Shown here in pieces: positions 1 to 64,000 of a stretch of 64,000 nucleotides of DNA. The stretch comes from Candidatus Aenigmatarchaeota archaeon (lineage in GTDB: Archaea; Aenigmatarchaeota; Aenigmatarchaeia; Aenigmatarchaeales; JACQIB01). A program made the position numbers and the translations under genes. Each line of letters opens with the position of its first letter. Within the stretch, counting starts at the first letter, position 1. Where the stretch lies: the NCBI GenBank assembly GCA_016198755.1, contig JACQIB010000001.1, positions 1 to 64,000 of the forward strand, written 5' to 3'. A model generated the notes under the pieces. The model worked only from the letters and a program-made list of their open reading frames with translations. It ran no database searches and was not told the origin of the DNA.

Positions 1-72
1 GCAGCCGCAACCACAACTACAGCAGCTGTAACAACTACAACTGCAGCCGCAACAACAACTACAGCAAGATAA
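1..72 (+). CDS. 3' end of an upstream gene with an Ala/Thr-rich tail (partial)
   Basis: Frame 1 reads AAATTTTAAVTTTTAAATTTTTAR then TAA at 70-72. Confidence 0.6.
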   Translation, partial: AAATTTTAAVTTTTAAATTTTAR

Positions 73-83
73 ACACAAAATTT

Positions 84-117
84 ATTGGGGCGGTTTCGCC
101 CCAATTTTCTCTTTTTT
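84..117 (+). terminator. Hairpin plus T-rich tract, putative terminator
   Basis: ATTGGGGCG-GTTT-CGCCCCAAT followed by TTTCTCTTTTTT, just after the stop codon. Confidence 0.65.
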
Positions 118-185
118 AACATGAATGCGCAAACGTATCCAGATTTCAGTAGGATTTAAATAGCTTTGCAAACAAAGGGATTTGG

Positions 186-818
186 TTGAATATGAACTAT
201 AAAATTTTAGCTTTGGTTGTACTTGCTATATTGGTAGCAGGCTGTGTAATCCAGCCTCCAACAGGGGCTGTAACAAAGCCATTTGAGTATGATTTTGCAG
301 GCAAAACTTTCCATTTCCGCGGTAATCTTTTCGAGGCAGAGAAAATTCAGGTAGAGCCAAATGACAGGGCTTTAATAAATGCCCTCTTAGACCCGAATGC
401 ACAGTCTATATCATTTTATTTTATCCCAAACAGCACTGAAAACGGTTTTTATCAGGTTGCAGCTTATGAACTCTCTTACAAGCTAACAATAATAAACCAA
501 TATTATCTCGGAAAAACAATTCCAATACACACTTTCTATCTTGATAGCGCTGATGAGACAATACCAAATGGTCCAACCCAGCCTGCAATAGCTTTTGTAG
601 GCCCTTCAAATGCTGAAAAAACTTCTGTAAGAGTAAACAATAATCTTGTTGTTTTGGAGGGCGTGGATTTTTCAGAGAACGGAAGACAGTATACTGATCT
701 TGATTTGGCTGTTGCTAAAATGCTCCTTGTTCTAATGAAGGCAGAGCAAACACTTAGCCAGAATTCAACTGATACAACTAGCACTTCACAAACCCTTCCA
801 ACTCTCCCAGCGTCTTAA
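186..818 (+). CDS. Putative lipoprotein / secreted protein
   Basis: Signal peptide with lipobox-like LVAGC. Confidence 0.7.
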   Translation: MNMNYKILALVVLAILVAGCVIQPPTGAVTKPFEYDFAGKTFHFRGNLFEAEKIQVEPNDRALINALLDPNAQSISFYFIPNSTENGFYQVAAYELSYKLTIINQYYLGKTIPIHTFYLDSADETIPNGPTQPAIAFVGPSNAEKTSVRVNNNLVVLEGVDFSENGRQYTDLDLAVAKMLLVLMKAEQTLSQNSTDTTSTSQTLPTLPAS

Positions 819-1431
819 CTCCAGTTAAAATATCCTTTTCGTTCACAAGAATAGAGGGCGTTGATTTAATCCCATAAGTGTCTTTTATTTGGTTTACTGA
901 AACTATATCCAGATCTGTTGGCAACGGTATAAGCATTATTTTATTTCCGCACTTGTTCTTTAACTCTGATAAAACCGTGCTCTGCAGCCTCTGGTCCACA
1001 GCAGAGCTTTCATTATACTGAGAATAAAAATATACAACAGTGCTGTATGTTGCATTGCATGCCCTTTTCAGCTGCACAGAATTAAGCCAAAATTGCATTT
1101 GTAACAGTGCATACCTTCTTTTTTCCTCCAAAAGCTGCGGTGTAAATTTGTTTACAGATTCAAACCTCTCTATTTCCAAACCCTGTTTATAGACTTTATC
1201 AGAAAACTGCAAATTTCCCCCAATAAGGCTGTTGCATGAGTCATCTCCAGCCAAAGCAGTCTGGAAAAAAAGATTTTGCAAGCGTGCATCATTCCATTCT
1301 ATATCTATGCCAGTTATTTTTCCCCTTGTCTCCTCCAGCCTCTGGTCATCTATCCAAATCCCTACAAACAAGCCAGCCACAAAAACAGCTACAGATATTA
1401 TAGCAGTAAGGTAAAACACAGACTTGTCCAC
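778..1431 (-). CDS. Membrane-anchored protein with a C-terminal thioredoxin-like fold
   Basis: N-terminal TM helix; C-terminal YGIKSTPSILVN resembles the thioredoxin cis-Pro motif. Confidence 0.6.
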   Translation of the reverse strand: MDKSVFYLTAIISVAVFVAGLFVGIWIDDQRLEETRGKITGIDIEWNDARLQNLFFQTALAGDDSCNSLIGGNLQFSDKVYKQGLEIERFESVNKFTPQLLEEKRRYALLQMQFWLNSVQLKRACNATYSTVVYFYSQYNESSAVDQRLQSTVLSELKNKCGNKIMLIPLPTDLDIVSVNQIKDTYGIKSTPSILVNEKDILTGVKTLGELEGFVKC

Positions 1432-2673
1432 TTACCACCAGCCTCCCTTCCCACGCACATACTTGATTGTTGAAAAAACAAGATTGAACGGGAACAGTGT
1501 TATGTATACAGTCAAATACAGAGCCAAGTCTATCAATCCTTTCCATCCTCCCAATCCCCTCTTAACAACCCCCAAACTTATCTTTATCCATATCAGTGAG
1601 AGGGCAAATGTAAGGAACCCGAAAATGCTGAAAATGTTAGGAAGGAAAAAGAAGCTTGTATCCCAGTATGGGCTAATGCCTTTTGAAACAGCAAACAAAT
1701 TAACTATTATATTATTGTAAACCCCGTTCAGGAAAACATAAGCATAAACACCAGCTCCTATAATAGAGAAAATATATGATAAAACAAAGAACGGGTAAAT
1801 GAAAGATCCAAGGCTCCCATACTTTGTGCTAAACCCAACAGATTTGTATTTTATTGAGGTTTGTATACCGCCCAAATTCCACCTGACTCTCTGTTTCCAC
1901 CACTTTCCAAAACTTGTTGGAGCACTGCTTTCAACCTCAGATCCAAGGCTCATTTTTATCTTATACCCAGCTTTCAAAATCCTCCAGGCTATTTCTATAT
2001 CCTCTGTGAAGTTTTTCTCATCAAACCCGCCAATTTCTTTCAGAACACTTGCTTTGTAAAGGCTTAGTGGTCCTGGAGTAACATAAACTCCATCCACAAG
2101 CTCCAAAAGCTTCCTTGCCCAGACAATCATCATATACTCTATAGCTTGCAGCCTTTCTATCAGTTTCTTTGGTTCCCTGACAAAGACAGATGAGGTTACT
2201 GCAGCAACTCCAGGATACCTGAAATACTGTACAGCCTTTATCAGTGCATCAGGCTTTGGATAAGAATCTGCATCCACACACCCCACAATCTCCCCTTTAG
2301 CTGCTCTAATGCCCTGATTAAGTGGTATAGCTTTCCTACCCCCGTTCACTGTCCTTTTAATCAGGTTTATTCCTGTAAATTTTCCAGCTATCTCCGCTGT
2401 TTTATCTTTCGAACCATCATCCACAACAATAATTTCCAACTTTCCCTTTGGATACTGCAAATTCTTAACAGCTTCTATTGTTCCCCCAATAGATTTTTCC
2501 TCATTGTAAGCAGGTATTATAAGGCTTACAGATGGAAGCAGGCTAAAATCCCCTATTTCATTCCTGAAACTTCCCCTTTGTTTTATATACAGTACAAAGA
2601 ACAGAAAGCCGAAAAATATGCTTAAAGCTGAGAAAACAAGGTATGTTATATCTATAACAGGGTTCAGTACCAT
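1432..2673 (-). CDS. Processive GT2 glycosyltransferase (PgaC/cellulose-synthase-like)
   Basis: IPAYNEE, DDGSKD, DADS, TED and QRVRW motifs plus TM helices. Confidence 0.9.
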   Translation of the reverse strand: MVLNPVIDITYLVFSALSIFFGFLFFVLYIKQRGSFRNEIGDFSLLPSVSLIIPAYNEEKSIGGTIEAVKNLQYPKGKLEIIVVDDGSKDKTAEIAGKFTGINLIKRTVNGGRKAIPLNQGIRAAKGEIVGCVDADSYPKPDALIKAVQYFRYPGVAAVTSSVFVREPKKLIERLQAIEYMMIVWARKLLELVDGVYVTPGPLSLYKASVLKEIGGFDEKNFTEDIEIAWRILKAGYKIKMSLGSEVESSAPTSFGKWWKQRVRWNLGGIQTSIKYKSVGFSTKYGSLGSFIYPFFVLSYIFSIIGAGVYAYVFLNGVYNNIIVNLFAVSKGISPYWDTSFFFLPNIFSIFGFLTFALSLIWIKISLGVVKRGLGGWKGLIDLALYLTVYITLFPFNLVFSTIKYVRGKGGWW

Positions 2674-2703
2674 TCCAATCTCCCCATAGTTTACCCCCTG
2701 CTT

Positions 2704-3852
2704 TTAAATACCTTTTGACTCTGCGGCTTTCATTATCTCTCTAAGAACAACAGTTGCATAGCTGCCTGCTGGCAGCTCAAACTTTATTTTTACCTTTGAT
2801 TTATCTTTGTTCATCTCATCCTCCCCAATAACCCATTCAATCCTGGGTTTTATCAAAATAGCCCTCTCAAACCCTGTGCAGCGCAGCTCTGAAATACCCC
2901 TCGGGGCAAAACTCTCTGCTTTCAGCCCAAGTCCTTTCAACTGCTTTGCTATCTCCTCTTCCAGAGGGTTTGTTGTATCCAAATCAGTTCCATATCCAGG
3001 TAGCGAAGCTTTTCCTTCAATTAAAACCCCTTTTTTCCAGCACTTTTCCAGAGATCTGTTCCAAATAATGCTCTGCACAGCATTTATAAGCATTTTCAAA
3101 ACTCTGAAAGGCAGTCTTCTCAAACAGCCAACAAAATCCTTCGGGTGCTGTGCCAAATAATCTAGCATACTCCTTTCGTAAACAAACTCAGGCGGAAACA
3201 TTCCAAGAGCTTCCCTGTAAGCTTCCTGCTTTCCCCAGTTTTTCCAGACCCAGTCCCTTGCTTTTTTTGCCTCTTCCATTTCCCCATCGAAAACCTTTGC
3301 AATATACATTTTTGCAGCCTGCTCAAACTTCCCTTTAAGTATTGCGAGCCCAGCTTCAGCAGTTACAGCGCGCACTGTACCGAAACGTTGCTCCCCGAAA
3401 ACATTAGGTATACCCATATCCAGTTCTCTTGCAACAACTCTCAGTCTGCTTTCAATCTCCTTTTCTCTCAGCCCTATTTCCCTTATTGTAATCTCAAACT
3501 TGTTTCCTTTCAGGTTTCCAAGCCTTATCCTTCCCCCCTCTTCAATCCCCCATATCCTTATTCCAGGAACTTCTATTTTTTCAACCTGTTCTTTAGAAAT
3601 CCCAAAAACAGAAATTCTTTGTTTTGTTACAGCTCTTTTATCTTTTGTTCCGGCAACTCCAATCCTGCTTGCAGAACAATGGAGAGCTTTTGCTATAGCT
3701 CTCAGGGCTAGGTTATTATCCCAGTTTCTCTTCTCTATCCAGAACTGAATATTCCCCTCCCCCTGAACTTCCTTAGGTATTTCTTCCACTACAAAATCCT
3801 CTACCAGTTCCCTTATCCTCCCCCCAACCCCCTCCCCCATCGTAAAGAACAT
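2704..3852 (-). CDS. truD: tRNA pseudouridine(13) synthase
   Basis: GTKDKRAVTKQ, GNKFEI, PNVFGEQRFG, FELPAGSYAT motifs. Confidence 0.95.
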   Translation of the reverse strand: MFFTMGEGVGGRIRELVEDFVVEEIPKEVQGEGNIQFWIEKRNWDNNLALRAIAKALHCSASRIGVAGTKDKRAVTKQRISVFGISKEQVEKIEVPGIRIWGIEEGGRIRLGNLKGNKFEITIREIGLREKEIESRLRVVARELDMGIPNVFGEQRFGTVRAVTAEAGLAILKGKFEQAAKMYIAKVFDGEMEEAKKARDWVWKNWGKQEAYREALGMFPPEFVYERSMLDYLAQHPKDFVGCLRRLPFRVLKMLINAVQSIIWNRSLEKCWKKGVLIEGKASLPGYGTDLDTTNPLEEEIAKQLKGLGLKAESFAPRGISELRCTGFERAILIKPRIEWVIGEDEMNKDKSKVKIKFELPAGSYATVVLREIMKAAESKGI

Positions 3853-3883
3853 GGGAAGGTTTGATTAGCAGAAGATATAAGTA

Positions 3884-6800
3884 TTAGTTTAGAACAGTGT
3901 TTCTTACTTTTTGAGAATCATTTACAAGATCGTTCCTTGCTTTGTCTACAAATTCCTTTATTTCATCTAGTTTTTTCTTGAAGTTATCATAATCTACTCT
4001 ATTTTTCCCACCCTTTAACAAGTTTGAAAACCCGCCCACCAACCCATCAGTTCTGCCTCTTAAAAACTCTTCCATATTTTCCAAGTTCCCCCCATATTTA
4101 CTCCACATATCAAGTATTTGCTGCTGCGCATCCAAACTGTCCCCAAGCTCGCTTTCCCTCTGCTTCAAATAACGTTTTACCTCCTCCGGTGCATCAGGTG
4201 CAGCAGCAAGTTTTCTTAGCTCATTTACAGTTCTCAGTGCCTCCCCTGCATCATTAGCTTTCACAATAAGCCTGTCAAAATCTTCCATTAGCGTTGGATG
4301 TTCTTCCATAAATTTCTGTACTCTAGTTCCATCAGAAAATACACTTATTCCCCATCCAAAGGTTTCAAAAGCTGCATACCACCCCATAGAAACTCCAAAT
4401 GCCTTTAAACCAGCCGGATTAATTTTCCCTCCAGGAAGCTTTATTTTTCCATACTTTTCTATCCGGTTTTTATATATTCTATGTACAGCAACATCCTTTC
4501 CTATATCCAATGATGTCTCTCTGGCAAAATCTCCGGCAGCTTCACCCAAATTTTTCCTACCACTGTTATAGTCTTCAAGAGCTTTATTATAGCTACCAAG
4601 TATGTCAACTCCAGGCAAGACGGCTTTGTTCAGAACCAGTTTTGCAATGGTTCCAATACTCAAATGTTCAGTCATTTTTTCTACTGTCCAATCAGCACCT
4701 TTCTTAACAATCTTCTTCCCAAGTTCGTTATCTACATTTTTATTGGTGCCCTCTTTGTATGGCATCTTTTGCCCAAAGAAGTCATTCGTCAAACCTTGCT
4801 CAACATCTCTACGATTTATCTTTAATACATCAGATATAATATGGTTTATCCAATTAGAGAGCAACCTGGTGGTATCCAACAAAATGTTGCCCGTTACAAA
4901 TGCTTTCTCGGGCCTCGGATCCACGTAATCCCTTTCCAGTGTTAGTGTCCCATCAGAAAACTCCCTTAGCTCAAGATTAACATCACCATAATTTCCTCTA
5001 TATATTTTTACTGTTCCATGATCAGGTAGCCCCCACATAGTAGGCTGGAAGTCAACGACCTTGAAAATATCCCTTCCTACAACAATTGGCTTGCTGTATG
5101 GCAGAGTTGGAATAAGGTTTGCCAATTTTTCTGTGTTTGCACTAGCAAGGCTTTGCATTGCAGTCTGGTCTGCAACATTGTAGAAGCTCTCTTCTCCAGC
5201 ATCGTTTTTTTGCAGTCTGTAAACATTTCCATTATAAACAATATTCTTCGATTCCCCCCGTTTCATTCCTCTAAATTCTTTGGAAAGAATATCTCCGAGA
5301 CCTCCGCTGAAAGTAGTAATTCCAGACTTAACAGTTGAGCCTATAACAGCATTTTTCATTTCCGTTTCTCTAATCATTTGCAGCTCTTTTTTAATCCTTT
5401 CTTCATTTTCCTGTGCAAATTTATTTGCATAGTTATCCCCGTACTTTTGTTTTATATTGAAGTAATATCCGCCAGGCAGCCACTCAGAAATATACCTTAC
5501 AGAGCTTACATTTCCAAACCCAGCTAGATACCTGCCTGCAACATTCCTCCTTATAGCATTGTTATCCGCACTTGGTGTTATTGAATCTTTTTCAGTTGGA
5601 AATATCTGCACAACTCTTTGTTTAAGTTCAGATAGCTTTGTTTCGAATCCTCTTATTGTCTGTTTTGTAAAAGCAACAGCCGTTCCAATTACGAGAAGGC
5701 CAATTAACGAAACAGCAAGCGCAGTTTCTGTATTATTATCATCATTTTCTCCCCGTCCACCATTTCCGGTTTCAATAGAGAATGGATATGATATATTTGA
5801 TGTATTATCTTCCGAAGATTTAATTAAAACAATAGGAACTTTTATTGTAGCGCGTAATGCATAATCCTTTCCAATAACTTCATTTCTAACTGAAACATCT
5901 CCACCAGCGCTTCCTGAAATAAATGTTTCTGATTGTTTTTCAGTATATCTCAATTCACCAATCTGATTAGAATCATGTACATCCATACAAACCCAGAACC
6001 TATTACCAACAGCAACAGGATATTTTAGTTTGAAAATTCTTTCATCCCCATTTGCTATTGTTGCATTTACAAAACTATCATAATAAAGCAGTGTTCCCAT
6101 CCTATATGCATTATCTGCATACACAAACAGGTTTGTCTGTCGCATAGTTTCCGGAGTAAAGCCAAGAGTACTAACTTCTGTTAATTCTGCTTTTTTTTCA
6201 TTTGTTTCGAATGCTTTACAAAGTTCAATATATCTGTTATCAGGTATAACTCTATTAAGTTTAGAACTGCTGTCAGAATTTTCTGTCTGAAGCTTGATAT
6301 TTTCATAAACAATGTCTTTATTCGGAATAACTTTAATTTCCGAACTATAGACTGCAACTCTTGCATCTATTGCAAAGCTGCCTTGCACATCATTATCAGT
6401 TTTTGTTTGTCCGCCTTCAGGATAGTAATACACACTACTAGAACCACCATTTCTATAGTATGCAAAATATGTTTCTTCTTTGGAGTCTGGTGCACTTAAG
6501 CAGACCCAGAAGTTTCCAGCCACAGGAACTGGAGTTTTAAAGTTAACAATTTCCCCATGTAGATCACCAGTTATAGAATAATTTGAATAGTCTGTACCAA
6601 TAACATTTCCAGGAACTCCACCATTATCAAGCCTAACTGTCCCTTTCAATATTTTGCTGTTAATATCTCCTCCATTAAAACCAGCAGCCCTTATCTGTGT
6701 AACAGCGGCATTTTTATCATTAATACCAACAATATTGCACAGTTCTACTCCGTTTTTAAGTGTACTGCTTGTTTTTTCATCAATATATCCCCAGAATTCC

Positions 6801-8575
6801 CTCAGATTCTTTTCCTTTATAATAGTCCCAGTGAAATTCAGGCTTTCATGAGGTACAGGAATACCCCCAAACCTTGCAAAAATAGCAGTATTGACAGGAT
6901 TTATATATTCATATAATAGTCTTGTTACAGGATTGAAAAAATAATCTGGAAGCCCATTTGAAACTCCTATATTTGTGTCGCGCGTGTAGTATGGTGTGTT
7001 CGTACATATCCAAATTCTATTGTCAGCTAAAATAGGTTCAGGTAAAATAAATGACTCATTATGGTATGATCCTATTTCAATGTCCTTGAAAAGTCTTGAT
7101 AAAAGAATTCCGGGCTTGTTTTTGTTATCATCATAAATCTTTATCTGCACGGTTCTTTTTGCACTTCTCCCGTCAAAACCAGAAACAATAACTTCTTTTA
7201 GTTCAGCTCCATTAAACGGCGGATTCAAAGGTTTGCATAATTCTTTTGGAGCTGTTGTAACATAACCGCCCGAAGCAGAATAACTGCTACTATTAGGCAA
7301 AATCACTTCAGTGTATCCAACAGGCTTATAATCAGCAACAGCAGCAGGATTTGTAATAACATCTGTCCTTATTGCATACTTTCTGGTATAGTGTGCACGG
7401 GTTAAACTCTCGTCTCTATGATTATAATAGTAAGCAAATTCTCCACTTTCGCTAAATGCGAGAAATCCCTGATTTGCATTCTCCACACCGTTGCCCAAGC
7501 AAGCCCAGAACTTCTCAGGCAAATCTACTCTATTCAGTATTATTGTTTCTTCATGAACACCATTTGTTGAAATATATTTTGTCCCTTTTGCAAGCAGAGT
7601 TCCAATTTTCCCAGAGTTATCAGAATAAACTGCGGCACTTATTTTAGATGTTCCTTGATTAAAACCAACACCAGTTACGCCATAAAGCTTGGAATTTGGA
7701 GCTGCGTTTGTAAAAAGTTTGCATACTTCCATGTCAGTAGTACTGGGAATTATGTTATCTGTCAGCATATTAGGAACAATTTCAACATTATCTGTTTTGA
7801 GTGATGTTCTATAACCATCCTTATTATTGTCAGCTGTAATAAAATCATATTCACAAAAATTATCAACCGGATTAAATGTTGGTTTTATACAGTTGTACCC
7901 GCCTCCGCAATCGCTGTCAACACCGCAGTTCAGAACCATGTAAGGTTTTGTTTTTCCGGTGTTTGTATCATTGTATTTTGGAGTAAAACTAGCCCAGCCA
8001 TGTGCAAACCATTGATGTCCACCTACATTTTGTAATGACATATCAAAATAACCAAAAATCGGGGGAGTTCTTATTTCAGCTTGAGGATTACTGTACGTTT
8101 TTTCCACAAAACTATTCTCTGTCTCAGATCTGCAAAACCCTTGTGAAAGCATTCTTGTATTTGTTGTGTTATCAACACAACCATAAGAAAATCCATTATT
8201 CCAGTTCTCATCAAATGCTATTATATCAAAACTAGAAACATGGAAAGATTGGCCAAGTATATTTGTAGCACCATTTACAGTTGCAGTAAACCATGTAGTA
8301 AAGTTTTCGCCAGTAAGCAGGTAAGCTTCTACAGTACCATCACCATCCACATCTGCGTAATGCCAGTCATTTGCACAACTAATTCCCAGCCCAGAAGAGA
8401 AAGGATCATAATCAGTTGGAGCCTGTTTTGTTCCCTCAGAAGGAGTCCAATACATGGAATTATGCGATTCCCCATTGTTATAGAAATCAATGCATATTGG
8501 CTTTACTGCTGCAGCTGGTAGAGCTAGAAAAAGGGAAGTCAATATTAAACCCAGCAAAATATGGCGTGCGTACAT
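3884..8575 (-). CDS. Giant (1563 aa) surface protein: signal peptide, four repeated beta-rich domains, TM helix, long tail
   Basis: Repeats E(L/V)C...GF...DN..G..(F/I)W(A/I/V)C seen four times; TM segment ALAVSLIGLLVIGTAVAF. Confidence 0.75.
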   Translation of the reverse strand: MYARHILLGLILTSLFLALPAAAVKPICIDFYNNGESHNSMYWTPSEGTKQAPTDYDPFSSGLGISCANDWHYADVDGDGTVEAYLLTGENFTTWFTATVNGATNILGQSFHVSSFDIIAFDENWNNGFSYGCVDNTTNTRMLSQGFCRSETENSFVEKTYSNPQAEIRTPPIFGYFDMSLQNVGGHQWFAHGWASFTPKYNDTNTGKTKPYMVLNCGVDSDCGGGYNCIKPTFNPVDNFCEYDFITADNNKDGYRTSLKTDNVEIVPNMLTDNIIPSTTDMEVCKLFTNAAPNSKLYGVTGVGFNQGTSKISAAVYSDNSGKIGTLLAKGTKYISTNGVHEETIILNRVDLPEKFWACLGNGVENANQGFLAFSESGEFAYYYNHRDESLTRAHYTRKYAIRTDVITNPAAVADYKPVGYTEVILPNSSSYSASGGYVTTAPKELCKPLNPPFNGAELKEVIVSGFDGRSAKRTVQIKIYDDNKNKPGILLSRLFKDIEIGSYHNESFILPEPILADNRIWICTNTPYYTRDTNIGVSNGLPDYFFNPVTRLLYEYINPVNTAIFARFGGIPVPHESLNFTGTIIKEKNLREFWGYIDEKTSSTLKNGVELCNIVGINDKNAAVTQIRAAGFNGGDINSKILKGTVRLDNGGVPGNVIGTDYSNYSITGDLHGEIVNFKTPVPVAGNFWVCLSAPDSKEETYFAYYRNGGSSSVYYYPEGGQTKTDNDVQGSFAIDARVAVYSSEIKVIPNKDIVYENIKLQTENSDSSSKLNRVIPDNRYIELCKAFETNEKKAELTEVSTLGFTPETMRQTNLFVYADNAYRMGTLLYYDSFVNATIANGDERIFKLKYPVAVGNRFWVCMDVHDSNQIGELRYTEKQSETFISGSAGGDVSVRNEVIGKDYALRATIKVPIVLIKSSEDNTSNISYPFSIETGNGGRGENDDNNTETALAVSLIGLLVIGTAVAFTKQTIRGFETKLSELKQRVVQIFPTEKDSITPSADNNAIRRNVAGRYLAGFGNVSSVRYISEWLPGGYYFNIKQKYGDNYANKFAQENEERIKKELQMIRETEMKNAVIGSTVKSGITTFSGGLGDILSKEFRGMKRGESKNIVYNGNVYRLQKNDAGEESFYNVADQTAMQSLASANTEKLANLIPTLPYSKPIVVGRDIFKVVDFQPTMWGLPDHGTVKIYRGNYGDVNLELREFSDGTLTLERDYVDPRPEKAFVTGNILLDTTRLLSNWINHIISDVLKINRRDVEQGLTNDFFGQKMPYKEGTNKNVDNELGKKIVKKGADWTVEKMTEHLSIGTIAKLVLNKAVLPGVDILGSYNKALEDYNSGRKNLGEAAGDFARETSLDIGKDVAVHRIYKNRIEKYGKIKLPGGKINPAGLKAFGVSMGWYAAFETFGWGISVFSDGTRVQKFMEEHPTLMEDFDRLIVKANDAGEALRTVNELRKLAAAPDAPEEVKRYLKQRESELGDSLDAQQQILDMWSKYGGNLENMEEFLRGRTDGLVGGFSNLLKGGKNRVDYDNFKKKLDEIKEFVDKARNDLVNDSQKVRNTVLN

Positions 8576-8627
8576 ACGATAGTATAGTAGAATAAGAATA
8601 AAAACTCTCCTTTTCCCTATACGATAA

Positions 8628-9449
8628 TTACAAACTGACAGTCAGAATATCTCTAACACCAAGGGCAAGGCCTAAAATAAAGATAACAATTTTCAGGAAA
8701 TCTCTAAACTTCTCCTCACCTGGCTTTGTGTATTTGTCTAACAGGTACAGAACCAGTCCAATAACAACCAGCTTTATCGGGAACATCATCCATGGCATAT
8801 CTGGCAGCTGGACTATAGGAACAGAACAGTACCTGCCAGTCAAAAGCCCTGTGAGTGGGTGTTGTTCACAGTATGTTTTGAAGAAACTGAGAACAGTAAA
8901 AGTTGCTGAAGCATCTACCATATGGGCGCTCATAATACCCCAGTTTACTTTGCTCAGCAGCTTTGGTTTTAACAGGCTGAAAGCCCAGAGAACAAGTGCC
9001 CAGAATAGAACCAACCCCAAACCAAAAGCAAACACTGGCAGGTTTGTTATTTTTGTAAGCAACAAATTGTAAATCAGTGGAATTAATCCCAATCCAAACA
9101 AAACTTTCCAGTAAGGTATTTTGAACTTTCTTTCTATCACCACAGCCAAAAGCAAAGAGCCTAGGGCAAGTGCAAAAATAAAAAAGTAAATTGGAGGGGA
9201 GCAGAACAATTGACCAGTATACAGCCCATGGTCGCGAAGAGCGCGAGTCCAGCCCCCGTAAATAATAAAGGGAATAAGCCCGATAAACAGGTATTTGTTA
9301 ACTTCTATTTTCAGTTTTCCCAACAGTTTATAAACTCCCCAGACTGCTATTGCAAGCAAAAGTCCATAAGTCAGGCTTCCAATAGGAGTATAATAACTGC
9401 AGAGAGGTCCAAGATAATAGGTTTGAATGAACTCTTCTATTCCCACCAT
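8628..9449 (-). CDS. DUF63 family membrane protein
   Basis: Multi-TM; AHMVDASATF, EQHPL, LGLALGVRD motifs. Confidence 0.8.
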   Translation of the reverse strand: MVGIEEFIQTYYLGPLCSYYTPIGSLTYGLLLAIAVWGVYKLLGKLKIEVNKYLFIGLIPFIIYGGWTRALRDHGLYTGQLFCSPPIYFFIFALALGSLLLAVVIERKFKIPYWKVLFGLGLIPLIYNLLLTKITNLPVFAFGLGLVLFWALVLWAFSLLKPKLLSKVNWGIMSAHMVDASATFTVLSFFKTYCEQHPLTGLLTGRYCSVPIVQLPDMPWMMFPIKLVVIGLVLYLLDKYTKPGEEKFRDFLKIVIFILGLALGVRDILTVSL

Positions 9450-9458
9450 TTTCTAACC

Positions 9459-9794
9459 TCAATAAAGTTTTAATTTTCCTGTTAGTTTGTCTATTAACTT
9501 TTCATCAGCAGGCCCAATACCTAAAGCAGTTGCTGTGCCAGGTTCTAACTGTGTTAAGCCAGCATCCTCTATAAGGGTTGCAGGTAGTTTAGCTTTCTTT
9601 GCTTCCTTAAACAGTTCTCTCAGCTCCTGCTCAGAGGAAACCTTCAAAACAACTTTTTTCATCCCCTCTGAAAGCCACTCATCCTTTTCAGAAGCCTTGA
9701 GGAAAGCTGCAACTGAAGCGTGCGCAGACTGAGCCGAGGCTTTCCCAGCGCCCATTTTCAGGTCCTTTCTAAGTACAATTGCTTGTTTTAGCAT
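9459..9794 (-). CDS. pth2: Peptidyl-tRNA hydrolase 2
   Basis: DLKMGAGKASAQSAHA and DAGLTQLEPGTATALGIGP motifs. Confidence 0.95.
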   Translation of the reverse strand: MLKQAIVLRKDLKMGAGKASAQSAHASVAAFLKASEKDEWLSEGMKKVVLKVSSEQELRELFKEAKKAKLPATLIEDAGLTQLEPGTATALGIGPADEKLIDKLTGKLKLY

Positions 9795-9855
9795 AAACCA
9801 AACTATCTGGGGAAGAATAAAAACCTTTAATTACTTGAAACATTTAAATTCATTT

Positions 9856-10470
9856 ATGCCGCGCATACCGTTTTTCAACTTAGCAAATCAGATAAGCCTG
9901 TTCAGGATAGCCCTCGTTCTTGCAATTTCTTACATTCTTTTCATAGATAGCATTTCCTTTCCTTTTCTTTCAATAAAGAGGCTTCGTGTTTTAGCCTTCT
10001 TTTTGGCTATTTTGGCTATAGTTTTGGATTATGTGGATGGTTTCATAGCAAGGAGAGATAATGTTGGAACAAAAGTAGGCGGAGTCATGGATGTGCTGGC
10101 AGACAGGATTGTGGAGAATATCTTCTGGATTTCTTTTGCTATACTCGGATTGGTACATCCGGCAATACCTATATTAATACTGATTAGGGGGCTGAGCACA
10201 GATGCTCTCCGTTCCTTTGCTTATGCGCGCGGTGCAACGACTTTTGGTATGATGAACTCTTTCTGGGGAAAACTTTTGGTTTCAAGCAGGATAAGCAGGG
10301 GAATTTCAGGCGGATCAAAGCTGATAACATTCCCATTAGTAATTTTCCAGTATGCGTTCCAGCTTTCTTACATGACAGATATTGTAACAGGTTTTGTTCT
10401 TTTCACAGCAGCCTTTACAATACTGCGCGGAATACTGGTTATTTATGACAGCCGCAGACTTTTCCTTTAA
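9856..10470 (+). CDS. CDP-alcohol phosphatidyltransferase (PgsA-like)
   Basis: DYVDGFIARR...G..G.VMDVLAD signature; ATG at 9856 preferred over TTG at 9835. Confidence 0.85.
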   Translation: MPRIPFFNLANQISLFRIALVLAISYILFIDSISFPFLSIKRLRVLAFFLAILAIVLDYVDGFIARRDNVGTKVGGVMDVLADRIVENIFWISFAILGLVHPAIPILILIRGLSTDALRSFAYARGATTFGMMNSFWGKLLVSSRISRGISGGSKLITFPLVIFQYAFQLSYMTDIVTGFVLFTAAFTILRGILVIYDSRRLFL

Positions 10471-11025
10471 TTACCAGGGCACAGCCTTTTCTTTCAGTTT
10501 AAATCCAATAAGGTTCACAGCTCTGTGCAGTATTGGAGTAATAACAAGCATTACAATAACCATACCCCAGTTTATTTCTGTAAACAAAAAGGAAAACACA
10601 AGAGCCCCTAGAATAAAGTTTAACTGATCCAGGAAAGGTATATCAGCTCCTCTATCCATTCCCAACCTTCTTTTGATAAAGCTCCCGCACATATCCCCAA
10701 TCAAAGCCCCAAATGGAACAAGCAAAATTAAAGGAAGAGTATATTGTGGAAGAGAGCCTCCAAGGGATTTTGCATAACTATTCAGGCTGGGCCATAAGAC
10801 AAACTCCGCACTCCCAACCAAACCACCCATACCAACACCCAATCCAAGACCTTCCCAGGTCTTTCCATCACCAAAAATTCTTTTTCCATCCCAAAGAGTT
10901 TTTCCAGAATCTATTGGATGGGTTCCGTGTGCAAGCGGCGGGTACATATTGGCAGCATAAGCAGGAAAAAGAATCCAGAAAGCTTTAACAAATTCTATCC
11001 ATATAAAGAACAGAACTTCAAACAA
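10471..11025 (-). CDS. carS: CDP-archaeol synthase
   Basis: PAYAAN, FGDGKTWEG, GDMCGSFIKRRLG, DQL and VPW motifs. Confidence 0.92.
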   Translation of the reverse strand: MFEVLFFIWIEFVKAFWILFPAYAANMYPPLAHGTHPIDSGKTLWDGKRIFGDGKTWEGLGLGVGMGGLVGSAEFVLWPSLNSYAKSLGGSLPQYTLPLILLVPFGALIGDMCGSFIKRRLGMDRGADIPFLDQLNFILGALVFSFLFTEINWGMVIVMLVITPILHRAVNLIGFKLKEKAVPW

Positions 11026-11596
11026 GCTTTTTCACCCTGAAATTTGCAACCATTAAAGCAAGGGAAATTCCGCATGCTATTGCAAAAACATATTCTGGAA
11101 GGGAGAAAAAACTATAAACTGCAAAAACAGCAGGAAAAATAAGCCCGTTAAAAGTTATGGGCATTCCAATATACCCCTGCGTTGCTGTTATGTTATACCT
11201 AGCCAGCCTGAGCGCACCGCCCATTATAAGCAGAGCAGGTAAAACAAGCCCCAGCGGGTTCGTGCCAATTAGTTTCCAGCTCAGGAAAGCTGGCACAACA
11301 CCAAAGGAAAACAGGTCAGCAAGCGAATCTAAATTTTTCCCAAAATCACCCGAAGTCCCCCTTTTCCTAGAAATTCTCCCGTCATTCCAGTCTAAAAATG
11401 CTGCAATAAGCATCAGAACAACGGCTTCCCATAACCTATTATCGAAAATCAATGCAACAGATCCAAAGCTTACACCAATCTCAGCCAGAGTTATTATGTT
11501 GGCAATTGAAATAAAGTACCACATTGAAAACCTGTCATAATCTCTTACTCTTGCTCCGCGCAACTTTTTTATTTTTGAACGGAAATTATACTTCAT
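11018..11596 (-). CDS. pssA: Archaetidylserine (phosphatidylserine) synthase
   Basis: DWNDGRISR..FGKNLDSLADLFSFGVVPA, RLARYN and GMP motifs. Confidence 0.88.
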   Translation of the reverse strand: MKYNFRSKIKKLRGARVRDYDRFSMWYFISIANIITLAEIGVSFGSVALIFDNRLWEAVVLMLIAAFLDWNDGRISRKRGTSGDFGKNLDSLADLFSFGVVPAFLSWKLIGTNPLGLVLPALLIMGGALRLARYNITATQGYIGMPITFNGLIFPAVFAVYSFFSLPEYVFAIACGISLALMVANFRVKKLV

Positions 11597-12186
11597 TTAA
11601 ACTCCCCCAATACAGTTTCCCCATCCACAACATTCTCCCCCCTACTAACATTTATTTTAAACTGTTTTGATGGAAGGGCTAAAACAGTTGTGGAGCCCAA
11701 AATTATCTTACCTATTTTCTGCCCCTTTTCAATCTTAGTACCCTCTTTCACCGAGCAGACAACCCTCCTTGCCAGCGCTCCAGAAATCTGAACTATAGCT
11801 GCAACAGTTTTTCCGGTTTCCATTACAATAATGTTGCGCGCGTTCTTGAAAAGGCTTTTCTTTATGTAAACAGGCAATCTTTTACCTTCCTGATATTCAA
11901 CCCTTTTTATGGTTCCATTCAAAGGAGCCCGTGTAACATGTACATTTAGCGGGGAAAGCCTTATTACAATAAGCTTTGCTTTTTCCAATCCCTTCACTGA
12001 AAAATCAAAAAGCTTGGAGAAATTCCCTTCAAAAACTTCCACAACCTTTCCGTTTGCAGGTGATACAATACCTTTCTTTGGTACAGTCCTCTCCGGAGAG
12101 CGGTTGAAAAACATATAGAATTCCACACAAGCAACCAAAATTGCAAAAGCAGCAATCCATTCCCAAACCATACAAAACCCTTCCAT
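11593..12186 (-). CDS. psd: Archaetidylserine/phosphatidylserine decarboxylase proenzyme
   Basis: FFNRSPER, VSPANGKV, NVHVTRAP and LGST self-cleavage motif. Confidence 0.88.
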   Translation of the reverse strand: MEGFCMVWEWIAAFAILVACVEFYMFFNRSPERTVPKKGIVSPANGKVVEVFEGNFSKLFDFSVKGLEKAKLIVIRLSPLNVHVTRAPLNGTIKRVEYQEGKRLPVYIKKSLFKNARNIIVMETGKTVAAIVQISGALARRVVCSVKEGTKIEKGQKIGKIILGSTTVLALPSKQFKINVSRGENVVDGETVLGEFK

Positions 12187-12205
12187 TCATTGGTTAAAAA
12201 GGCAT

Positions 12206-12414
12206 TGGTGCCCCCGCTGGGATTTTCACCCTACCTGAGGGGGTAGGGCTGCATTCAACATTGTTTATGTTGTATGCACCGAAACTTTTGAAGTTTCGGT
12301 TGTAGGGGGAAACATCCCCCTGAGCTTTGAACCCAGGTCCTAAGGTCCGCAACCTCATGTCCTATCCATTCTAGCACACGAAGCTTGCTTCGCGCGAAGC
12401 TAGACTACAGGGGC
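12206..12414 (-). tRNA. tRNA-Arg(GCG) with two non-canonical BHB introns (12369-12397 in the D-loop; 12223-12325 in the T-loop); CCA encoded
   Basis: Spliced form GCCCCTG TA GTCTAGCTTGGATAGGAC A TGAGG TTGCGGA CCTTA GGAC CTGGG TTCAAAT CCCAG CGGGGGC ACCA folds as a cloverleaf. Confidence 0.88.
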
Positions 12415-12475
12415 TACAGAAGATTTAAATACCTTTAGCTTTTAAATAGAGCAGAAGTATGGAAGTTGTGAGAAA

Positions 12476-12637
12476 ATGGTATTGAAGTGCAGCACATGTG
12501 GGATTAATCTGGTTGGACAGGAAGAGTTTACAAAGTTTTTATGTCCATCCTGCGGGCAAAAAGAGTTTGTACGTTGCAGGCAGTGCAAAGTCCATTCCAC
12601 CAAGTATAAGTGCGAGTGCGGTTTTGAGGGGCCATAA
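12476..12637 (+). CDS. Small Zn-ribbon protein (DUF1610/HVO_2753-like), not in the ORF track
   Basis: MVLKCSTCGINL...FLCPSCG...RCRQCK...YKCECGFEGP, in the usual position upstream of EF-1beta. Confidence 0.88.
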   Translation: MVLKCSTCGINLVGQEEFTKFLCPSCGQKEFVRCRQCKVHSTKYKCECGFEGP

Positions 12638-12889
12638 ATGGGAACCGTTGCAATATCCATAAAAATTACACCAGAATCCCCAGAAGTGGATATAGAGAAT
12701 ATCAAAAAGAAGATACTTTCTGACATGGTTGTTAAAGACCTAAAAATAGAGCCAATAGCTTTTGGTCTGAAAGCAATCAAAATTTTGATAGTTAAAAATG
12801 ATACAGGCGGGACAGATGATGTTGAGGAAAAAATAAGGGGAATAGATGGGGTTGGAAGTGTGGAAGTGGAAAGCGTTACGTTACTTTAG
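12638..12889 (+). CDS. ef1b: Translation elongation factor 1-beta
   Basis: ITPESPEVD and EPIAFGLKAI motifs. Confidence 0.93.
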   Translation: MGTVAISIKITPESPEVDIENIKKKILSDMVVKDLKIEPIAFGLKAIKILIVKNDTGGTDDVEEKIRGIDGVGSVEVESVTLL

Positions 12890-12903
12890 AAAAGAAAAAG
12901 AGG

Positions 12904-13140
12904 TTGATAGAAATGGTAGAATTTGAAACAATGAGCTCAGCTGAAATAAAGTTCGGGAACAACAAGTTCCTGGAAGTTGCGAGGAAAAAGGCAAAGGGAG
13001 AAAGCGGTGAGACGGAAATTATTTCCATCTCAAAAGGCTTCATAGGATATGATGGGCAGAAAAGGTTCAAGAAATCCCTTGGTTTCCCTGCAGACAAGAA
13101 TATTATAGAAGAGCTGGCTGAAAAGATTAAAACAATCTAG
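12904..13140 (+). CDS. Small hypothetical protein
   Basis: Co-oriented with ef1b; RBS GAGGT; start probably ATG at 12913. Confidence 0.65.
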   Translation: MIEMVEFETMSSAEIKFGNNKFLEVARKKAKGESGETEIISISKGFIGYDGQKRFKKSLGFPADKNIIEELAEKIKTI

Positions 13141-13265
13141 ATTTGTTTTGTTCCACTACAAACTTTACATCCGTAGGGTAGGGAACAGGTTTTACATATA
13201 GTAGCTCCGCAAACCTTACAGGTTGCTGCAGCCAAGCCCCCGCATCCAGTACATATACCAACCAT
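13137..13265 (-). CDS. 42-aa protein with four CxxC motifs (Zn finger), not in the ORF track
   Basis: MVGICTGCGGLAAATCKVCGATICKTCSLPYGCKVCSGTKQI. Confidence 0.75.
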   Translation of the reverse strand: MVGICTGCGGLAAATCKVCGATICKTCSLPYGCKVCSGTKQI

Positions 13266-13306
13266 AAAGAGTTTTAACCTAGCTAGCTTAAAGCTATTGT
13301 GGTTTA

Positions 13307-14158
13307 ATGGTACTCGAGTTTATAGTTGAGAAGGAGCTGAAGAAGCCTGTAAACCTTTTATTAACAGGCATACTGATCTCCTGCATTGCAATAGTTGTTT
13401 CCCTTTCCTTATTCGTAAGAACCCCCTCCCTTGTTCTTGTTGCTTTCATGACTTTGCCTGCAATCTATATTTTTACAAAGTTATTTGAAAAAGAAAGCAC
13501 TGCAGAGCTAAAAGCAAAAACAACTCTGGAGCTGATAAAAAAGAACAAGGATGTAATAGAGATGTATACTATACTTTTCATTGGAATGAGTATCGGAATA
13601 TCTCTCTGGTATGCATTCATGCCAAGGGAAACACTTTCAGTTTTGTTCTCCGAGCAGCTATACAATTTAAACCAGCTTGGTGTTTCTACAGGCTTCTATA
13701 CTTCCAGCTCTATCTTTAACGTTATTGTAGAAAACAATGCAAAACTCGTACTTTTGTCTGCAGCTCTTAGTTTTATTTTCGGTGCAGGCGCCCTCTATAT
13801 TTTATCATGGAACGCTTCTGTTGTTGGCTCTGCAGTTGGAACGCTTATCTATGGTATACGTACAGCAGAGTCAAACTCTGCAATAGGACTCTTGAAAGGG
13901 CTGGGAATGGGAGCAGCTTTTTATATACTGCATTTAGTTCCTGAAGTTATAGCCTATTTTAATGCTGCTATTGCCGGTGCAATAATATCAGTTGCAATAA
14001 TGCGTTACCAACCGCTCACAAAGCACAGCAACAAGCTGATATTTGCAGGCCTTTTCCTGATAGCACTCTCACTGATTTTGATTGTTTTCGCAGCAATGAT
14101 TGAAGTTGGTATAAGTCACCAGATACAATCGATCTTAAATCCTGCGCGCGGTTTCTAG
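13307..14158 (+). CDS. SpoIIM/DUF95-like membrane protein
   Basis: Multi-TM; ENNAKL, WNASVVG, HLVPEV and AAMIE motifs. Confidence 0.8.
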   Translation: MVLEFIVEKELKKPVNLLLTGILISCIAIVVSLSLFVRTPSLVLVAFMTLPAIYIFTKLFEKESTAELKAKTTLELIKKNKDVIEMYTILFIGMSIGISLWYAFMPRETLSVLFSEQLYNLNQLGVSTGFYTSSSIFNVIVENNAKLVLLSAALSFIFGAGALYILSWNASVVGSAVGTLIYGIRTAESNSAIGLLKGLGMGAAFYILHLVPEVIAYFNAAIAGAIISVAIMRYQPLTKHSNKLIFAGLFLIALSLILIVFAAMIEVGISHQIQSILNPARGF

Positions 14159-14646
14159 GGCAGTTTTAGTTTTGCAAGCATTTCTACATAAGTGTTTAAT
14201 CTCTTTACCTGAGCTTCAATAATGTTCAGGGTTCTGAGAACATCCTTGTTTTCCTCTCCCTGCAGTTCTTTCCTGTATTTTGCAAACCTCTCCAAACTAT
14301 CCCCAACAGATTTTTGTATCTTTATAACAAAAGCCCTCTTTAACCCATCCAGCAAGTCCCCCTGCAGTTCAATATACAGGTTCCTGTCTCCAACCTTCTT
14401 TATTTTCTTAATCATACCTAAAAACTCCAGCAAATCCAAGCTAAGGGAGATTGCTGCAGAAGAAACACCAACTTCTTTTGCCAGCTCTTTCATGCTCAGT
14501 GTTTTTCCTGCAACCAAGAGCGCAGCCAGTATCCTCCCATTAATATCAGAATAACCAATAGAGGAGGCTATATCAGCAAAAGCCATGTAAATTTCCTTTT
14601 CAATTTCACGTTTTGTCGTTCCCATGTTCTGCACCTGTCTATTCAC
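14155..14646 (-). CDS. GbsR/MarR-type winged-helix transcriptional regulator
   Basis: GRILAALL...LSMKELAKEVGVSSAAISLSL...GDRNLY. Confidence 0.8.
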   Translation of the reverse strand: MNRQVQNMGTTKREIEKEIYMAFADIASSIGYSDINGRILAALLVAGKTLSMKELAKEVGVSSAAISLSLDLLEFLGMIKKIKKVGDRNLYIELQGDLLDGLKRAFVIKIQKSVGDSLERFAKYRKELQGEENKDVLRTLNIIEAQVKRLNTYVEMLAKLKLP

Positions 14647-14708
14647 TACAGAGTAATAGCTTAGTTTTATATACCACCGCCCCTATAAATCCTTTAAACA
14701 TTAACAAG

Positions 14709-14726
14709 ATTTAAAACGTTTTAAAT
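14709..14726. promoter_or_regulatory. Perfect 18-bp palindrome, putative operator upstream of tes
   Basis: ATTTAAAACGTTTTAAAT lies between a TATA-like element (~14684) and the ATG at 14740. Confidence 0.6.
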
Positions 14727-14739
14727 GTTGTGATAACAC

Positions 14740-16455
14740 ATGGCAGAACTGGCAACAGAGTTTATACCAAAAACAACATTGGAAATGAAAGAGGGAGAAA
14801 CCCTATACTATAAGTCAGCTTCTCTCTGTCCGGAGTGCTTAAAATTAATACCAATGAATGTTTTTGAGAAAGATGGAAAAGTTTTGCTCAGGAAAGCCTG
14901 CAAGGAACATGGAACAATAGAAGATGTTTATTGGGGGAATTCAGAGCTGTTCAAGAAGGCTAAAACATTCGAAGTTAAAGGGAGGGGATTGGAAAATCCA
15001 TTCATAACAAAGGACAATCCTATATGTCCTCAGGATTGTGGTCTTTGTTCAATACACGAGACTCACTCAGGCTTAACAAATTTGGTTATAACAAACCGCT
15101 GTGACTTAACCTGCTGGTACTGTTTCTTTTATGCTGAGAAAGCTGGCTATATTTATGAACCAACTTTAGATCAAATACGCGGAATGGTCGCACAGATAAA
15201 GGATGAAAAGCCAATTGCAGGAAATGCAATCCAGATTACAGGAGGAAACCCTGAACTAAGAGATGATTTGCCTGAAATAATAAAAATAATAAAGGAAGTC
15301 GGAATAGATCATGTTCAATTGAATACAAATGGCACAAACAAACTTTTCAAAGACCTGAACTTTGCAAAATCCATACGCGCCGCAGGAGTAAACACGGTTT
15401 ACCTGAGCTATGATGGTGTAACTCCGCAAACAAACCCAAAGAACCATTGGGAAGCACCTGCAATTTTAGATAACTGCAGGAAATCAAACCTTGGGGTTGT
15501 TCTTGTCCCAACTGTCATAAGGACAATAAACGACCATGAGATAGGAGATATACTGAAATTCGGATTTGATAATAATGATATTATAAAAGGAGTTAATTAC
15601 CAGCCAGTTTCTTTGGTTGGAAGAATGCCCACAAAAGAAAGGGAACGATTCAGAATAACAATACCAGATGTAATTGAAAAGCTTGAGGAAGCTACTAACG
15701 GTCAGGTTGGAAGGGAAGCTTTCTATCCAGTTCCATGTACAGTTATACTTTCAAACTTTGTAGAGGCTTTAACAGGCGGACCCAAATATGAGCTTTCAAT
15801 TAATCCAGCCTGCGGAATGGCAACCTATATTTTCAAGGATGGGGAAAAGCTTATACCAATAACAGACTTTGTGGATGTGGACGGTTTGTATGGATATCTA
15901 CGAGAGCAAACAGAAGCTCTGCAGAGCGGCGCAAACAAGTATGTTGTTATTGCGAAAATGATGACTAAACTCCCTTCATTCATAGACAATGATCGCCAGC
16001 CAAAGTGGCTTAACCTAGGAAAAGTCCTGTTCAATATTTTAGTAAAACATAACTATGAGGCTCTGGGTGCTTTCCACAAGAATGCTTTGTTCGTTGGAAT
16101 GATGCACTTCCAGGACCTATATAATTGGGATATACAGAGGATAAAGAAGTGCGACATCCATTACGCTACACCTGAAGGAGTTATCCCATTTTGTACATTC
16201 AATGTTATACCAGAATGGTACAGGGACAAGATACAGAAGAAACATTCTATCTCTTTACAGGAGTGGGAACAGAGGACAGGTCAGAGTTTGAAGGGAGGAT
16301 ACTACAAGAGGAACATTAAAGCTCTTATGGCAGATCCGCTCTATGCTAAAACTTATCCAAAAATTGCAGCCAAGCTTGCTGCACGCGCTGCTGCTCTTCC
16401 AGTTGCCCAGCCAGCCCAGTCTTCTTGCGCCACAGGCCCAGGCTGCGGTTGCTGA
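14740..16455 (+). CDS. tes: Tetraether lipid synthase (GDGT-macrocyclic archaeol synthase, MJ0619-like radical SAM)
   Basis: N-terminal CPEC..CKEHG, CPQDCGLCSIH, TNRCDLTCWYCFF, MMHFQDLYN and IPFC motifs. Confidence 0.88.
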   Translation: MAELATEFIPKTTLEMKEGETLYYKSASLCPECLKLIPMNVFEKDGKVLLRKACKEHGTIEDVYWGNSELFKKAKTFEVKGRGLENPFITKDNPICPQDCGLCSIHETHSGLTNLVITNRCDLTCWYCFFYAEKAGYIYEPTLDQIRGMVAQIKDEKPIAGNAIQITGGNPELRDDLPEIIKIIKEVGIDHVQLNTNGTNKLFKDLNFAKSIRAAGVNTVYLSYDGVTPQTNPKNHWEAPAILDNCRKSNLGVVLVPTVIRTINDHEIGDILKFGFDNNDIIKGVNYQPVSLVGRMPTKERERFRITIPDVIEKLEEATNGQVGREAFYPVPCTVILSNFVEALTGGPKYELSINPACGMATYIFKDGEKLIPITDFVDVDGLYGYLREQTEALQSGANKYVVIAKMMTKLPSFIDNDRQPKWLNLGKVLFNILVKHNYEALGAFHKNALFVGMMHFQDLYNWDIQRIKKCDIHYATPEGVIPFCTFNVIPEWYRDKIQKKHSISLQEWEQRTGQSLKGGYYKRNIKALMADPLYAKTYPKIAAKLAARAAALPVAQPAQSSCATGPGCGC

Positions 16456-16562
16456 AACGAGTTTCTAAGAAATAAGCCTATATTTAGCAACGTCTATTGA
16501 ATAGGCTAAAAAGCATATATTTATATACTTTGATATATACTAATATATAAAGAGGCACGAAT

Positions 16563-16826
16563 ATGGCAGTGGCACAAATATTACACTATCCAAACCTAAA
16601 AACAGTGTTAATGGTAGAGGAAGTGCTAAAAAGGGCAGATACAGCACTAACAAAACAAGAGATAAAGGAAAGGCTTCCAAAAGCAGTCATGCACCAAACT
16701 TTGAATGTAACATTGGAATACTTGGAAGAAAAGGGGATGGTAGCCTTTACAAGCAAGGGAATAGTTTGGATATACAACCCCAGCTCTAAAATGAAAACCG
16801 CTTTAGAAAACGCAGTAGAAGTCTGA
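16563..16826 (+). CDS. Small winged-helix protein, putative antitoxin
   Basis: HYPNLKTVLMVE motif; directly upstream of a RelE-like gene. Confidence 0.6.
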   Translation: MAVAQILHYPNLKTVLMVEEVLKRADTALTKQEIKERLPKAVMHQTLNVTLEYLEEKGMVAFTSKGIVWIYNPSSKMKTALENAVEV

Positions 16827-16836
16827 GGGGATTATT

Positions 16837-17214
16837 ATGTTTTCCTCAAAGTCAATAAGGACAAAGCTCTCTGAAGAGGCGGATGAGCAATTCAAAGAGT
16901 TAAACAAAATTGTTGGGGAAGAAGTTGCAACTGGCATATCAAGCTCAGAAAATCAAACCCTCCTGCGCTCCGTTAAACGAGCAATTGATATTATAAAGCA
17001 AAATCCATTTGCTGGTACACAAATAAGGAAGGAGCAGATACCTACAAAATACTTGCTGAAATATGATGCAAATAATCTATGGAAGCTTGACCTCTCTAAC
17101 TATTGGAGAATGCTTTACACAGTCATAGGAAGTGAAATAGAGATAATATCATTTATTCTGGACATAGTAGACCATAGGACATATGATAAAGTTTTCGGCT
17201 ATAGAAAAAGGTAA
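16837..17214 (+). CDS. RelE/ParE-like toxin
   Basis: NPFAG, LWKLDLSNYWRMLYTV and DHRTYDKVFGY motifs. Confidence 0.65.
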   Translation: MFSSKSIRTKLSEEADEQFKELNKIVGEEVATGISSSENQTLLRSVKRAIDIIKQNPFAGTQIRKEQIPTKYLLKYDANNLWKLDLSNYWRMLYTVIGSEIEIISFILDIVDHRTYDKVFGYRKR

Positions 17215-17244
17215 TTTAAAAGCCAACACCCCAAATAATAGCTT

Positions 17245-17559
17245 ATGCCAGATTACTGCCAGCTCTTTATCAGCGCTACAACAAAGAAAGAAGCCGAGGC
17301 AATAGGTAGGCAACTTTTAAAGAGAAAATTGATAGCAGGATATCTTCTCCTGAAAGGCCCTTCAATGTTCTGGTGGAAAGGGAAAATTACAAGGACGATT
17401 TACTACAACCTAATGGCCTTTTCTCTCATGAAAAACAAGCCTAAAATTATTTCTGCTGTCAGAAAAGTTACAAACGAGAGCGTTCCAATTATTTCCTTCT
17501 CAAAAATAGATGGGAATAAAGAATTCCTTTCTTGGATAAATAATAGCTGCAAGGCTTAG
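17245..17559 (+). CDS. cutA: CutA divalent-cation tolerance protein (divergent)
   Basis: EAEAIGRQLL..KLIAG, SMFWWKGKI, EFLSWI. Confidence 0.75.
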   Translation: MPDYCQLFISATTKKEAEAIGRQLLKRKLIAGYLLLKGPSMFWWKGKITRTIYYNLMAFSLMKNKPKIISAVRKVTNESVPIISFSKIDGNKEFLSWINNSCKA

Positions 17560-17633
17560 AGCCCTTCTAAGAAATCTCACGTTTTTAGATGGTGTATTTA
17601 AACTTCAAAAAGCAATTATTAAATTAGGTTATT

Positions 17634-17849
17634 ATGGAGGCAATAGTTCAAATAAAACGAGATGGTAAGTGGTTTGTTGCAACAGATTTGGTTACATATG
17701 TTGCAGACCAGGGTCTAACAAGGGAAGAAGCTATTCAGAATCTCCAAACTGGTCTGCGTGAACACTACAAAACTCTTTTTCACATAGCCCAGAAGAAACA
17801 ATCTCATGTAATAATAAAAGACCTTAAAATACCTCAATTTGCAAAGTAA
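17634..17849 (+). CDS. hicB: HicB-like antitoxin
   Basis: VADQGLTREEAIQNL motif. Confidence 0.8.
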   Translation: MEAIVQIKRDGKWFVATDLVTYVADQGLTREEAIQNLQTGLREHYKTLFHIAQKKQSHVIIKDLKIPQFAK

Positions 17850-17864
17850 AATGAGCGTGCTAAA

Positions 17865-18083
17865 ATGAGGCTTCCTGTGATTTCTGGAAAAGAAATGGGA
17901 AAAATATTAGAGAAGCATGGTTTTGTTTTTGTACGGCAGAGTGGGAGCCATCTGCACTATTGGAGTGAAGAAAAGCTAAGACTTGTAACAGTTCCAAATC
18001 ACCCAGAGCTGGCCTTAGGCACACTCCTTTCAATATTAAAACAGGCAAGCTTAGATAGAGGTATATTTGAAAGGAGGAGATAA
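17865..18083 (+). CDS. hicA: HicA mRNA interferase toxin
   Basis: GFVFVRQSGSH..VTVPNH..LALGTLLSILKQA. Confidence 0.9.
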   Translation: MRLPVISGKEMGKILEKHGFVFVRQSGSHLHYWSEEKLRLVTVPNHPELALGTLLSILKQASLDRGIFERRR

Positions 18084-18084
18084 A

Positions 18085-19101
18085 ATGGGAGTGCAGATAG
18101 CTGAGATACTTCCGAAGAAACAGACCTCAATAGAAGAACTAAGGGGTAAAACTTTTGCTGTGGATTCTCTGTTATGGATACATCAGTTCCTTTCAATAAT
18201 CCGCGGACCAGACGGAACTCCTTTAAAAGATTCAAAAGGCAGAATAACTTCCCACTTGTCTGGTATACTTTACAGGAATGCAAAGCTATTGGAAGCTGGG
18301 CTAAAATTGATTTGGGTTTTTGATGGAAAGCCACCGGAATTCAAGTCCAGAACCACAGCAGCTCGTGCTGAGATAAAAGCTGTAGCACATAAAGAGTGGA
18401 AAGAGGCTTTGGAAAGGGGTGATAAAGAAAAAGCAAGATCAGCAGCAATGAGAACTTCTTCTGTAAACGAAGAAATTTTATCCTCTGCAAAGGATCTTAT
18501 TTTGGCAATGGGCATTCCGGTTTTGCAGGCTCCATCAGAAGGTGAAGCTCAATGTTCTGCCCTCTGCTCTTCAGGTTTGGTCTGGAGTGTTGCAAGCCAA
18601 GATTCTGACTCTCTTTTATTTGGAACCCCGCGTTTAGTTAGAAATCTTTCCGTTTCCGGAAAAAGGAAACTTCCGGGAAAACAGGTTTTCGTGGATGTTA
18701 ATCCAGAATTAATAGAGCTGAAAGAGACACTATCGATTTTGGGCCTCACACGAAGCCAGCTGATAACTATGGGACTTCTGGTTGGAACAGATTATAACCC
18801 CGGAGTAATGGGCATTGGACCAAAGAAAGCGCTAAAGCTTGTGAGAGAGGAAAAAACCCTTGAAAATGTTCTGAAAAAAGTGAAGTGGGACGGCTCACCT
18901 GCTGAAGAGCTTTTAAGTTTCTTCCTTAATCCACCAGCTCTTGAAAATCCTAAAATAGAAACTCCAAAACTAAACCCGGAAAGGATAATAAAAATAATGG
19001 TGGATGAGCATGAGTTCTCAGAGGAAAGGATAGAAAAAGTAGTTAAGACTTTAGAAGAACTTAGCAAGCCAAAAGGGTTGAACGCCTTCAGAAAACCCTA
19101 A
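18085..19101 (+). CDS. fen: Flap endonuclease 1
   Basis: MGVQI, QFLSIIRGPDG, FDGKPP, APSEGEAQ, SQDSD and GTDYNPG motifs. Confidence 0.96.
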   Translation: MGVQIAEILPKKQTSIEELRGKTFAVDSLLWIHQFLSIIRGPDGTPLKDSKGRITSHLSGILYRNAKLLEAGLKLIWVFDGKPPEFKSRTTAARAEIKAVAHKEWKEALERGDKEKARSAAMRTSSVNEEILSSAKDLILAMGIPVLQAPSEGEAQCSALCSSGLVWSVASQDSDSLLFGTPRLVRNLSVSGKRKLPGKQVFVDVNPELIELKETLSILGLTRSQLITMGLLVGTDYNPGVMGIGPKKALKLVREEKTLENVLKKVKWDGSPAEELLSFFLNPPALENPKIETPKLNPERIIKIMVDEHEFSEERIEKVVKTLEELSKPKGLNAFRKP

Positions 19102-19445
19102 CCAACCCTTTCCCCTATCTTTGCTTCCTTCTCGGGCTTTAGCAAAACAACTCCTTTATCAGAATAAATGCCCATTACAAGAACTTCTGAGGAAAAGCCT
19201 GCAATCTCTTTTGCTGGAAAATTAACAACAGCCAAAATTTGTTTTCCAACCAGCTCTTCAGGCTTGTAAAGTTTTGTTATCTGAGCAGAGCTCTGCTTTA
19301 TTCCTAACAACCCAAAATCAATCTTCAGTTTGTATGCAGATTTTGTAGATTTCTCATGCTTCTCAGCACTCACTATTTTGCCAACGCGTATGTCTATCTT
19401 CTGAAAATCCTCTATTGTTACTGATACCATAAACCAACATCTCAC
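19098..19445 (-). CDS. csaA: CsaA/Trbp111 tRNA-binding protein
   Basis: DFQKIDIRVG, SSAQIT, VVNFP..IAGFSSEVLV; start probably 19430. Confidence 0.85.
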   Translation of the reverse strand: MRCWFMVSVTIEDFQKIDIRVGKIVSAEKHEKSTKSAYKLKIDFGLLGIKQSSAQITKLYKPEELVGKQILAVVNFPAKEIAGFSSEVLVMGIYSDKGVVLLKPEKEAKIGERVG

Positions 19446-19472
19446 ATTTGAATGTTCATAAAGCTTCTTAAT

Positions 19473-19871
19473 CTAAATAAGTTTAAATAACTCTTCTGGT
19501 GTCAATATTTTTATTCCGTTATACTCTCCTATCTTAAGCAAGTGCTTATCATATGTTATTATATATTTGCTCGAAGATGCTATAGCACACTCTATTATTT
19601 TATTATCGTCCGGATCATCTCTTACAATCTTCACCTCTATAACAGGTCTGACAAGTTTCAAGAAAGATAACACCCTTTGCAATATATATAATATCTCTTC
19701 GTCCGAATATTCGAAGTCCCTTTTTAAGACATTTTTATACTCTGATATAATTTCAGAAGAGGAGAAAATATTGACATCATTGTGTATTAGTTTGAATAGA
19801 AGTTTTTGTGCGCTGCTACCTTCCCAGAGGGTAGCAGAAAGTATCACATTAGTGTCGAGGACGACATCCAT
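19473..19871 (-). CDS. PIN-domain (VapC-like) toxin
   Basis: VVLDTNV, DPDDNKIIECA and ITYDKHLL motifs. Confidence 0.9.
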   Translation of the reverse strand: MDVVLDTNVILSATLWEGSSAQKLLFKLIHNDVNIFSSSEIISEYKNVLKRDFEYSDEEILYILQRVLSFLKLVRPVIEVKIVRDDPDDNKIIECAIASSSKYIITYDKHLLKIGEYNGIKILTPEELFKLI

Positions 19872-19874
19872 AAG

Positions 19875-20144
19875 TTACCGTCTCCGGTTTCTTTGCACAA
19901 CGTTATGTATATACGATTCATTCAAACCTCTCTTTTCTAAGCGCCTTCTGCCCTCTCTTGCTATAATCTCCAGTTCCTTTATAAGATTCTCCTTTGAAGG
20001 CGTTTCTATTTTTTTCAAAACAATCATATCTTTGTTTCCAATAACCGCAAACATCGTGCCATCTGTTGCATGTATTTCCCGCCTCACATCTTGAGGTATT
20101 ACAATCTGACCCCTTGAAGACATTTTTGTTGTTTCCACAGGCAT
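19875..20144 (-). CDS. AbrB/MazE-family antitoxin
   Basis: KMSSRGQIVIPQDVR motif. Confidence 0.88.
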   Translation of the reverse strand: MPVETTKMSSRGQIVIPQDVRREIHATDGTMFAVIGNKDMIVLKKIETPSKENLIKELEIIAREGRRRLEKRGLNESYIHNVVQRNRRR

Positions 20145-20234
20145 ATTATCACCGTTCTTATTATCTTATTATAGGAAAATCTTATATTTAAAGCTTAGCG
20201 TTACTATAAAAGCAATTTCAGCAAAACATTAACC

Positions 20235-21350
20235 ATGTTCAACTTCGTGCAGGCGCAGAAGTTCAAGGATGCTGTGACTTTTGTGCCAAATAAAACAGAG
20301 CCAATACACAACTGGTTTTATTACAAGGAAGGGTTTTCAAAACAGCTGGCAGACTTCTTTATCAAGCAATTCAATCTTACAAACACTTCTCTCGTTTTCG
20401 ATCCATTTATGGGAACAGGCACAACACTCCTCTCATGCAAACAGCAATCAATATCATCCATTGGAATAGATGTAAATCCACTGCTGGTTTTTGTATCAAA
20501 GGTAAAAACAACTGATTATGATTTAGTATCTTTGGAAGAGATAGTGAAAAAGGCTGGCAGCTGGAAGTTTGAAAGACCAAAGGATATTCCAAAAGACCCA
20601 TTTTACAAGAAAGCTTTTTCCCGCTTTTCACTTGAGGATATGGTTTTTCTCAGGAACAAAATAGGTGAGATAGAAAAACCTGAAGAAAGGGAATTCCTTT
20701 TACTTGCTCTAATAGACAGTGCAGTAAAAGGTTCCTATACATACAAGGATGGAGCTGTGCTGAAAATATTCAAAAATCCGCGTCCGCCTGTCAGGAAGCT
20801 TTTCAAGAACAAAATCCACAGGATGCTAAAAGATTTACAGCGCAATCCTTTGCCTAAGGCAATTGCAAAAGCAGAAGATGGGGATGCGCGTTCTTTGCAG
20901 TTAAAAGATGAAATAGTGGACGCGGTTATAACATCTCCCCCATACTTAAACAAAATAGAATATACAAAAGTTTACAGGCTTGAGAATTCTTTATTGGGTT
21001 TAAACTCCCAGCCTATGCTGCCCTCGCATATAGGATCGAAGGCAGAAAGAACAATAGAAGGTTTAGAGAGCCTGCCTATAGCAGCACAAACTTATTTTGC
21101 AGATATGTCTCTTGTTCTGGCAGAGCTGCACAGAGTCTGTAAGCCTTCAGCCCAGCTGGCTGTTGTTGTGGGTGGAGGCTGTTTTCCAACGCAGGCTGTA
21201 AATGCAGATGAAATTTTGGCTTCAACAGCTGAAAAGACTGGCTTTAATGTGGAAAGTATTCTTGTAGCAAGGAACAGCTGGTGCACAAGAGCCAGAACAA
21301 TAAAGGTGGGGCAGATAAGGGAGAGCATTATAATACTCAGGAAGCCCTAA
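20235..21350 (+). CDS. Orphan DNA amino-methyltransferase (probably N4-cytosine)
   Basis: DPFMGTGTT SAM-binding motif followed by the TSPPY catalytic motif. Confidence 0.85.
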   Translation: MFNFVQAQKFKDAVTFVPNKTEPIHNWFYYKEGFSKQLADFFIKQFNLTNTSLVFDPFMGTGTTLLSCKQQSISSIGIDVNPLLVFVSKVKTTDYDLVSLEEIVKKAGSWKFERPKDIPKDPFYKKAFSRFSLEDMVFLRNKIGEIEKPEEREFLLLALIDSAVKGSYTYKDGAVLKIFKNPRPPVRKLFKNKIHRMLKDLQRNPLPKAIAKAEDGDARSLQLKDEIVDAVITSPPYLNKIEYTKVYRLENSLLGLNSQPMLPSHIGSKAERTIEGLESLPIAAQTYFADMSLVLAELHRVCKPSAQLAVVVGGGCFPTQAVNADEILASTAEKTGFNVESILVARNSWCTRARTIKVGQIRESIIILRKP

Positions 21351-21412
21351 AATACAATACTGTTATACTCCCATAGAGATAACTATTTAACCCCCCTTCC
21401 AATACTATTTTC

Positions 21413-22573
21413 ATGAAATACCTTGCTGCAGCCCTTGCTTTAGTAATTTTAGCAGCAGGCTGCACAGGCCAGAGCTTTGGAGTAGATTCTTTAGTAAAGC
21501 AAACACCAGCAGTAAAAAACTTTCTTGCAGACTACCCGAATGCAAAGTTAACTACAAACCTTCTGAACAACCAAACAGTAGCTGCACAGTTAGATAAAAT
21601 AAGGAAAGATTGCGACAATGAGGATTTTCAGGTTAGTAGCTATTATAAAACAGTTCTGACAGATTCTGACTCAAATACAAAATTAACTCTCTGGACAGAT
21701 TCTACAACCTTCGAGGTTGTTTGTGTTATAAAAGAAGGTCTGGGTACAAAATCCACACTCCCGCCAGCAACCCTTCTAAAGTCTGATGGCAATGATTGTT
21801 CTTCCAATCCTGAATGTATAAGCGGATACTGCTTAAACAAGATTTGTTCAACTCCAGGAGCAATTCCAACCACAACTCTAGCAACAACTACAACCACAAC
21901 TAGCACAACCACTGTACCAACAACTACTATTGGAACAACAACCACTGCAAATACTACTACAACAGTGAATGCTACAGTCAATACAGCAACAACCATTTTT
22001 AACGCAACAACAACATCAGCCGGGCAAACAACCACTACATCTCAAGGTCAAACAACAACCACGGCAACAACAACCACTCAGGCAACAACAACCACAGCCA
22101 TGTCATGCCCAACCACAACCACAACGCAGAGCTCATCAACAACACTGTCTCATGGATATTATTACGGGGATTTAGCTATAGATTCATCCCATATATGGAT
22201 AGAGCCAAATTGCCAAGGATGTGGAAATTCCGTGAAAGTTATTGCTGGAGTAAAAAATCTCGGGACAGATTCAGCAGGCGGCAGCATAAACTCTTATCTC
22301 ACAGGAGCTTCATGCCCTTCAAATCCTCAGGCAATAGAATTTGGCAATCTCGCAGCAGCTAGCCAGCACCCAGATATTGATTTTGAAGATAAAACACGAT
22401 ATGTGAATAACGGATGGGTATTTAACTATAATTCTTTGCCTGATGGATTGTACACAGTTCAGATAACTATAATAGGCTCTTCTGATCCTGCAATGGGATC
22501 TCCAGATGTTGACAGTTCAAACAATATTGTCACGAAAACATTCAGGATACCATGTGTTTCCGGTAGTTGTTAA
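21413..22573 (+). CDS. Lipoprotein with a Cys-rich module, Thr-rich linker and CARDB-like domain
   Basis: LAAGC lipobox; CSSNPECISGYCLNKIC; long Thr tract; VKNLG..NNIVTK. Confidence 0.75.
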   Translation: MKYLAAALALVILAAGCTGQSFGVDSLVKQTPAVKNFLADYPNAKLTTNLLNNQTVAAQLDKIRKDCDNEDFQVSSYYKTVLTDSDSNTKLTLWTDSTTFEVVCVIKEGLGTKSTLPPATLLKSDGNDCSSNPECISGYCLNKICSTPGAIPTTTLATTTTTTSTTTVPTTTIGTTTTANTTTTVNATVNTATTIFNATTTSAGQTTTTSQGQTTTTATTTTQATTTTAMSCPTTTTTQSSSTTLSHGYYYGDLAIDSSHIWIEPNCQGCGNSVKVIAGVKNLGTDSAGGSINSYLTGASCPSNPQAIEFGNLAAASQHPDIDFEDKTRYVNNGWVFNYNSLPDGLYTVQITIIGSSDPAMGSPDVDSSNNIVTKTFRIPCVSGSC

Positions 22574-22580
22574 TTTTTTA

Positions 22581-23237
22581 TTAAACACTTCCCTCTGAAA
22601 ACCCATATTCTCCCAGCAATGGAACGAAAGCAAATCTTCCTAAAAACTTCCTTTCAAATTTATTCTTTTCAACTCTTTTAATCAAAATCATTTCCTGTGA
22701 AACCATGTCACCAACAGGGGCAATAGCAAACCCGCCTATTTTTAACTGTTCCAGAAGCGGGCCAGGCACGAAGCGGACAGCAGCAGTAACAATAATCCTG
22801 TCAAATGGAGCTTTATCTTTTAATCCCAGAGAGCCATCTCCCTCAATAACCTCTATGTTCTTTGCTCCAATTCTGTTCAAGTTGTCTTTAGCAATTCTTA
22901 TAAGTGCTTTCAGTCGTTCAGTTGTATAGATTTTCCCTTTCTCCCCAACCAAAACCCCTAAAATAGCAGACTGCCAGCCACTTCCCGTCCCTACCTCGAG
23001 AACATTTTGCCCTTTCTCTACTTTTAATGCTTCTGTCATTAAAACAACAGTAGAAGGCTGGGAAACAGTCTGCCCAAATCCTATATGCACAGGTTCATCT
23101 AAATAGGCATCCTCTTTCCTATCCTCAGGCACAAAAAGCCCTCTTGGGCATTTCCTTATTGCCTCTTCCAGAGGTTTGCTTTTCAAAAATCCATGCTTTT
23201 TAATCTCTCCTATTAGCCTTTCCAACCCCTCACTCAT
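22581..23237 (-). CDS. pcm: Protein-L-isoaspartate O-methyltransferase
   Basis: GQTVSQP, VLEVGTGSGW, APFDRIIVTAA and FVPL motifs. Confidence 0.95.
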   Translation of the reverse strand: MSEGLERLIGEIKKHGFLKSKPLEEAIRKCPRGLFVPEDRKEDAYLDEPVHIGFGQTVSQPSTVVLMTEALKVEKGQNVLEVGTGSGWQSAILGVLVGEKGKIYTTERLKALIRIAKDNLNRIGAKNIEVIEGDGSLGLKDKAPFDRIIVTAAVRFVPGPLLEQLKIGGFAIAPVGDMVSQEMILIKRVEKNKFERKFLGRFAFVPLLGEYGFSEGSV

Positions 23238-23297
23238 ACCTTCTCTATCTGATAGCAGTTTTATAAGCCTTCCTGCAGAATACTCTTTGCGATATTC

Positions 23298-23672
23298 ATG
23301 GACCAGCCACAGCCTGCAAAGAGTAAATGGGGATTCAAGTTTCCTACACTTACAAAGAAAGATAAGATAGGCATAGTCCTTTTGCTTATTTTTCTTATTC
23401 TTATCAATATTCCAGCTTATTTTTCTACTGGTAAATGCGAGGTTGCAAGAGCAGGTTTCAAGTGCGCAAAGTTTACTGATGTACTAAAGGAAAACTGTGA
23501 AGTCTGGGCAAACTATAGCTGTAACACAGCAGCAGATGTTTCCTTCCCTTCTGTGGAATGGTATATTGGAAACATGTGCAGGCTTCAAAGCCAAAACCAT
23601 GGCGGTATTACTTGTACAAACCTGAAAGAAACCTGCAATTCTATTTTGCAAAAGCAGGCCTGCTCAGCCTAA
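23298..23672 (+). CDS. Membrane-anchored Cys-rich hypothetical protein
   Basis: TM helix followed by eight Cys residues. Confidence 0.6.
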   Translation: MDQPQPAKSKWGFKFPTLTKKDKIGIVLLLIFLILINIPAYFSTGKCEVARAGFKCAKFTDVLKENCEVWANYSCNTAADVSFPSVEWYIGNMCRLQSQNHGGITCTNLKETCNSILQKQACSA

Positions 23673-24007
23673 CGCCCTGCAACTTTTTCTCCCGTTTCTA
23701 GATCAATAGCGCGAAAAGCTGCAGCAGGACACGAGTCACACATGCATTTTGCTTCGTTCCTCACATCCCTCACATTTTCATCAACAATAACCTCAAAAAT
23801 GCCAGGTTCAGTTTCCTTTCCCCCTATAAGGTCTACCTTGTTGTCAGCTTGGTTTAGAACAACCAAATGTGGAGCTATAGGTGTGCAAACATCAGCTCCA
23901 ACACATTTGTTTCTATTGTAAAGGATTTTGTACTTTCTGGGTTTTGTATCCTTATCTTTGGTAGCCAATATCGTTGAATCGAATATAGCAGGTTTTTTCT
24001 CAAACAT
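23669..24007 (-). CDS. Ferredoxin (probably 3Fe-4S type)
   Basis: CVGADVC...CP pattern. Confidence 0.75.
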   Translation of the reverse strand: MFEKKPAIFDSTILATKDKDTKPRKYKILYNRNKCVGADVCTPIAPHLVVLNQADNKVDLIGGKETEPGIFEVIVDENVRDVRNEAKCMCDSCPAAAFRAIDLETGEKVAGR

Positions 24008-24047
24008 AAACTAATCTTTGCCTGCCACACTTATAAATATAACACTG

Positions 24048-24491
24048 TTATAAAACTTTAAGCCCTCCCAACAAATCAGTTGAGTGTCCATCAGCCTTAA
24101 CATCAGAATCCACATAAACCACTTTTCCATTCTTTACAACAAAAGTAACTCTTTTAGCAGCTATCAGCGCAGGCACACCAAAAGCTTTGCAGATTTTCTT
24201 TTCCTTATCAGAGAGCAGTGGAAAATTCAGCTTATACTTTTCCACAAACTTTTTATGGCTCTCAACAGAATCTGTGCTGACCCCGAAAACTTTTACTCCT
24301 AATTTTTTAAATTGCTCAATATCGTTCCTAAATCCGCAAGCCTCTCTAGTACAGCCTGGCGTGTTATCACGCGGGTAAAAGTAAACAATTGTTGTTCCTT
24401 TGAAATCTAATTTCTGCAGTTTTCCCTCTTGATCAAAAGCTTCCAAAGGATTTACATCCTCACCTTCCTTTAGCATACAAAAACTAGGCAT
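24048..24491 (-). CDS. bcp: Peroxiredoxin Bcp
   Basis: YFYPRDNTPGCTREAC motif. Confidence 0.92.
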   Translation of the reverse strand: MPSFCMLKEGEDVNPLEAFDQEGKLQKLDFKGTTIVYFYPRDNTPGCTREACGFRNDIEQFKKLGVKVFGVSTDSVESHKKFVEKYKLNFPLLSDKEKKICKAFGVPALIAAKRVTFVVKNGKVVYVDSDVKADGHSTDLLGGLKVL

Positions 24492-24529
24492 TTACTAAAT
24501 TTAAATGTAAAATAACATTAATATCTTCC

Positions 24530-25330
24530 ATGAAATTGCTCTGTTTCAATCCACACAATGACGATACAATTATCGGGGCCGGTGGGACTGTAATAAAGCT
24601 CCTGAGAAAAGGCTGGAAAATAGGGTATGTTTACATAACAGACGGGAGGTATGGAAGCGATATTTTAACCCCGGAAGAAACAGAAAAAATAAGGGCAGAA
24701 GAAGCAAAAAAAGAGAGGAAAATTTTAGGCATAGAAAATTTCTGGAATATGGAAATAGAAGATGGAACACTGGAAAAGTTATCAGCAGGTGAGATAGAAA
24801 GTCTAGAAAAGAAAATCCTAACTATTATATCAGATTTCAGTCCAGACTTCATCCTTATCCCCTCCCTCTCCGAGCTCCATCCAGACCATAGATCAACTCA
24901 CAATATAGTTTACAATCTTGTAAAATCCAATAAGCTCGAGATTCCTGTACTAAAGTATCTTGTATGGTCACTTCCGGATTTTTTCAAGAAAAACTATGAC
25001 TTAGCTGAAAAGGCAATAATAGTAAACATAGACAAGGAATTTGAGGACAAAATAAAAATACTAAAGCTCCATTCCTCGCAAGACAGTGAAGGGAGGTATA
25101 CAAAGATAGTATACCATTTTAATTCCTACATCTCTCTCGTTTTTAAAACATACAAAAATCTGGACTTTGATAAAAGCGAGATAATTGGTATTTTTAACCT
25201 ATTGGAAAAAAACAAAGTATCCTTAGAAAATCTCCTAAAAGACCTGGAAAATCCAACAGACGTTACAATAATGTTCCATGGAAGGCAGGAAAAGAAGATA
25301 AAAGCCCAGCTGGGGGATGACTTTGGATAA
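24530..25330 (+). CDS. PIG-L/LmbE family deacetylase
   Basis: PHNDD, TDG, HPDH and HSSQ motifs. Confidence 0.88.
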   Translation: MKLLCFNPHNDDTIIGAGGTVIKLLRKGWKIGYVYITDGRYGSDILTPEETEKIRAEEAKKERKILGIENFWNMEIEDGTLEKLSAGEIESLEKKILTIISDFSPDFILIPSLSELHPDHRSTHNIVYNLVKSNKLEIPVLKYLVWSLPDFFKKNYDLAEKAIIVNIDKEFEDKIKILKLHSSQDSEGRYTKIVYHFNSYISLVFKTYKNLDFDKSEIIGIFNLLEKNKVSLENLLKDLENPTDVTIMFHGRQEKKIKAQLGDDFG

Positions 25331-25553
25331 AGAAACTTTTACTAAGTACGCAGCAGAAATATGCATACTTTTGGGTCTTCTCCTTATCCTCTACTTTTCT
25401 TTTGTTTTGGGTTTTGTTCAAGCATTTTCAAACATGTTTTCCCATATTGTAAAGGACTTTACAATCGAACTCTCAGACCACCTGTACATAGCAGGCTGGC
25501 TGCTTCTTATCTATGGATTGTACAAGCTGGCAGGAAAGAGGTTTTTATCCTAA
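25317..25553 (+). CDS. Small two-TM membrane protein
   Basis: Hydrophobic profile; operon position. Confidence 0.6.
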   Translation: MTLDKETFTKYAAEICILLGLLLILYFSFVLGFVQAFSNMFSHIVKDFTIELSDHLYIAGWLLLIYGLYKLAGKRFLS

Positions 25554-25571
25554 CCCTGCCTATATAATAAC

Positions 25572-26789
25572 ATGCCAAAGAAGACTCTTCTTGTAGTTTT
25601 GAGTGGAATAGGGGACGGGTTGGTGGAAGGCAGGGAAACATCTCTTCAGAGAGCTGCAAAGCCAACTTTAGATATTATAGCAAAGAACGGCTACTCTGGT
25701 TTGGTTGAAAACAACCTTCCCAACCCAAGCACAGAGCTTTCCCTATTCTCTCTTTTAGGTTATAATTCAGAATATCCTGGAGACGGGTTGGTAGAAGCTC
25801 TTTCAGTCCACCCAAACCTTATAGAAGGCGATGTTCTTGTACGCGCAAACTTCTGCACCGTGCGCGAACAGATAGGTGAAGTAGCGCAGGGAGAGTTTGA
25901 ACCCAGATTGGTTGTAGAAGAGCCCTGGGCAGGCAGGGAGAAAGAAGGGTTGATTGAGCTTTCAAAATCAATAGAAAACATGCTTATAGACGGAGTAAAG
26001 GTAGAGTTTCATAAAACTCTTGGATACCGTGGGTTTGTTTTAATCAGGAACATAGACGTTAAGCCAAACATAACAGATACATATTCAGAAACAGTTGGTT
26101 CACCAGTAAAAATTGTAAAACCTACAGCTCAGGATTCGGGTTCTGTTAGAACAGCAGCAACCCTGAATAAATGGCTTTTGGAAGTCTGGAAACTGTTAAA
26201 AGACCATCCAGCAAACAGGAACAGGCGCTACCCTGCAAACTTTTTACTTTTAAAAGGCGCATCCACACCAATTCCATTTCCTCCATTTTACCAGAAAACA
26301 GGATTAAAGGGAAATATGGTTTCAGGTTTGCCAAGTCCCAAAGGATTAGCCAAGCTTTTGGGAATGAACGTGACAGAAGTGCATGGTGCAAATGCTAGCA
26401 CAGATACAAACCTGAGGGATAAAACTTTGGCTGCGCTAGATGGCCTACGATTACATAATTTTTCTATCCTACACATTTCCGGCTTTGATCGCTGCAGCCA
26501 TGAAAGGAACCCAAACCTGAAAAGAGCCTTTATAGAGAAAGTTGACAACGAGGTTTTCAGGAGAATAATGGAGTACATAAACCTGAAAACCACAAACTTG
26601 GTTGTTGTTTCAGACCACTGCACTCCTGTTCAGACTGGAGTACACGAAGCAGGCAAATTCCCATTTGCTATTGCAGGTGCAGGAATAAAGCCAAACTCTG
26701 TTTCCAGCTTTAATGAGAACAGCTGCAAAGCAGGTCCGTTGGTTTCCATAGAAAACTTCATGGAAGAAATCCTGAAATTCTCAGGCTAA
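25572..26789 (+). CDS. apgM: BPG-independent phosphoglycerate mutase-like protein (divergent)
   Basis: SLLGY, RANF, PANFLL and SDH motifs; the first metal-ligand Asp is replaced. Confidence 0.75.
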   Translation: MPKKTLLVVLSGIGDGLVEGRETSLQRAAKPTLDIIAKNGYSGLVENNLPNPSTELSLFSLLGYNSEYPGDGLVEALSVHPNLIEGDVLVRANFCTVREQIGEVAQGEFEPRLVVEEPWAGREKEGLIELSKSIENMLIDGVKVEFHKTLGYRGFVLIRNIDVKPNITDTYSETVGSPVKIVKPTAQDSGSVRTAATLNKWLLEVWKLLKDHPANRNRRYPANFLLLKGASTPIPFPPFYQKTGLKGNMVSGLPSPKGLAKLLGMNVTEVHGANASTDTNLRDKTLAALDGLRLHNFSILHISGFDRCSHERNPNLKRAFIEKVDNEVFRRIMEYINLKTTNLVVVSDHCTPVQTGVHEAGKFPFAIAGAGIKPNSVSSFNENSCKAGPLVSIENFMEEILKFSG

Positions 26790-27244
26790 GACTTTTTATC
26801 CAACCACCCTGAAATATAGCCCCTATATTTTTGTTTAATTTTTGCAGGCAAGAAACTATATCCCTTTATAATCTTCCTGCACCCTTTAGAGCCGCACCTG
26901 CATTTCATAGACCACTCGCTGTCTTCAGACATGGCATAATCAAAAGTCAATTCTTCTCCCTTCCTTATATTCACCATAGCAACAATTTTTATGGTTCCTC
27001 TAATCCCGCAATTTGGGTTACATGAGTGGTTGATAAATTTCGAATCATCGCTGATTACCAGCCATTTATTGTTGCCGATCTGTACGCTGTGGTTTTCATC
27101 ATATTTTGATATAAACCTAAAGTCCTCCAAAGAGCGGGCTTTGCCTTCAAAAACTAAAACCACACCATCTTTTTTTATATCATTCTTTGCAAACAGGCCT
27201 TTTCCAAACCTGGATTTTCCCACACAAACATCTTTGTTTATCAT
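26786..27244 (-). CDS. SET-domain protein with a post-SET Cys motif
   Basis: GKGLFA, FINHSCNPN, GEELTFDY and CRCGSKGCRK motifs. Confidence 0.92.
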   Translation of the reverse strand: MINKDVCVGKSRFGKGLFAKNDIKKDGVVLVFEGKARSLEDFRFISKYDENHSVQIGNNKWLVISDDSKFINHSCNPNCGIRGTIKIVAMVNIRKGEELTFDYAMSEDSEWSMKCRCGSKGCRKIIKGYSFLPAKIKQKYRGYISGWLDKKS

Positions 27245-27294
27245 AACACCAGTTTACCTTATGGTTTTTAATAAGGTTTTGGAAATCGGAGCTT

Positions 27295-27311
27295 GCGCAA
27301 GGTTTAAATAC
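27295..27311 (+). promoter_or_regulatory. Putative BRE/TATA promoter of the 23S rRNA transcript
   Basis: GCGCAAGG-TTTAAATA upstream of a structured non-coding leader. Confidence 0.5.
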
Positions 27312-27794
27312 CTTCGGCTCACAGTAAAATACCTGTAGAAATGGTGGCTTTGTATGTTGAACCAATAAAGTGGCATTGGAAAACTTAACTTAGGCTTAAA
27401 AAAGCCTCTTTTTCTCGTGGTTCCCCTCAGGAGCTTTGTGCTATAACTGTGGTCCACGGTGTTTTTCCTTGTTGCAGAAATGCAGCATGCTATCATAGTC
27501 CTTAACAGGACTGGCACATACCGTACGTGCCAACAGCCCTCAATGAATTCAAGTAACGCGGCTGAGCCGAAAGGCAATGACATGCCCATGGGGTATATAA
27601 GAGGGTGCAAAAAAACCGGGCAGTGAAGAAACAAAACTGTCTCTTTGAGCAAAAAGCGATGAAAAAAACAAATGACGTTTCGAGCCCGTAAGCAGATGCT
27701 CATTCGAACCTGGGAGTTCGGGTGTAAGGGCAAATAGGAAGCGATGAAAGGTTTAGAACACCTATTGAGCTTTCAAGATCTTTATGATCGATGA

Positions 27795-27831
27795 TGCCAA
27801 CAGAGGAAAGAGGAAAGGGTCTGGAACATCA
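27795..27831 (+). other. 5' arm of the pre-23S processing stem with a canonical BHB
   Basis: TGCCAACAGAGGAAA-GAGG-AAA-GGGTCTGGA pairs with TCCAGACCC-CCTT-AAG-TTTCCTCTGTTGGCA at 32936-32966. Confidence 0.9.
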
Positions 27832-29071
27832 CAATAAAGGATACTGTATGGTGGATGACTCGGCATGGGTTACCGATGAAGAGCGTAGCAAGCTGCGATA
27901 AGCCTGGGTGAGACGCAAGCAGTCTTAGAACCCGGGATTCTCCAATGCGACCTCGCGCCAGTTTAGGCTGGCATTCGCATACAGAAATGTTTGCGAAAGG
28001 GAACCCGCTGAATTAAAGCATTTTAATAAGCGGAGGAAGAAAAATCAAACGAGATGCCGCTATTAGCAGCGAGCGAAAACGGCAGAGACCAACCCGAATC
28101 TTTTTGTGTAAGCAGGAAGAGATGTGGGGCCAGGTACAATCTTTCTTTCGACCTGAAGTTCCGTGGAACACGGGTGCCATAGAAGGTGAAAGTCCTGTAA
28201 GGGAAAAAAGAAAGATTGATTCTGGAGGAAGAGTACCATTCCCCGATTCGGGAGTGGGAATATGGGGGTCATCAATCTCCAAGTCTAAACATAAACCATG
28301 GCCGATAGCGAAAGAAGTACGGTGACGGAATGTTGAAAAGAATTCTTCACCGAAGATGAAAAGAACCTGAAACCATACAGTGATAGTCGCCCATGGCGCG
28401 AAAGGTGCCCTTGTGAAGGAAAACTGCGTGAGCAGTGTGTACGAACAGGGGCTTACAGCGTTATGGGGTTCGTTTCGAAACACGTGGTAGGGAGTTTGCT
28501 TTCCTGGCGAGCTTAAGCTGTAAAACGGCGAAAGCGTAGCGAAAGCGATTGCACGCAGCCCGCAAGGGTCAGGTGCAAGGTTCGAAAGAGCCTGTAGTCA
28601 GGGGGGCAAGACCCGAAACCTTTCGATCTTACCCTGGGCAGGATGAAGTGCGGCGAAAGCTGCATGGAGGTCCGATACCGATGCTAGCGCTAACTTCTCC
28701 AGCAGGAGAAGCTTCCAAGAAAAATCTGATTGGAGGAGGTGCAACCTGCTCGGGTGACCTGGGGTAAGGGGTGAAAAGCCAATCGAGAAAGGTAATAGCT
28801 GGTTCCTCTCGAAATGTCCCTCAGGACAGCCTCGCTGGAGGCAGCTTGTGGGGTAAAGCACTGATTGGGGTGTTAAGGTGGGAAACCGCCGGCACGCCTG
28901 TCAGACTCATAACCTGCAAGCACCGTAGAAGGCGGGAGTGAGGGTACCTGGGTAAGCTAGGTATCCGAAGCGGGAACAACCGCGCCTGAGGTTAAGGTCC
29001 CTAAATGATAACTAAGTCACAAAAGTGGTGTCAGTCCAAAGACAGACGGGGCGTAGGCTTAGAAGCAGCCA

Positions 29072-29927
29072 ATTTGAGTAGTAATCTATACTTTAGAATA
29101 CGAAAATCAATAAAAGGAAGATTGATTAATAGAATAAAGTGCACAAACTACCGCCAAAAAATCCGAAAATCGCGTTGAAGACTGTTAACCTGCAAGGGTT
29201 AACAGCTTTTAGAAAAACTAAGCCTACGATACCCAATTACATAAATCCGCAACTAGCATATCTGGCGGGAGCACTAAGAGATGGTACAATTTCAAAAACT
29301 ACAGGGCCGTATGGCACAAAATACTATCTAGCAATATGCAATAAAGACAAGATATGGCTTGATAGTGTAATACGGCCTACCATAGAAACAATATTCAACA
29401 TAAAACTTGGGAAAATACTGAAAGACAGACAAAAACACCAAATCAGAATAAGAAAATATGGGATAGTGCAATTCTTGGCAGATTTGTTCCAACATCCATA
29501 TGGTAAACAAACCTTATGGAAAACCCCAAAGATCATAGAGGATTCGCATAAAGAAATAAAAAAATGGTTCTTGCGAGGATTCTATGATTCTGAAGGAGGT
29601 TGTGGGAACATAACAAAATTGTATAATAAATATCCGTGGCACAGTCCATTTCCTATCAGATTCCATTCTGGATGGATAAATGAAAAAGAATGTCCTCCAC
29701 TGGATTCTATTAGGTATATATTGACTGAAGATTTTGGTATAAAATGTTCGCCTGTTATCTTTTCTAAGAGATATAAAACAGGCAGATACAAAACTCAAGT
29801 AAAAATGTTTTATATAAAAATTACAGATAAAGAACAAAAATTGAAATTCATTAAAACCATAGGTAGCTCAAATCCAACCAAATTTAAAGAACTATTATTT
29901 TTGAAAGGATTGCTGCTCAAAGCTGAA
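29072..29927 (+). mobile_element. 23S intron 1 (856 nt, ~E. coli 1077/1078), homing-endonuclease intron
   Basis: BHB: CAGC-CA|A / GCTG-AA|C; 15-bp terminal stem TTTGAGTAGTAATCT/GGATTGCTGCTCAAA. Confidence 0.9.
29139..29927 (+). CDS. Double-motif LAGLIDADG homing endonuclease; the linear ORF runs on into the exon to 30068
   Basis: LAYLAGALRDG and FLRGFYDSEGG motifs; AT-rich. Confidence 0.88.
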
Positions 29928-30733
29928 CCGCATAATCAACGCGTAACAGCGGACCGTTCGAGGACTGATGCGCTGAAAATGGACGGGAGTAAGTTATCTA
30001 CCGAGACCTCAGATACCAAAAGGTATAGCGTAGAGAGGCGCTCTGTTCGGGTAGAAGTTGGGGCGTAAGTTCCAATGGACCGTTCAGAGATGAGAATCCT
30101 ACCGATAGTAGCAGCAAAGAAGAGTTGGAATCTCTTCCGCCCGAAAGGCAAGGTTTTCCCGGCAACGATACTCGGCCGGGAGTAAGCCGATCCTAAGTCG
30201 CCCCCTAACGGACGGCGACGAAAGGGAATACGGTTAATATTCCGTAGCTGCAGCCATAGACGGGGTAACCCAAGCCCAGGCAAAATGTTTTTGGATATGT
30301 TCATGTAAGCGAAGCGTTTAAACCCTTGGAGTTCCGTCAAGGAGAGAAAAGGGTGAATGCGTTACAGGCTTCGGCGCAAGCTGGAGTTGAGCAAATTCCA
30401 AGAATCCATGAAAATTTGCCAGGGAGCGATTGGCTGCATTCGTACTCAGAACCGACGCAGGTGACCTTGTCTGAGAAGGACGTGGCGTGACGAGATACAC
30501 CAGGCTAGGGAACTCGGCAACACTGGCCGCGTACGTTCGCTATAAGCGGTGCCCATCTAGAGATAGGTGGGTCTCAGTGACCAGGGCCAAGCGACTGTTT
30601 AACAAAAACGTAGCCGGTTGCTATGCGGAAACGCTGTGTATAACCGGTGAGGCCTGCCCAGTGGCGGTGTGTCAAACTCGGTTTCAACCGAGCTAAGCCC
30701 CGCTAAACGGCGGCGGTAACTCTGACCGTCTTA

Positions 30734-30774
30734 ATCCAATCATGTAGAGAAATCTGTATGGTTGCATTGGGTAC
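30734..30774 (+). other. 23S intron 2 (41-nt hairpin, ~1927/1928)
   Basis: Removal restores GTCTTA|AGGTAGC; stem CAATCATGTAGA-GAAA-TCTGTATGGTTG. Confidence 0.85.
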
Positions 30775-30901
30775 AGGTAGCGTAATCCCTTGCCGATTAA
30801 ATGTCGGCCTGCATCAATGGCTTAACGACTTGGCCGCTGTCCCGGTCTGGAACTCGGCGAACTTGCTATTGTGGTGAAAAGGCCACAGACCCTCAGAGGG
30901 A

Positions 30902-31163
30902 ATCGGAAGAAGTGCTCTCGAAAATTTTAAAAAATAAAAATAGGTGATAAAAATGAGAGAAATCAAAAATTTAATAGAGACAAAGTCTTGCGATCCTATA
31001 ACAGCATTAAATGTTGCAACACAAATAGTGTCAGCAGGAGCAGCAGTTGCATCTGTATACTATGCATCTAAAAAGAAATAAAATAAATACCTACCAACAT
31101 AAGCGAGAAGGTATTATGATCATGAATAGTTAGAATAGAATTTGAGCATTTCTCCGACCTCAT
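30902..31163 (+). other. 23S intron 3 (262 nt, ~2054/2055) carrying a small ORF
   Basis: BHB GAGG-GA|A / CCTC-AT|A; removal restores CAGAGGGA|AGAGAAGACCCC. Confidence 0.88.
30953..31081 (+). CDS. Intron-encoded 42-aa hydrophobic peptide
   Basis: RBS AGGTGA, then MREIKNLIETKSCDPITALNVATQIVSAGAAVASVYYASKKK*. Confidence 0.65.
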   Translation: MREIKNLIETKSCDPITALNVATQIVSAGAAVASVYYASKKK

Positions 31164-31591
31164 AGAGAAGACCCCGTGGAGCTCTGCGGCAGCCTGTCGT
31201 TGCTGTGCGGTCGCGGTTTCATAGAGTAGTTGGGAGAGGTTATATCAGCGTTTTCGGGCGCTGGTTACTCGGCAATGTAACACCAACATCTCGTGACTGT
31301 ACTGCTAACCTCGACTCGGGGGACACCGATTGGTGGGCCGCTCGGCTGGGGCGGTACGCTCATGACAGGAGATCATGAGCGCGCAAAGTTATCCTCATCC
31401 CGGTCAGAAATCGGGAGTAGAGTGTAAACGCAAAAGGATGACTGACTGTGTTCCGCAAAGCAAGGAACGCAGACGCGAAAGCGTGCGTTAGCGATACACC
31501 GAGTGGTCTTTGATGGATTTCGGTGACTTCAGAAAAGCTACCCCGGGGATATGGGTTGGCGCAGAGAAGCGGGTTTTCTTGGAACAATTTA

Positions 31592-31649
31592 ATAAGGCAA
31601 AGCTATCTTGCCAATAGAAATATTGGTTTGCAAAGCAAGCTTTATGCTA
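31592..31649 (+). repeat. ~57-nt hairpin repeat, copy 1
   Basis: ATAAGGCAAAGCTATCTTGCCAATAGAAATATTGGTTTGCAAAGCAAGCTTTATGCTA. Confidence 0.9.
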
Positions 31650-31725
31650 CACATACGTGTAGTGATTTTTCTAGAAAATCCGTGATAACCATCATTCTTC
31701 CACACATGCTATGATCGTACCTTGT

Positions 31726-31782
31726 ATAAGGCAAGCTTACTTGCCAATAGAAATATTGGTTTGAAAAGCAAGCTTTATGCTA
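31726..31782 (+). repeat. ~57-nt hairpin repeat, copy 2
   Basis: ATAAGGCAAGCTTACTTGCCAATAGAAATATTGGTTTGAAAAGCAAGCTTTATGCTA. Confidence 0.9.
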
Positions 31783-31876
31783 ATCAGAGTTTGAGAGCAA
31801 TTACTTTTTGTGGAAGAACATCTCTGCGCCAAGCCACTTCATAACAGAGTCGTGGCGGGCGAGAGCTCCTATCGAC

Positions 31877-31938
31877 ATTTCGTCGAGTATAGGGTTTCAA
31901 TTTTAGAGTTAGCTATGCCAATATTCGCGGAACGAAAA
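31877..31938 (+). other. 23S intron 5 (62 nt, ~2483/2484, H89)
   Basis: Relaxed BHB ATCG-AC|A / CGAA-AA|C; removal restores TATCGAC|CCCGCGCG. Confidence 0.8.
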
Positions 31939-32031
31939 CCCGCGCGTTGCTACCTCGCTGTCGGCTCCCCCCCTCCTGGCTGTGCAGTAGCAGCCAAGGG
32001 TGCAGGTGTTCACTGATTAAAGGGGGACGTT

Positions 32032-32122
32032 AGAAAGTGCAGGATAATGCGTGGTGGGTAATTCTTCCTATTTTTGATTTGATTAGTTAGAATTATCTAC
32101 CCAAATCTTGGCTTTCCGTGAA
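32032..32122 (+). other. 23S intron 6 (91 nt, ~2576/2577)
   Basis: Relaxed BHB GACG-TT|A / CGTG-AA|A; stem GAAAG/CTTTC. Confidence 0.8.
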
Positions 32123-32143
32123 AGCTGGGTTCAGTACGTCGTG

Positions 32144-32508
32144 ATCTGACAAGTGGGTAACGCGGGAGGAAAAGGTCTTCTAGTGAAAAATGACTGGAAA
32201 ATGTTATCCAAAGATTTCACAAATCTCATGCCTCAGATGAACTATATAGCTTAAGCTTTAGCGCTAGCAATGACTATAGTATACCTGGCATGGAAAATAA
32301 TAGATCAAGCTTATAGGGAAAATGAAGTGAACAAAAAGAAGTCACATCTGATTCCCATAAGAAAATTCTCGGGCTATGAATGAACCGTCCCAAAGCACCC
32401 GGCAAAATGTGCGTTCGGAGTAGCTAATGAGCCTTGCTATGAGAATTTTTACAAGCTTGGTTTTACTTTTAAGAAGACCATCCTGCATTCCCATTTAACG
32501 AACGATAG
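32144..32508 (+). other. 23S intron 7 (365 nt, ~2597/2598)
   Basis: BHB GTCG-TG|A / CGAT-AG|A; removal restores ACGTCGTG|AGACAG. Confidence 0.87.
32201..32383 (+). pseudogene. Intron-7 single-TM small ORF interrupted by an in-frame TAA
   Basis: MLSKDFTNLMPQMNYIA*ALALAMTIVYLAWKIIDQAYRENEVNKKKSHLIPIRKFSGYE*. Confidence 0.45.
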
Positions 32509-32574
32509 AGACAGTACGGTTTATATCTTCTGAGGGTGCATAAGTGCCTGACCCGAAGGAGCGGTGAGTACGAA

Positions 32575-32605
32575 ATGCTTACACTTAGCTGTGCGAGCAC
32601 GCAAA
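32575..32605 (+). other. 23S intron 8 (31 nt) in the sarcin-ricin loop (~2661/2662)
   Basis: Relaxed BHB TACG-AA|A / CGCA-AA|A; removal restores AGTACGAA|AGGAAC. Confidence 0.82.
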
Positions 32606-32646
32606 AGGAACGCCGCTTCGCGGCCTCTGGTTGACCAGTTGTCGTA

Positions 32647-32694
32647 ACAGCTTTAGCTATGGCGTTAACACGCAGAGAGCTATTGCTGCGATAA
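32647..32694 (+). other. 23S intron 9 (48 nt, tip of H96)
   Basis: BHB GTCG-TA|A / CGAT-AA|A; removal gives the hairpin TTGTC-GTAA-GGCAA. Confidence 0.78.
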
Positions 32695-32871
32695 AGGCAA
32701 AGCTGGGCAGCTACGCTGTAGTCTTTAAGGCCTGAAGGCATCTAAGGCCGAAATGATCGGGGAAAAGAGGCATTGGCCACAGGCTAGATAACCTGTTTGA
32801 TAGGAGCCGGGTGTAAGCACGAAGCTTCGGCGACGTGTTCAGCCTGGGCTTACTAATAGGCCATTAATTTT

Positions 32872-32928
32872 GCATAAAGCAAGTTAGCTTGCCAATAGAA
32901 ATATTGGCTTGCGAAGCAAGCTTTTGCG
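32872..32928 (+). repeat. ~57-nt hairpin repeat, copy 3 (between the 23S 3' end and the processing stem)
   Basis: GCATAAAGCAAGTTAGCTTGCCAATAGAAATATTGGCTTGCGAAGCAAGCTTTTGCG. Confidence 0.85.
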
Positions 32929-32930
32929 AA

Positions 32931-32966
32931 TGGTGTCCAGACCCCCTTAAGTTTCCTCTGTTGGCA
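32931..32966 (+). other. 3' arm of the pre-23S processing stem
   Basis: Complementary to 27795-27831, forming the BHB. Confidence 0.9.
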
Positions 32967-33048
32967 GATTTTTGTTCTTTAACAATTTAGCGTTAGCTAT
33001 AAAATCTAAAACAAGAAGGCTTAAAACCTTCTGCTCCAATTCTTTCAC

Positions 33049-33744
33049 ATGCAAAACCCAAGGCTCTCAATAATAATGCCAGCCCATAATGAAGAGAGTG
33101 TTATAGCTGGGGTTATAGAGAAGTTTTGCCCAGCCCTTTCTCAGGCAGAAATTATTGTTGTTTGCAATGGGTGCACAGATAATACTTTTGCTGTTTCATC
33201 CAAACTAAAAGAGAAATACAAAAACTTGGTTGTGCTGGACTTTGGAAGGATTTTCAAGGGAGGGGCAATACTTGAGGGGTTTAAAGTTGCGCGCGGAGAT
33301 ATTGTTGGTTTTGTGGATTCTGACGGAGCCTTTGAGCCTTCTGATGTAATAAAGATTGTTGGAGGTATAAGGGAAGCTGGTGGGGCTATAGCAAGCAAGT
33401 GGACCGGGAAAGGATTTGATAGTCCATTCTCGCAAGAAAGGAAGTTCTCTGCACGCGTATGGAATTTTTTTGTTAGATTATTTTTAGGATTAAAACATCC
33501 AGATACACAGGCAGGTTGCAAGTTCTTTAAGAAAGAAGCTGTAGAAGCAATAGATAAAAATTTTTCAGCGCGCGGTTTTGCCTTTGATATAGAGCTGCTT
33601 TACAAGATTGAAAAAGCAGGGTTCAGAGTGAATGAGGTTTTCTGTGTACCAAAAGAAACAAAAGCAGGAATTTTCAGCCTAAAAAGCACGCCTAAAATGT
33701 TTCTGGATCTTCTGAAAGTCTGGTACAACTCCAAGTTTCATTAG
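33049..33744 (+). CDS. GT2 dolichyl-phosphate glycosyltransferase-like
   Basis: IIMPAHNEE, FVDSDG, DTQAGCKFF and FAFDIELL motifs. Confidence 0.88.
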   Translation: MQNPRLSIIMPAHNEESVIAGVIEKFCPALSQAEIIVVCNGCTDNTFAVSSKLKEKYKNLVVLDFGRIFKGGAILEGFKVARGDIVGFVDSDGAFEPSDVIKIVGGIREAGGAIASKWTGKGFDSPFSQERKFSARVWNFFVRLFLGLKHPDTQAGCKFFKKEAVEAIDKNFSARGFAFDIELLYKIEKAGFRVNEVFCVPKETKAGIFSLKSTPKMFLDLLKVWYNSKFH

Positions 33745-35940
33745 GCCATAAAACACCAAGAACAGAAGCCCTAAAATAGACAGGATGTTCCCGAGAGTAT
33801 CGTAAATTGTATCAGAATAATAAAGCTTTACATGGCTCTGGGTTGGATAAATTATCATAAATGATGGTGAAGCCAAATAGACTTTATCCGCTCCTTGCAC
33901 ATGCCAGTTTGGATAATAGCTTATCTTGATTAACACAGGCTTTCCAATACAATCTGTATCAAACTCCAGCTCTTCCATGCTAAACTTTTCATTCTTTGTT
34001 TCACAGGTTCCAACAGCCTTTTTAGGTACAGAAACAATTTCTCTGTAGGCTTCTGTTTCATTCTTTCCATTTTCCTGTATTATAGTCTCGAATTTCTTGT
34101 CAGGTCCGGAGAGAACAACAATCGGTCTGTCCATATTATCTAGGTCCTTAAACCATTCGTAGGTAACTTTCTTCCAGTTTTTCCCGATATATCCAACAGG
34201 TTCATAGAGCTGCGGTTCAGTGTATTTGCCAGTATTGTTCAGCCTGAAAACTTCAAATTCATCAAACTCCTTTAGTGGTACAGCATCTGTTTTTCTGAAT
34301 TCCGTCTTTGTTTTATTTGAAGTAGCTACGAAATAATCTATATTAAAGAACTTCAAATACCGCGTGGCATTCTCAGCACTGTAATAGGAACAGCGCCATT
34401 TTGGTATTGGGCATGTTGGCCCTTCAGAATATGAAGCCTGCATATAGAACATATAGGGGCTTGTAAGAGCACCTTCTATAAACAACCCCTCAAGCGTGGA
34501 TTTTCCAGTGAAAAGTGGCATATTTTCCAGCATCCTTGGCGTTCCAAATTTTTCATGCGTTGAAGAATATTCATGTGCTGTACGTCCATATGGCAGGCTC
34601 TTTACAAAAGAAGTCATATTGCTCAGTGTTGGCCAGTATGCTTTTCCCTCATAACCTGAATAGTTCCAGTTTATCCAGCTCTGTATGAATGTTACATTTC
34701 CAGCAGTCCAGAGCACAATAAGTATAACACATAAAATAGCTCCTCCTTCTTTTAGCCCAAAGTTCATTTTTTTGTTTAAAGCAATACCAGCGACAGCAAT
34801 AACTATCATTGCAGCTATAACAGAATTATAATACTGCACTTTTATGATTGTGTGCATTAGTAGTGCAGTTGCAACAGCGCATGCACTGAAAATTGCACCA
34901 GTTTTGAAATCAAACCCAGAAACAATCTTTCCTATGACTATTGAAGAGAAAACAACAGCAAGAAGCTGGAAAATTGGAACAAATCTTATATCCACCAAAC
35001 CAAGAGGATTTGCAGCCAAATACAGAAGCAGTGGTATTATAGAAGCAACCCCAAGATATACAACTCTTTTATCTTTTCTGTAAAGCAGGAACGAGAAAGC
35101 AGCAAGAATTATAAATGGTATTAGTATTTTTGGCAGGACTTCTCCAACAGTTACATTGAAAACATAATCCAACGGAGTTCTCCATCCTAATTTTGCCATT
35201 GCAGGCACAAACCAAAATCCTACTAAAGAACCTCCCAGAACAAATACTTTTGAAATATATTTTGCATTTTCCTTTATTTTTACAAAGTCAGCAAGGAAAA
35301 CCAATGTTATAATGCCCGCGAACAATAAAGTGTAAATATGAGTCAGTCCAATACCAGCCAAAATTATACCGTTCCTTACCCAAGCCTTCTTTTCTGTTAT
35401 TCCATTATACAGCGAGCCAATATAGAGCAAAACCAGACCTATACTGATACTATAGGTAAACTCCCCTGCCAGTGTGGAAGGTATATTTCCTCCCCACATT
35501 GAGTTTGCTTCCATGAAAAGGAATGCAAGTGTTGAAGCAGCTCCTATAGCTGGTACAGGAAATTCAAATTTCATGTACCTAAGAGAAAAATAAGCTGCGA
35601 AAGGCAGGAAAGCAGTTCCAAGAACAGTTACAAGCTTGAAACCAGCATTCAATCCAACAAACAACCCAAAAAAGCTCATTAAAGCAAATGGAGTAGGAAA
35701 ATAATACTGGAACATTGGCATTCCAGCATACCACCAGTCTGTCCAGCCAATCAGCTTTCCATGAGGCAATAAATAATCATGCATATACTGCGCTGGTGTA
35801 ACATGGGAACCAGTGTCTCCCCCATTTGTTAAATTTTGGGAAAGCAAGAGTTCTGGCTTGAAAAAGCTGAAAATAAAAATTAGACAAGCTATCAATACCA
35901 CAGCATCTACGATTAGTTCCTTTTTCATTTCATTACCCAC
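33679..35940 (-). CDS. Multi-TM GT-C-like protein (6-pyruvoyl-tetrahydropterin synthase-related membrane family)
   Basis: GGDTGSH, W...WYAGMPMFQYY and GGNIPSTLAGEF motifs; many TM helices. Confidence 0.75.
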   Translation of the reverse strand: MGNEMKKELIVDAVVLIACLIFIFSFFKPELLLSQNLTNGGDTGSHVTPAQYMHDYLLPHGKLIGWTDWWYAGMPMFQYYFPTPFALMSFFGLFVGLNAGFKLVTVLGTAFLPFAAYFSLRYMKFEFPVPAIGAASTLAFLFMEANSMWGGNIPSTLAGEFTYSISIGLVLLYIGSLYNGITEKKAWVRNGIILAGIGLTHIYTLLFAGIITLVFLADFVKIKENAKYISKVFVLGGSLVGFWFVPAMAKLGWRTPLDYVFNVTVGEVLPKILIPFIILAAFSFLLYRKDKRVVYLGVASIIPLLLYLAANPLGLVDIRFVPIFQLLAVVFSSIVIGKIVSGFDFKTGAIFSACAVATALLMHTIIKVQYYNSVIAAMIVIAVAGIALNKKMNFGLKEGGAILCVILIVLWTAGNVTFIQSWINWNYSGYEGKAYWPTLSNMTSFVKSLPYGRTAHEYSSTHEKFGTPRMLENMPLFTGKSTLEGLFIEGALTSPYMFYMQASYSEGPTCPIPKWRCSYYSAENATRYLKFFNIDYFVATSNKTKTEFRKTDAVPLKEFDEFEVFRLNNTGKYTEPQLYEPVGYIGKNWKKVTYEWFKDLDNMDRPIVVLSGPDKKFETIIQENGKNETEAYREIVSVPKKAVGTCETKNEKFSMEELEFDTDCIGKPVLIKISYYPNWHVQGADKVYLASPSFMIIYPTQSHVKLYYSDTIYDTLGNILSILGLLFLVFYGLMKLGVVPDFQKIQKHFRRAF

Positions 35941-36515
35941 TTCAGTATCTCAACTGCTTTCATTGTATCCATATCTCTCAATATCAAAAGAGTGTCCCTG
36001 TATGTAGATATAACATGCAGGAGGTTTATATTTTCAGCTCCAAGTGAATCGAGCAGATAAGCAACAACTCCCGGAACCTTTTCTATTTCTGCAGGACTTT
36101 TTATTGATATCAAATCAAGTCCATGTTCAGATCGTATAATATCCTTGCCCTTCAGGTTCTTAACAACTGAAGCTTCCATAACAGTAACATATCCGCTTGG
36201 TCCCCTTGACTGTACTAAACAATCAGCTTTAACAGGAGACCTGCTTATTGCTATAGATACCCCAAACTTTATCTCCATGCTGCTGTTCCTTAGTAAATAT
36301 AATATAGTCTTCTCCCTCTCTGATTTTTGTTTTTTCAGGCGGGATGCAATCCTTATCAATGCAATTTTCACAGCAACTTCAGAACCGCCAGTTTCCATTC
36401 TAATGAGCCTTGCAAGTGCAGAATAGTTTACAATACCCTTCTCAAGAGCCTCCTTTACGTGGGGCTTTCTTTTAACATAAATTCCAACCATTTCTGCAAT
36501 AGTCATATTTGTCAC
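35925..36515 (-). CDS. ACT-domain protein with an N-terminal HTH
   Basis: GIVNYSALAR; PGVVAYLL..L..ENINL. Confidence 0.78.
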   Translation of the reverse strand: MTNMTIAEMVGIYVKRKPHVKEALEKGIVNYSALARLIRMETGGSEVAVKIALIRIASRLKKQKSEREKTILYLLRNSSMEIKFGVSIAISRSPVKADCLVQSRGPSGYVTVMEASVVKNLKGKDIIRSEHGLDLISIKSPAEIEKVPGVVAYLLDSLGAENINLLHVISTYRDTLLILRDMDTMKAVEILKWVMK

Positions 36516-36611
36516 ATATGTAACACATTTGTATTATTTGTATATAAATGTAGCTTAGTTTATTAATCCAAATCCCTGCTGAATAGCAGAAGGTGAAACA
36601 AATGGCAATGG

Positions 36612-37382
36612 GTGGATTACAAAGACTCTGTACAGAAAGCTATAGATAGTATAAAATCTGATATACATACTTCCAAGGCTGAGCCGGATGATTTGTCAGA
36701 ACTTCTTTCAGTTGAAAATGCAGCATGGCCGGCTACGGAAGATGATAATGGTGCTATAGTAGCATCAGAAGAAAAATTCAGGCATAGGATAAAAATAGGC
36801 AGTATATTAAAAGCAGAATATACAGGAGAACCTATAACATGGGACGGTATACAATTAACAGAAGGCACAATTCTTGGAATGATAAGTTTTCAGATGTTGC
36901 AGATGCCCATAGACTTTCAAGATGTAATTAAAAAATCTGAACGCGGAGTTGAATGGGGAGAATTAATTTCAATGGGATTCCCAAAAGATTGGTATGAATT
37001 AACAGACGATGGTTTTCTCTATAAAACACATATACCAAATGGTAATGTTGGTTGTTTGGTTGGCGTTGGAGTTCTTCCTTCCATGCGCGGATTCGGTGTA
37101 GTAAATAATTTAATAGGAGGTGTGGTTTCTGACATGAAAAAATCAGGCTTGGAATGGGCAATTGGATATGGACGTGTTCCAGAATATGGAAAACACCCAG
37201 AAGTTCCCCTGCAGCAGTATGTTAAACGCAAACGTTCAGATGGTAAACCAGTCGATTACGGGCTGCGTTTTCATTATAATAACGGAGCGCATATAGTGTG
37301 CGGTATACCTCAATCTATGAGGCCAAAGGATGACTGGGAAAGCCTTGGTAACGGTGCACTAGTTGTGTACCAGTTGAAGTGA
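36612..37382 (+). CDS. GNAT-family acetyltransferase
   Basis: VGVLPSMRGFGV acetyl-CoA motif; GR.P.Y, LRFH and D.ES.G motifs. Confidence 0.7.
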   Translation: MDYKDSVQKAIDSIKSDIHTSKAEPDDLSELLSVENAAWPATEDDNGAIVASEEKFRHRIKIGSILKAEYTGEPITWDGIQLTEGTILGMISFQMLQMPIDFQDVIKKSERGVEWGELISMGFPKDWYELTDDGFLYKTHIPNGNVGCLVGVGVLPSMRGFGVVNNLIGGVVSDMKKSGLEWAIGYGRVPEYGKHPEVPLQQYVKRKRSDGKPVDYGLRFHYNNGAHIVCGIPQSMRPKDDWESLGNGALVVYQLK

Positions 37383-37386
37383 TGTT

Positions 37387-38082
37387 ATGGAGAAGTTCAA
37401 AATAACAAAAGTAAAAAACAATATATTCAAGATAGAAGAAATGTTATACAAAGAACATGCAAATCTATACCTTTTTATTTCTGACAACTTCTATCTTTTA
37501 GTGGATTCAGGAACAGGATTTTGGAATCTAAAGGAAAAAATATATAAAACTTTTGGAAACAACACAATTTTACTTATCAACACACATGGACATTATGATC
37601 ACATAGGAGGAAATAAACAATTCAGCTTTTCTGCAATACATGAAAATGACCTGAAATCTTTAACAAACCCAACAAAAGAAAATACGGTTTCTTTCAAATT
37701 CTCTAAATCTGATATGTTAACAAACAATAACGAGAGTATTAAATCCTTAAAATCAGCACCAAATATGATTTTACACGGAGGAGAAAAAATTGCGGTTGGT
37801 AAATTTATTTTCAAAATACTACACACGCCAGGACATTCACCCGGAAGCATATCTCTATATGATGAAAAAAACAAGACTTTAGTTTCTGGTGACATGCTCT
37901 ATAACGGTAAACTATATTATAATCTGCCAAAGTCTGATAAATTTCAATATATAGAATCCCTGAAATCCACAAAGAAGATGAAAGTCCAGACTTTATTAGC
38001 TGGACACAACGAAATTATTCTTGGAGAGGAAAACATCCAAAAACTTATGAATAAAGCCATATTCGAGTTAGAGGAGCACTGA
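37387..38082 (+). CDS. Metallo-beta-lactamase-fold hydrolase
   Basis: THGHYDHIGG, TPGHSPG, SGD and GH motifs. Confidence 0.9.
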   Translation: MEKFKITKVKNNIFKIEEMLYKEHANLYLFISDNFYLLVDSGTGFWNLKEKIYKTFGNNTILLINTHGHYDHIGGNKQFSFSAIHENDLKSLTNPTKENTVSFKFSKSDMLTNNNESIKSLKSAPNMILHGGEKIAVGKFIFKILHTPGHSPGSISLYDEKNKTLVSGDMLYNGKLYYNLPKSDKFQYIESLKSTKKMKVQTLLAGHNEIILGEENIQKLMNKAIFELEEH

Positions 38083-38099
38083 TTTTTATTCCATGAAAG

Positions 38100-39782
38100 G
38101 TGAATACAAGCATGAAAGAGCTGCTTTGGCACGGGTTAAAGGAGGCACTGGCACTTGAGATAGGGGTTCCTGTTGGTCTGATAGAAGAGCCAAATAGGGA
38201 GGGTCAGGGAGATTTTGCACTCCCCTGTTTTGAGTTGGCAAAGCAGCAAAAACGCGCTCCACAGGAAATAGCAAAGGAAATTGAAGAAAAACATAAAACT
38301 CCTGCATTCTTTTCTGAAGTGAAAGCACAGGGGCCATATGTTAATTTTTATGTTGATTGGATTGTTTTCGGACAGATACTTTTGGATAAAATAGACAGCA
38401 AGTTTGGAACAAAATTATGTAAAGGAAAAGTGCTTATAGAACATACAAGCATAAACCCGAATGCAAGCCCTCATGTAGGCAGGTCTAGGAATGCTATAAT
38501 CGGAGATACACTTACGAGAATACTCAGATACATGGGCTACAATGTTGAATCCCATTACTATGTGAATGATGTTGGAAAACAGATAGCTCTGATGGTTTAT
38601 TATTCACGCATGAAGAAAATAAAAAAGCTGGACTTTTCCAGTCTGTTAAAGTTGTACATAGAAGCAAATGAGTGGCAGGCTCAAAATCCAGGTGAGGAAG
38701 AAAAGGTCTTTAAACTTCTTTGGAACTATGAATCCGGAAATAAAAAGCTTCAGACTGAGTTTCATAGATTTGTGGATGTAGCATTGAAAGGACAGATAAA
38801 GGTTCTGGGAGAGTTAAACATAAGCTATGATAAGTTTGATTTTGAGAGTGATTATCTTAGGGGCAAAACAATACCAGCCATTCTAAAAAAGTTGGAAAGC
38901 ACAGGCAAACTTTTTGTAGATAGATATGGAAGGAAAGTGCTAGATCTTGCCGGCTTTAACATAGCAATGGAAAGCCCTGTTTTGGTTTTAACAAGAAGAG
39001 ACGGAACATCTCTCTACCAATTAAGAGATATTGCCTATACACTTGATAAAGTAAAGAAAGCAAAGGATTTGAATATACTTATTTTGGGTGAAGATCAGAA
39101 GCTTTATTTTCAGCAGCTTTCTTCTGCCCTGAAAATACTGGGATACGAATCTCCGGCTGTAGTTCACTATTCTTTCATTTTGCTCCCATCAGGCAAAATG
39201 AGCACCCGCACAGGGAATGTTGTTTTATTGGAAGATTTCATGGGCGAAGTCAAAGAAAAGGCAAAGGAGGAAGTCAAACAACGTTATCCGGAACTGAAAG
39301 AAAAAGAGCTAAATCGCAGAGCAAGTGCAATTTCAATTGCTGCTGTGCGTTATTCTATAATAAAGGTAGCTCCGGAAAAAAATGTTCTTTTTAAGCTGGA
39401 TGAAGCCCTAAAGTTCGAAGGAGATACAGGTCCATATATGCTATATACTTATGCGCGCGCAAACAGCGTACTTGAAAAAGCAAAGAAATGGAAGACTTAT
39501 TCTGCCGCAAAATTAGAAGATCCAAGGGAAAGATTTTTATTAAGGCTTCTGGCTCAGTATACATCAGTTCTGGAAAAAAGCAGGGAAGAATTGAGACCTC
39601 ATTATCTGGCTTCCTATACAAGGGAATTAGCAGATGGTTTCAATACTTTTTATCAGGTCCTGCCTGTTCTGAAAGCTGAGAAAGGTTTGAAAGAAGCCCG
39701 CCTACAGCTGGTTAAGGCAGTGAGAGATGTTTTAGGTTCAGCAATGATGCTGTTAGGGTTTACTCTTTTAGATGAAATGTAA
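38100..39782 (+). CDS. argS: Arginine--tRNA ligase
   Basis: EHTSINPNASPHVG, KMSTRTG, YTYAR and C-terminal EM motifs. Confidence 0.95.
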   Translation: MNTSMKELLWHGLKEALALEIGVPVGLIEEPNREGQGDFALPCFELAKQQKRAPQEIAKEIEEKHKTPAFFSEVKAQGPYVNFYVDWIVFGQILLDKIDSKFGTKLCKGKVLIEHTSINPNASPHVGRSRNAIIGDTLTRILRYMGYNVESHYYVNDVGKQIALMVYYSRMKKIKKLDFSSLLKLYIEANEWQAQNPGEEEKVFKLLWNYESGNKKLQTEFHRFVDVALKGQIKVLGELNISYDKFDFESDYLRGKTIPAILKKLESTGKLFVDRYGRKVLDLAGFNIAMESPVLVLTRRDGTSLYQLRDIAYTLDKVKKAKDLNILILGEDQKLYFQQLSSALKILGYESPAVVHYSFILLPSGKMSTRTGNVVLLEDFMGEVKEKAKEEVKQRYPELKEKELNRRASAISIAAVRYSIIKVAPEKNVLFKLDEALKFEGDTGPYMLYTYARANSVLEKAKKWKTYSAAKLEDPRERFLLRLLAQYTSVLEKSREELRPHYLASYTRELADGFNTFYQVLPVLKAEKGLKEARLQLVKAVRDVLGSAMMLLGFTLLDEM

Positions 39783-40298
39783 TCATCCATATCTGAGAAG
39801 TGACTGCAGCTTTTCTATTGAGGAGTTTGTATTGTTGGGATTTATGCCGAGTATTGGTATCTGGAACCTTTTTTTCCTCATTTCCTCTTCTATTTCCTCT
39901 ATTAAAATTCCTTTACCAGGAACATTTCTGTTTCCCTCCTCTATCTGGTAAACTGCACATGTAGGTGAAAATTCCACTCCAAGAATTCCTACAACCTTGT
40001 AGTTTTTAGAAAGGTAAAGTTCTATTTGTTTAATAACATCCTGTGCCATTTTCTTGCACAAAGTCCTGTAGGATTTTGTATCATAGGAACTTTTAGATCT
40101 CGGCTTTCTATTAAGCCCAGAGCCAAATTCCATTTCAGGGCAACCCATTTGTATAAGTCCAATTCCTGCTTCCCCAAGAATATCCAGAATATCCTTAAAA
40201 ACCCCAGGTTGTTTTGCTTTTCCCATTGCAGCAGCGTTCTGATTTAGTATACAGTGAGAAACAAAAACTATCTTTTTACCTCTTTGCATAAAATTCAC
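39783..40298 (-). CDS. CD3072/TudS-related (DUF523-like) Fe-S protein
   Basis: SHCILNQN, CPE and SPTC motifs. Confidence 0.75.
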   Translation of the reverse strand: MNFMQRGKKIVFVSHCILNQNAAAMGKAKQPGVFKDILDILGEAGIGLIQMGCPEMEFGSGLNRKPRSKSSYDTKSYRTLCKKMAQDVIKQIELYLSKNYKVVGILGVEFSPTCAVYQIEEGNRNVPGKGILIEEIEEEMRKKRFQIPILGINPNNTNSSIEKLQSLLRYG

Positions 40299-40538
40299 TT
40301 AGTATACTTTATAACAGTATATTATTTAAAGCACTATAGTTTTTACTTACATTGAGTGGTAAAGTTCAATTTGCGTACGTTTTTTGTCGTATAGTACTAT
40401 AGGTCAATTTAAAGCTCTTGCAGCTTCTAGTAACCATTGTATAGGAATTGCACAAAACAAAATTAACTCGCTCAGTAGAGTAAGTATTTAAACCTTTATA
40501 GCGAGGGTTTAAGTGCTTAATATTGATTCGGTGAATGT

Positions 40539-41669
40539 ATGCCAGCAAGAAGTATCTTAGAACAGGCACTAAATGCCAGAAAAGGCCAAATGCTTAGCCC
40601 AGAGGATAGATTGGCATTTCAAAGTATGTCTGTAACTGATGTTGCAGCTGCAGGTTATGAAATTTTGCGGGAAAAGGGGCGTTACACAAATGGCAGCCCA
40701 AATGGATACGCACCAAATACTTTGCATACCATTTATAGCGGTCTTAATGAAATGAATCCGGCTGCTTTGCCTTCGCTTGGTATAGATATTTCAACATTTA
40801 GTTTTGGACCTTTTAAAGATAGGGATTTAGGAGTATTCAGCCCAGGTACACAATACAAGACTTTGCCAAGAAAAGTGTTGGAAAGAAATGTTTTTACAAA
40901 AACAAGATTTGCACATCAACTATACGGGAGAGACAGAACAGACCCTCATGGAGTTACATTTTATGTTGGTCAGCTTGGAACAGATTTTGATATTTTAGGA
41001 TCAGCAGAAGTAATACGGCCAAGATATTTGAAAAGCTGCTACAGGGGAATAGGTGAGAGTTTCCTACAAACCATAAGGGCAGTTAGAGCTGCAGGAGGCG
41101 AGGCTACAATATGCATGAATGATGGGGATGATATTGCCCCCAATGCTATACAACTTCTAAAGGCTAGTGCAAGAGTGTTCTCTAGAGAGGGATTACAGGG
41201 GCTTGATGCACAGCAGCGCTTTATAGTTATCGACAGGATGGCAATTTCCCAGGACTGGCGGGAAACATTTGAACAGGCAGCAAGAGCACAACTGTCTCCA
41301 TATACGCCGCAGGAGCTTTCTAGAAAAGTTGGTATAGAAAAATTATCTGAAAGAAGGGCAGATGCTATGATGAAAGAAAAGAAGCCCAGCTATCTGGAAG
41401 GAGTGTCTATAGATGAAGCCCTTAAAACAACTATAGTGAAGAGGAGTCCAAGGGTAGCTTTCATACGGAGGAGAATTTTCACAGGTGACAGGATAATTAG
41501 CAGAGAGCCGCAGATGCACAGGGAAGCCAGATTTACTGTTATGACAGGCTATATAGCACTTGCTGATATGTACAAGGCCCAGCTGCGCTTGATTTCTAAT
41601 ACGCAGCCTGAAATGACTCTTGGAGAAAACGATAGTTTGGTTGTTGGTGGAGCTTTAATGGCTGCTTAA
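40539..41669 (+). CDS. Hypothetical protein (376 aa)
   Basis: Long ORF with RBS GGTGA; no recognised motif. Confidence 0.7.
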   Translation: MPARSILEQALNARKGQMLSPEDRLAFQSMSVTDVAAAGYEILREKGRYTNGSPNGYAPNTLHTIYSGLNEMNPAALPSLGIDISTFSFGPFKDRDLGVFSPGTQYKTLPRKVLERNVFTKTRFAHQLYGRDRTDPHGVTFYVGQLGTDFDILGSAEVIRPRYLKSCYRGIGESFLQTIRAVRAAGGEATICMNDGDDIAPNAIQLLKASARVFSREGLQGLDAQQRFIVIDRMAISQDWRETFEQAARAQLSPYTPQELSRKVGIEKLSERRADAMMKEKKPSYLEGVSIDEALKTTIVKRSPRVAFIRRRIFTGDRIISREPQMHREARFTVMTGYIALADMYKAQLRLISNTQPEMTLGENDSLVVGGALMAA

Positions 41670-42529
41670 GCTTCCCTTAATTTATTCCACCAGAATTCAA
41701 AATTTTCTTTCAAAACAGAAACTATTATGGAGTTGTCTAAGAACAGCAATTCGTATACAAACATTTCATCAGAGCCAGCTCCTCCGCTGTCAGGATCTGC
41801 ACCACTTAGTGGAGTTTTATAAATAATAGCTGCTTCTTTTCCATCTGCTATGTTACAGCGCAAATTACCTGTATAGCCTACCCTGACATCCATACCTAAG
41901 TTTTTGGCAATTTCTATATTTTTTTCTGTGGGGTTACCATGTTGATAAGATTTCACAACTGCTCTAATTTTTATACCTTTTTTGATAATCTTCCTAATTA
42001 TTTTTTGGCTTTCTTTAACCCAGGACAAATCTCCAGAAAATACAACAAGTTCATTTTTTGCCTTCTGTTCTATTTCTTCCAGCGTCTTAGTAACATGCCC
42101 CTTCCTTTCTATATACCAAATGTTCCATTTCTCTTCCCTATAAATTTCATTACTCCCAACATTTTGCAGTATGTTTGAAAGGCTTTTTGCAATTTGTTCT
42201 TCTGCTTCAAGTTTCTTTTCAAATTCAGCCTTTCTGGCTTTTATATAATTTACAAGAGAAACTTTTGGATTAACCAGTCTGAATGTTTTTGGTCTACCTT
42301 TGCTTATGAGAACAAGACCCTTTTTCTGCAAATCTTCCAGTGTATCATAGATTCTTGGTAAAGGTATGTTTCCAAGCTTTGATATCTTATCAGCTGAAAG
42401 TGATCCATACTTAACAAGAGCCATAAAAGCCTTCATCTCATATTCTTTTAATCCCAAATCCTTTGACAGGTTCTCTGCATCTCTCAATTCAGCCATATTT
42501 TTCACTCTTTTAACCGTGTAAAAGTTCAA
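41666..42529 (-). CDS. TrmB-family transcriptional regulator
   Basis: LGLKEYE..IPLPRIYDTLEDLQKKGLV..GRPKTF, plus an effector domain. Confidence 0.88.
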   Translation of the reverse strand: MNFYTVKRVKNMAELRDAENLSKDLGLKEYEMKAFMALVKYGSLSADKISKLGNIPLPRIYDTLEDLQKKGLVLISKGRPKTFRLVNPKVSLVNYIKARKAEFEKKLEAEEQIAKSLSNILQNVGSNEIYREEKWNIWYIERKGHVTKTLEEIEQKAKNELVVFSGDLSWVKESQKIIRKIIKKGIKIRAVVKSYQHGNPTEKNIEIAKNLGMDVRVGYTGNLRCNIADGKEAAIIYKTPLSGADPDSGGAGSDEMFVYELLFLDNSIIVSVLKENFEFWWNKLREA

Positions 42530-42625
42530 AGTTCTTCTTGTGCAGAACTATTTAAACCTTCTGCACATACAGGTCGATTTTTGTTAACGCTTAAATAGTT
42601 CTTTCCCATATTCAGAGCAAAGGAG

Positions 42626-45600
42626 GTGAAAAAAATGGGATATGGATGGGGAAAGGATTTGAAAAAGCCCGAGTTTACAAAAGTCTCGGATGTTATTTGG
42701 GAGATTCCAACAAGCTTTAAGAAAGGAATGAACGTTCCAGCAAGAATATACGCAACAAAGCAGATTCTGGATCAGATGGACCTGATGGTTTTTGACCAGA
42801 TAACAAATGTAGCAACGCTTCCAGGAATTTTGAAATATGCTTACTGTATGCCGGATGGACACAGCGGCTACGGATTTCCAATAGGCGGAGTTGCAGCAAT
42901 GGATGCTGTTGAAGGTGTGATATCACCTGGAGGGATCGGATTTGATATCAACTGCCTCCACCCAGACTCAAAAATTTCTCTTTCCAATGGGACTTGGAAA
43001 AAGGTTTCTGATTTAGAGCATGAATGGGAAAATAAAAGAGTAAAGTTTTTTAATATAGAAAACAAAGCAGTTGAAAATGCCACACCCATTATGTTCATGA
43101 AACGTATGGAGGATAATAGTATTTTTGAAATAGTAACAGAAAGCGGAAGAAAAATAAATGTTACGGCAGAACACCCCATTCTAACTCAAAGAGGGTTTAT
43201 CAGAGCCGATAATCTGAAAGAAACAGATAATGTTTACACTCAGCCATTCAGCGGTGTAGAATACGAGAAGCCATCCGACGAGGTCATAGTTTCCTATGTT
43301 GACATAGAAAGAATTTTGGATGTCATAGGAATAACAAACTCTGGAAACGCAAGAGTTCAAATTTTAAATACACTTAAAAGAGTTGGTTTAAATGAAATAC
43401 GGTACAATTCCACGGCCCTGCCAGCTATTTTGAAAATAATGGGATTTGTTTTTGGAGATGGTTGCATATCTATATTGTCAAAAATAAAAAAAGGGATGAC
43501 AGCCTTTTATGGGAAAAAAGAAGATTTAGAAACTATAAAGGAAGACATAAAAAGTTTAGGGTTTAAAGCACAAAATATTTTTTCAAGGCAACGAAAACAT
43601 AAAATAGAAACTTATTATGGAACAAGCGAATTCGATTTTACAGAGCACTCTCTTTTAAAAAAATCCACAGGATTTGCAGCACTTCTCATAGCACTGGGTA
43701 CGCCACATGGAATTAAAACCTCTCAACCTTACAGGATTCCAAAATGGATAATGAAAGCACCTCTATGGCAGAAAAGACTATTTCTCGCAGCATTTTTTGG
43801 AGCAGAGCTTTCCTCTCCAAAAACTATTAATGCATATAATTTTTATATGCATCAGTTAAATATGAACAAACTAGAAATTCTAAAAGAAAATGGCGAAGAA
43901 TTTTTAAATGATATACGTCTACTGCTTTCTGAATTCTGTATAACATCTACATATCCCACTATAGTAGAAGGTAACCAGTATGTAGGCAAAAAAGGAAAAA
44001 CTATAGGTTTAAGAATTTGTATACATTCAAATCCGGACAATTTGGTCAAGCTCTATGAAAATGTGGGATACGAATATAATAAAGAAAAGTCAAATTTGGC
44101 CTGCCTTGCAGCAAATTACACACGCCTAAAGGAATCCATAAAATCACATAGGAGTGACATACGTACTTTGGCTCTTGAAATGTATAAATCAGGCGAAAGA
44201 CCGCGGGATATTAGAGCCGCTTTACTACAAGAAAACATATCAAAAAATTTTATAAACCATTCTATATGGCCTGATAGGAGCAATAATGTAAGGTTGCCTG
44301 CCGCATCAATTACTTTTGCTTTTGATGAATTCAAGAAAAATCTTATAGGAGATGGCATTGTTATCGACAAAATAAAAAAGATCGAACAACACCCCTATAA
44401 AGGATTTGTATATGATATTACAATTAACAATGAAAACCACAATTTTATAGCCAATAATATTATTTCTCACAATTGTGGAATGAGACTTGTTACTACAAAC
44501 CTTACTCTGAAGGATGTACAGCCTAAGCTGAAAGAACTTGTGGATAAGTTGTTCCAGAAGGTTCCAGCGGGAGTTGGTTCAGAAGGTTTTCTAAAGCTTA
44601 CAAAAGATGAGTTCAGGAAAGTTGTTGAGGAAGGGGCAGAGTGGTGCGTGAAAAAAGGATATGGATGGGAGGAAGATTTGCAGAGGACAGAGCTGTATGG
44701 GAGATGTAAGGATGCTGATGCAAAGAAAATCAGCCAGAAATCTGTGGATAGGGGGTATAGCCAGATAGGAACTTTAGGTTCTGGAAATCATTATTTGGAA
44801 ATACAGCATGTAAAACCAGAGAACATTATTGACAAGGCTACAGCAAAGGCATTCGGAATTTTCCCTGATCAGGTTGTAATAATGTTTCACTGCGGTTCCC
44901 GCGGGTTTGGCCATCAGGTTGCAACAGATTATCTTAACACTTTCCTTTCTGTAATGGAAAGCAAATATAAAATAAAGATTTTAGACAGGGAACTTGCATG
45001 TGCTCCGTTTAATTCTCCGGAAGGACAGGATTACTTTACTGCAATGAAATGCGGAATAAATATGAGCTTTGCAAATAGACAGGTTATTCTGCACAGGATT
45101 CGTGAAGTCTTTTCAGATGTTTTCAAACAGCCAGCAGATAAAATGGGTTTACAAATGGTTTATGATGTTGCCCACAACAGAGGTTCTTTGGAAAAGCATT
45201 TAGTGGATGGTAGCTGGAGGGAAGTTATTGTACACAGAAAGGGGGCTACTGCGTGCTTTGGTCCCAACAGAACTGAAGTGCCAAAAATCTGGCAATCCAC
45301 TGGTCAGCCCGTAATTATTGGTGGTTCAATGGAAACAGGTTCATACCTTTTAGTTGGTACAGATAAGGCAGCAGAAACATTTTTTTCAACTGCCCACGGA
45401 GCAGGCAGAACAATGAGCAGGACAAAAGCAAAGGGATTATGGAGAGGGGAACAACTTGTGAAAGATATGCAGAAGAAGGGAATTTACGTGCGCACAGTAT
45501 CTTTCCCAGGATTAGCTGAAGAGGCTGGTGGAGCTTACAAAGATATAGATTCTGTTATAAATGCTGCAGATTTGGCTGGTATTTCAAAGAAAGTTACAAA

Positions 45601-45631
45601 ACTTGTTCCAATAGGAAACGTAAAAGGTTAG
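42626..45631 (+). CDS. rtcB: RNA-splicing ligase RtcB containing an intein
   Basis: MPDGH, GFDIN|C, GTLGSGNHY, HCGSRG, YDVAHN, HRKGAT and STAHGAGR motifs. Confidence 0.96.
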   Translation: MKKMGYGWGKDLKKPEFTKVSDVIWEIPTSFKKGMNVPARIYATKQILDQMDLMVFDQITNVATLPGILKYAYCMPDGHSGYGFPIGGVAAMDAVEGVISPGGIGFDINCLHPDSKISLSNGTWKKVSDLEHEWENKRVKFFNIENKAVENATPIMFMKRMEDNSIFEIVTESGRKINVTAEHPILTQRGFIRADNLKETDNVYTQPFSGVEYEKPSDEVIVSYVDIERILDVIGITNSGNARVQILNTLKRVGLNEIRYNSTALPAILKIMGFVFGDGCISILSKIKKGMTAFYGKKEDLETIKEDIKSLGFKAQNIFSRQRKHKIETYYGTSEFDFTEHSLLKKSTGFAALLIALGTPHGIKTSQPYRIPKWIMKAPLWQKRLFLAAFFGAELSSPKTINAYNFYMHQLNMNKLEILKENGEEFLNDIRLLLSEFCITSTYPTIVEGNQYVGKKGKTIGLRICIHSNPDNLVKLYENVGYEYNKEKSNLACLAANYTRLKESIKSHRSDIRTLALEMYKSGERPRDIRAALLQENISKNFINHSIWPDRSNNVRLPAASITFAFDEFKKNLIGDGIVIDKIKKIEQHPYKGFVYDITINNENHNFIANNIISHNCGMRLVTTNLTLKDVQPKLKELVDKLFQKVPAGVGSEGFLKLTKDEFRKVVEEGAEWCVKKGYGWEEDLQRTELYGRCKDADAKKISQKSVDRGYSQIGTLGSGNHYLEIQHVKPENIIDKATAKAFGIFPDQVVIMFHCGSRGFGHQVATDYLNTFLSVMESKYKIKILDRELACAPFNSPEGQDYFTAMKCGINMSFANRQVILHRIREVFSDVFKQPADKMGLQMVYDVAHNRGSLEKHLVDGSWREVIVHRKGATACFGPNRTEVPKIWQSTGQPVIIGGSMETGSYLLVGTDKAAETFFSTAHGAGRTMSRTKAKGLWRGEQLVKDMQKKGIYVRTVSFPGLAEEAGGAYKDIDSVINAADLAGISKKVTKLVPIGNVKG
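42953..44473 (+). mobile_element. Intein (507 aa) with a LAGLIDADG endonuclease domain
   Basis: Starts CLHPD; block B TAEHP; GFVFGDG and FLAAFFGAE motifs; ends SHN followed by extein Cys. Confidence 0.93.
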
Positions 45632-45685
45632 TCTCGCTATCTACTGCCTATTTAAAATAGCCAATCAATTATTTGCTGTGATAGT

Positions 45686-47191
45686 ATGTTCAATCTTAAA
45701 GGTTTTTTACAGCTAAGTAAGGAAGCTAAAATACCAGAGCTAAAGGGCTGGGTAAAGGAAGCAAACGAAACAATACTGAAGAAGGGAGCAGACCTTAAAG
45801 TCTCAAAGCCTTCCAAAATAACGGTAGCAGAAATAAAAAAAGACAGGCTTTATCTTACAATAGAGGGGGAATACCCGCGCCCGCACGATGCTTTGCAGAG
45901 GTTTAGGAAATTTTTTGCTGAGAAGGCTGGAAAAGAGCACAAAATTGGAGTTAGGGGACAGATAGCAGAAGAATACTCAGCTGTTTTTGAGCTGGAGCAG
46001 AAAGCTCTGAAAACTGTTTCAGTGCCGTTTGCTGAGGTTAAAATAGACGGAAAGAAGTGTTCTCTGAAATTCAAGGATTTGACAGAGGATTTCCTGCAGA
46101 AAAACTATATTGACAGGATAATGAATCTTGTAAAAGAAAAAATAAAATACCAGTTTTATGAGGGCAAAGACGAATTTTCACAAACTACATGGACAGGAAA
46201 AGAGAGGCCCACAAAATACAGGTCTGATCCTTCAGAGGATCTGGAAAATAAATTATGGATAAAGCGCACAGCAAGCAAAGGCCAGTGGGTTATAGGCAGA
46301 GAGTTCACTGTTTTTCTAAACTCCCTAAAAACCCTTATGAAAGAGAATGTTTTCAAAAAGCTCGGTTTTCAGGAGATGATTTTTCCTAAGTTTGAATACT
46401 GGGATTATCCAAAAGGATCAGGCCACGCAAATACCATATATCCTAATGCCTATTTTGTAATGGTTCCGAAAAATAGTTCTACAGAGTTCTGGGAACCTGT
46501 TTCAGACCACTATAAAATAACAAAAGAAATAGACAAAAAAGGAATATTGGAGAGGGTAGAGTCTGTTGGTATAATGAGCTATGCTCAGTGCCCGCCATTC
46601 TGGGCTTTACTCCAGCAATCAACAGTGGATGAGAGCTCTTTGCCATTGAAAGTTTTTGACTGGTCAGGTCCAACATACAGGAACGAGGCAGGCGGAACGC
46701 ATGGTTTGGACAGGCTTGAGGAATTCAGGAGGATTGAGATGATTTGGGTTGCCAAAAAAGAGGATGAGATAAAGATTTGGAAGGATATTGTTGAGTCTTT
46801 AAAGAACTTTTATGATAAGGTTCTTGATTTGGAAATAAGAACAGACAGGGTAACACCATGGTGGATGGCTCATGCAGGTATAAGGACTGATAAGGGAACA
46901 GATGAGATGGGAACAATAGATTTCAATGCTTATCTTCCATACAGAGGGGATAGGAAGCAGGAATGGCTGGAAATACAGAATGCAAGTTCTAATGGAATCA
47001 AGTATACTGACGGGTTTGGCGTGAAACTTCCTAAAGGAGAACTATGGTCTGGATGCGCTGGTGCAGGATTAGACAGGATTGCTGTAGCTTTGTTAGCGCA
47101 GAAAGGAGTTAATCCAAAAGACTGGCCTTCTGCCCTGACAGATTTGGTTCTTCCGGATTTGCAAAACATAAATCCGCTCAAGCTGCTGTAA
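45686..47191 (+). CDS. serS: Serine--tRNA ligase, methanogen (Zn-dependent) type
   Basis: YAQCPPFW, SGPTYRNEAGG..GLDRLEEFRRIE and WSGCAGAGLDR motifs; long N-terminal domain. Confidence 0.88.
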   Translation: MFNLKGFLQLSKEAKIPELKGWVKEANETILKKGADLKVSKPSKITVAEIKKDRLYLTIEGEYPRPHDALQRFRKFFAEKAGKEHKIGVRGQIAEEYSAVFELEQKALKTVSVPFAEVKIDGKKCSLKFKDLTEDFLQKNYIDRIMNLVKEKIKYQFYEGKDEFSQTTWTGKERPTKYRSDPSEDLENKLWIKRTASKGQWVIGREFTVFLNSLKTLMKENVFKKLGFQEMIFPKFEYWDYPKGSGHANTIYPNAYFVMVPKNSSTEFWEPVSDHYKITKEIDKKGILERVESVGIMSYAQCPPFWALLQQSTVDESSLPLKVFDWSGPTYRNEAGGTHGLDRLEEFRRIEMIWVAKKEDEIKIWKDIVESLKNFYDKVLDLEIRTDRVTPWWMAHAGIRTDKGTDEMGTIDFNAYLPYRGDRKQEWLEIQNASSNGIKYTDGFGVKLPKGELWSGCAGAGLDRIAVALLAQKGVNPKDWPSALTDLVLPDLQNINPLKLL

Positions 47192-47221
47192 GCTTTTAAG
47201 CTATATGTCCATAAACTGGAT

Positions 47222-48109
47222 ATGCAAAAAACTCCAGTTGTTTTAATAACAGGATATTTAGGTTCAGGAAAAACTACTTTACTGCGCAAAGTAATAGAAG
47301 AGATGAAAGGAAGGAAAATAGCAGTTTTAATGAACGAATTTGGTTCCATTGGGATAGACGGTAGGGTTTTGAAAGGGAAAGCCGTGGAAATGGTTGAGCT
47401 GAGCGGGGGTTGTGTTTGCTGCTCTTTAACAGGTGAGTTTGAGGCTGCAGTAAAGGAAATACTTGAGAAAATAAAGCCAGAGTATATTTTTGTTGAAACC
47501 ACTGGATTAGCAGAGCCCGATACAATAGTTGGTCTCTTGCAGGATACTATAGCTGATGTGCGCATAGACAGTATAATTTGCATAGCAGATGCAGATTCTC
47601 TCTTGCGTTTTCCAACCCTTGGACATACAGGACGGGTCCAGATTGAACTGGCTGATATTATTCTGCTGAACAAGATAGATTTAGTTCCTTCAGAAAAATT
47701 GCTGGAAATAGAGCATATGCTTAGGGAACTTAATCCAAAAGCAGAAATAACAAGAACGAACCACTGTTCAGTTTCCATTGTTTACCTATTGGGTTTGTAC
47801 ACCCCGAAAGAAATTGAAACCCATGAAAAAGAAGAGCATATACAAGAGGAGTTTTTTTCCTTCAAAAGCGCTGCAGTTTTCAATAGGGAAAAGTTTGAAA
47901 GCTTTTCTTCAGGCCTCCCAGAGAATATTTTCCGTGCAAAAGGGTTTATTGTTTTTCCAGAAGGTGGATTCCTGTTCAATTTTGTTGCAGGAAGGTTTGA
48001 ACTTGAGCCTTTCCCAACAAAGGCCACGGAGCTTGTTTTTATAGGCGGATGCGCCAATTCAGTTAAAGAAAGTCTGTTTGATAAACTGAAAGAATGTGAA
48101 GAAAAATGA
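47222..48109 (+). CDS. COG0523/CobW-family metallochaperone GTPase
   Basis: GYLGSGKTT, NEFG, GCVCC, ETTG, NKID and RAKG motifs. Confidence 0.92.
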   Translation: MQKTPVVLITGYLGSGKTTLLRKVIEEMKGRKIAVLMNEFGSIGIDGRVLKGKAVEMVELSGGCVCCSLTGEFEAAVKEILEKIKPEYIFVETTGLAEPDTIVGLLQDTIADVRIDSIICIADADSLLRFPTLGHTGRVQIELADIILLNKIDLVPSEKLLEIEHMLRELNPKAEITRTNHCSVSIVYLLGLYTPKEIETHEKEEHIQEEFFSFKSAAVFNREKFESFSSGLPENIFRAKGFIVFPEGGFLFNFVAGRFELEPFPTKATELVFIGGCANSVKESLFDKLKECEEK

Positions 48110-48540
48110 GCTACAAATTTCTAGAAGATATTGCAATAGCTGATGTGGCCTTTGAGGCCGACGGAAAAACAATTGAAAATATGTTTGAACAGGCTGGGCT
48201 TGCTTTGGAAAATACAATGGTTAAGGAACTGGAAACCGTAAAAACAACTGATAAGAGGAAAATAACAGCAGAGGGAAAGGATACGGAAACATTACTGCAC
48301 AATTTCTTGGAGGAACTGGTTTACATAAAGGACGCTGAACTTTTGCTTTTTTCCAAGTTTTCAGGCACAAAAATAGCTGAAAAAAATGGAAAGTGGTTCA
48401 TGGAAACCACTGGATTGGGCGAGCCTTTAAACCAAAAGAAACATGAGCTTTTAGTGGATGTAAAAGCAGTGAGCTGGCATAAGTTTTCTGTATCAAAGGT
48501 TAGAGGGGGCTTCAAATCAACAGTAATTCTGGATATTTAA
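48106..48540 (+). CDS. Archease
   Basis: ADVAF, VKAVSWH and C-terminal ILDI motifs. Confidence 0.9.
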   Translation: MSYKFLEDIAIADVAFEADGKTIENMFEQAGLALENTMVKELETVKTTDKRKITAEGKDTETLLHNFLEELVYIKDAELLLFSKFSGTKIAEKNGKWFMETTGLGEPLNQKKHELLVDVKAVSWHKFSVSKVRGGFKSTVILDI

Positions 48541-48899
48541 AAAAATGGCCTGTTCCATGGCTCTTTAGGGAAAATCTTTTGTTGTATATAGAAAATTGAA
48601 ATTCCAACCCCATTAGCTGCAACATCCCAAATATCCATTACCCTATATCCAGTAAACCCCTGTAAAATTTCTATTAAAACTCCATATGCAAAAGCCAAAG
48701 CAAGGCACTTTCCAATATCAAGCTTTTTTGAAAGGAAAAGAGCAAAAAAGAAGTACGCAGCAATATGTATAACTGTTCCCGAAAGGGTTATAGCAGCCAG
48801 CCCGCCGGCAGCTATAGGAGCCAATGAACCTGCAAAAAGGACAGCTGTATAGGTTATAATTAAAACCTTTAGGCTTATCTCACGCATACAAAGATTCAC
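48537..48899 (-). CDS. VanZ-like membrane protein
   Basis: HIAAY..YGVLIEILQ..GYR..D..ANGVG. Confidence 0.75.
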   Translation of the reverse strand: MNLCMREISLKVLIITYTAVLFAGSLAPIAAGGLAAITLSGTVIHIAAYFFFALFLSKKLDIGKCLALAFAYGVLIEILQGFTGYRVMDIWDVAANGVGISIFYIQQKIFPKEPWNRPFF

Positions 48900-48940
48900 T
48901 GCTCAGAGCCTTTAAATACTTCTGCTTCTAAAGTTTCCGA

Positions 48941-49225
48941 ATGCCATCAGCTTCAGCCCCTTATACAAGGAAATATGCACATACCCAGAGCAGGGGACAT
49001 GAAGGTTTAGTAACATGCGGATATTGCGGAAGGCAGGTTCCCAGGTACAAAACATTCATCAAACACAGGGGGTTCCGCATAACAGATCCGATAATTTTAC
49101 AGGCTGTAGACAGGAGCCAGATGCACTTTTTCTCGCAAAAAATGTATGTATGCCCCTCTTGTGCCCGTTCCCACAATATAGTAGAGCGCGGCCGTTCTGT
49201 AAGGAAAAAACACCTGAACCGTTAA
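48941..49225 (+). CDS. rps26e: 30S ribosomal protein eS26
   Basis: RGHEGLVTCGYCGRQVPRYK...YVCPSCARSHNIV. Confidence 0.8.
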   Translation: MPSASAPYTRKYAHTQSRGHEGLVTCGYCGRQVPRYKTFIKHRGFRITDPIILQAVDRSQMHFFSQKMYVCPSCARSHNIVERGRSVRKKHLNR

Positions 49226-49271
49226 AAATAAGCTTTAAAAGGGTTACTGGGCAATTGATTTAGGTGAGTAT

Positions 49272-49598
49272 ATGAAAGTCATTCAATCCAGAGCAATATC
49301 TGCTGCAGAGGCAAGGGATATAGTTGAGACAGCCCAGAAGGACAGGGAACTCGGCTATGAGCAGAATCTGGCAGCAGAGCATTTGAAGAAATTTGTAAAG
49401 CTAAAAACAGAAGATGCCAAAAAACTTGGTGAAGAGCTGGCTTCTGTTATAAGAATGAGCCCTGAAACTCAGGCACAGATAATAAACATTCTTCCCAAAA
49501 CACCGGATGAGCTCAGGCTTATATTTGCAAGGGAAAAATTCAGCCTAAAGGAAGATGAAACAGGAAAAATACTTGAAATAGTTAAAAAATATTCTTAA
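49272..49598 (+). CDS. rpo4: RNA polymerase subunit Rpo4 (RpoF)
   Basis: ELGYEQ..EHL..IINILPKTPDELRLIF motif. Confidence 0.9.
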   Translation: MKVIQSRAISAAEARDIVETAQKDRELGYEQNLAAEHLKKFVKLKTEDAKKLGEELASVIRMSPETQAQIINILPKTPDELRLIFAREKFSLKEDETGKILEIVKKYS

Positions 49599-49602
49599 TC
49601 TG

Positions 49603-50169
49603 TTGATTGATATGAGGGACGAAAACTTTATTGTACTGGATTTTCTTCCAAAAGGAAGGAACGATGCTCGAAGGCCGGAGCCTGTTGCACAGGTTATTGG
49701 AGAGCGCTTTTTCTCTTTGCTTGAAGTTATAGCAAAAGAGGGGGCTACACTGAAACAGGGGGATAAAGTCTATATTGGAGAGGGTGAAAGAAAGGATATA
49801 GATCACATTAAAAGAAGGCTTTCTGTAAGGGAGTTAACAACATTTGCACGCTCAGAGCTGCCTTTTATGATTGAAAAAATTGTAAATAACAACGAGAGCC
49901 GTTATGTCAGTTTTTTCAACAATGCACAGCCAATTACAACCCGCTTGCACCAGCTTGAGCTTTTACCAGGAGTAGGAAACAAGCATATGTGGGACATTAT
50001 TTCAGAAAGGAAAAAAGGGCAGTTCAAGAGTTTTGAAGATCTTAGAAACAGAGTAAAGCTTTTGCCAGACCCAAAAGGCATGATAATAAAGAGGATAACG
50101 CAGGAGCTTGAAAACGATAATGAACGCTTCCGTTTATTTGTACTTGGTCCACCGCAGCGCCGGTTTTGA
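49603..50169 (+). CDS. DUF655 family nucleic-acid-binding protein
   Basis: VLDFLP, FSLLE and RLHQLELLPGVG motifs. Confidence 0.9.
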   Translation: MIDMRDENFIVLDFLPKGRNDARRPEPVAQVIGERFFSLLEVIAKEGATLKQGDKVYIGEGERKDIDHIKRRLSVRELTTFARSELPFMIEKIVNNNESRYVSFFNNAQPITTRLHQLELLPGVGNKHMWDIISERKKGQFKSFEDLRNRVKLLPDPKGMIIKRITQELENDNERFRLFVLGPPQRRF

Positions 50170-50921
50170 ATATGAAGCTGTCACAGAACTTTCTGCTTAG
50201 CAAAACTGTTGCTAAAAGCTTATGCTCTGCAGCCCAGATTTCTAAAAATGATACTGTGCTGGAGATAGGGCCCGGAAAAAGGATAATAACTGAAGAACTT
50301 TCTTTGAGAGCAGGTAAAGTAATAGCAGTTGAAGCTGACAGGGATTTGTGCAAGTTGCTGGAAGGCAAGCTATCAAACAATGTACAGCTTATTAGTGGAG
50401 ATTTTCTTAACGTCATTTTACCAAAATTTAACAAAATAGTTTCCAATTTACCCTTTAAAATATCCTCTCCGGCTCTTTTTCGCTTATTTTCCCTTGACTG
50501 GGAGAAAGCAGTTTTGATCCTGCAGAAGGAGTTTGCCCTGCGGTTGGTAGCAAAGGCTGGAGATAGGAATTATAGCAGGCTTTCTGTTGCCTCCAGCTTT
50601 TATTGCAAAGCAAAAATCCTGCAAACCCTCCCACCTACATTTTTCCGTCCAAAACCTAAAGTTTCTGCTGCAGTTGTTTTGCTTGAAAAAGCAGAACCTC
50701 CCTTTGAGGCTTCAGAAGAATTCTGGGAATTTATAAATAAAATTTTCCAGCACAGAAAAAAGATTCTCCGTGCAGCCCTTAAGTCAGCTAAATTACCAAC
50801 AGAAACTAAATTCGGGAGCAGAAGAGTGTTTACTTTAAATCTTTCTGAGCTGAAACAGGTGTTTGAGGAAATATGTTCTGTTCAAACCATAAAAAATCAG
50901 GTTTCTATAAGGAAACAATAA
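50166..50921 (+). CDS. ksgA: 16S rRNA m6,2A dimethyltransferase KsgA/Dim1
   Basis: SQNFL, VLEIGPG, VSNLPF, QKEFA and FRPKPKV motifs. Confidence 0.92.
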   Translation: MNMKLSQNFLLSKTVAKSLCSAAQISKNDTVLEIGPGKRIITEELSLRAGKVIAVEADRDLCKLLEGKLSNNVQLISGDFLNVILPKFNKIVSNLPFKISSPALFRLFSLDWEKAVLILQKEFALRLVAKAGDRNYSRLSVASSFYCKAKILQTLPPTFFRPKPKVSAAVVLLEKAEPPFEASEEFWEFINKIFQHRKKILRAALKSAKLPTETKFGSRRVFTLNLSELKQVFEEICSVQTIKNQVSIRKQ

Positions 50922-50989
50922 AGCAGGCACTTTTAAATTCCCTGAAAGAAATCCCCCGCGGCAAAGTAACTTCTTCTAAAGAACGATAA
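50873..50989 (+). pseudogene. Truncated MGMT/ATL (alkyltransferase) remnant
   Basis: LKEIPRGKVTS matches the IPxGKVxTY motif but stops before the PCHR motif. Confidence 0.45.
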
Positions 50990-51101
50990 AACAGACTTGG
51001 ACAGGTACTTATACGGCTTTTGACTATAAGGAACAACAAGCTTTATATACTACCTTGTAGTAACTATTATTACCTAATAGTGATATAATAATTGTGATAA
51101 A

Positions 51102-51356
51102 ATGGCACTAAAATCGGGTTCAAAGAGAGTTGGCGTAAGTTCAATCTGTCTGGGCAATGTTATAGCAGATGAAAGCATGATTTACAGCAGGCTGGAGCCA
51201 AAAAGACCAACCGTAGAAAGAACTGGAGATAAGGTTAAGAAATGCTTTTTTTACAAGGGAACAGGGCAGTGTTTAGGAGCAAGATGCTACTGGCCCATGG
51301 TGGGCACATGTTCTACATTTAACAGATTAAAATCAAGGGGGAAGTTCGCAAAGTAA
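51102..51356 (+). CDS. Small Cys-containing hypothetical protein
   Basis: ORF with RBS GTGA and an upstream TATA; C-terminal Cys cluster. Confidence 0.55.
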   Translation: MALKSGSKRVGVSSICLGNVIADESMIYSRLEPKRPTVERTGDKVKKCFFYKGTGQCLGARCYWPMVGTCSTFNRLKSRGKFAK

Positions 51357-51410
51357 AGCAGATAGCTGCTTAGAAGAAGCTTCCAAAACTTCCAAGCAGC
51401 CTGCAATTCT

Positions 51411-51641
51411 GTGATGATTATGCAATTACCAGCACCAGAAGGCAAAAGAACACTCAGGACTGGTATACGTCTTATAGGACCAGTATTAGTTAGGGGATAT
51501 TTGCTTGGTGCTCGTGGAGAAATCCAAGTTACATCTAACTGGGACAGGATAGACCAAGCGCCAGGATATTTGATTGCTGACGGACGCATTGAGTTTGGAT
51601 CACTCCCACTTTATACTGCAGGCTTCACGGAAGCTGCATAA
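51411..51641 (+). CDS. Hypothetical protein
   Basis: ORF only. Confidence 0.45.
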   Translation: MMIMQLPAPEGKRTLRTGIRLIGPVLVRGYLLGARGEIQVTSNWDRIDQAPGYLIADGRIEFGSLPLYTAGFTEAA

Positions 51642-51683
51642 ATCAAATCAAGTTTAAATCCTTTACTATCCCACATATTTGTT

Positions 51684-52454
51684 ATGGTAACGGCACTTCC
51701 AATGGAAACTCTAACTGTTCAGCCTGCTGTTTCAGGACGTTTAGACATACTCAAGGGATATAACTTAGAAATGGATCCACGCCTTACAATAACAGGCAAA
51801 AATCTTTACAAGTCTAGAGAACTTGTACCAAAAGACTTTAGAATATCCACAGCAGCTGAAGAGCTTGCTTTGCAGCTTGCTGAGGAGGCAGCTGGCAAAG
51901 ACCCAAGACAAGCTACAGTATTCGATGACCTTTTTGCAAGGAATGAAGGCCAAGTGTATGTATTTCAATGGACAGAAACAGGCCTGCGTGTGCCCAAGGG
52001 AACGCAACCAGAGTATTTCCAGACAGATTCGAATGGCAGCAAGTATTATCCAAGAATTGTTCTTATTGGAGATAAGGAAGTGGGAGAGGTTCTTGTTCCA
52101 GAAGGAGACGGAAGAGTTGTTACAAAATGGGATAAGGTGTTTGGACTGCCAGCAGAAACAGAGAGTATAAAGTTCCCTCACACACCTTACACTACACACT
52201 TTAGGTTTAATTCAAATCCACAAAAAGACCCTGTATCAGGACAACAGGATGTTGCCGTCGGTCGCAGGAGCAACTGGCCTCACTTTGAGAACGAGAGGTG
52301 CCTGAACGTGGATTCGGACTACGAACGCTGGGGTGCGGGTTCGGATGGTGGCTTCCGTCTAGTTCGGGGTTCAGTCCAGGTGATTGAGAGGCGCAGAATT
52401 AGCCTCGAGGCAGATGCTGTACAGAAAGCATTAGCTTCTGTAGGGTCAGGATAA
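51684..52454 (+). CDS. Hypothetical protein with a C-terminal CLec/FGE-like variable-region motif (candidate DGR target)
   Basis: VAVGRRSNW...GFRLVRG, encoded by a GC/CpG-rich segment. Confidence 0.6.
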   Translation: MVTALPMETLTVQPAVSGRLDILKGYNLEMDPRLTITGKNLYKSRELVPKDFRISTAAEELALQLAEEAAGKDPRQATVFDDLFARNEGQVYVFQWTETGLRVPKGTQPEYFQTDSNGSKYYPRIVLIGDKEVGEVLVPEGDGRVVTKWDKVFGLPAETESIKFPHTPYTTHFRFNSNPQKDPVSGQQDVAVGRRSNWPHFENERCLNVDSDYERWGAGSDGGFRLVRGSVQVIERRRISLEADAVQKALASVGSG

Positions 52455-53552
52455 AGAGCGAAGATATATTTTCAGTTCTTTCAATCCCGCAGTTGTCTTT
52501 ATTCCTGTGGGGGAAAAGTGGGTTCTTTCTGCTGCAAAACCTTTCTTCCTTAAGGCTTCAATTATTGTTTCTATGGGTTTCAGTTCCTTCCCCTTGAAAA
52601 TAAAAGAGAGTTCATAATAGAATTGTGGAATTTCAGATTCCTTAATAAGTTTCTCAAGCAGAGCTGTTTCAAACCTTTTATTTTTATATGTGTTTTCGCG
52701 CAAAAAACTTAAAACTGAGGAACAGAAATCTCTATCCTGTATTTTTCCCGTGAAAAGAGGCCCAAATATAACAGTGTTATATTTACAGTTTCCACAAACG
52801 GATTGTTTTGTTGTAGATCGCCACCCGCATTTTTTACAGTAGCTCACAAACTTTATTTCCTTTAGCAGACCCTCTATTTTTCCTGAGTTCTCAATTTTCC
52901 CGAAAACCCTGTAATAGTGTGATTGTGCAAAGCTGAGCAGAGGAACAAATGCTTTGTCATACTTTGCACAAGCCAAAATTATTGCTGTTGCCAATGCTCT
53001 CACTCCAACTTCAGTATAAAAATCTGTTTTTTCCAGCTGCAGCCCATATTTTCTCAGTCCTGCGGGGGGATAAACCCCGTTCAGCGCTCCCGTATCAGTA
53101 GCAGTAACAGCCAACATCCCTTTATGGTAAATGCTGCGCGCAGCAGAGTCCAAAAATTGCATAGGAGATCCAAATGGGTCCAGATCTATAACATTAAACA
53201 CTTTCTTTCTCATCAGCAGATTGGCATCACCTTTGCTGGCTTTGCAGAATTTTCCAAGTCTGTTAAGTGCAATATTCTTTTTTATCAACCCAACAGCCTT
53301 CGGATTATCATCATTCAAAACAGATTTTACACCAATTTCCTTCCCATATCTCAATCCCCTAATACCAGTCCCAGATAAACCATCCAGAACAGTAATTTTC
53401 CCGTTAAAGCCGGAGCTAAAAACAGAAAGTGATGCAACAGAAATATCCCTGTTTATCTCAGCCTCAGGATTATAGAAAACAGCAGAATCCCATGGCCTGC
53501 CTTTAGGTACAATAAGTTTAATGTCCCCTTCACTCACATTTTTAACTTCCAT
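52446..53552 (-). CDS. trm1: tRNA (guanine26-N2)-dimethyltransferase
   Basis: VFYNP..NRD, SGTGIRGLR, IDLDPFGSP, TATD and RTHF motifs. Confidence 0.95.
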   Translation of the reverse strand: MEVKNVSEGDIKLIVPKGRPWDSAVFYNPEAEINRDISVASLSVFSSGFNGKITVLDGLSGTGIRGLRYGKEIGVKSVLNDDNPKAVGLIKKNIALNRLGKFCKASKGDANLLMRKKVFNVIDLDPFGSPMQFLDSAARSIYHKGMLAVTATDTGALNGVYPPAGLRKYGLQLEKTDFYTEVGVRALATAIILACAKYDKAFVPLLSFAQSHYYRVFGKIENSGKIEGLLKEIKFVSYCKKCGWRSTTKQSVCGNCKYNTVIFGPLFTGKIQDRDFCSSVLSFLRENTYKNKRFETALLEKLIKESEIPQFYYELSFIFKGKELKPIETIIEALRKKGFAAERTHFSPTGIKTTAGLKELKIYLRSLS

Positions 53553-53603
53553 ATAAACTCTGCTAGAACAGATGTTTATATACTTTGTTTTTCAATCTCG
53601 GGG

Positions 53604-54641
53604 ATGGAGGAAATACAAAAAATACTGGCTGAAATAAAGCCATACATAGACAAGGAAGTTATATCACTTTTGGAAAAAACACAGCCGGAAATCCTGAAGA
53701 AAGCTGCATTTGAGTATTTTGCGCGCGGAGGGAAAAGATTTAGGCCAGCTTTAACGGCTTTATCATGCGAAGCTCTTGGAGGTATATGGCAGGATACAAT
53801 ACCAGCCGGAGCAGCAATAGAGATAATGCATGCTTTCGCCCTTATACATGACGATATAGAAGACTATTCAGAAATCCGCAGGGGAAAGCCAGCACTCCAT
53901 ATACAATATGGCCTTCCGCACGCGATAAACGCTGGAGATTATTTGCATATGAAAATTTTCGAGGCTCTTTTGCGCGGGCAAAAAGCATGGGGGAATGAAA
54001 AATTATTTTCAGTTCTGGAGCAGTTTGTAGAGCTTTTAATAATAACAGCGCAGGGGCAGGCAATGGAAATTGAAATGAGAGACAAGCCTTTAGAGGAGGC
54101 AACAATGGAATGGTATGAAAAGATGGCTGTTGCAAAAACAGGCTATTATTCCGGCGGGGGACCCTGTGCGATAGGTGCAACAATTGCTGGTGGAACAAGA
54201 GAGCAAATAGCAGCGCTGAAAAAGTTTGGGATTGCAATTGGAGTTGCTTTCCAGATACAGGATGATGTTCTTAACTTGACAATGAGCGAATCCGAAGAAA
54301 AATTGACTCCAGAAACAGGCGGGGGAGGTGTTGGAAAGGATTTTGCAGGTGATTTGGAGGAGGGAAAGAGGACTTTGATTTTGATTCACTGCTTACAAAA
54401 ATGTTCTGGGCATGAAAAGGAAAAATTCAGGGTTTTAATTGGCAAAAAAGGCCTGAAAACAGAACAAAAGAAAGAGTTAATTGCAATAATACAAAGCACA
54501 AAATCCATAGAGTTTGCAAAAGAATATGCAAGGGAAATGTTGCAGAATGCTTTACTCCAGCTTAAGGAAAAAATCCCTGAAACAGAAGGAAGAAAGAAAC
54601 TGGAAGCAACAGCGCAGTTTCTTATAGAGAGAAAATATTAG
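53604..54641 (+). CDS. idsA: Polyprenyl (geranylgeranyl) diphosphate synthase
   Basis: GGKRFRP, HDDIED..RRG, GQAME, KT and FQIQDD motifs. Confidence 0.92.
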   Translation: MEEIQKILAEIKPYIDKEVISLLEKTQPEILKKAAFEYFARGGKRFRPALTALSCEALGGIWQDTIPAGAAIEIMHAFALIHDDIEDYSEIRRGKPALHIQYGLPHAINAGDYLHMKIFEALLRGQKAWGNEKLFSVLEQFVELLIITAQGQAMEIEMRDKPLEEATMEWYEKMAVAKTGYYSGGGPCAIGATIAGGTREQIAALKKFGIAIGVAFQIQDDVLNLTMSESEEKLTPETGGGGVGKDFAGDLEEGKRTLILIHCLQKCSGHEKEKFRVLIGKKGLKTEQKKELIAIIQSTKSIEFAKEYAREMLQNALLQLKEKIPETEGRKKLEATAQFLIERKY

Positions 54642-54719
54642 CCAATTGTCGTAGTCGTCAATAAATCAAATCAACAGAAAAGCTTTTTATTCTTAGTTTA
54701 CCCCTTTAATTGAGATTTT

Positions 54720-56132
54720 ATGCCCAGCAAACCAGTTGGAATAGAAGCAATGTATGTTTACACTCCTCAATTTTGTGTAACTTCTGAAACATTAGCAAAC
54801 GCAAGGGGCGCAAAATTAACACATTTTACAGAAGGAATAGGTATAGGTTCCTTTTCATTCCCCCCACCAAATGAAGATCATGTAAGTATGGCAGCAACAG
54901 CAGCATTAAGGCTGATGAAAGAACAAGATATAGATCCAAGGGATATAGCAAGGATTGATTTGGCAACAGAAAGCAGCAGGGAGGGTTCAAGGGGAGCTCC
55001 TTCTGATGTTGTAGGAGCATTGGAACAGGCTTTTGGTACAAACAGCTTTCGCCACGTAGCTGGTGTAGAATATAAGTTTGCTTGCATTGGTGGCGTAGAA
55101 GCTCTTAGAAATTCATGTGCACTAGCTGCACCAGACTGGCTTCCAGAAGGGAGACATAATATTGTTATAGCAACAGATTTTGCAAGATATCATTTAAGGA
55201 GCGGTGAGGAGCCAACACAGGGAGCTGCAGCAGCAGCATTATTGATAGGCAGGAAACCAAGGCTTTTGGAGATTGTACCCCGTGCTTATGGTTCAGCAAT
55301 GAGATATGAACCCGGAGACTTCAGCAAGCCAGGCGGAAGATCCATAGCGAATGTAAATGGAGGGCTATCTGTAGGTTCCTATTTAAGTGAAATGAGAACA
55401 GCTTGGTCAGGTTTTATAGCTGCTGTTAAAGAAACAGGATTTATAGTACCTTCTTCAGGGATGTGCGTAAGCGACAGTATAGACAAAGGAATTTGGCATA
55501 ATCCTCACCTGAAACAAGTGCAATCTGCTCATGCTTCCCTACTAATGCATGAATGGATCGGCTTGCCTTCAAAGCAGGATATTTTCAGAAACTTAGGCAC
55601 CCCTCCAGAAAGAGGCGAAACTCCGGATCATGTATTTTATGCTAGTCAGCCCTATAAGGATTATAGAAAACGTTTCATGAAAGAGCCAGTGGTTGTAAGG
55701 GATTTCGATAAGAGGATAAAACCCTCTACTGTTGCTCCTTTCGATATAGGCAATTCTTATTCTGCATCAGTTTTTGTTGGTATTGACAGCCTTTTTGAAA
55801 CAGACCCAGAAGACTTGGCAGGCAAAACAGTTGTTTTGGCTGGTTATGGTAGCGGAAGCCATGCTCTGATACAGGCAACCAGAGTTCCAGAAGATTATAT
55901 GCCTGTAGCAAAAAGGCTTGATTTAATGAATAGGCTGAAAAGAAGAGAACACCTCAGCATAGGCGCATATGAAACATGGCATGATTTTCATGATGGCGTA
56001 CAAAGTGGTCTTGTGAAGCCAAGTGATATTAGCTTGCCAAGATCTTTCGCTAGTCCAACGTTCGTTCTCTCTTCAGTTGGTGCCATCAAAAGTCCGACAG
56101 AAGGACAGAGAACCTATGCTTTGGTAGCATAA
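54720..56132 (+). CDS. mvaS: HMG-CoA synthase (long, bacterial/haloarchaeal-like type)
   Basis: ATES, FACIGG, EPTQGA, HNP, GNSYSAS and GYGSG motifs. Confidence 0.88.
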   Translation: MPSKPVGIEAMYVYTPQFCVTSETLANARGAKLTHFTEGIGIGSFSFPPPNEDHVSMAATAALRLMKEQDIDPRDIARIDLATESSREGSRGAPSDVVGALEQAFGTNSFRHVAGVEYKFACIGGVEALRNSCALAAPDWLPEGRHNIVIATDFARYHLRSGEEPTQGAAAAALLIGRKPRLLEIVPRAYGSAMRYEPGDFSKPGGRSIANVNGGLSVGSYLSEMRTAWSGFIAAVKETGFIVPSSGMCVSDSIDKGIWHNPHLKQVQSAHASLLMHEWIGLPSKQDIFRNLGTPPERGETPDHVFYASQPYKDYRKRFMKEPVVVRDFDKRIKPSTVAPFDIGNSYSASVFVGIDSLFETDPEDLAGKTVVLAGYGSGSHALIQATRVPEDYMPVAKRLDLMNRLKRREHLSIGAYETWHDFHDGVQSGLVKPSDISLPRSFASPTFVLSSVGAIKSPTEGQRTYALVA

Positions 56133-56170
56133 TTTAGAAAGCATTTAAACAGCTGTGATAAATTAGATTC

Positions 56171-56584
56171 ATGTTCAATCCATTCAGGCAGAGGATAATG
56201 GTTACTGCGGTTTTGAAAAATGGAAAAAAATTCCTTTTGCTGCACAGGAAGAAGCTGGGAATACAGGGAGGCAAGTGGCAGTTGCCTGAAGGAGGTCTGC
56301 ATTTTGCTGAAACCCCTGAGCAGGCTTTGATAAGAGAGATGAGAGAAGAAACAGGCCTTTCCCTGCGGGAAGCAAGGCTTTTAGGAGTTCATACTTCCAC
56401 AATGAGTGAGCTTGGAAAACCTCTATACCATGTAATAAGGCTGTTTTACTCCTGCAAAGCCGCAGGAAAAATAAGGCTAAGCAGGGACCACCCAGAGTTT
56501 ATCTGGGTTACGAGAGAGGGTATAAGAAAGCTTAAATTGTTTGAAGGACTAAGGTGGGGGGAAATAAAAAAGTTTTTGCGTTGA
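56171..56584 (+). CDS. NUDIX hydrolase
   Basis: GG.....ETPEQALIREMREETGL Nudix box. Confidence 0.88.
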   Translation: MFNPFRQRIMVTAVLKNGKKFLLLHRKKLGIQGGKWQLPEGGLHFAETPEQALIREMREETGLSLREARLLGVHTSTMSELGKPLYHVIRLFYSCKAAGKIRLSRDHPEFIWVTREGIRKLKLFEGLRWGEIKKFLR

Positions 56585-56589
56585 TTAAA

Positions 56590-57612
56590 ATGGTGTATAT
56601 TGGAACAGCAGAGGCAAGCCCTAACATGCCTTTTGTAAAATACTGGGGAAAAAGAAATGAAGCTCTAATTTTGCCAATGAACTCAAATATTTCAGCAACC
56701 TTCGACTCCAGTCTGGCAACACGCACAACTGTTTTCTTTTCTGAATCCTTGAAAGCCGATGAACTCTGGATAAACGGAAAGCAGTTTCCTCCTGAAAGTT
56801 TGGATAAAGCAATTCCCCAGCTAAACATAATCAGGGAGTTAGCTGGTATACAGATGTTTGCTAAAATATATTCTATAAGCAAAGTTCCTGTTGCAGCTGG
56901 TCTTTCAAGTTCTTCAGCAGGATTATGTGCTTTGGCTCTGGCGTCTGCTTCAGCGCTCGGGCTTAAACTGCCGGCAGAAGAGCTTTCAATTATCTGCAGG
57001 CGCGGCTCAGGCAGTTCCTGCCGCTCAATCTATGGGGGATTTGTAGAATGGGTAAGAGGGGACAAAACAGATGGTTCAGATTCTTATGGTGTACAGATAG
57101 CAGATGATAAACACTGGCCAGAACTCAGAATGCTTGCAGTTTCCATTGAGGAAACAGAAAAAAAGGTTAAAAGCAGGGCAGGAATGAAACAGACTGTTTT
57201 AACTTCCACACTGTATCAAAAACGATTACAGGATATTGGGAATACACTGGATTCTGTAAGGAATGCTATAAGGAACAAGAACTTCCAATCTTTAGCAGAA
57301 TTAACAATGAAAGAAAGCAATAACATGCACGCAGTTTGTATGGATACATGGCCTCCAATACTTTACCTGAATGACAATTCAAGGACTGTTATACAATCTA
57401 TACATGATTTCAACGAGGGCGGGCTGCGCGCAGCCTATACTTTTGATGCTGGCCCAAACCCCTATATTATAACAGAGGAAAAGAACCTAAAGTCTGTTCT
57501 GGAGCTCTTGAAAAAAATGAGTTTCATAAAACATATTTTTATCTCAAAGATAGGCGGAAACCCAAGAGTTCTGGAAGAACATTTGCTGAACGAAAAAGGG
57601 AAACCCGTATGA
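56590..57612 (+). CDS. mvaD: Diphospho-/phosphomevalonate decarboxylase
   Basis: NMPFVKYWGKR, AAGLSSS, GSGSSCRS, SRAGM and TFDAGPN motifs. Confidence 0.93.
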   Translation: MVYIGTAEASPNMPFVKYWGKRNEALILPMNSNISATFDSSLATRTTVFFSESLKADELWINGKQFPPESLDKAIPQLNIIRELAGIQMFAKIYSISKVPVAAGLSSSSAGLCALALASASALGLKLPAEELSIICRRGSGSSCRSIYGGFVEWVRGDKTDGSDSYGVQIADDKHWPELRMLAVSIEETEKKVKSRAGMKQTVLTSTLYQKRLQDIGNTLDSVRNAIRNKNFQSLAELTMKESNNMHAVCMDTWPPILYLNDNSRTVIQSIHDFNEGGLRAAYTFDAGPNPYIITEEKNLKSVLELLKKMSFIKHIFISKIGGNPRVLEEHLLNEKGKPV

Positions 57613-58061
57613 GCCTTGATAAATCAGTTCATTTGAGCGCGGGAGCTTTAGTTTTCTCAGGGAATAAAGTACTTGCAATAAAAAGGCTGAAAGAACCTTT
57701 CAAGGGAAACTGGTCTGTTGTTGGTGGGCATGTAGAAGAGAAAGAACTTCCTAATGAAGCTGCTGTCAGGGAAGTAAAAGAAGAAACAGGGCTTGATATA
57801 GAGCTTATAGACCCGTACATAGAGATTCCTGTAGAATTCTCAGAAGGCTTAAAGCGCCTGCCCCAGCCAATTCTTGTTTCTCTTCTCCCTGTAAAAGACC
57901 ATTACCACATCTCATTCACTTATGCTGCAAAAGCAAAAAGCACAGAGATAAAAATAAACAACATTGAAGGTCTTGTACAGTGGATAGATACGAACAATAA
58001 AGAAATTTCACCTCACCTGCGTTTAGCAATAGACACATACAAAAGAGTTTTGGGAGCATGA
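57609..58061 (+). CDS. NUDIX hydrolase
   Basis: GGHVE..E...EAAVREVKEETGL Nudix box. Confidence 0.88.
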   Translation: MSLDKSVHLSAGALVFSGNKVLAIKRLKEPFKGNWSVVGGHVEEKELPNEAAVREVKEETGLDIELIDPYIEIPVEFSEGLKRLPQPILVSLLPVKDHYHISFTYAAKAKSTEIKINNIEGLVQWIDTNNKEISPHLRLAIDTYKRVLGA

Positions 58062-58113
58062 AAATAAAAAATAAAGGTTTTTATTTGCTTGGAAAAACCA
58101 TGGAGGTTTTCCC

Positions 58114-58857
58114 ATGAAAGCAATAATTTTTGACCTTGAGGGGGTTTTATGCGATACGAGAGAGTGGATGAACCATTCTGTGCGCTCTGCTTTTTTTGAG
58201 CATGGTATAGAGCTCGAATTCTCTGATAAGGAGCTTTACAATATACGCGGCTGCGCAGGCTGCTTGAATTCCCCAGAATGGATACAGGTTCTTTTAGCAT
58301 TCAATGGAAAAAATTATATTAACAAAATATACGAACTGGACAAACCAGAGGAGTTTATAGTCTCTGTACTTGAAAAGGAAAAACCAGACAAGCTTTTAGC
58401 AGGTGAGATAAACAAAACCTACAGGGAAATTTACTATTCCCAGAAAAACCAGTTCCGCACTCCCCTCTCAGGAATTAAAGAAGTTCTTGAAAAGCTCAGG
58501 CCAAATTTTTCTTTTGGTATTTTCTCAAACACAAAGCACGATTCTATTCTAAAATTGTTGGATAACGCAGGCATAAGAGGATATTTTTCTATTGTTGTTG
58601 GGCAGGAGGATGTTTCAAAACAAAAACCAGATCCTGAAGGTTTGTTAAAGGCAATTGCAGAATTAAAATCCACACCGCAGGAAACTATCTATATTGGCGA
58701 TACAGCTTCAGATGTGCAGGCAGCGCGTGCAGCAGGCTGTGTTCCAATTGGTCTGCTGACTGGAATGGGAATTGAGCGCTGGCTGCGCGCAGCAGGTGCT
58801 GTCCATATTTTCCCAACATTGAAAGAATTTATCCAAAGTACGGCAATCGTACAATGA
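58114..58857 (+). CDS. HAD-superfamily phosphatase
   Basis: FDLEGVL, SN, KPDP and IGDTASD motifs. Confidence 0.88.
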   Translation: MKAIIFDLEGVLCDTREWMNHSVRSAFFEHGIELEFSDKELYNIRGCAGCLNSPEWIQVLLAFNGKNYINKIYELDKPEEFIVSVLEKEKPDKLLAGEINKTYREIYYSQKNQFRTPLSGIKEVLEKLRPNFSFGIFSNTKHDSILKLLDNAGIRGYFSIVVGQEDVSKQKPDPEGLLKAIAELKSTPQETIYIGDTASDVQAARAAGCVPIGLLTGMGIERWLRAAGAVHIFPTLKEFIQSTAIVQ

Positions 58858-58963
58858 ACGTCAATCTACTCTTCCGGAAGCATAGCCTTTATATACCTTT
58901 TCCCCGAGTTCTGTTTTTTAACTCCTATAAATCCTTTTCAACAATAGGAGTAAAGGGGATTAT

Positions 58964-60025
58964 TTGAGGCTATTGGAAACAGATGCAAAAGAACTCTTAT
59001 CAAAAGCTGGAATTTCTGTCCCAACAGGGAAAAGAGTGAGTACAGCAGCTGAGGCTGAAGCAGTAGCCAGAGAGATAGGAGAAGTTGTATTAAAGGTTCT
59101 GGGGAAGAAGGGAAGGGGAAAGGCAGGAATGATAAAGTTTGCAAACTCTCCTGCAGAAGCATTTGAGGCAGCAAAGGAGCTTTTAGAAAAATCAGATGAG
59201 GGTCTTATAATTGAGAAAAAGCTGGATATTCTGGAGGAGCTCTATGTTGCCTTTGCAGTTGATTTTTCAATAAGCAAGCCTGTTTTGATTGTTAGCAAGA
59301 AGGGAGGTGTGGAAATAGAAAACCAGGCGGATGTTAAAAAAATACCTATAAACATTCTGCGCGGGCTTACAGCAGAGCAGGCAGGCGAGGCTGTTGCCTA
59401 TCTAGGACACGCAGAGCTTTCACCCTTCCTCCAATTACTGTACAAGCAATTTAGGAAAATAGATTCGGAGCTTTTGGAAATAAATCCTTTAGCTATTACA
59501 GCCAATGGAGCTTATGTTGCTGATGCTCTAATTGAAATAAATGATGACAGCCTTTCCCGCCAACCTTTCAGGCAAGAAACGCCAACTGGAGGCATTGAAG
59601 CGGAGATGGCAGGTGCTGGCTGGTCCTACCATGATTTGGGGGGAAGTGTGGGATTAATCTGCTCTGGTGCAGGCTTGTCAATGGCTACACTTGATTTAAT
59701 CCAGATTTTCGGTGGAAAGCCGGCTAATTTTTTGGACATGGCACAAGTGGATGGAGACGGGATATATAGAGGATTGGAAATACTCTCGAAAAAACAAGGA
59801 GTCCGCTCAATTATTATCAGCCTTTTTGCAGGGTTGAACAGGTGCGACAGCATGGCAGAGGGTATTACAAGGTTTGTAAGGGAGAAGGGGCAGAAAGTGC
59901 CAATAATTGTAAGGATGGTTGGGAACAGAGAGGAGGAGGGTTTTGCAATACTGCGTTCTATTGGCTTAGAGCCCTATAAGGAACTGGAAGCAGCCGTAAA
60001 AAAGGCAGTTGAGGTGGCTGTGTAA
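58964..60025 (+). CDS. Succinyl-CoA-synthetase-like CoA ligase, beta (ATP-grasp) subunit, atypical
   Basis: GRGKAG, EINPL, GAGLSMATLD, PANFLD and RCD motifs. Confidence 0.85.
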   Translation: MRLLETDAKELLSKAGISVPTGKRVSTAAEAEAVAREIGEVVLKVLGKKGRGKAGMIKFANSPAEAFEAAKELLEKSDEGLIIEKKLDILEELYVAFAVDFSISKPVLIVSKKGGVEIENQADVKKIPINILRGLTAEQAGEAVAYLGHAELSPFLQLLYKQFRKIDSELLEINPLAITANGAYVADALIEINDDSLSRQPFRQETPTGGIEAEMAGAGWSYHDLGGSVGLICSGAGLSMATLDLIQIFGGKPANFLDMAQVDGDGIYRGLEILSKKQGVRSIIISLFAGLNRCDSMAEGITRFVREKGQKVPIIVRMVGNREEEGFAILRSIGLEPYKELEAAVKKAVEVAV

Positions 60026-60900
60026 TGGCAATTCTTGTAAATAGTGAAACAAAGGTTTGCGTGCAAGGTATAACAGGGAAAGCAGGAACCCTGCACACTG
60101 GCACAATGCTGGAATATGGAACAAAAATAGTTTCAGGTGTTAGGCCAGGAGCTGAAGGGGAGGAGGTTTTGGGAATACCTGTTTTTAACAGGGTCTCCAC
60201 TGCTGTGGAGGAAACCGGAGCAAACAGTTCCATAATTTTTGTGCCTGCAGCAATGGCTAAAGGTGCTGCACTAGAGGCAATAAATGCCGGAATAAAGCTT
60301 ATTGTAATAATACCTGAGCATGTCCCTTTGCATGATGAGCTTGAGATAATGCAGGCAGCTGAGGACTCGGGAATTGTTGTGGTTGGTCCAAACACTCCAG
60401 GGTTAATAGCCCCCTCACTTAAATGTAAAATTGGCTTTGTACCAAACAAATATTATATACCAGGTTCTGTTGGAGTAATGGCACGCTCAGGAACTTTAAC
60501 TTATGAGATTGTCTCCCGCCTTACTTTGGCTGGAATTGGGCAGAGCACTGCAATTGGAGTAGGTGGTGACCCTGTTATTGGGAGCAGGTTCCCTGACCTG
60601 ATTAAAAAATTTGAGGCAGATCCTGAAACAAAGGTTATTTTGCTTATAGGAGAAGTTGGTGGAACCCAAGAAGAGGAGGCTGCAGCTCTTGTTGCTGATG
60701 GAAAAATAAAAAAGCCTGTTGTAGCCTATATTGCAGGCTTCTCAGCTCCCCCAGGGAAAAGGCTTGGGCATGCAGGTGCGATAATTTCAGGCTCACAGGG
60801 GACCATGGAGTCCAAACTTAAATCCTTTCAAAAAGCAGGAATAGCTGTTGCCAAAACCCCTTCAGAAGTTTTGGATCTTGTGAAACAAAAATTGAGATGA
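60025..60900 (+). CDS. Succinyl-CoA-synthetase-like CoA ligase, alpha subunit
   Basis: QGITG, GPNTPG, RSGTLTYE, GVGGD and phospho-His GHAGA motifs. Confidence 0.9.
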   Translation: MAILVNSETKVCVQGITGKAGTLHTGTMLEYGTKIVSGVRPGAEGEEVLGIPVFNRVSTAVEETGANSSIIFVPAAMAKGAALEAINAGIKLIVIIPEHVPLHDELEIMQAAEDSGIVVVGPNTPGLIAPSLKCKIGFVPNKYYIPGSVGVMARSGTLTYEIVSRLTLAGIGQSTAIGVGGDPVIGSRFPDLIKKFEADPETKVILLIGEVGGTQEEEAAALVADGKIKKPVVAYIAGFSAPPGKRLGHAGAIISGSQGTMESKLKSFQKAGIAVAKTPSEVLDLVKQKLR

Positions 60901-60904
60901 TAAA

Positions 60905-62371
60905 ATGGTAGCAGGTATTGAAGATAGAAGAATATTGGAAGACGCGAGAAATGATGTTAGTGGTATAGTAACTAGTATTGCATCCCAATTGCAACATGGT
61001 ATGCATCTTTACAAGGCACCAGAGACTGTTAGAACTTTATACGGGCTTCCACAGACAGATGAAGCCAGTGAGAAAAAGTGCAGAGCCTATGCTGCTGCAG
61101 CTATCAGGAGATTTTTTGCAGAAAAGTATGGAGTGGATACGGTAGCTTTGGCAAGCACTGCCATAGTCCCGCCTCTGGTTAAAAAATCTAAAAAACTTGA
61201 AAATGGAACAACCGTAGATTTATGGGAGTCAAAAATGCCAAATTATATGGGAGGAGGAGTTGGAGGAAGACCTGTATCTGTTGTCGGGCCTGCAACATTA
61301 GAAATAGAAGTTTACGATAATATAAATGGAAAAGGAGAACCAATAAAAGAGAATGTCGTTTACATTCCGCTTGCACCAACAAGATTTGGTGTTGCTGAAG
61401 GTGTTAGCGCAGGATTAAAATATATTGCAGATTCTGGAAAACCAATAAAATTGAAAGTTGAAAGTATAAGCAGGGTAACGAGGTCCCCTGTATTTAAGTT
61501 TCCTACAGAAGCAAGTGCGGAAAGTGCTGCAAACAGTATTGGTGCGGGTGTTAGAAGTCATTTGGAAACAGAAGATAACGGAAACCTATTTGGAGAAATA
61601 AAGGGACTGGCAGACAAACTAATGAAAGGACATAACGGTTCTCTCGAAGGTCTGCACGCTGTTACTCTGGGTCCATACTTATGGGCAAATTTTGTCTATG
61701 AAATGAGCGGGGATAATTATGGGCACGAAGCTGTAACAGCCGTTACCAGAGAAGTGGTAAGAGAGGTGCTTCTAAAAAAATTGCCTCATGCAGAATTAAA
61801 AATGCTTGCAGGAGGGTTGGATGGTGACTTAAGACCTGCAACCAATCGATATGGTCGTATGGGAAACATCAGGGGAAGATGGGTTACTGCTTCAGCAGAG
61901 ATTACACCAGAAACCCTTAAAAAGAGGTTTGGAAATATAAGTCCGGAAGGATTAGCAGAGTTAAATAACTTAAAGCAGAAGGGAAACGAGATTCTAGGTA
62001 CGCATACTTTAGCTGGCATGGGGCCAGAGATTGTTGAAGGAGTGTTTTATGCGCTTGAGCCCCCAACCTCCCCATTCCTCTCCTCTACAATTAGTATGGA
62101 AACAAATGTTAAAGGTGATAGTTTAATACTAAATGCTATATTCCATAATATGGAAGTGGGCACAGTGCGGGAGGGTCCACTTTCAGATATAGCAAGCGAA
62201 TGCAGGGCTATTACAGGGAACATAGATGGGGCAGGAAACCCGATAGGCAGGAATGCGGTAAGAATGGCTGCGCGCATTGCTGCAGCAACTTTAGCTGGGG
62301 AGCTAAACCAATATGCACAAATGGCAACAGGAAGATTAGGAATGGAAGCCTATAGGAATGGAAAGCCATAG
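60905..62371 (+). CDS. Degenerate HMG-CoA reductase-like protein lacking the catalytic residues
   Basis: Colinear with class I HMGR (YIPLAPT, VTRSPVF, RGRWV.A, MEVGTV, AAATLAGEL), but the E/K/D/H motifs are altered. Confidence 0.7.
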   Translation: MVAGIEDRRILEDARNDVSGIVTSIASQLQHGMHLYKAPETVRTLYGLPQTDEASEKKCRAYAAAAIRRFFAEKYGVDTVALASTAIVPPLVKKSKKLENGTTVDLWESKMPNYMGGGVGGRPVSVVGPATLEIEVYDNINGKGEPIKENVVYIPLAPTRFGVAEGVSAGLKYIADSGKPIKLKVESISRVTRSPVFKFPTEASAESAANSIGAGVRSHLETEDNGNLFGEIKGLADKLMKGHNGSLEGLHAVTLGPYLWANFVYEMSGDNYGHEAVTAVTREVVREVLLKKLPHAELKMLAGGLDGDLRPATNRYGRMGNIRGRWVTASAEITPETLKKRFGNISPEGLAELNNLKQKGNEILGTHTLAGMGPEIVEGVFYALEPPTSPFLSSTISMETNVKGDSLILNAIFHNMEVGTVREGPLSDIASECRAITGNIDGAGNPIGRNAVRMAARIAAATLAGELNQYAQMATGRLGMEAYRNGKP

Positions 62372-62374
62372 AGA

Positions 62375-63637
62375 GTGAAAAGAATGGAACAAGAGCAGAT
62401 TAATGATTTGGTGGAGAAGCTGGAAAGCGGGGCCGTAAAGCTGCATGAGGTTGAAAACTTTACAGCAAATGATAGCAATGCAGCCACAATTGTACGCAGG
62501 GTTTATCTGGAAAAAAAACTTGGCTTCCCATTAAAGCACATTGGCTCAACTATAGTGGACTTTAATGATTCCATAAGCAGGAATATCGAGAATCCAATAG
62601 GAGCGGTGCAAATCCCGCTGGGGTATGCTGGAGATATGAAAATAAACGGAGACCATGTTTCTGGAACAGTCCCAATTTTAATGGCAACAACAGAAGGCAG
62701 GCTTGTTGCCGGTGTTGCAAGGGGAATAACTGTTGCCAATAGGGCTGGAGGTGTAAATGTTTCTGTTCTAAAAGATGGCATGACAAGGGATGTGCTTGTA
62801 AGGACAGGCGGTGCAAAAGAAAGCGCAACCCTTGCAAAATGGATAATGACAGAGGAAGGGTTTAACTTGCTGAAAGAGGGATTTTCAAAAACCACAAAGC
62901 ACGGTAAGCTGAAAGAAGTCAGGCCATATGTTATTGGAAGGGACACACATTTGAGGTTCAAGGCTGAAACGGGCGCTGCAATGGGCATGAATATGCTTAC
63001 AATAGCTGGGAAAGCCGCTGTGGATTATATTTTGCCTAAACTAAAGGAAAAAGGTATAAATGCTTTTGTTGTTTCAGAATCAGGCAATTTATGCTCAGAT
63101 AAAAAACCGGCTTTCATTAATGTTATTGAAGGGCGCGGAGTAACTCTAACAGCAGACATTGTTGTTCCACCTGAAGTTTTGAAGGAGAGGTTCAGGGTTT
63201 CAGCAGCTGCAATAGCAGATCTCTGCAAATCAAAAAACCTTATAGGATCAGCCCTTGCAGGTTCACATGGCTTTAACGCTCATTTTGCAAATATTTTGGC
63301 TTCCATGTTCATGGCGTTCGGGCAGGATGTTGCTCAGATTGTAGAAGGGTCACAGGGGGTAACTGATGCGGCTGTTCTTGAAGATGGCTCTCTCTATTTC
63401 TCTTGCTATCTGCCTGCGATAGAAGTTGGAACCTATGGAGGAGGAACTAAAAGGGAGACGCAAAAAGAGGCTTTGAAGATAATGGGACTCTATGGGGAGA
63501 ATGATCCTGAAGGTATAACAAGACTGAAACTGGCAGAAATTATTGGAGCAGCCTGCCTTATTGGAGATTTGAATCTGTTAGCAATTCAGGCTGCAGGAGA
63601 ACTTTCTAAAACCCATGGCTCAATCAAGAGGGGGTAA
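62375..63637 (+). CDS. hmgA: HMG-CoA reductase, class I
   Basis: ENPIG, MATTEG, AMGMNM, SGNLCSDKK, GQDVAQ, VGTYGGGT and C-terminal His. Confidence 0.95.
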   Translation: MKRMEQEQINDLVEKLESGAVKLHEVENFTANDSNAATIVRRVYLEKKLGFPLKHIGSTIVDFNDSISRNIENPIGAVQIPLGYAGDMKINGDHVSGTVPILMATTEGRLVAGVARGITVANRAGGVNVSVLKDGMTRDVLVRTGGAKESATLAKWIMTEEGFNLLKEGFSKTTKHGKLKEVRPYVIGRDTHLRFKAETGAAMGMNMLTIAGKAAVDYILPKLKEKGINAFVVSESGNLCSDKKPAFINVIEGRGVTLTADIVVPPEVLKERFRVSAAAIADLCKSKNLIGSALAGSHGFNAHFANILASMFMAFGQDVAQIVEGSQGVTDAAVLEDGSLYFSCYLPAIEVGTYGGGTKRETQKEALKIMGLYGENDPEGITRLKLAEIIGAACLIGDLNLLAIQAAGELSKTHGSIKRG

Positions 63638-63761
63638 GTACCTTTTCATATTATCTACCTTAAAACAAAATGTTCTGGTTCTTTTAAAAACCATTTTCTA
63701 ACGTCACCTGCCTTTTTGCCATCAGAAAGCTATATAAGTTTAGCAATACCTCAAAAGGCTT

Positions 63762-64000
63762 ATGATAACAGCTTCAGCCCCAGGTAAAATACTGCTTTTT
63801 GGGGAGCATGCAGTTGTATATGATAAGCTTGGAATAGCTGCTGCAATAGACAAAAGAATAGGGGTTTCAGCCTACAAAGGAGGCACAGCTGTAGAACTCC
63901 AGCAGCCTTTTCATTTTCCAACACTTAGAAAAACACAGGATGAAATAGAGGAACTACACGCACAGTTCAGGCTTTTGTTTGAACAAAAGCAGTTTGATAA
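63762..64000 (+). CDS. mvk: Mevalonate kinase (5' partial, runs off the window), not in the ORF track
   Basis: [26 protein letters not shown]. Confidence 0.88.

Follow-up and report, generated by a model that had tools for sequence, protein, structure and literature searches.

The 23S rRNA gene of this groundwater Candidatus Aenigmatarchaeota archaeon, contained in the 64,000-nt stretch of DNA analyzed here (contig JACQIB010000001.1, positions 1 to 64,000; hereafter, the window), is interrupted by nine inserts. Their reading as BHB introns is supported by the folds at the junctions, compensatory changes among relatives, genes for the splicing endonuclease (EndA) and the RtcB ligase, the absence of group I matches in the 23S region, and exon-exon joints in RNA contigs. 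The complete picture, in which one 23S gene (a single copy in the 0.89 Mb genome) carries a box C/D leader, nine BHB-type introns spliced by proteins, and a guide RNA within intron 7, seems to us quite probable.

The inserts were detected using blastn and split alignment against near-intronless relatives, along with a MAFFT alignment that included the E. coli 23S rRNA; the 3' part of the gene was aligned locally to the Rfam archaeal LSU model with Infernal. These alignments bear out the nine inserts (856, 41, 262, 292, 62, 91, 365, 31 and 48 nt) described in an earlier note on this DNA. The Infernal alignment, a check that the note had proposed, displays the inserts in the sarcin-ricin loop (36 letters vs 5 in the consensus) and at the H96 tip (52 vs 6). 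The introns total 2048 nt of the 5140-nt gene, or 39.8%, as in the previous estimate of about 40%, and their removal leaves an RNA of 3092 nt that matches E. coli 23S in 1596 of 2792 aligned columns. In E. coli numbering, the junctions are 1077/1078, 1928/1929, 2054/2055, 2449/2450, 2483/2484, 2576/2577, 2597/2598, 2661/2662 and 2706/2707, in agreement with the sites named before (1077, 1927, 2054, 2449, 2483, 2576, 2597, 2661 and the H96 tip); the second junction is 1928/1929 by alignment and 1927/1928 by the BHB register. Related genomes contain up to 8 inserts of at least 25 nt per 23S gene, so that nine is not out of range, and a large intron load is typical of this archaeal order. The inserts, with the numbers of base pairs in the BHB helices, and the 21-nt exon, which was confirmed, are as follows.

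29072-29927, + strand: intron 1, 856 nt, E. coli 1077/1078, GTPase-associated centre; relaxed BHB (central 4, outer 1, inner 15)
30734-30774, + strand: intron 2, 41 nt, E. coli 1927/1928, between H69 and H71 (central 4, three of them G-U, outer 3, inner 0)
30902-31163, + strand: intron 3, 262 nt, E. coli 2054/2055 (central 4, outer 0, inner 5)
31551-31842, + strand: intron 4, 292 nt, E. coli 2449/2450, peptidyl transferase ring (central 4, outer 0, inner 3 then 12)
31877-31938, + strand: intron 5, 62 nt, E. coli 2483/2484 (central 3, outer 0, inner 6)
32032-32122, + strand: intron 6, 91 nt, E. coli 2576/2577 (central 3, outer 0, inner 6)
32123-32143, + strand: 21-nt exon, E. coli 2577-2597 (MAFFT alignment, junction mapping, BHB test)
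32144-32508, + strand: intron 7, 365 nt, GNRA loop of H93, E. coli 2597/2598 (central 4, outer 1, inner 1)
32575-32605, + strand: intron 8, 31 nt, inside the sarcin-ricin loop, E. coli 2661/2662 (central 3, outer 0, inner 5)
32647-32694, + strand: intron 9, 48 nt, H96 tip, E. coli 2706/2707; strict BHB (central 4, outer 3, inner 4)
32875-32930 (approximate), + strand: tenth insert, about 53-54 nt (MAFFT and Infernal alignments, repeat)

Three amendments to the earlier description are required. The length of intron 2 stands, but the BHB register places it at 30734-30774. The inventory of nine holds as far as it goes but lacks the tenth insert, which starts shortly after the Rfam model stops, precedes the helix 1 3' strand, and carries a third copy of a 55-nt three-hairpin repeat present twice in intron 4. 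The gene limits, previously given as 27835-32966, have to be replaced, with the processing stem spanning 27796-32965.

To examine the folds, all sliding registers permitted by the sequence, 24 in total over the nine sites, were scored. At each of the nine sites, exactly one register yields a central helix in which 3 or 4 of the 4 positions are paired, and at eight an adjoining helix of at least 3 pairs is present as well; this combination occurs at 1.5% of 300,000 random position pairs from the same gene. The exception is intron 7 of the window genome, with 1 pair on each side. A BHB-like fold, strict or relaxed, had been claimed for every insert; the fold is found at each, and the split is one strict motif with both outer helices (H96 tip, where excision leaves a GUAA loop) to eight relaxed ones, the outer exon-exon helix being absent at seven of the nine sites. 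The first intron nucleotide is A in all nine, and also in all the introns of relatives at sites 1927 (3), 2054 (2), 2449 (5), 2576 (1), 2597 (16) and 2706 (1). Relatives share the geometry at 1927, 2054, 2449, 2597 and 2706, with compensatory changes in the helices. The register of intron 2 is common to the related genomes L013, L016 and L018, with different complementary intron strands; at this site GGGU, AGAU or GGGC stands opposite exon GUCU. That of intron 3 recurs in L012 (874 nt) and L016 (37 nt), with GAGG:CCUC replaced by GUGG:CCAC in the latter; that of intron 4 is occupied by introns in five relatives, and L016 harbors a 45-nt homologue of intron 9. In 16 sequences from relatives, the H93 intron retains a central helix of 4 pairs and an inner helix that varies in sequence but still has 4-13 pairs.

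Metatranscriptome RNA contigs run from exon to exon at introns 1, 2, 4, 5 and 6 and continue 8 letters beyond intron 7, that is, across six junctions. The joint at intron 1 (29070>29927) comes from run X10 and that at intron 2 from X16, whereas both runs contain the joints at introns 4, 5 and 6 and pass 8 letters beyond 32144 into the next exon; one 188-nt contig spans introns 4, 5 and 6 together with the 8 letters past intron 7. The intron 4 joint is missing from the two DNA runs, and the intron 6 joint is found in DNA run X5 as well. The population in X5 has exons 98-99% like the window; at sites 1, 2, 5 and 6 its contigs either join without an intron or stop in loose ends, and the RNA contigs share variants with it, so the joints may be transcripts of intronless kin rather than spliced products. 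The check for spliced junctions put forward previously found exon joints at six predicted junctions, but possibly from another source.

We regard as improbable the possibility that some of the inserts (H93, sarcin-ricin loop, H96 tip and the 3'-terminal insert) are expansion segments retained in mature 23S. Three of the nine are located within terminal loops, the one in H93 occurs in nearly all relatives and so resembles a fixed rRNA feature, and the junctions at 2661 and 2706 are outside the six covered by RNA contigs. However, all three loop inserts show BHB geometry in the correct register, strict in the case of H96, and RNA contigs of two runs go from 32144 straight to the next exon. The 2661 insert is absent in all 6 relatives found and the 2706 insert in 16 of 17, and their loops are ordinary. 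To our knowledge, the sarcin-ricin loop is a factor-binding site conserved in all ribosomes, and 31 extra nucleotides in its tetraloop would disrupt this site.

In some bacteria, the removal of intervening sequences leaves the rRNA fragmented. It is very unlikely that, in the same manner, the inserts are excised but the exons stay unligated, with the 23S rRNA persisting as up to ten base-paired fragments, as could be suggested by the mostly missing outer helix and by ultrasmall bacteria in which many rRNA insertions without intron features are reported to be removed from transcripts (PMC11270868). The RNA contigs are unbroken over six junctions, four of these within one contig, RtcB is encoded, and a loose 21-nt piece would probably not stay in place in the peptidyl transferase region.

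Little probability attaches, too, to an assembly chimera, in which introns of co-existing strains would have been joined via shared exons and no genome would contain all nine. Other organisms in the same samples do carry different inserts at these sites (loose ends at 29071, 31551 and 32033 in the source DNA run X1), and the Logan contigs of X1, with k = 31, break within two short conserved exons, 31847-31876 and 32004-32033, so that the linkage of introns 4, 5 and 6 rests on equal depth and the original assembly. However, X1 covers the whole gene at the depth of its flanks (15-19): the six pieces, which show no differences from the window, have depths of 15.1-19.4, compared to 19 and 18.3 for the contigs of 30.8 kb and 48.8 kb on either side. 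Of the five overlaps, four contain letters specific to an intron or fall outside the intron cluster, and four runs contain 98-99% of the window's words.

That the long inserts 1, 3, 4 and 7 are degenerate self-splicing group I introns, which 23S genes of related phyla are reported to carry at 1923, 1931, 2500 and 2593 (PMC6125680) and which RF00028 matches in four of 41 related genomes, three inside their 23S genes, is extremely improbable, given that RF00028 has no match in the 23S region (E <=0.01), intron 7 (E <=10) or this genome (37 of 50 candidates scored), that no permitted register combines a 5' exon ending in U with an intron ending in G (the U(-1)/G(omega) pairing of ends), and that H93 inserts of relatives are as short as 155 nt.

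The machinery for splicing BHB introns is encoded in this genome. Two adjacent endonuclease genes each contain both Pfam domains; the product of one is nearest to the Nanoarchaeum catalytic subunit and retains the His, and the other lacks that His and has its closest counterpart in the Methanopyrus enzyme, namely the non-catalytic half. The ligase and the frame in intron 1 are in the window:

42797-45628, + strand: RtcB ligase gene, one 1010-codon open frame (family match)
29139-29927, + strand: intron 1 frame, 263 codons, two LAGLIDADG-like motifs, without a stop codon inside the intron

The RtcB family match is in two parts (profile 1-50 and 48-426), the pattern that an intein would produce. 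The intron 1 frame scores 18.1 bits against Pfam LAGLIDADG_3 (E 0.0033), under the 22.5 cut-off, and 7 of the 12 homologues of its product are recorded with PF14528. In this reading, intron 1 is a mobile element carrying a LAGLIDADG endonuclease gene, the stop codon of which would be reached only across the circle junction.

We infer that the pre-23S is transcribed behind a leader bearing several box C/D guide RNAs and that a two-subunit endonuclease cuts the canonical BHB in the processing stem as well as each intron, after nucleotide 2 of two 3-nt bulges 4 bp apart. RtcB would then ligate the exons and probably also circularise the introns. Nine introns plus the processing stem amount to the roughly ten EndA/RtcB events envisaged in the earlier note. 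With eight of the nine motifs relaxed, mostly without the outer exon-exon helix, the endonuclease would have to be of broad specificity. The stem and the leader units, the latter read from the sequence, are as follows.

27796-27825, + strand: processing stem, 5' strand, canonical BHB, predicted cut 27815/27816
32936-32965, + strand: processing stem, 3' strand, predicted cut 32950/32951
27573-27773, + strand: 5' leader array of box C/D-like guide units
box C at about 27576-82, + strand: leader unit 1, guide GCCCAUGGGGUA
27616-27689, + strand: leader unit 2
27690-27773, + strand: leader unit 3, D guide 27757-27764, box D 27765-27768

The processing-stem BHB has a 4/4 central helix, at least 14 outer and 9 inner pairs, and bulges AA|A and AA|G. 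In 27400-27830, seven of the eight weak Rfam matches are to CD-box families (E 0.09-9.6, all under cut-offs), and the leader guide motifs are also found upstream of relatives' 23S genes. The guide of unit 3 is complementary to the A loop at 32004-32011 (E. coli 2549-2556), with U2552 at N+5; a double compensatory change occurs in L009.

A small RNA that would guide methylation of the very 23S rRNA hosting it seems to reside in the H93 intron:

32371-32434, + strand: box C/D guide RNA within intron 7 (alignment A1 of 15 copies)

Its parts are a terminal stem GGGC/GCCU, box C at 32376-83, box D (AUGA) at 32427-30, a guide ACCGUCCC at 32384-91 complementary to the P loop, and a guide GGAGUAGCUA at 32417-26 complementary to 31535-44. 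This conserved guide RNA is an addition to the earlier description; no Rfam family matches it at E <=10. Compensatory changes affect all five pairs of the stem, 26 of the 41 related genomes have a single match each to model R1, at the 23S gene wherever the context is known, and guide and target covary in L016 and L005. Among 2000 shuffled guides, 447 and 453 also attain duplexes of 8 nt, so that in this genome alone the guide-target duplexes are not significant. Fibrillarin, Nop5 and L7Ae genes are present. In our reading, intron 7 is inherited throughout the order and is the usual home of this guide RNA, with the guide at 32417-26 pairing beside the peptidyl transferase ring for a predicted methylation at U2438 and the other guide directing it, via the P loop, to G2251 in copies that retain the D' box. 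An xxGA at the correct spacing is seen in 10 of the 15 copies; the window copy has no recognisable D'/C' boxes, which makes G2251 methylation less certain in this genome.

Ultrasmall groundwater organisms with insert-crowded rRNA genes are also found among the CPR bacteria, in which many of the insertion sequences encode LAGLIDADG proteins; as described, these inserts are bacterial, lack BHB machinery, and are group I/II-like or removed by an unexplained mechanism (PMC11270868). Metagenomic small archaea of the Woesearchaeota, Pacearchaeota and Micrarchaeota are reported to have multiple LSU introns, group I and BHB side by side (Nawrocki, Jones, Eddy 2018, PMC6125680). The catalogue in that paper covers the group I sites given above, and BHB introns appear in a figure, whereas none of the nine introns here is group I.

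The rRNA BHB introns described in Thermoproteales and Desulfurococcales, such as Vulcanisaeta Vdi141.L1927 with I-Vdi141I, likewise interrupt conserved rRNA; the tRNA splicing endonuclease recognises their motif, and LAGLIDADG genes are present in some of them (PMC2602781, PMC4496867). L1927 is common to both systems, so that 1927 is, as the earlier note stated, a known archaeal site: the published ...CTCTTAA|GGTAGCC corresponds to ...CGTCTTAA|GGTAGCG in the window (PMC2602781). Here, in contrast, nine introns occupy a single gene, in an archaeon that is mesophilic and has a small genome. The outer helix is missing from most of the motifs, and five of the introns do not exceed 31-91 nt in length; one intron is in the sarcin-ricin loop, and one is fixed order-wide and carries a guide RNA.

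A methylation guide within a BHB intron that acts on the hosting RNA is known from the tRNA-Trp intron of Euryarchaeota (PMC7994747), but here the guide is hosted by 23S rRNA and directed at nucleotides of the P loop and the peptidyl transferase ring; the contexts named in that review's section on genomic locations are intergenic, tRNA-linked and tRNA-intron rather than rRNA introns or leaders. The target nucleotides G2251 and U2552 are the same as those predicted for archaeal C/D sRNAs in three and five species, respectively (Dennis et al. 2015, PMC4644070). However, the guides described there are free-standing genes of thermophiles, whereas here they lie within the pre-23S transcript.

The 23S rRNA gene in this region of Candidatus Aenigmatarchaeota archaeon is a real, heavily interrupted gene that the earlier note described correctly. 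The introns are of a known kind, and their load is high, yet typical of the order; the novelty lies chiefly in predicted guide RNAs in one intron and in the leader, and also in the set of relaxed splicing motifs and the intron of the sarcin-ricin loop. In the host genome (0.89 Mb, 6 contigs, 89% complete; the window lies on contig 5), Rfam yields a single archaeal LSU rRNA gene (1902 bits) and its alignment collapses past 32081. The inserts were mapped against the 23S genes of 25 related genomes by blastn, split alignment and MAFFT with E. coli rrlH.

Inserts in the 23S gene, with insertion sites in E. coli numbering
29072-29927, plus strand, intron 1, site 1077
30734-30774 by BHB register (30735-30775 by alignment), plus strand, intron 2, site 1927 (1928 by alignment)
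30902-31163, plus strand, intron 3, site 2054
31551-31842, plus strand, intron 4, site 2449
31877-31938, plus strand, intron 5, site 2483
32032-32122, plus strand, intron 6, site 2576
32144-32508, plus strand, intron 7 (H93), site 2597
32575-32605, plus strand, intron 8, site 2661 (sarcin-ricin loop)
32647-32694, plus strand, intron 9, site 2706 (H96 tip)

The nine inserts occupy 2048 of 5140 nt, and the insert-free 23S of 3092 nt matches its E. coli counterpart at 1596 of 2792 columns. Cut at the bonds given by the BHB rule, all nine junctions restore sequence common to the relatives and E. coli, and a local Infernal alignment covering the 3' end of the gene (model end at 32876) bears out the sarcin-ricin and H96-tip inserts. 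The shortest exons are 21 nt (32123-32143), 34 nt and 41 nt long. The insert lengths, sites, 40% intron share and micro-exon proposed earlier from the sequence all proved correct in the alignments to relatives and E. coli. Without intron 8, the sarcin-ricin loop (32567-32611) reads AGUACGAAAGGAAC; it carries GAAA, that is, A for G2661, in the window and in all six relatives recovered, at the place of GAGA in E. coli and in the Rfam archaeal consensus.

Under the BHB rule, taken from tRNA, each strand has four helix nucleotides and then a bulge of three, with cleavage between the second and third bulge nucleotides. Of the 24 sliding registers that the sequence allows overall, a single one per site yields a central helix of 3-4 pairs (4/4 at six sites, 3/4 at three). 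An adjoining helix of at least 3 pairs is present at eight of the nine sites; among 300,000 random position pairs from the same gene, a central plus adjoining helix occurs in 1.5%, and the strict motif, in which both flanking helices have at least 2 pairs, in 0.04%. Only the H96-tip intron is strict, the others being relaxed as defined in PMC5829648. Passages of that paper define the relaxed forms and describe their cleavage by certain endonuclease types only. Seven introns have the central and intron-side helices without the outer exon-exon helix; intron 2 shows the opposite layout, with the flanking helix on the outer side, and the window copy of intron 7 has one pair on each side of the central helix. 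All nine introns begin with A. A scan for strict BHBs free of alignment limits was uninformative, with long helices producing many false registers.

The processing stem of the 23S is a textbook BHB (central helix 4, outer at least 14, inner 9 pairs), with predicted cuts at 27815/27816 and 32950/32951. Together with the nine intron motifs, this gives ten BHB events per large subunit, in agreement with the number that had been anticipated. Nine introns, a 21-nt exon and an intron in the sarcin-ricin loop illustrate how far one ribosome can rely on RNA cutting and joining, here in a genome of less than 1 Mb.

Comparison with relatives supplies evolutionary evidence for these folds. In a blastn chain survey, inserts are frequent in the order (0-8 of at least 25 nt per relative) and recur near 570, 782, 1090, 1784, 1923-1931, 2055, 2255, 2448, 2478, 2534, 2577, 2598 and 2660. 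With exact anchors around each site, introns in the same register were found at 1927 (three relatives), 2054 (two), 2449 (five; central helix 4/4 in three and 2/4 in two), 2597 (sequences from 16 relatives, all with central 4/4 and an inner helix of 4-13 pairs) and 2706 (one); at 2576, the intron of one relative lies one register off. Compensatory changes occur in the helices of homologous introns at 1927, 2054, 2449, 2597 and 2706. At 1927, exon GUCU faces an intron strand GGGU, AGAU or GGGC; at 2054, GAGG:CCUC is found versus GUGG:CCAC; and at 2597, the inner helices of relatives are unrelated in sequence, with pairing kept. At 2483, the inserts of five relatives yielded no BHB-like fold with the anchors used (central helices of 1-3 pairs, no flanking pairs). 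Exact anchors recovered no relative's insert at 1077 or 2661. Matches from short anchors at 2661, as well as a 2096-nt row at 1928 from L007 (a relative's locus), were dropped as artefacts, and longer anchors were used; a 221-nt insert near 2660 in relative L015, seen in the blastn chain survey, was not recovered with these. The H96-tip introns of the window and of relative L016 are homologous. Short strings are also shared within the window: TTAGCTAT is present in intron 5 (31909-31917), in intron 9 (32653-32661) and directly downstream of the 23S (32993-33000), three of its five plus-strand copies in the 64 kb, and AGCTTTAGC is common to introns 7 (32254) and 9 (32649).

Group I identity of the inserts was rejected. 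The group I covariance model has no match in the 23S region at E up to 0.01, in intron 7 at E up to 10 or among the 37 of 50 candidates scored in the genome, and the group I end letters (5' exon ending in U, intron ending in G) are absent among the permitted registers. The same model matches four relatives, in three of these inside 23S genes, which fits Nawrocki et al. 2018 (PMC6125680), passages of which place group I introns of related phyla at 1923, 1931, 2500 and 2593 and mention that the same genes also contain BHB introns. We found no catalogue of BHB introns in the 23S genes of small-genome archaea in the open-access article texts searched.

The genome encodes the enzymes that BHB splicing calls for. 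Both splicing-endonuclease domains are present in each of two adjacent genes (178 and 173 codons); the first is nearest to the Nanoarchaeum catalytic subunit and keeps its His, and the second, which lacks that His, most resembles the half of the Methanopyrus enzyme that is non-catalytic. From this, we infer a heterotetrameric splicing endonuclease. Relaxed motifs combined with a two-subunit enzyme offer defined natural substrates for studying RNA recognition by these endonucleases. RtcB is encoded in the window (42797-45628), 10 kb downstream of the 23S, in a single open frame of 1010 codons; the family match is split at about profile position 50, with about 1.4 kb between the parts, probably by an intein.

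Exon joints were recovered from two metatranscriptomes of other studies, in contigs 95-100% like the exons.

Exon-exon joints in RNA contigs from the two metatranscriptomes
29070>29927, joint across intron 1
30733>30775, joint across intron 2
31548>31841, joint across intron 4
31876>31939, joint across intron 5
32031>32123, joint across intron 6

One RNA contig of 188 nt spans three joints and then runs 8 letters beyond 32144 into the exon after intron 7, so that six junctions are seen in the two metatranscriptomes. The reach of the RNA contigs excludes the interiors of introns 3, 8 and 9 and the exons in 32509-32767, and contigs of 95% likeness do not reach 32225-32405, which overlaps the guide module (32371-32434) described below. 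The source DNA run covers the 23S in six pieces at a depth of 15-19, identical to the window, and the five RNA-contig joints were not seen in it. The alternative source of such joints is DNA without introns: intronless alleles are known in a related population from another site, where they occur at the first, second, fifth and sixth sites, and the RNA contigs have variants in common with it. The joints establish where the junctions lie but do not prove that this organism splices, because the RNA contigs share variants with a partly intronless DNA population. For the joints at 2449 and 2597, no DNA counterpart was found in the runs examined, and an insert at 2597 is present in all relatives with data, so splicing is the simpler reading at these two sites. 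In the source DNA run and the run from the other site, loose ends of 134-255 letters at 29071, 30614, 31551-31554 and 32033 lead into unrelated sequence of other organisms; the same rRNA positions are thus occupied by different inserts across the groundwater community.

Some of the inserts carry cargo. The frame in intron 1 (29139-29927; 263 codons) contains two LAGLIDADG-like motifs and matches PF14528 below the cut-off (E 0.0033), a family on record in 7 of 12 homologues of the protein; its weak NCBIfam matches fall within the intein parts of two proteins, and a sequence search against PDB returned only noise. The frame has no stop inside the intron: in the precursor it continues for 46 codons into the exon, and in a circularised intron (junction to 29072-29077) it reads one extra codon and then TGA. 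Intron 3 contains a frame of 42 codons (30953-31081; MREIKNLIET...) whose second half is hydrophobic; AGGTGAT stands seven bases ahead of its ATG, and the frame matches no family.

A 55-nt module with potential for three hairpins (GCAAG..CUUGC, CCAAUA-GAAA-UAUUGG and GCUUGC..GCAAGC) has three copies genome-wide, all in the 23S gene: two in intron 4 (31598-31652 and 31731-31785) and one (32875-32930) that follows the 23S body and precedes the 3' strand of helix 1, the last flanked by a 6-nt direct repeat, TTTTGC. The module is absent from the relatives' loci, and a search of species genomes gave only three single, apparently chance matches in bacteria. For this third copy, which forms a tenth insert of the gene, several weak BHB-like registers are available, for example, 32876/32930 (central 4, outer 2, inner 2), and none stands out.

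The 16S locus (contig 2, about 200490-203226, minus strand) also looks interrupted: extra sequence of about 160, 845 and 144 nt lies between blocks like E. coli 670-965, 1220-1349, 1373-1421 and 1502-1539, so the Rfam 16S call of 1626 nt is too short. Standard rRNA finders thus shorten the 23S of this genome and likewise truncate its 16S. The 5S gene lies outside the window (contig 5, 138216-138331), at a distance of about 105 kb from the 23S and in the opposite orientation; with the 16S on another contig, the three rRNA genes are all unlinked. No tRNA genes were found in the window.

The H93 intron is the host of a predicted box C/D guide RNA. A nested 5S rRNA was rejected, as a good 5S exists elsewhere (74 bits) and no Rfam family matches intron 7 at E up to 10. 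The 2597 inserts share a module of about 65 nt, with compensatory changes at all five pairs of its terminal stem. In 15 aligned copies, the stem is invariably followed by AUGA and preceded by GA, the layout of a box C/D kink-turn, and U at position 6 of box C faces A at position 1 of box D in most copies. Two single-stranded stretches are also invariant. One, ACCG(C/U)CCC, is complementary to the P loop GGGGCGGU (E. coli 2250-2257); xxGA stands three nt downstream of it in 10 of the 15 copies, where the fifth pair falls on G2251. The other, the D guide GGAGUAGCU, pairs with E. coli 2434-2443 with one A-C mismatch, and the fifth pair upstream of box D is U2438; in relatives L016 and L005, where the target has GUUAC for GCUAC, the guide has GUAAC for GUAGC, a compensatory change. 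Within a single genome, these guide-target duplexes are not significant, and the window copy has no D'/C' boxes. Searched with a covariance model of the module, 26 of 41 genomes each gave exactly one match; with the 23S on the same contig, the match lies inside the gene in 14 cases, upstream in three (46-219 nt), downstream in one (80 nt) and is ambiguous in one. Fibrillarin, Nop5 and L7Ae are encoded. We found no report of a guide RNA inside an rRNA intron in the open-access article texts searched.

The leader (27573-27773), upstream of the processing stem, contains three box C/D-like units, and seven of eight weak Rfam matches there are to CD-box families, all under their cut-offs. UUGA follows the last guide, GAACACCU, which pairs with the A loop so that its fifth pair falls on U2552; the motif of this guide is found upstream of the 23S in the loci of 19 relatives. 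In relative L009, whose locus has only an LSU match in Rfam, the A loop is AGGGGUUU and the guide AAACCCCU. Other leader guides pair with 2597-2604 and 2062-2070. Ahead of the first unit, the string AACGCGGCTGAGC with a canonical CUGA (27540-27575), common to relatives L004, L008 and L017, may be an additional guide unit. Passages of PMC4644070 describe predicted guides for G2251 and U2552 in other archaea; we found no precedent in the searchable literature for such guides inside a pre-23S transcript.

We see an even chance that, in this order, the pre-23S contains guides for its own methylation, in the leader array and the H93 intron, and that the intron is kept as the gene of its guide. The leader array would target U2552 in the A loop and sites near A2600 and 2062-2070; the intron guide would act on G2251 (P loop) and on U2438 and be released by EndA and RtcB, perhaps as a circle. 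Encoding a guide would then account for the retention of the H93 intron in nearly every member, and the presence of a guide in a fixed rRNA intron suggests a reason why one intron is never lost. Guides in an rRNA intron and leader would tie splicing, rRNA processing and ribose methylation to a single transcript, and the origin of intron-hosted guide RNAs becomes testable in archaea. If this reading is true, archaea would have in the H93 guide a parallel to intron-encoded snoRNAs, one that acts on its own host RNA.

Follow-up and report, generated by a model that had tools for sequence, protein, structure and literature searches.

The question raised by this locus is whether an intron in the 23S rRNA gene of a Candidatus Aenigmatarchaeota archaeon carries a small gene of its own instead of an endonuclease, or whether the 42-codon open reading frame (ORF) found within it is a relic or an accident. 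The window analysed here spans the opening 64 kb of contig C5 in genome G000, which consists of six contigs amounting to 0.89 Mb at 40% GC, and it includes the 23S gene that hosts the intron (Table 1). At 4255 nt this gene is far longer than the 2987-position archaeal LSU model to which it gives a full-length Rfam match, indicating that it holds several insertions amounting to approximately 1.27 kb. In a local alignment to the Rfam model one of these stands out as a block of 271 unaligned nt immediately 5' of the GAAGACCCCGUGGAGC segment, and the sequence between 30902 and 31163 has a GC content of 28-35% as against ~55% in the flanks. Setting the region against 40 relatives allowed both exon flanks to be mapped on 19 relatives' loci; the flanks are contiguous exactly at 30901|31164 in 15 of these 19, three (G012, G021 and G032) are interrupted there by an insertion, and one ambiguous locus (L019) is counted in neither group. 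Both intron junctions are bridged with 0 differences in Logan contigs from four runs, all of them DNA runs from one groundwater study, and the contigs of these runs contain no sequence variant of the intron. Other organisms in those samples lack the intron at this junction, as in one contig of run X2, or have a mini-intron in its place. The intron site falls in a conserved strand of 23S just 5' of the GAAGACCCC segment, at what we take to be ~2054/2055 in E. coli 23S numbering, a little 5' of positions 2058-2062; a BLAST comparison of the site with E. coli 23S returned no match.

The type of intron is indicated by its predicted structure. A gathering-threshold Rfam scan of the window returned LSU rRNA as its only match and no group I ribozyme core, and the MFE fold of 30880..31185 contains a BHB motif (CUC. 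GAGG [GAA] UCGGA ... UCCGA CCUC [AUA] GAG) with a fold z-score of -2.8, equally good folds being obtained in 0 of 100 shuffles. The elements by which a BHB is recognised, namely a central 4-bp helix, two 3-nt bulges on opposite strands and outer helices, are all present, and the motif is slightly relaxed in that A30895, across from the 3' bulge, has no pairing partner. In BHB splicing each 3-nt bulge is cut between its second and third bases, and application of this rule to the 5' bulge (GAA, 30900-02, cut after 30901) and the 3' bulge (ATA, 31162-64, cut after 31163) yields ends of exactly 30902 and 31163. The same fold extends the BHB by a closing stem of ~26 bp. All 12 BHB pairs are kept in each of 10 distinct same-site introns (not counting L156 and L160, which duplicate G012 and G032 exactly), with compensatory changes that include GAGG/CCTC, GTGG/CCAC and GGGG/CCCT as well as TCGGA/TCCGA to TTGGA/TCCAA, such that H2 and H3 covary. 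The original prediction of an rRNA intron at these coordinates is thus upheld, the abutting exons of the relatives and the BHB fold giving the same ends, and the sequence is real DNA and a correctly delimited BHB intron of the 23S gene.

The genome also encodes the corresponding splicing enzymes, with the splicing endonuclease (EndA) represented by two PF01974 matches at C1:37787-38576 and the ligase RtcB by a gene within the window at 42626..45631 on the forward strand. The two PF01974 matches are arranged in tandem on the reverse strand with ~260 nt between them, the open frames containing them being 185 and 190 aa long, and these tandem catalytic-domain matches could represent a two-unit or two-subunit EndA. 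The RtcB gene is a 1001-codon frame split by an intein of ~500 residues; the Pfam family Intein_splicing covers residues 117-616 of the frame, and the RtcB domain is found on both flanks.

Further insertions were observed in the same 23S gene. One of 859 nt (~29070..29928) contains most of a 309-codon, GTG-initiated ORF (29139..30068, forward strand) that gave a sub-threshold match to LAGLIDADG_3 only (E 0.006); this ORF runs ~140 nt beyond the insertion into the exon, which suggests that it may be decaying. An insertion of ~41 nt at ~30734..30774 (42 unaligned bases by Rfam) is skipped exactly in other organisms' contigs from the four runs and is probably a mini-intron. Two more, at ~31552..31840 (289 nt) and ~31873..31938 (66 nt), have no ORF longer than 21 codons.

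Table 1. Features of the host gene and intron, followed by introns at the same site and one further insertion elsewhere in the order; positions refer to the window unless a locus is named
Feature	Location	Strand	Remarks
23S (LSU) rRNA gene, intron host	27827..32081	+	Rfam RF02540, 1902 bits, model positions 1-2987
BHB intron, 262 nt	30902..31163	+	between RF02540 positions 2157 and 2158, immediately 5' of AGAGAAGACCCCGUGGAGC
BHB, 5' half	30892..30907	+	H1 CTC 30892-94, central helix GAGG 30896-99, H3 TCGGA 30903-07; MFE fold
Intron-closing stem, 5' strand	30903..30929	+	pairs with 31136-31157; MFE and centroid structures
Shine-Dalgarno AGGTGAT	30942..30948	+	4 nt before ATG; A/T-rich tract 30923-30941 ahead
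ORF, 42 codons + TAA	30953..31081	+	peptide MREIKNLIETKSCDPITALNVATQIVSAGAAVASVYYASKKK
7-bp hairpin AATACCT/AGGTATT	31086..31115	+	just past stop codon; MFE fold
Intron-closing stem, 3' strand	31136..31157	+	MFE and centroid structures
BHB, 3' half	31153..31167	+	H3' TCCGA 31153-57, central helix CCTC 31158-61, H1' GAG 31165-67; MFE fold
Same-site intron, 874 nt	G032, L160		two-motif LAGLIDADG ORF
Same-site intron, 309 nt	L008 1204..1512	-	genome G021; orphan 73-codon ORF (MVLKEDVL...)
Same-site intron, 262 nt	G000, window 30902..31163		42-codon ORF
Same-site intron, 179 nt	L158, L159		recognisable C-terminal piece of endonuclease ORF only
Same-site introns, 37-40 nt	G012/L156, L157, L163, L161, L162		hairpins
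G037 insertion, 437 nt	L177 ~1706..2142	-	GACUGUUUAACAAA|AAAACGUAGCC region of 23S; 14-bp closing stem

Within the intron, the ORF runs from an ATG at 30953 to a TAA at 31079-31081, intact, and the peptide reads exactly as originally quoted. Its Shine-Dalgarno (SD) sequence is a perfect 7-nt complement of AUCACCU in the organism's own 16S 3' end (GGATCACCTCC), and the start-region string AAATAGGTGATAAAA(A)TG recurs before ordinary long genes in relatives. Across the genome there are 52 AGGTGA-N4-9-ATG sites, 33 of which open frames of at least 40 codons and 19 frames of at least 100. The strong ribosome binding site claimed for this ORF is therefore present, being complementary to the 16S 3' end, typical of the lineage and properly close to the ATG. 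The 16S gene itself is located on another contig (C2:~200500..203226, reverse strand, locus L189) and is unlinked from the 23S gene; the Rfam 16S match falls short of the true 3' end, which lies ~1.1 kb further on, implying a large insertion near the 16S 3' end.

The length of the ORF carries little information. Of 40,000 dinucleotide shuffles, 2304 (5.8%) contained a forward-strand ORF of 42 or more codons starting with ATG, and 16.5% contained one on either strand, making 42 codons unremarkable and, taken alone, weak evidence. The combination of an ORF of this length with a 5-mer SD was found in 19 of the 40,000 shuffles. The codon score amounts to about +7.1 to +7.2 bits, to which a short GCA-rich run (SAGAAVAS) contributes part, against a shuffle null of -11.8 ± 5.0, and the observed value was reached by 0.04% (about one) of the 2304 shuffled ORFs. 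Scored against the genome's long ORFs, the codon log-odds of 22.0 bits place the ORF at the 91st percentile among 395 real 41-codon windows and are reached by 1.3% of 686 genomic ATG ORFs of 40-50 aa, and GC at codon positions 1/2/3 is 0.40/0.42/0.19. Among the ORFs scored from 23S insertions of the order, with the G000 codon table applied to the other genomes as well, this ORF has the top codon score, above intact endonuclease genes (-6.3 to -1.2) and chance-like ORFs (-7.6 to -13). Codon usage and SD together indicate that the ORF is, or very recently was, protein-coding and adapted to a genome like G000. Codon and SD statistics would look no different in a sequence that had only lately ceased to code, for which reason these do not separate current from recent coding.

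An endonuclease ancestry for the ORF finds no backing in the comparisons made. No Pfam family matched it at E<=1; the 874-nt, 179-nt and G021 introns and the endonuclease intron of the same 23S gene gave only scattered, non-collinear matches in blastn and tblastx (E>=0.04); blastp found nothing at E<=10 among 16 ORFs of 140 aa or longer in the order's 21 23S loci; and the interior DNA of the intron had no meaningful match in the other 20 23S genes. The original prediction saw no LAGLIDADG remnant and named derivation from a decayed endonuclease as the finding that would count against it; both the family search and the intron alignments agree with the former, and no sign of the latter was seen in Pfam, blastn, tblastx or blastp. 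By every test applied, the ORF appears not to be an endonuclease relic.

Searches for relatives of the peptide were likewise negative. A word search of 5.8 billion proteins matched the 42-aa peptide to itself only, and phmmer against 1.84 billion representatives returned the peptide and two ankyrin-repeat proteins, with no accepted relative. These two (P0002 and P0003) are long eukaryote-like ankyrin-repeat/GTPase proteins whose similarity to the peptide lies in a repeated KYLIETxxCDP motif, and were rejected as repeat-amplified chance matches; peptide residues 2-17 resemble their repeated inter-repeat motif VVKYLIETxxCDP. A six-frame search of 41 other genomes of the order gave nothing at E<=1, no paralogue was found in the organism's own genome and no match in phages and plasmids, a pattern scan of viral contigs gave 0 hits, Pfam, NCBIfam, PHROGs and PADLOC had 0 matches to the peptide, and the ESM Atlas had no usable match. 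As a 42-residue query has little power for distant relatives, these searches exclude a close relative only. On this count the searches go against the original prediction, which had itself listed a lack of homologues among the outcomes that would speak against it; with no homologue there is neither a dN/dS value nor any sign of purifying selection.

The history of the site can be followed in the relatives. A search pattern made of the intron 3' end and adjoining exon detected an intron at the site in 4 of the order's 42 genomes, all from different families, and in eight metagenome contigs with introns of 37, 40, 179 and 874 nt; the pattern includes order-specific exon bases, so these counts have no bearing on other orders. 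One extra match from a phylum-wide pattern search (G331/L145) proved to be a protein-coding region and not rRNA, and a 14-base pattern scan of genome contigs was discarded as too loose, returning at least 120 unrelated, mostly bacterial loci. The introns at this site are patchy across families, and range from one with a two-motif LAGLIDADG ORF through one that retains a piece of such an ORF to bare hairpins (Table 1). Judged from their sequences, they form a decay series that matches the life cycle of a homing intron. The intron studied here is absent from its closest relatives (family f1), which makes it a feature of a single lineage.

Other insertions in 23S genes of the order also contain ORFs that do not resemble endonucleases. 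A pairwise BLAST survey of 21 complete 23S genes, crude in that it mixes introns with expansion segments and misses the 309-nt G021 intron and the mini-introns, recovered 48 insertions of at least 25 nt, 21 of them between 100 and 450 nt. A forward-strand ATG ORF of at least 40 codons is present in 6 of these 21, and an SD-like motif precedes only two of the six, the 42-codon ORF and a 126-codon ORF in the G037 insertion. The latter is an orphan that has a GAGG motif upstream, no above-threshold family match and no homologue but itself, and 0 of 20,000 shuffles gave an ORF of its length. The 73-codon ORF in the G021 intron is matched in length in 24 of 20,000 shuffles; searches with it return itself only, and its protein has sub-threshold winged-helix matches only (MCM4_WHD, Sul7s) and a weak AbiB match. 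The two ORFs are unrelated to each other, and neither is related to the 42-residue peptide or to an endonuclease. Two further non-LAGLIDADG orphan ORFs, longer than chance allows, imply that non-endonuclease cargo is not a one-off, and on sequence grounds such ORFs are recurrent in rRNA insertions of the order. The proposal of a possible class of cargo-carrying rRNA introns has its best support in these unrelated orphan ORFs of two other insertions.

A separate observation concerns genome G012, where a 283-nt insertion of 40% GC (L178, ~2272..2554, reverse strand) occupies a position at which other genomes have endonuclease introns of 720-740 nt. The 73-codon ORF inside it (MANEVLIA...) scores positively for codon usage, lacks an SD and has no Pfam match.

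We favour, with moderate confidence, the interpretation that the ORF is a real and young intron-borne small gene, probably translated from the precursor or from the excised intron. The intron would be transcribed as part of the pre-23S rRNA, EndA would cut at both 3-nt bulges, and RtcB would join the exons and probably close the intron into a circle. Ribosomes could then bind at AGGUGAU, either on the precursor or on the intron once it has been excised, and produce the 42-residue peptide, which may be associated with the membrane.

A neutral origin is the most serious competitor, and one to which we assign an appreciable though smaller share of probability: the intron would be real, and the ORF would be a decaying former intron gene or the captured start of a host-like gene, comprising promoter, SD and first codons. 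Selection would no longer act on it, and any translation would be incidental. Such decay is what the interiors of the same-site introns display as they shrink from 874 to 179 to 37-40 nt, and an ORF with neither homologue nor paralogue in an intron confined to one lineage is consistent with it. A recently coding sequence would retain its SD and codon bias, and the endonuclease genes of the order's other introns likewise use a GGTGA SD. Against this, the ORF bears no similarity to the order's endonuclease genes or to other intron interiors, it follows a perfect SD and reads uninterrupted to its KKK-stop, with a codon score above those of intact endonuclease genes, and no parent gene of any length was found among the 1.84 billion representatives.

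A more specific function was suggested by the original prediction, according to which an abundant circular mRNA yields a membrane-active toxin, a bacteriocin-like peptide or an addiction factor, coupled to ribosome synthesis. Single-sequence AlphaFold2, which is weak without an alignment, places helices at residues 3-9 and 15-40 with a mean pLDDT of 79.8, and the peptide would comprise a short charged N-terminal helix, a long Ala/Val/Gly/Ser-rich helix and a KKK tail, with a net charge of +3. The small hydrophobic type I toxins of bacteria consist of a single helix with a basic end, and the peptide is like them in size and in this single-helix architecture; it differs from them in having no sequence relation to them, in being less hydrophobic, in having no known antisense RNA and in lying inside an rRNA intron. 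The best 19-residue Kyte-Doolittle mean is 1.36, with an Eisenberg <H> of 0.38 and a hydrophobic moment (muH) of 0.09. The classic transmembrane threshold for the Kyte-Doolittle mean is 1.6, so the description of the peptide as hydrophobic is accurate to a moderate degree only, the helix remaining below that threshold. Since the long predicted helix is uniformly and only moderately hydrophobic, membrane insertion is possible.

The one long helix (15-40), the small size and the basic tail of the peptide would suit a toxin, as would a host RNA made once per 23S transcript and the known circularisation of excised archaeal rRNA introns, as far as the relevant part of that literature describes it (PMC4344496). 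The sub-threshold hydrophobicity and the low hydrophobic moment argue against a toxin, as do the lack of a PADLOC match and the consideration that constitutive co-expression in a 0.89-Mb genome would require an immunity function that has not been seen, and we regard this function as quite improbable. Least probable of all, to the point that we give it almost no weight, is a chance ORF in A/T-rich intron filler of which only the intron RNA matters, for while the 5.8% of shuffles with an ORF this long on the same strand and the several other 100-450-nt 23S insertions having 40-53-codon ORFs with no SD and negative codon scores are compatible with it, the rarity of ORF plus SD (19 of 40,000), the 0.04% of shuffled ORFs that reach the codon score and the GC periodicity over codon positions are not.

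A broader version of the small-gene interpretation would extend it to the order as a whole. BHB introns stripped of their endonuclease would serve as carriers or cradles of small, fast-evolving genes (of 42, 73 and 126 codons), their output kept in step with ribosome synthesis through a probable stable circle, and the 42-residue peptide would act at the membrane. This combination of claims we consider unlikely.

Known archaeal introns provide the setting for the small-gene interpretation. The 16S BHB introns of Thermoproteales include endonuclease-bearing forms, ORF-less remnants and hairpins of less than 50 nt (Jay & Inskeep 2015, PMC4496867), and, to the extent covered by the sections of that article drawn on here, they have in common with the introns described above the BHB motif, a location in a highly conserved rRNA segment, patchiness, and the series from endonuclease to remnant to hairpin. 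The present intron differs from them by its intact, SD-led 42-codon ORF of host-like codon usage, which makes its interior neither ORF-less nor an endonuclease gene or recognisable remnant of one, and no class for introns with non-endonuclease ORFs figures in those sections (PMC4496867). Excised circular rRNA and tRNA introns of archaea are expected to undergo the same processing, with EndA acting at the two bulges and a ligase closing the circle, in the parts of the account considered here (PMC4344496); our intron is known from DNA alone, and a small non-endonuclease protein made from a circle is not described in those parts. The group I rRNA introns of DPANN archaea, in the portion of the study that concerns us (Nawrocki et al. 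2018, PMC6125680), likewise reside in the LSU rRNA of small-genome archaea and often encode LAGLIDADG proteins; here, by contrast, the intron is of the BHB type, with no ribozyme core and no Rfam group I match. No description of small non-endonuclease ORFs in archaeal rRNA introns was found in the open-access literature searched.

Archaeal rRNA introns have so far been treated either as selfish endonuclease vehicles or as dead shells. If the 42-codon gene is real, such introns can carry cargo other than endonucleases, and the orphan ORFs of the sister introns point the same way. A circular RNA made once per ribosome would then act as an mRNA, coupling the output of a small protein to ribosome biogenesis, and the locus would make the birth or capture of a very young gene accessible to study in a genome of less than 1 Mb. 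Should the ORF instead be a relic, the locus would still document every stage in the life of a homing intron at a single rRNA site, in lineages whose rRNA introns have received little study.

Follow-up and report, generated by a model that had tools for sequence, protein, structure and literature searches.

The locus described here raises the question of why a hairpin of some 60 nucleotides should recur in one 23S rRNA gene, always in RNA that is presumably cut away before the ribosome is built. The window, a stretch of 64,000 nucleotides (positions 1 to 64,000 of contig JACQIB010000001.1, assembly GCA_016198755.1, Candidatus Aenigmatarchaeota archaeon), had previously been read from its letters alone. 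In that sequence-only reading three similar hairpins of about 57 nt were reported in RNA segments removed by processing. Blastn, a repeat search and a covariance model all recovered the three hairpins at those places and extended them to 60-62 nt, each on the plus strand. Copy 1 (site A) occupies 31588..31649, copy 2 (site B, 61 nt) 31722..31782 and copy 3 (site E) 32870..32929.

The repeat search returned a single three-member family, with 94% and 82% identity to the reference copy, and each copy used as a blastn query against the genome returned only the other two, at E values of 2e-16 to 5e-8. A covariance model built from the three copies scored them at 85-93 bits; its whole-genome runner-up reached 18.7 bits (E 1.4). 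The unit of about 61 nt is almost palindromic and has no coding capacity. A 20-nt core with a GAAA loop is letter-for-letter the same in all three copies, and the unit begins and ends with the arms of an outer stem of 7-11 bp, so that it carries terminal inverted repeats. The ends are sharp, and the sequences that flank the copies are unrelated to one another. The motif AAGCTT occurs twice per hairpin and also beside the insertion sites of a related strain (run X6, see below). It was considered as a mark of a nuclease target and dropped as uninformative, the motif being common throughout the genome (797 copies, 0.9 per kb).

The 23S rRNA gene lies at 27827..32872 on the plus strand (Rfam RF02540) and is interrupted by six or seven introns, according to an exon map made by blastn against intron-less relatives. 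LSU_rRNA_archaea was the sole Rfam 15 match in the window at or above the gathering score, and position 2973 of the 2987 in the model is reached at 32862. Two Rfam alignments of the gene disagree on its 3' end. The introns misled the alignment of this 23S, and automatic rRNA annotation in genomes of this kind accordingly needs care. The gene is enclosed by a processing stem, an inverted repeat (I1) of 31 nt and 81% complementarity. Its 5' arm lies at 27795..27825 (BHB bulge 27814-27816) and its 3' arm at 32936..32966 (BHB bulge 32949-32951), both on the plus strand. In the BHB test this stem is of textbook form, with 6/6 pairs in the outer, 4/4 in the central and 6/6 in the inner helix. Copy 3 is an insertion in the trailer, between the 3' end of the 23S and the 3' arm; in 9 of 19 loci of relatives the arm begins directly at the end of the 23S, with no spacer. 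The genome encodes two adjacent ORFs with a PF01974 domain (80 and 68 bits; contig C1, 37787-38576), which are candidates for a two-subunit splicing endonuclease, and an RtcB ligase (470 bits).

Copies 1 and 2 share one intron of 292 nt, which was placed by the exon map at 31551..31842, with a cut that can be shifted 3 nt either way. The gap is bridged by the alignment in four intron-less relatives (L015, L009, L010 and L011), and the predicted BHB cut coincides with the exon junction. The central helix is complete (4/4, GGGG/CTTC, with two G-U pairs) between two ATA bulges, and the inner helix pairs at 5/6 and extends into a closing stem of 16 nt (31552-31567 / 31821-31836). The outer helix is weak (2/6), so that the motif is a relaxed form of BHB, in a test with a background of approximately 0.4 chance matches per intron window. 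One contig of an RNA run skips exactly the 292 nt of 31551..31842, equal to the predicted excision; its sides are short (22-36 nt, and 29 nt at this skip) and lie in a very conserved region, and it may thus derive from an intron-less relative. A micro-exon of 36 nt (31841..31876) is joined on both sides in a contig of the RNA run; it is 86-97% identical over 31-36 nt to L018, L015, L009, L010 and L011 and in L021 falls within a 51-nt match starting at 31821.

The remaining interruptions, all on the plus strand, were mapped with differing support. A 50-nt mini-intron or helix-tip insertion at 28694..28743 was recognised by a length of 56 nt against 6 in the Rfam model, with a BHB-like motif excising 50 nt. 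An exon-map gap at 29072..29927 corresponds to an 856-nt intron with a BHB central helix of 4/4 and inner helix of 6/6. Its ORF of 263 aa matched LAGLIDADG_3 only weakly (E 0.0033, short of the cut-off) and gave no Pfam match at E <= 0.001 and no meaningful PDB match. A second gap marks an intron of about 261 nt at 30903..31163, with one BHB candidate excising 30902..31163. Downstream of the micro-exon, the exon map placed a 62-nt intron at 31877..31938, skipped by a contig of the RNA run, with no strict BHB found. It further placed an intron of about 89-91 nt at 32034..32122, where 91 nt are skipped by contigs from the RNA run and from each of the three DNA runs, and an intron of about 353 nt at 32149..32501, where one contig of run X5 skips 350 nt and no strict BHB was found. 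The sequence-only reading had placed two hairpins in 'intron 4', a number that is correct if the 50-nt mini-intron is counted; otherwise theirs is the third intron. Its placement of two hairpins in an intron and of one between the 23S 3' end and the processing stem was borne out.

The hairpins thus occupy an intron and the trailer, not exons, and none forms a whole intron at an exon site. The two ends of a unit form pairs together, and loose BHB-like matches can be drawn around the copies, for example one excising 32873..32933. Control windows give 17.8 such matches per 275 nt, and the nested BHB candidates around the hairpins do not exceed this background.

Within the 890,842 bp of the genome the hairpin is present in these three copies, clustered within 1.35 kb at the 23S gene. 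ORFs of at least 100 aa leave some 85 kb uncovered; compared with that amount of available DNA, three clustered copies make a random non-coding placement unlikely. At E <= 10 the covariance model gave two matches outside the 23S locus, both unrelated and resembling coding sequence. The genome-wide blastn and covariance search that had been proposed as a check on the sequence-only reading therefore returned copies in the 23S intron and trailer and nowhere else, and the random intergenic scatter that had been named as counting against it was not seen. Among all 42 genomes of the order the model matched this genome and none of the other 41, and a DNA search of 40 relatives yielded no match. In the 23S loci of 29 relatives a single match of 12.4 bits (E 8.8) fell on an unrelated hairpin of the sister genus G002. 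The 20-nt core was found in three genome contigs, five metagenome contigs and no viral contigs of public collections, at 19.8-26.7 bits; all eight are chance matches, since the arms are missing. The element appears, from these searches, to be private to a species-level lineage.

Two sister genera (G002 and G005) contain hairpin families of their own, repeated within their 23S genes and unrelated in sequence to the hairpin described here. In G002 a hairpin of about 115 nt is present in three copies, each at a different 23S site, with no further copy in that genome. Its copies exhibit compensatory changes, and two of the three satisfy the strict BHB test as whole mini-introns. In G005, hairpin modules are common to three introns. 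It had been suggested from the sequence that the element may seed new introns. For the hairpin of this genome it found no support, as no copy is an intron by itself and the BHB scan stayed at background. A different family in G002 does form whole BHB mini-introns at different 23S sites, so that such seeding may nevertheless take place.

A stronger version of that suggestion would unite the hairpin with a putative intron in the D-loop of a tRNA-Arg gene, in which a related arm had been noted, as one family from which new BHB introns arise in genes for tRNA and rRNA. The tRNA-Arg insert is a plausible one and matches the hairpin exactly over 13 nt (12381-12393), and the whole introns of G002 lend the idea some substance. 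The match, however, has an E value of 0.75; the search that gave it produced 14 exact matches of 13-14 nt at scattered genomic positions, this one included, and the tRNA-Arg intron was not matched by the covariance model at E <= 10, where the two coding-like matches were all that lay outside the 23S locus. The tRNA gene itself lacked support: ARAGORN found no tRNA gene in the window, Rfam gave no match at 12000-12800 (E <= 1), and the 3' strand of the acceptor was not found by eye. No BHB above background bounds any copy of the hairpin. The kinship with the tRNA-Arg arm is thus of chance level, and a tRNA-linked intron seed in this genome is highly improbable and close to refuted.

Closely related strains were compared by means of sequencing runs. 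Run X6 derives from groundwater in a different study, and its short Logan contigs, aligned at 90% likeness, yielded pieces 96-98% alike to this genome; with depths of 8 to 16, the run may contain more than one strain. Copy 1 is present in record 26 of this run (296 nt, depth 16), and copy 2 is cleanly missing from it: position 31721 is joined to 31783, a skip of 61 nt that takes out precisely the hairpin; the joint shows no shared letters, and its shorter side measures 94 letters. Comparison of the filled with the empty site B showed no target-site duplication. Further junctions, for which the length of the shorter side was not listed, place hairpins elsewhere. At site C, contigs run from 32295 into the start of a hairpin and from the end of a hairpin into 32310. 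At site D one contig runs from 32451 into a hairpin start (left junction only), and at site E one runs from a hairpin end into 32936. Here the 353-nt intron holds no hairpin at 32295/32296 (site C) or 32451/32452 (site D); the letters 32451-32460 were considered as the remnant of a deleted hairpin and rejected because the flanks mismatch. Four X6 contigs span the core of the hairpin, and in run X5 about 41 additional letters stand at 32295-32302. Uncovered bins at 31569-31769 in runs X5, X11 and X15 were not counted as absence of the hairpin. No RNA coverage of the hairpins was seen, which was likewise given no weight in either direction.

The set of hairpin copies therefore differs between close strains, as X6 lacks copy 2 and has junctions with a hairpin at two sites unoccupied in this genome; there are three copies here and at least four in X6. 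All five sites, A to E, in the two strains lie in discarded parts of the 23S, apparently all in the sense orientation, and neither a target-site duplication nor a common target motif was found at them. What is new here is the exact empty site of an intron hairpin in a strain 96-98% alike. These observations support the earlier proposal of a miniature mobile hairpin persisting in RNA that is discarded.

The sense orientation would also be expected of an RNA with a task of its own. The hairpin might be a binding site or folding aid in discarded pre-rRNA, serving a processing factor, a chaperone or the protection of excised intron circles. On the plus strand, folding energies for the three copies are -15.7, -22.3 and -25.3 kcal/mol (z -1.6, -3.4 and -3.6), and the minus strand folds more weakly (z -0.1 and -2.7 for the two copies examined). 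Of the 19 pairs, four have one-sided changes among the three copies, mainly to G-U wobbles that keep the pair, and the core with its loop is invariant. A functional module is nonetheless difficult to reconcile with a number and position of copies that vary between strains 96-98% alike, and with the lack of any match among the 41 further genomes of the order. No Rfam family matched the hairpins; a search of 31300-33100 at E <= 1 gave two weak matches, both elsewhere. Double compensatory changes were found in none of the 19 pairs, in a comparison of only three sequences, and inspection by eye revealed no convincing C/D-box, K-turn or tetraloop-receptor motif. A functional module is accordingly improbable. 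Its variant in the sequence-only reading, a protein-binding tag for spliced-out RNA, found no evidence in its favour, and the variable presence among strains and genomes argues against a required function.

An enzyme that might mobilise the element was sought in five families in the genome, which is 89% complete. Y1 transposase (PF01797), TnpB (PF07282), DDE_Tnp_1 (PF01609), rve (PF00665) and reverse transcriptase (PF00078) each gave no match; as a control, the same search for Y1 transposase was positive in 6 of 14 genomes. The associated transposase or reverse transcriptase that had been anticipated was thus not found among these families. That result would also fit passive local rearrangement, that is, segmental duplication, ectopic gene conversion and palindrome-driven deletion in a highly transcribed gene with no dedicated insertion, in which the strain differences are deletions or conversions of old copies. 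Palindromes are prone to deletion. The confinement of every copy to 1.35 kb fits such a process, as does copy 3 of X6, which departs from its counterpart here at four positions and in all of them resembles copy 2 here, as if by conversion. The tiny number of copies means that local duplication, deletion and gene conversion could yield the same picture. The sharp ends of the unit amid unrelated flanks speak against it, however, as does the joint at the empty site B, which lacks the microhomology of the short direct repeats that slippage deletions normally use. Five sites in two strains would require many independent events, and sister genera have the same habit with unrelated hairpin sequences. 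Local rearrangement as the sole process is therefore considered unlikely.

Taken together, these data identify the hairpin as a module of archaeal rRNA introns that is restricted to one lineage, encodes no protein and is mobile or prone to indels, and it looks like a small selfish element living inside introns. The copies are probably paralogous insertions of this private hairpin, gained and lost within the non-ribosomal parts of a single 23S gene, namely its BHB introns and the 3' trailer, which runs from the mature end to the BHB processing stem. The hairpin would be a selfish or neutral passenger, tolerated in no RNA except that which the splicing endonuclease removes or which is trimmed off. 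As its wobble pairs hold on the sense strand only, it has probably been retained as a compact fold in the transcript, one that would leave the folding of intron and pre-rRNA undisturbed. Its spread would be over short distances at the level of DNA, by a copy-and-insert step without target-site duplication, which may be supplied by some host or trans-acting activity. A bolder form of the same reading would make the hairpin a 'parasite of introns', with discarded RNA as its sole niche and a single orientation, inserted without target duplication by way of the transcript or the single-stranded DNA of a heavily transcribed rRNA gene. Excised pieces might, for example, be re-inserted by the splicing endonuclease and RtcB and then copied into DNA, or a strand-specific hairpin nuclease might act. 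Such hairpins would be raw material for the protein-less BHB mini-introns of DPANN, with those of G002 as the fully formed examples. This extension is doubtful and is offered tentatively.

Small palindromic, non-autonomous elements of prokaryotes include MITEs, REP elements, IS200/IS605-derived palindromic elements and the Rickettsia palindromic elements. The present hairpin resembles the MITE/REP type in its length of about 60 nt, lack of coding capacity, inverted-repeat ends and hairpin fold. It departs from that type in having no partner transposase that was found, only three to four copies, and a confinement to those parts of a single gene that are absent from its mature product. With MITEs it shares terminal inverted repeats, but dispersed intergenic copies and target-site duplication are absent. 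IS200/IS605-type elements insert strand-specifically in a single orientation without target-site duplication; unlike the palindromes derived from them, the hairpin has no Y1 transposase (TnpA or RAYT) match in its genome.

Among archaeal introns the nearest likeness is to the transposing, protein-less tRNA intron families of the Thermoproteales (Fujishima et al. 2010, as outlined in part of the review PMC4090602). In that account, too, near-identical ORF-less sequences occupy different sites in stable-RNA genes of one genome, the spread is thought to be at the DNA level, and the splicing endonucleases of the hosts accept unusual sites. Those units are described there as whole BHB introns in tRNA exons. 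The present hairpin is bare, is not itself an intron, lies in an rRNA intron and a 23S trailer, and is without a counterpart among the tRNA genes of its genome. In the sections of PMC4496867 that were consulted, small ORF-less hairpins are likewise reported in archaeal rRNA genes, beside introns with homing endonucleases, and co-conversion with a neighbouring homing intron is given as a route of spreading. Introns at different loci are stated there to be too divergent for comparison (<20% identity). They are site-specific and keep the BHB, in contrast to a single sequence at five sites in discarded RNA rather than exons. At the level of listings and abstracts, no published description of a repeated hairpin inside archaeal rRNA introns was found.

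The hairpin bears on how protein-less archaeal introns spread, and its insertion is one way in which archaeal rRNA introns enlarge. In the sister genera the same habit extends as far as whole new mini-introns. With one exact empty site and two further sites that are empty here, the insertion events are datable and can be tested in groundwater populations.

The three hairpin copies lie on the forward strand at 31588-31649, 31722-31782 and 32870-32929, their ends being set by analogy with a 61-nt unit missing from a close strain in a public groundwater sequencing run (X6). When each copy was used as a blastn-short query the other two were its sole matches (E 2e-16 to 5e-8), and a repeat search grouped all three in one family. 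The covariance model derived from the three copies, with 19 pairs in 65 positions, gave them 85-93 bits against 18.7 bits (E 1.4) for the runner-up in the genome, and two extra weak matches resembled coding sequence. The three similar copies described in the sequence-only reading are real and specific, and the genome-wide BLASTn and covariance searches that it proposed returned these 23S-locus copies with no convincing others.

In each long hairpin an outer stem leads through small internal loops to a central stem of 7 bp and a GAAA loop. Fold energies of copies 1 to 3 were -15.7, -22.3 and -25.3 kcal/mol (z -1.6, -3.4 and -3.6); the reverse strand folded less well (two values, z -0.1 and -2.7) and wobble pairs were present in the sense strand only. 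Across the three sequences, double compensatory changes occurred in none of the 19 consensus pairs and one-sided changes, mostly via G-U, in four, which is weak evidence. We consider a role as a functional RNA tag improbable; the suggestion of a protein-binding tag for spliced-out RNA found no support.

The genome comprises 890,842 bp in six contigs at approximately 40% G+C, with the window part of contig C5, and archaeal 23S rRNA was the sole Rfam family matched in the window. The full-length Rfam alignment (27827-32081) ends some 800 nt short of the gene (27827-32872), pushing the 3' domain onto intron sequence and putting the start of a 292-nt intron in place of a 36-nt micro-exon, the true 5' strand of one helix; a local search placed 32862 at model position 2973 of 2987. 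Comparison by blastn with four intron-less relatives mapped exons to 27827-29071, 29929-30902, 31164-31551, 31841-31876, 31939-32033, 32123-32148 and 32502 onwards (+), and the gene therefore has six introns by this map. An additional 50-nt insertion (28694-28743) has a junction resembling a bulge-helix-bulge (BHB) and, because of this, 31551-31842 had been labelled intron 4, which holds only when that insertion is counted beside the six. The 856-nt intron contains an ORF of 263 aa (29139-29927, +) with a weak LAGLIDADG_3 match under the cut-off (E 0.0033, 18.1 bits) and no relative found in the PDB; it is probably a homing endonuclease that is decaying or has diverged strongly.

Copies 1 and 2 share the 292-nt intron, which has a closing stem of 16 nt (31552-31567 / 31821-31836) and a central helix of 4 bp (GGGG/CTTC) with an ATA bulge on either side. 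As control windows gave about 0.4 chance BHB matches per intron window, a match was counted only if its cut agreed with the exon map, as it did for the 292-nt and 856-nt introns, the 50-nt insert and the processing stem. The 292 nt predicted to be excised correspond to the gap in a contig from an RNA run, which also fuses the micro-exon (31841-31876) with the following exon. The sides of this contig are short (22-36 nt) and fall where the gene is very conserved, so that an intron-less relative is a possible source; the contig is consistent with splicing of the intron but falls short of proof.

Copy 3 lies between the 23S end and the 3' arm of the processing stem, the BHB duplex enclosing the gene (27795-27825 / 32936-32966). 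The stem has classic BHB form, its outer and inner helices both pairing at 6/6 and the central helix at 4/4, with bulges at 27814-27816 and 32949-32951, and its 5' arm directly adjoins the 23S start. On comparison with relatives copy 3 is an insertion, because in 9 of the 19 loci examined the 3' arm starts at the 23S end with no spacer, the other 10 being ambiguous through mis-set gene ends or a weak duplex. Directly 3' of the stem, a 15-nt motif, TTTAGCGTTAGCTAT, lies at 32986-33000 with a one-change repeat at 31902-31916 in the 62-nt intron, and several relatives carry strings of the type 'TAGCGTTAGCTAT + A/T-rich' at this position; the motif may serve as a signal of a promoter or of a terminator.

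Parts of the window were contained in 20 public runs, of which four (three of DNA, one of RNA) were aligned at 90% likeness. Run X6 belongs to a different study. Its pieces, with 96-98% likeness to the window, are short Logan contigs that may derive from more than one strain. Record 26 of X6 (296 nt, depth 16.2) runs from 31521-31721 straight on to 31783-31876, a gap of 61 nt with a shorter side of 94 letters and no letters common to both sides at the joint. Copy 2 is thus exactly absent while copy 1 is kept. Two sites empty in the window appear occupied in X6, both in a 353-nt intron. At the first, 32295 is followed by 7 other letters and the hairpin start, and the hairpin end by 14 letters (a diverged form of 32296-32309) and then 32310; at the second, where only the left-hand junction was seen, 32451 is followed by 1 letter and the hairpin start. 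At the site of copy 3 the hairpin end is followed by 9 letters and 32936. Among these X6 junctions, a shorter-side length is given for the copy 2 joint alone. Taken together, X6 has the sites of copies 1 and 3 and both new sites filled, and that of copy 2 empty. A second run, X5, has approximately 41 additional letters at 32295-32302. All four X6 contigs with the hairpin core show C at the counterpart of 31627, changing a G-U pair to G-C. The orientation appears to be sense at 5/5 sites, since every alignment runs forward.

The X6 copy 3 differs from that of the window at four positions, each toward window copy 2, which suggests conversion or replacement. Passive duplication, deletion and conversion might account for such a pattern, and have to be set beside the exact absence of copy 2 and the differing sites; as an explanation of the copies as a whole they appear unlikely. 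We lean towards a small non-autonomous element that would insert over short distances and would survive only where RNA is discarded, because the unit is sharp, target duplication is absent, and the copies share one orientation and are confined to one gene. Tolerance alone is insufficient to explain confinement to about 2 kb, since some 85 kb of the genome lack long ORFs. The mobile hairpin first proposed is partly supported, with an exact empty site and differing sites between strains. The associated transposase or reverse transcriptase was sought by profile searches of the 89%-complete genome; those for Y1 transposase, TnpB, DDE_Tnp_1, rve integrase and reverse transcriptase were all negative.

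Splicing endonuclease genes and RtcB are encoded. The tRNA-intron endonuclease domain occurs in two neighbouring ORFs of 185 and 190 aa (contig C1, 37787-38576, -). The RtcB RNA ligase gene (42797-45628 of the window, +) forms a single 1010-aa open frame in which Pfam positions 1-50 and 48-426 lie approximately 1.4 kb apart, a separation that looks like an in-frame intein.

The sequence-only reading had linked the hairpin to a supposed D-loop intron of tRNA-Arg. The common stretch is 13 nt (E 0.75), one of 14 exact matches of 13-14 nt to the hairpin in the genome, and was not matched by the covariance model, so that the link was not borne out; the hairpin as a tRNA-linked seed of introns is very improbable. 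Neither ARAGORN nor Rfam matched a tRNA-Arg gene. By eye, 12300-12425 (-) has a 5' half like tRNA-Arg(GCG) with a D-loop insert of 25 nt, followed by a GGGGGA...TCCCCC hairpin, and no acceptor 3' strand was recognised nearby; this could represent a tRNA gene that is split or has several introns.

The hairpin was found by DNA search in none of 40 relatives, the covariance model matched only the window's own genome among 42 genomes of the order, and 29 relatives' 23S loci yielded a single match of 12.4 bits. The 20-nt core occurred in three genome, five metagenome and no viral public contigs, with the arms absent in 8/8, in scans from which the window's own genome, or one very near it, may be missing. 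A literature search at abstract level found no description of a repeated hairpin within archaeal rRNA introns. Introns of Thermoproteales tRNA genes transpose by an unknown mechanism, supposedly at the DNA level, and 16S genes contain short hairpin introns, those at different loci being too unlike for comparison, according to PMC4090602 and PMC4496867, respectively. We place the hairpin in a known class, the mobile elements without a protein gene that occur in archaeal genes for stable RNAs, and the precise empty site of a near strain adds to its interest.

When 30 23S loci, that of the window plus 29 of relatives, were compared with themselves, intra-gene repeats of this kind were confined to the family to which the window belongs. 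Two sister genera, G002 and G005, have hairpins with no sequence kinship to those of the window. In G005, 73-nt modules are common to three different 23S introns (1398-1470 / 6082-6153 and 2730-2801 / 6035-6104 of locus L025), the first pair folding as a hairpin with compensatory changes. G002 has a long hairpin of approximately 115 nt in three copies, 76-86% alike with compensatory stem changes (z -4.7), at three separate 23S sites (2336-2458, 3402-3535 and 5102-5214 of locus L023). A DNA search of that genome with one copy found itself and one other, both in the 23S locus, and none outside it, the third copy falling below the search threshold. Under the strict BHB test two of the three qualify as whole introns (123 and 134 nt), and the third splits a strand unbroken in the window 23S and the Rfam consensus. 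These insertions look like rRNA intron transposition.

Follow-up and report, generated by a model that had tools for sequence, protein, structure and literature searches.

In an Aenigmatarchaeota (DPANN) genome of 0.89 Mb (G000), the mevalonate operon contains a two-subunit ligase of the succinyl-CoA synthetase (SCS) family. Judged from its sequence, this ligase is no ordinary SCS. It belongs to a separate clade, which in archaea is linked to the reductase of 3-hydroxy-3-methylglutaryl-CoA (HMGR). We propose that it may be an ADP-forming 3-hydroxy-3-methylglutarate (HMG)-CoA ligase that feeds HMGR via scavenging or salvage, and consider the chances of this assignment to be about even. The mevalonate pathway has one accepted entry, in which acetyl-CoA is converted via acetoacetyl-CoA to HMG-CoA. 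We know of, and found, no EC number for an ATP-driven conversion of HMG to HMG-CoA. If the proposal is true, entering the mevalonate pathway from free HMG at the expense of ATP would involve a new reaction and be an undescribed way in.

The ligase genes were analysed within the window, by which we mean the whole stretch of 64,000 nt. All genes given here with coordinates lie on the plus strand. The beta subunit (58964..60025, 353 aa, TTG start) carries ATP-grasp and CoA-ligase domains (Pfam/NCBIfam ATP-grasp_2 and Ligase_CoA), and the alpha subunit (60025..60900, 291 aa) a CoA-binding domain (CoA_binding and Ligase_CoA). Two genes with the HMG-CoA_red domain follow: an HMGR-fold paralogue (60905..62371, 488 aa) and a class I HMGR (62375..63637, 420 aa, PF00368 340 bits). 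The tight packing remarked on in the preliminary description is borne out by the ORF coordinates, with a 1-nt overlap of beta and alpha and gaps of 4 nt and 3 nt to the HMGR pair. The same-strand isoprenoid cluster is opened by a short-chain or geranylgeranyl diphosphate synthase (53604..54641), followed by an HMG-CoA synthase-like gene that shares the operon of the ligase (54720..56132, 470 aa) and a diphosphomevalonate decarboxylase (56554..57612; TIGR01240, 305.5 bits vs cut-off 171.35). Two Nudix hydrolases (56171-56584 and 57609-58061) and a HAD phosphatase (58114-58857) are interspersed among the pathway genes. Together with the decarboxylase, three GHMP-kinase-family genes belong to the cluster, presumed to be the mevalonate and phosphomevalonate kinases. 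The 106-nt spacer 5' of the ligase (58858..58963) was read by eye. It contains a TATA-like element TTTATATA (58888-58895), a T6 run (58914-58919) and TATAAA (58926-58931), and ends in AGGAG/AGGGG immediately 5' of the beta TTG start. This spacer is possibly an internal terminator plus promoter; thus ligase, paralogue, HMGR and kinases may form a separate transcription unit. Elsewhere, the window holds a CDP-archaeol synthase, two CDP-alcohol phosphatidyltransferases and a phosphatidylserine decarboxylase (Pfam), which indicate that the cell produces its own lipids. As had been stated before, neither a thiolase nor a TCA gene was found by Pfam in the window (50 ORFs at 1-52 kb and 12 ORFs at 51.6-63.6 kb).

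The ligase was compared with characterised members of its family, whose substrates include succinate, malate and citrate. With SucCD (EC 6.2.1.5; E. coli 1CQI/2SCU, Thermus 3UFX) it shares the two-subunit build and the Pfam domains, and presumably the phospho-enzyme, acyl-phosphate and thioester chemistry. The GHAGA phosphohistidine loop is present in the alpha translation, and K44 (ATP-grasp lysine), E172 (EINPL glutamate), N174 and P175 are invariant in the beta alignments. The alpha subunit, 67% identical to its counterpart in the related genome G024, scored above both SucD cut-offs (NF004230, 379.5 bits vs 336; TIGR01019, 377.8 bits vs 353.2). The beta subunit, about 20-35 aa shorter than its relatives, stayed below both SucC cut-offs (NF001913, 244.7 bits vs 370; TIGR01016, 239.3 bits vs 375.55), as did four further betas of its clade with 314-345 bits. 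Models for malate thiokinase (NF010647, MtkA, 186 bits vs 604) and for ADP-forming acetyl-CoA synthetase (beta NF045494, 17.8 bits vs 1200; alpha TIGR02717, 86.6 bits vs 567) were likewise not reached. The best solved match of beta was Thermus SCS 3UFX_B (E = 7e-56); citryl-CoA synthetase and ATP-citrate lyase structures matched more weakly (6HXQ_B, 1e-27; 6HXJ_A, 6e-13).

The differences from SucC are found in two beta loops. The divergent loops NFLDMAQV and FAGLNRCD, already pointed out from the sequence, are indeed present in the translation (...PANFLDMAQVDGDG... and ...IISLFAGLNRCDS...). Relative to SucCD, GGG is replaced by AQ with one residue fewer, FGGI-x by FAGLN, and N264 by S. The loops thereby depart from 49 canonical SCS betas with NFLD-x-GG[GTS] and FGGIxRCD, of which all 49 carry GG[GTS] because they were chosen on it, and in 98% the residue at E. 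coli position 320 is G. Huang and Fraser are said to have described in 2016 that the two altered loops take part in acid binding; no residue-level account of the succinate site was found in the literature searched. In CcsAB/Ccl (PDB 6HXQ) and ATP-citrate lyase, which belong to the same family, the acid specificity is altered via the same two loops, but their loop sequences differ from those of the window ligase, which also has no citryl-CoA lyase partner.

We coined the name AQ-type for betas with NFLD-x-AQ and [FIV]AGLN[RD]C[DG] in place of NFLD-x-GGG and FGGIxRCD. Both motifs were found in 41/41 aligned betas (40 of the 120 listed matches plus the G024 beta). Placing the ligase by phylogeny had been suggested as a check, and it separated the window beta from the SCS betas: the AQ-type clade is set apart by a branch with support 100 in FastTree (80 rows vs 76 controls) and SH-aLRT 100 in IQ-TREE (27 vs 29 rows, with E. 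coli SucC across the branch), the alignment of both trees including the motif columns. By its motifs and in both trees, the window beta falls inside this clade. Compared with E. coli SucC, the clade shows the specific changes G52K, L250W, N264S, G291A, G292Q, R297G, T299Y, G320A, I322L and V323N, and the replacements concentrate in the loops that are also altered in the citrate-specific relative. An SCS-beta-like match was obtained in 21/371 genomes of the phylum. AQ-type betas were confined to G000 and G024, and the other genomes carry canonical or citryl-CoA-synthetase-like forms. The 81%-identical P0002 lies on a 23989-nt contig, and P0004 on a 19738-nt contig. Among the matches listed, NCBI gives the name succinate-CoA ligase to those AQ-type members for which a source is named. 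This name is probably wrong, and such misnaming inflates the apparent TCA-cycle capacity in MAG reconstructions, e.g. of Aminicenantes, Thermodesulfobacteriota and Micrarchaeota.

Gene neighbourhoods tie the archaeal AQ-type ligases to HMGR. Of the archaeal metagenome loci that were informative (flanks of 3 kb or more), 6/6 have HMGR or its paralogue directly downstream of the ligase. Genomes of the Micrarchaeota phylum have HMGR near the ligase in 4/4 informative loci, three times downstream (twice directly) and once divergently upstream. Overall, this amounts to 10/10 informative archaeal loci. Among 76 loci of non-AQ SCS betas, none has HMGR and 2 have an HMGL-like gene. The arrangement is not a chance one, because it recurs in 6/6 and 4/4 informative loci against 0/76 controls. 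Conservation of the HMGR linkage, on which the preliminary description had let its idea depend, thus holds across two DPANN phyla. The G024 cluster consists of GGPPS, ligase, paralogue, HMGR, kinase, decarboxylase and kinase; an FMN-dependent-dehydrogenase-family gene close to it possibly encodes an IPP isomerase of type 2. P0003, a 70%-identical relative, and the paralogue P0122 lie on contigs of equal length, 6338 nt.

What we propose for the substrate comes from these gene neighbours; the direction of the reaction and the source of HMG are inferred as well. The proposed reaction would be HMG + ATP + CoA -> HMG-CoA + ADP + Pi, carried out by an SCS-family ligase with a remodelled acid site. 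Following the family chemistry, the ATP-grasp domain of beta would generate a phospho-histidine on alpha, which would lead to an acyl-phosphate that is attacked by CoA. HMG-CoA would then be passed to the class I HMGR two genes downstream, and further to the GHMP kinases and decarboxylase that the cluster also encodes. The end product would be isoprenoid units for the archaeal lipids of the cell. A reduced symbiont would thereby gain a mevalonate entry for which thiolase and HMG-CoA synthase are both dispensable. HMG might be scavenged from the host or the surroundings; the archaeal ligase operons contain no HMG transporter. Since the G000 operon includes an HMG-CoA synthase-like gene, the ligase is not obviously needed for entry there, and in genomes that keep the synthase it could re-activate HMG arising from HMG-CoA hydrolysis. 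If true, the proposal would explain how some DPANN symbionts kept lipid synthesis after loss of the upper pathway, and would put a name, HMG, to one of the metabolites that hosts may supply to them. An HMG-CoA ligase could also bring cheap HMG into engineered isoprenoid production.

There is precedent for such a change of substrate. As described in PMC10413351, SauCD of Bilophila wadsworthia is an SCS homologue with a new acid, a sulfoacetate-CoA ligase that forms ADP, and is encoded alongside a transporter and an enzyme reducing its CoA-ester product. On that account it sets a precedent for new acid specificities in the SCS family and follows the same ligase-then-reductase operon logic as the window ligase, but it uses another substrate and its partner is an aldehyde dehydrogenase, not HMGR. 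In the accessible portions of PMC8975820 and PMC11052028, DPANN mevalonate genes are discussed without the AQ-type ligase. Our literature search, in a collection with few of the subscription journals, returned no publication on an HMG-CoA ligase by name.

Only one enzyme that turns free HMG into HMG-CoA is known to us, EC 2.8.3.13. This enzyme, SUGCT, is a succinate-hydroxymethylglutarate CoA-transferase of family III, which needs succinyl-CoA and no ATP. The window ligase would share the route from free HMG to HMG-CoA with it; a SUGCT-type gene was not found in G000 or G024.

Bacterial members of the AQ-type clade were found in a different setting. Among all the metagenome loci, near-duplicates are frequent (L118 = L121 = L122, L176 = L178, L149 = L150, L181 = L184, L168 ~ L169), and locus counts therefore overstate independence. 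In the bacterial catabolic subclade, an HMG-CoA enzyme is present in 18/38 informative loci and none is nearby in 20/38. A TRAP, TAXI, TTT or ABC transporter was found in 32/38 of these loci and an IclR or XRE-cupin regulator in 31/38. A further, 'stand-alone' subclade has no HMG-CoA enzyme nearby in 11/12 loci. Four lyase neighbours scored 405-422 bits against the HMG-CoA lyase model (cut-off 246). Class II HMGR adjoins the ligase in 3 bacterial loci, of the degradative type in L176. In L126, an archaeal-type HMG-CoA synthase, a thiolase and DUF35 lie beside the ligase. L176 and L178 have the look of loci for mevalonate catabolism, and acetoacetate activation would also be sensible there. Under the HMG-CoA ligase proposal, the bacterial clade would represent the catabolic counterpart of the archaeal one, with uptake of HMG, its activation, and cleavage by HMG-CoA lyase.

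The generic character of these acid-uptake systems and regulators would also suit an enzyme that activates some other acid of the dicarboxylic or hydroxy type (citramalate, itaconate, malate, glutarate, 3-methylglutarate etc.), or that is promiscuous, and whose link to HMGR is indirect. SCS enzymes are promiscuous, the HMGL family also includes (R)-citramalyl-CoA lyase, and AcnX-family dehydratases adjoin the ligase in L149, L150 and L174. However, the four lyase neighbours score far above the cut-off for HMG-CoA lyase, and the class I HMGR of all ten archaeal loci, the class II HMGR of the three bacterial loci and the synthase plus thiolase of L126 converge on HMG-CoA. We therefore regard another acid as an unlikely substrate.

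The gene content of the carrier genomes bears on the choice between HMG and acetoacetate. In G000, a MAG of 89% completeness, Thiolase_N, CoA_trans, CoA_transf_3, AMP-binding and POR_N were all unmatched, and E. coli SdhA, SdhB, SucA and SucB gave no tblastn match. Class I and class III CoA-transferases and AMP-forming ligases were absent from the searches of both G000 and G024, these absences resting on MAGs of 89% and 92% completeness, and Pfam revealed no CoA-transferase among 169 neighbour ORFs. A source of acetoacetyl-CoA for the HMG-CoA synthase-like gene was not found in G000. Thiolase and citryl-CoA lyase had been named beforehand as the genes to look for. Thiolase gave no match; a citryl-CoA lyase does exist in the genome, but it accompanies a second SCS-like pair on contig C3. 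Three of the seven archaeal carrier genomes (G024, G590, G591) have neither a detectable thiolase nor a detectable HMG-CoA synthase, as judged from incomplete MAGs, and the synthase is kept in the other four. Among these, G000 and G419 have the HMG-CoA synthase-like gene without thiolase, and G438 and G573 carry both thiolase and ligase. Within the same order, G008, G009, G020 and G037 have HMGR and a synthase-like gene, and neither thiolase nor ligase. Therefore, thiolase-less pathways exist without an AQ-type ligase. A strict either-or of thiolase and ligase was discarded, given the two genomes with both and the four with neither.

An ADP-forming acetoacetate-CoA ligase would convert scavenged acetoacetate to acetoacetyl-CoA in place of thiolase, with HMG-CoA synthase as the next step. 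The synthase without thiolase in G000 and G419 would agree with this, as would the lack of a CoA-transferase or AMP-forming ligase as an alternative in G000 and G024. Acetoacetate is also the product left needing activation in bacterial loci with HMG-CoA lyase, with or without degradative HMGR. Yet in G024, G590 and G591 the ligase is present with no detectable HMG-CoA synthase, and therefore acetoacetyl-CoA would be useless there, and G438 and G573 already possess a thiolase. Further, the bacterial module of transporter, ligase and lyase reaches HMG-CoA only if the imported acid itself is activated, and characterised family members use di- or tri-anionic acids. We consider acetoacetate activation to be distinctly improbable and acetoacetate a less likely substrate than HMG. 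An acetoacetate-activating role would better explain the HMG-CoA synthase-like gene of G000. The preliminary description had suggested a thiolase-independent entry with either acid as substrate. Comparative genomics supports such an entry tied to HMGR; HMG as substrate fits 7/7 carriers, acetoacetate 4/7 only.

That the enzyme is a genuine, divergent SCS, whose succinyl-CoA serves either some unrecognised CoA-transferase for the activation of HMG or acetoacetate (a succinyl-CoA-dependent HMG activation being known in EC 2.8.3.13) or another need, is very doubtful: the SucD-like alpha, the Thermus SCS as top solved match and the NCBI naming speak for it, but the window beta and four other clade members fall short of SucC, the GGG loop is replaced throughout the clade, no class I or III CoA-transferase was found in G000, G024 or the neighbour ORFs, and SDH, OGDH and 2-oxoacid:ferredoxin oxidoreductase were not found in G000. 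In contrast to SucCD, the window ligase has a mevalonate/HMG-CoA gene context and not a TCA one, none of the succinate or succinyl-CoA enzymes searched for was found in the 89%-complete genome, and no TCA gene among 62 window ORFs.

Returning to the HMG-CoA ligase proposal, a broader version of it includes the HMGR-fold paralogue and the bacteria. Here, a dedicated HMG-CoA ligase would provide the first mevalonate step from scavenged HMG, and so the isoprenoid lipids, in reduced archaea of which some would have lost thiolase as well as HMG-CoA synthase. It would act with a neofunctionalised HMGR-fold partner, e.g. a handler of prochiral HMG/HMG-CoA stereochemistry or a channelling subunit, and transporter, AQ-type ligase and HMG-CoA lyase would make up an unrecognised bacterial HMG catabolic operon. 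This combination is a tentative one, somewhat short of an even chance.

The paralogue (60905-62371) has the same fold over its full length as class I HMGR (human 1DQ8/1DQA, M. thermolithotrophicus 6HR7), with a Foldseek probability of 1.00, TM 0.6-0.77 and about 20% identity (Pfam HMG-CoA_red, E = 1.8e-11). The model had a pLDDT of 85.1 and its best fold matches were class I HMGR. It lacks equivalents of E559, K691, D767 and H866, which we take to be the HMGR catalytic residues in human numbering. ENxIG, DKK, GQD, DAMGMN, GGGT and the C-terminal His are present in 7/7 true HMGR rows and replaced in the 8 paralogue rows, among which L028 is the same as P0124, and the truncated L127 lacks the regions of GQD, GGGT and the C-terminal His. 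Instead, the paralogue family has motifs of its own (NY[LM]GGG, P[TS]RxG, GDxYGHE, DGDLRP and LEPP). It is very rare: a search of 5.8 billion sequences gave 4 clusters including that of the window, and at E <= 1e-30 there were 14 representatives among 1.84 billion. Speculatively, it could be a conserved accessory that binds or hands over HMG-CoA or selects a stereoisomer. Complex prediction of HMGR with the paralogue gave a score of 0.00, under the mark needed for a verdict. The paralogue offers a clean example of a conserved protein built on the fold of an enzyme whose catalytic residues have been lost. The class I HMGR (62375-63637) has ENPIG, DKK, GQD and KTH intact, with E = 4e-103 to PDB 6HR7. 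The idea that this enzyme lacks the catalytic His ('AGELSKTH' vs 'VGHLARAH' in 6HR7) was rejected. The catalytic His is presumably the later one by human numbering (KSH), and this His is present in KTH and corresponds to the invariant H414 of the alignment.

The ligase genes belong to a same-strand isoprenoid cluster on contig C5 of the genome (890,842 bp, 6 contigs, 89% complete). The cluster runs from GGPP synthase through an HMG-CoA synthase-like gene (470 aa), a Nudix gene, diphosphomevalonate decarboxylase, a second Nudix gene and an HAD gene to ligase beta (58964-60025, 353 aa, TTG start), ligase alpha (60025-60900, 291 aa), the HMGR-like paralogue (60905-62371, 488 aa) and HMGR (62375-63637, 420 aa). 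By Pfam and NCBIfam, beta and alpha have succinyl-CoA synthetase (SCS)-type domains, whereas both downstream genes carry HMG-CoA_red. In the ORF list, beta and alpha overlap by 1 nt and gaps of 4 nt and 3 nt follow, confirming the tight packing of the ligase pair against the HMGR pair reported in the preliminary description; both beta motifs quoted there were found in the translated protein. The TTG start is supported, since solved SCS betas align from residue 1 and AGGAG/AGGGG lies just upstream. Three GHMP-family kinase genes (C5:63762-67198) and two further ORFs (351 and 314 aa) follow just past the window end. Pfam also identified CDP-archaeol synthase, two CDP-alcohol phosphatidyltransferases and phosphatidylserine decarboxylase among the window's genes, and thus the cell appears to make its own lipids. 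The two Nudix hydrolases and the HAD phosphatase among the mevalonate genes (56171-58857; Pfam, NCBIfam) may be IPP/DMAPP-related or metabolite-repair enzymes.

In scans with curated models, alpha scored above the SucD cut-off (379.5 vs 336 bits). Beta fell under both SucC cut-offs (244.7 vs 370 and 239.3 vs 375.55 bits), and far under the malate thiokinase (186 vs 604 bits) and ACD models. Its closest solved relatives were SCS betas (3UFX_B, 7e-56; E. coli, 1e-41), whereas citryl-CoA synthetase and ATP-citrate lyase matched more weakly (1e-27 and 6e-13, respectively). The catalytic framework is retained, with GHAGA in alpha and invariant K44, E172, N174 and P175 in beta. Of 8000 candidates scored in a word-indexed search, 3880 were relatives of beta (E <= 0.001); the only ones down to 51% identity were P0002 (81%), P0003 (70%) and P0004 (51%). 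We aligned 40 of the 120 listed matches with the beta of G024, a relative from the same order, and NFLD-[MTL]-AQ and [FIV]AGLN[RD]C[DG], the basis of the name AQ-type, were present in all 41 sequences. With FastTree (157 betas), 80 AQ rows grouped together at support 100, separate from 76 genome-scan rows. IQ-TREE (LG+C20+F+G4, 56 rows) separated 27 AQ sequences from 29 others including E. coli SucC (SH-aLRT 100); the motif columns were kept in the clade tree alignment, which is mildly circular. Replacements conserved in at least 85% of the clade and at most 10% of 49 canonical betas were G52K, L250W, N264S, G291A, G292Q, R297G, T299Y, G320A, I322L and V323N (E. coli numbering). Four other AQ betas scored 314-345 bits, none reaching the SucC cut-offs. 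The GGG loop reportedly contacts succinate, a finding attributed to Huang and Fraser in 2016. The same two loops differ in the genome's citrate-type beta as well (NYAEFSGDPP, GAIANFTRVD).

In locus L198 (G591:C28, 4692-6479), the AQ beta ORF is 595 aa long and ATP-grasp begins only at residue 226, either because the N-terminus is extended or because the start was called too far upstream. A further SCS-beta subfamily, which lacks the NFLD motif, was seen in ten loci (L059, L061, L071, L082, L083, L084, L088, L099, L103, L104), mostly from Alphaproteobacteria, with L084 from Desulfovibrionaceae. TctC/TctA tricarboxylate transporters accompany all 10 and IclR regulators 4 of them; the subfamily may represent one more acid-CoA ligase.

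Gene neighbourhoods were compared at 84 AQ loci, 4 from the genome scan and 80 from the metagenome scan. ORFs were called mechanically, neighbours were named from BLAST matches to Pfam-annotated seeds, and a locus with 3 kb or more of flanking sequence was taken as informative; the counts include near-identical copies (L118/121/122, L176/178, L149/150, L181/184, L168/169). An HMG-CoA enzyme was present in 6 of 6 archaeal, 1 of 12 stand-alone and 18 of 38 bacterial catabolic loci. Transporters (TRAP, TAXI-TRAP, TTT or ABC) and regulators (IclR or XRE-cupin) were found in 32 and 31 of the bacterial catabolic loci, respectively, and in none of the archaeal or stand-alone ones. The linkage to HMGR proved to be conserved, HMGR lying directly downstream in all 6 archaeal loci, 3 of which also carry the paralogue. 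The stand-alone subclade includes sequences named Aminicenantes, and its single positive locus, L126, holds an archaeal-type HMG-CoA synthase, thiolase and DUF35. Four lyase neighbours scored 405-422 bits against an HMG-CoA lyase cut-off of 246, and the L176 reductase fits the degradative class II model. Among 76 non-AQ control loci, an HMGL-like gene was found in 2 and HMGR in none. Of 301 genomes sampled from the phylum to which a Micrarchaeota genome belongs, 5 carried an AQ beta. HMGR follows the ligase directly in G419 and G573 and two ORFs further on in G591, and adjoins it divergently in G438; G590 is uninformative because its contig ends after alpha. In L198 (G591), alpha is separated from HMGR by an M20 peptidase and a 297-aa ORF. 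The NCBI contigs of the ligase relative P0003 and of the paralogue P0122 are both 6338 nt long. In L149, L150 and L174, the bacterial AQ ligases adjoin AcnX-family (aconitase X) dehydratase genes, which score 319 bits on the cis-3-hydroxy-L-proline dehydratase model (cut-off 700). Since this family also includes mevalonate-5-phosphate dehydratase, 3-hydroxy-3-methyl-acid chemistry is conceivable there.

Gene context, our sole ground here, points to 3-hydroxy-3-methylglutarate (HMG) as the ligase substrate, a reading to which we give an even chance. The enzyme would convert HMG, ATP and CoA to HMG-CoA, ADP and Pi by the phosphohistidine and acyl-phosphate chemistry of its family, and HMGR would then act on the product. 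HMGR uses the (S)-thioester, and because HMG is prochiral, the ligase (or the paralogue) would have to supply that form. HMG could be supplied by the host or the environment, or else be released as the cell hydrolyses HMG-CoA of its own; the latter would account for the presence of both ligase and synthase in this genome. Free HMG is known to be activated by a succinyl-CoA-dependent transferase. Full-text literature searches turned up no account of an ATP-dependent HMG-CoA ligase. New acid specificities do evolve in the SCS family, as SauCD illustrates (PMC10413351).

Acetoacetate is a rival substrate. The preliminary description saw no thiolase in the window, and none was found in the whole genome (89% complete). 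Among carrier genomes, thiolase was found in G438 and G573 but not in G024 (92% complete), G419, G590 or G591; HMG-CoA synthase was present in our genome, divergent in G438 (about 540 aa), G419 and G573, and not found in G024, G590 or G591, all absences being read from incomplete MAGs. HMG is compatible with 7 of 7 carriers and acetoacetate with 4 of 7. Across the window's phylum (371 genomes), HMGR was found in 190, Thiolase_N in 194 and any SCS-beta-like gene in 21, of which only our genome and G024 have the AQ type. G024, from the same taxonomic order, is the closest genome to share this gene set, and its cluster (GGPP synthase, ligase beta and alpha, paralogue, HMGR, GHMP kinase, decarboxylase, GHMP kinase) can be read as a pathway beginning at HMG. 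An FMN-dependent-dehydrogenase-family gene nearby is possibly type 2 IPP isomerase. Four genomes (G008, G009, G020, G037) combine HMGR with a synthase-like gene but have neither thiolase nor ligase, which counts against a strict rule. These four, G419 and our genome (window 54720-56132) are DPANN genomes in which no Thiolase_N was found but which carry long HMG-CoA synthase-like genes (470-550 aa).

A succinate role is not visible in the gene content of this 89% complete MAG: E. coli SdhA, SdhB, SucA and SucB gave no tblastn match, GltA matched only the citryl-CoA lyase-like gene, POR_N was not found, and CoA_trans, CoA_transf_3 and AMP-binding enzymes were found neither here nor in G024. The genome does encode citryl-CoA lyase, on contig C3 (249 aa, 317 bits vs cut-off 212). 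It lies directly after a second SCS-like beta/alpha pair (about 103750-106480; loci L002, L004, L026; 389 and 299 aa), both subunits of which fall under the SucCD cut-offs, with an HAD-like gene upstream. Together, pair and lyase make up a split system for citrate cleavage, from which the cell probably obtains its acetyl-CoA.

The HMGR-like paralogue adopts the class I HMGR fold in a predicted model (pLDDT 85.1, pTM 0.87), and its top Foldseek matches were human and Methanothermococcus HMGR (probability 1.00, about 20% identity). Across 8 paralogue rows (L028 is identical to P0124; L127 is truncated and lacks the GQD, GGGT and C-terminal His regions), ENxIG, TTEG, DAMGMN, DKK, the N755 region, GQD, GGGT and the C-terminal His are replaced. 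The catalytic residues of HMGR lie among these motifs, all of which are retained by the neighbouring true HMGRs. The family conserves its own motifs instead (NY[LM]GGG, P[TS]RxG, GDxYGHE, DGDLRP, LEPP) and is therefore functional, but probably not a reductase. It is rare: the word-indexed search gave 4 clusters including the window's own, and a profile search across 1.84 billion representatives matched 14 of them at E <= 1e-30. By a crude pattern check, 18 of the 44 best profile-search sequences had none of DKK, GQD and [DA]AMG.

Elsewhere in the window, a 1563-aa ORF (3884-8575, minus strand) had no Pfam match with an E-value of 1e-8 or lower. The archaeal LSU rRNA gene (27827-32081) spans 4255 nt against a 2987-nt model; might its internal insertions of about 1.27 kb be introns? 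The RtcB tRNA-splicing ligase gene (42626-45631) owes its length of 1001 aa to an intein (Intein_splicing, residues 117-616), and an Archease gene lies near it (48106-48540).
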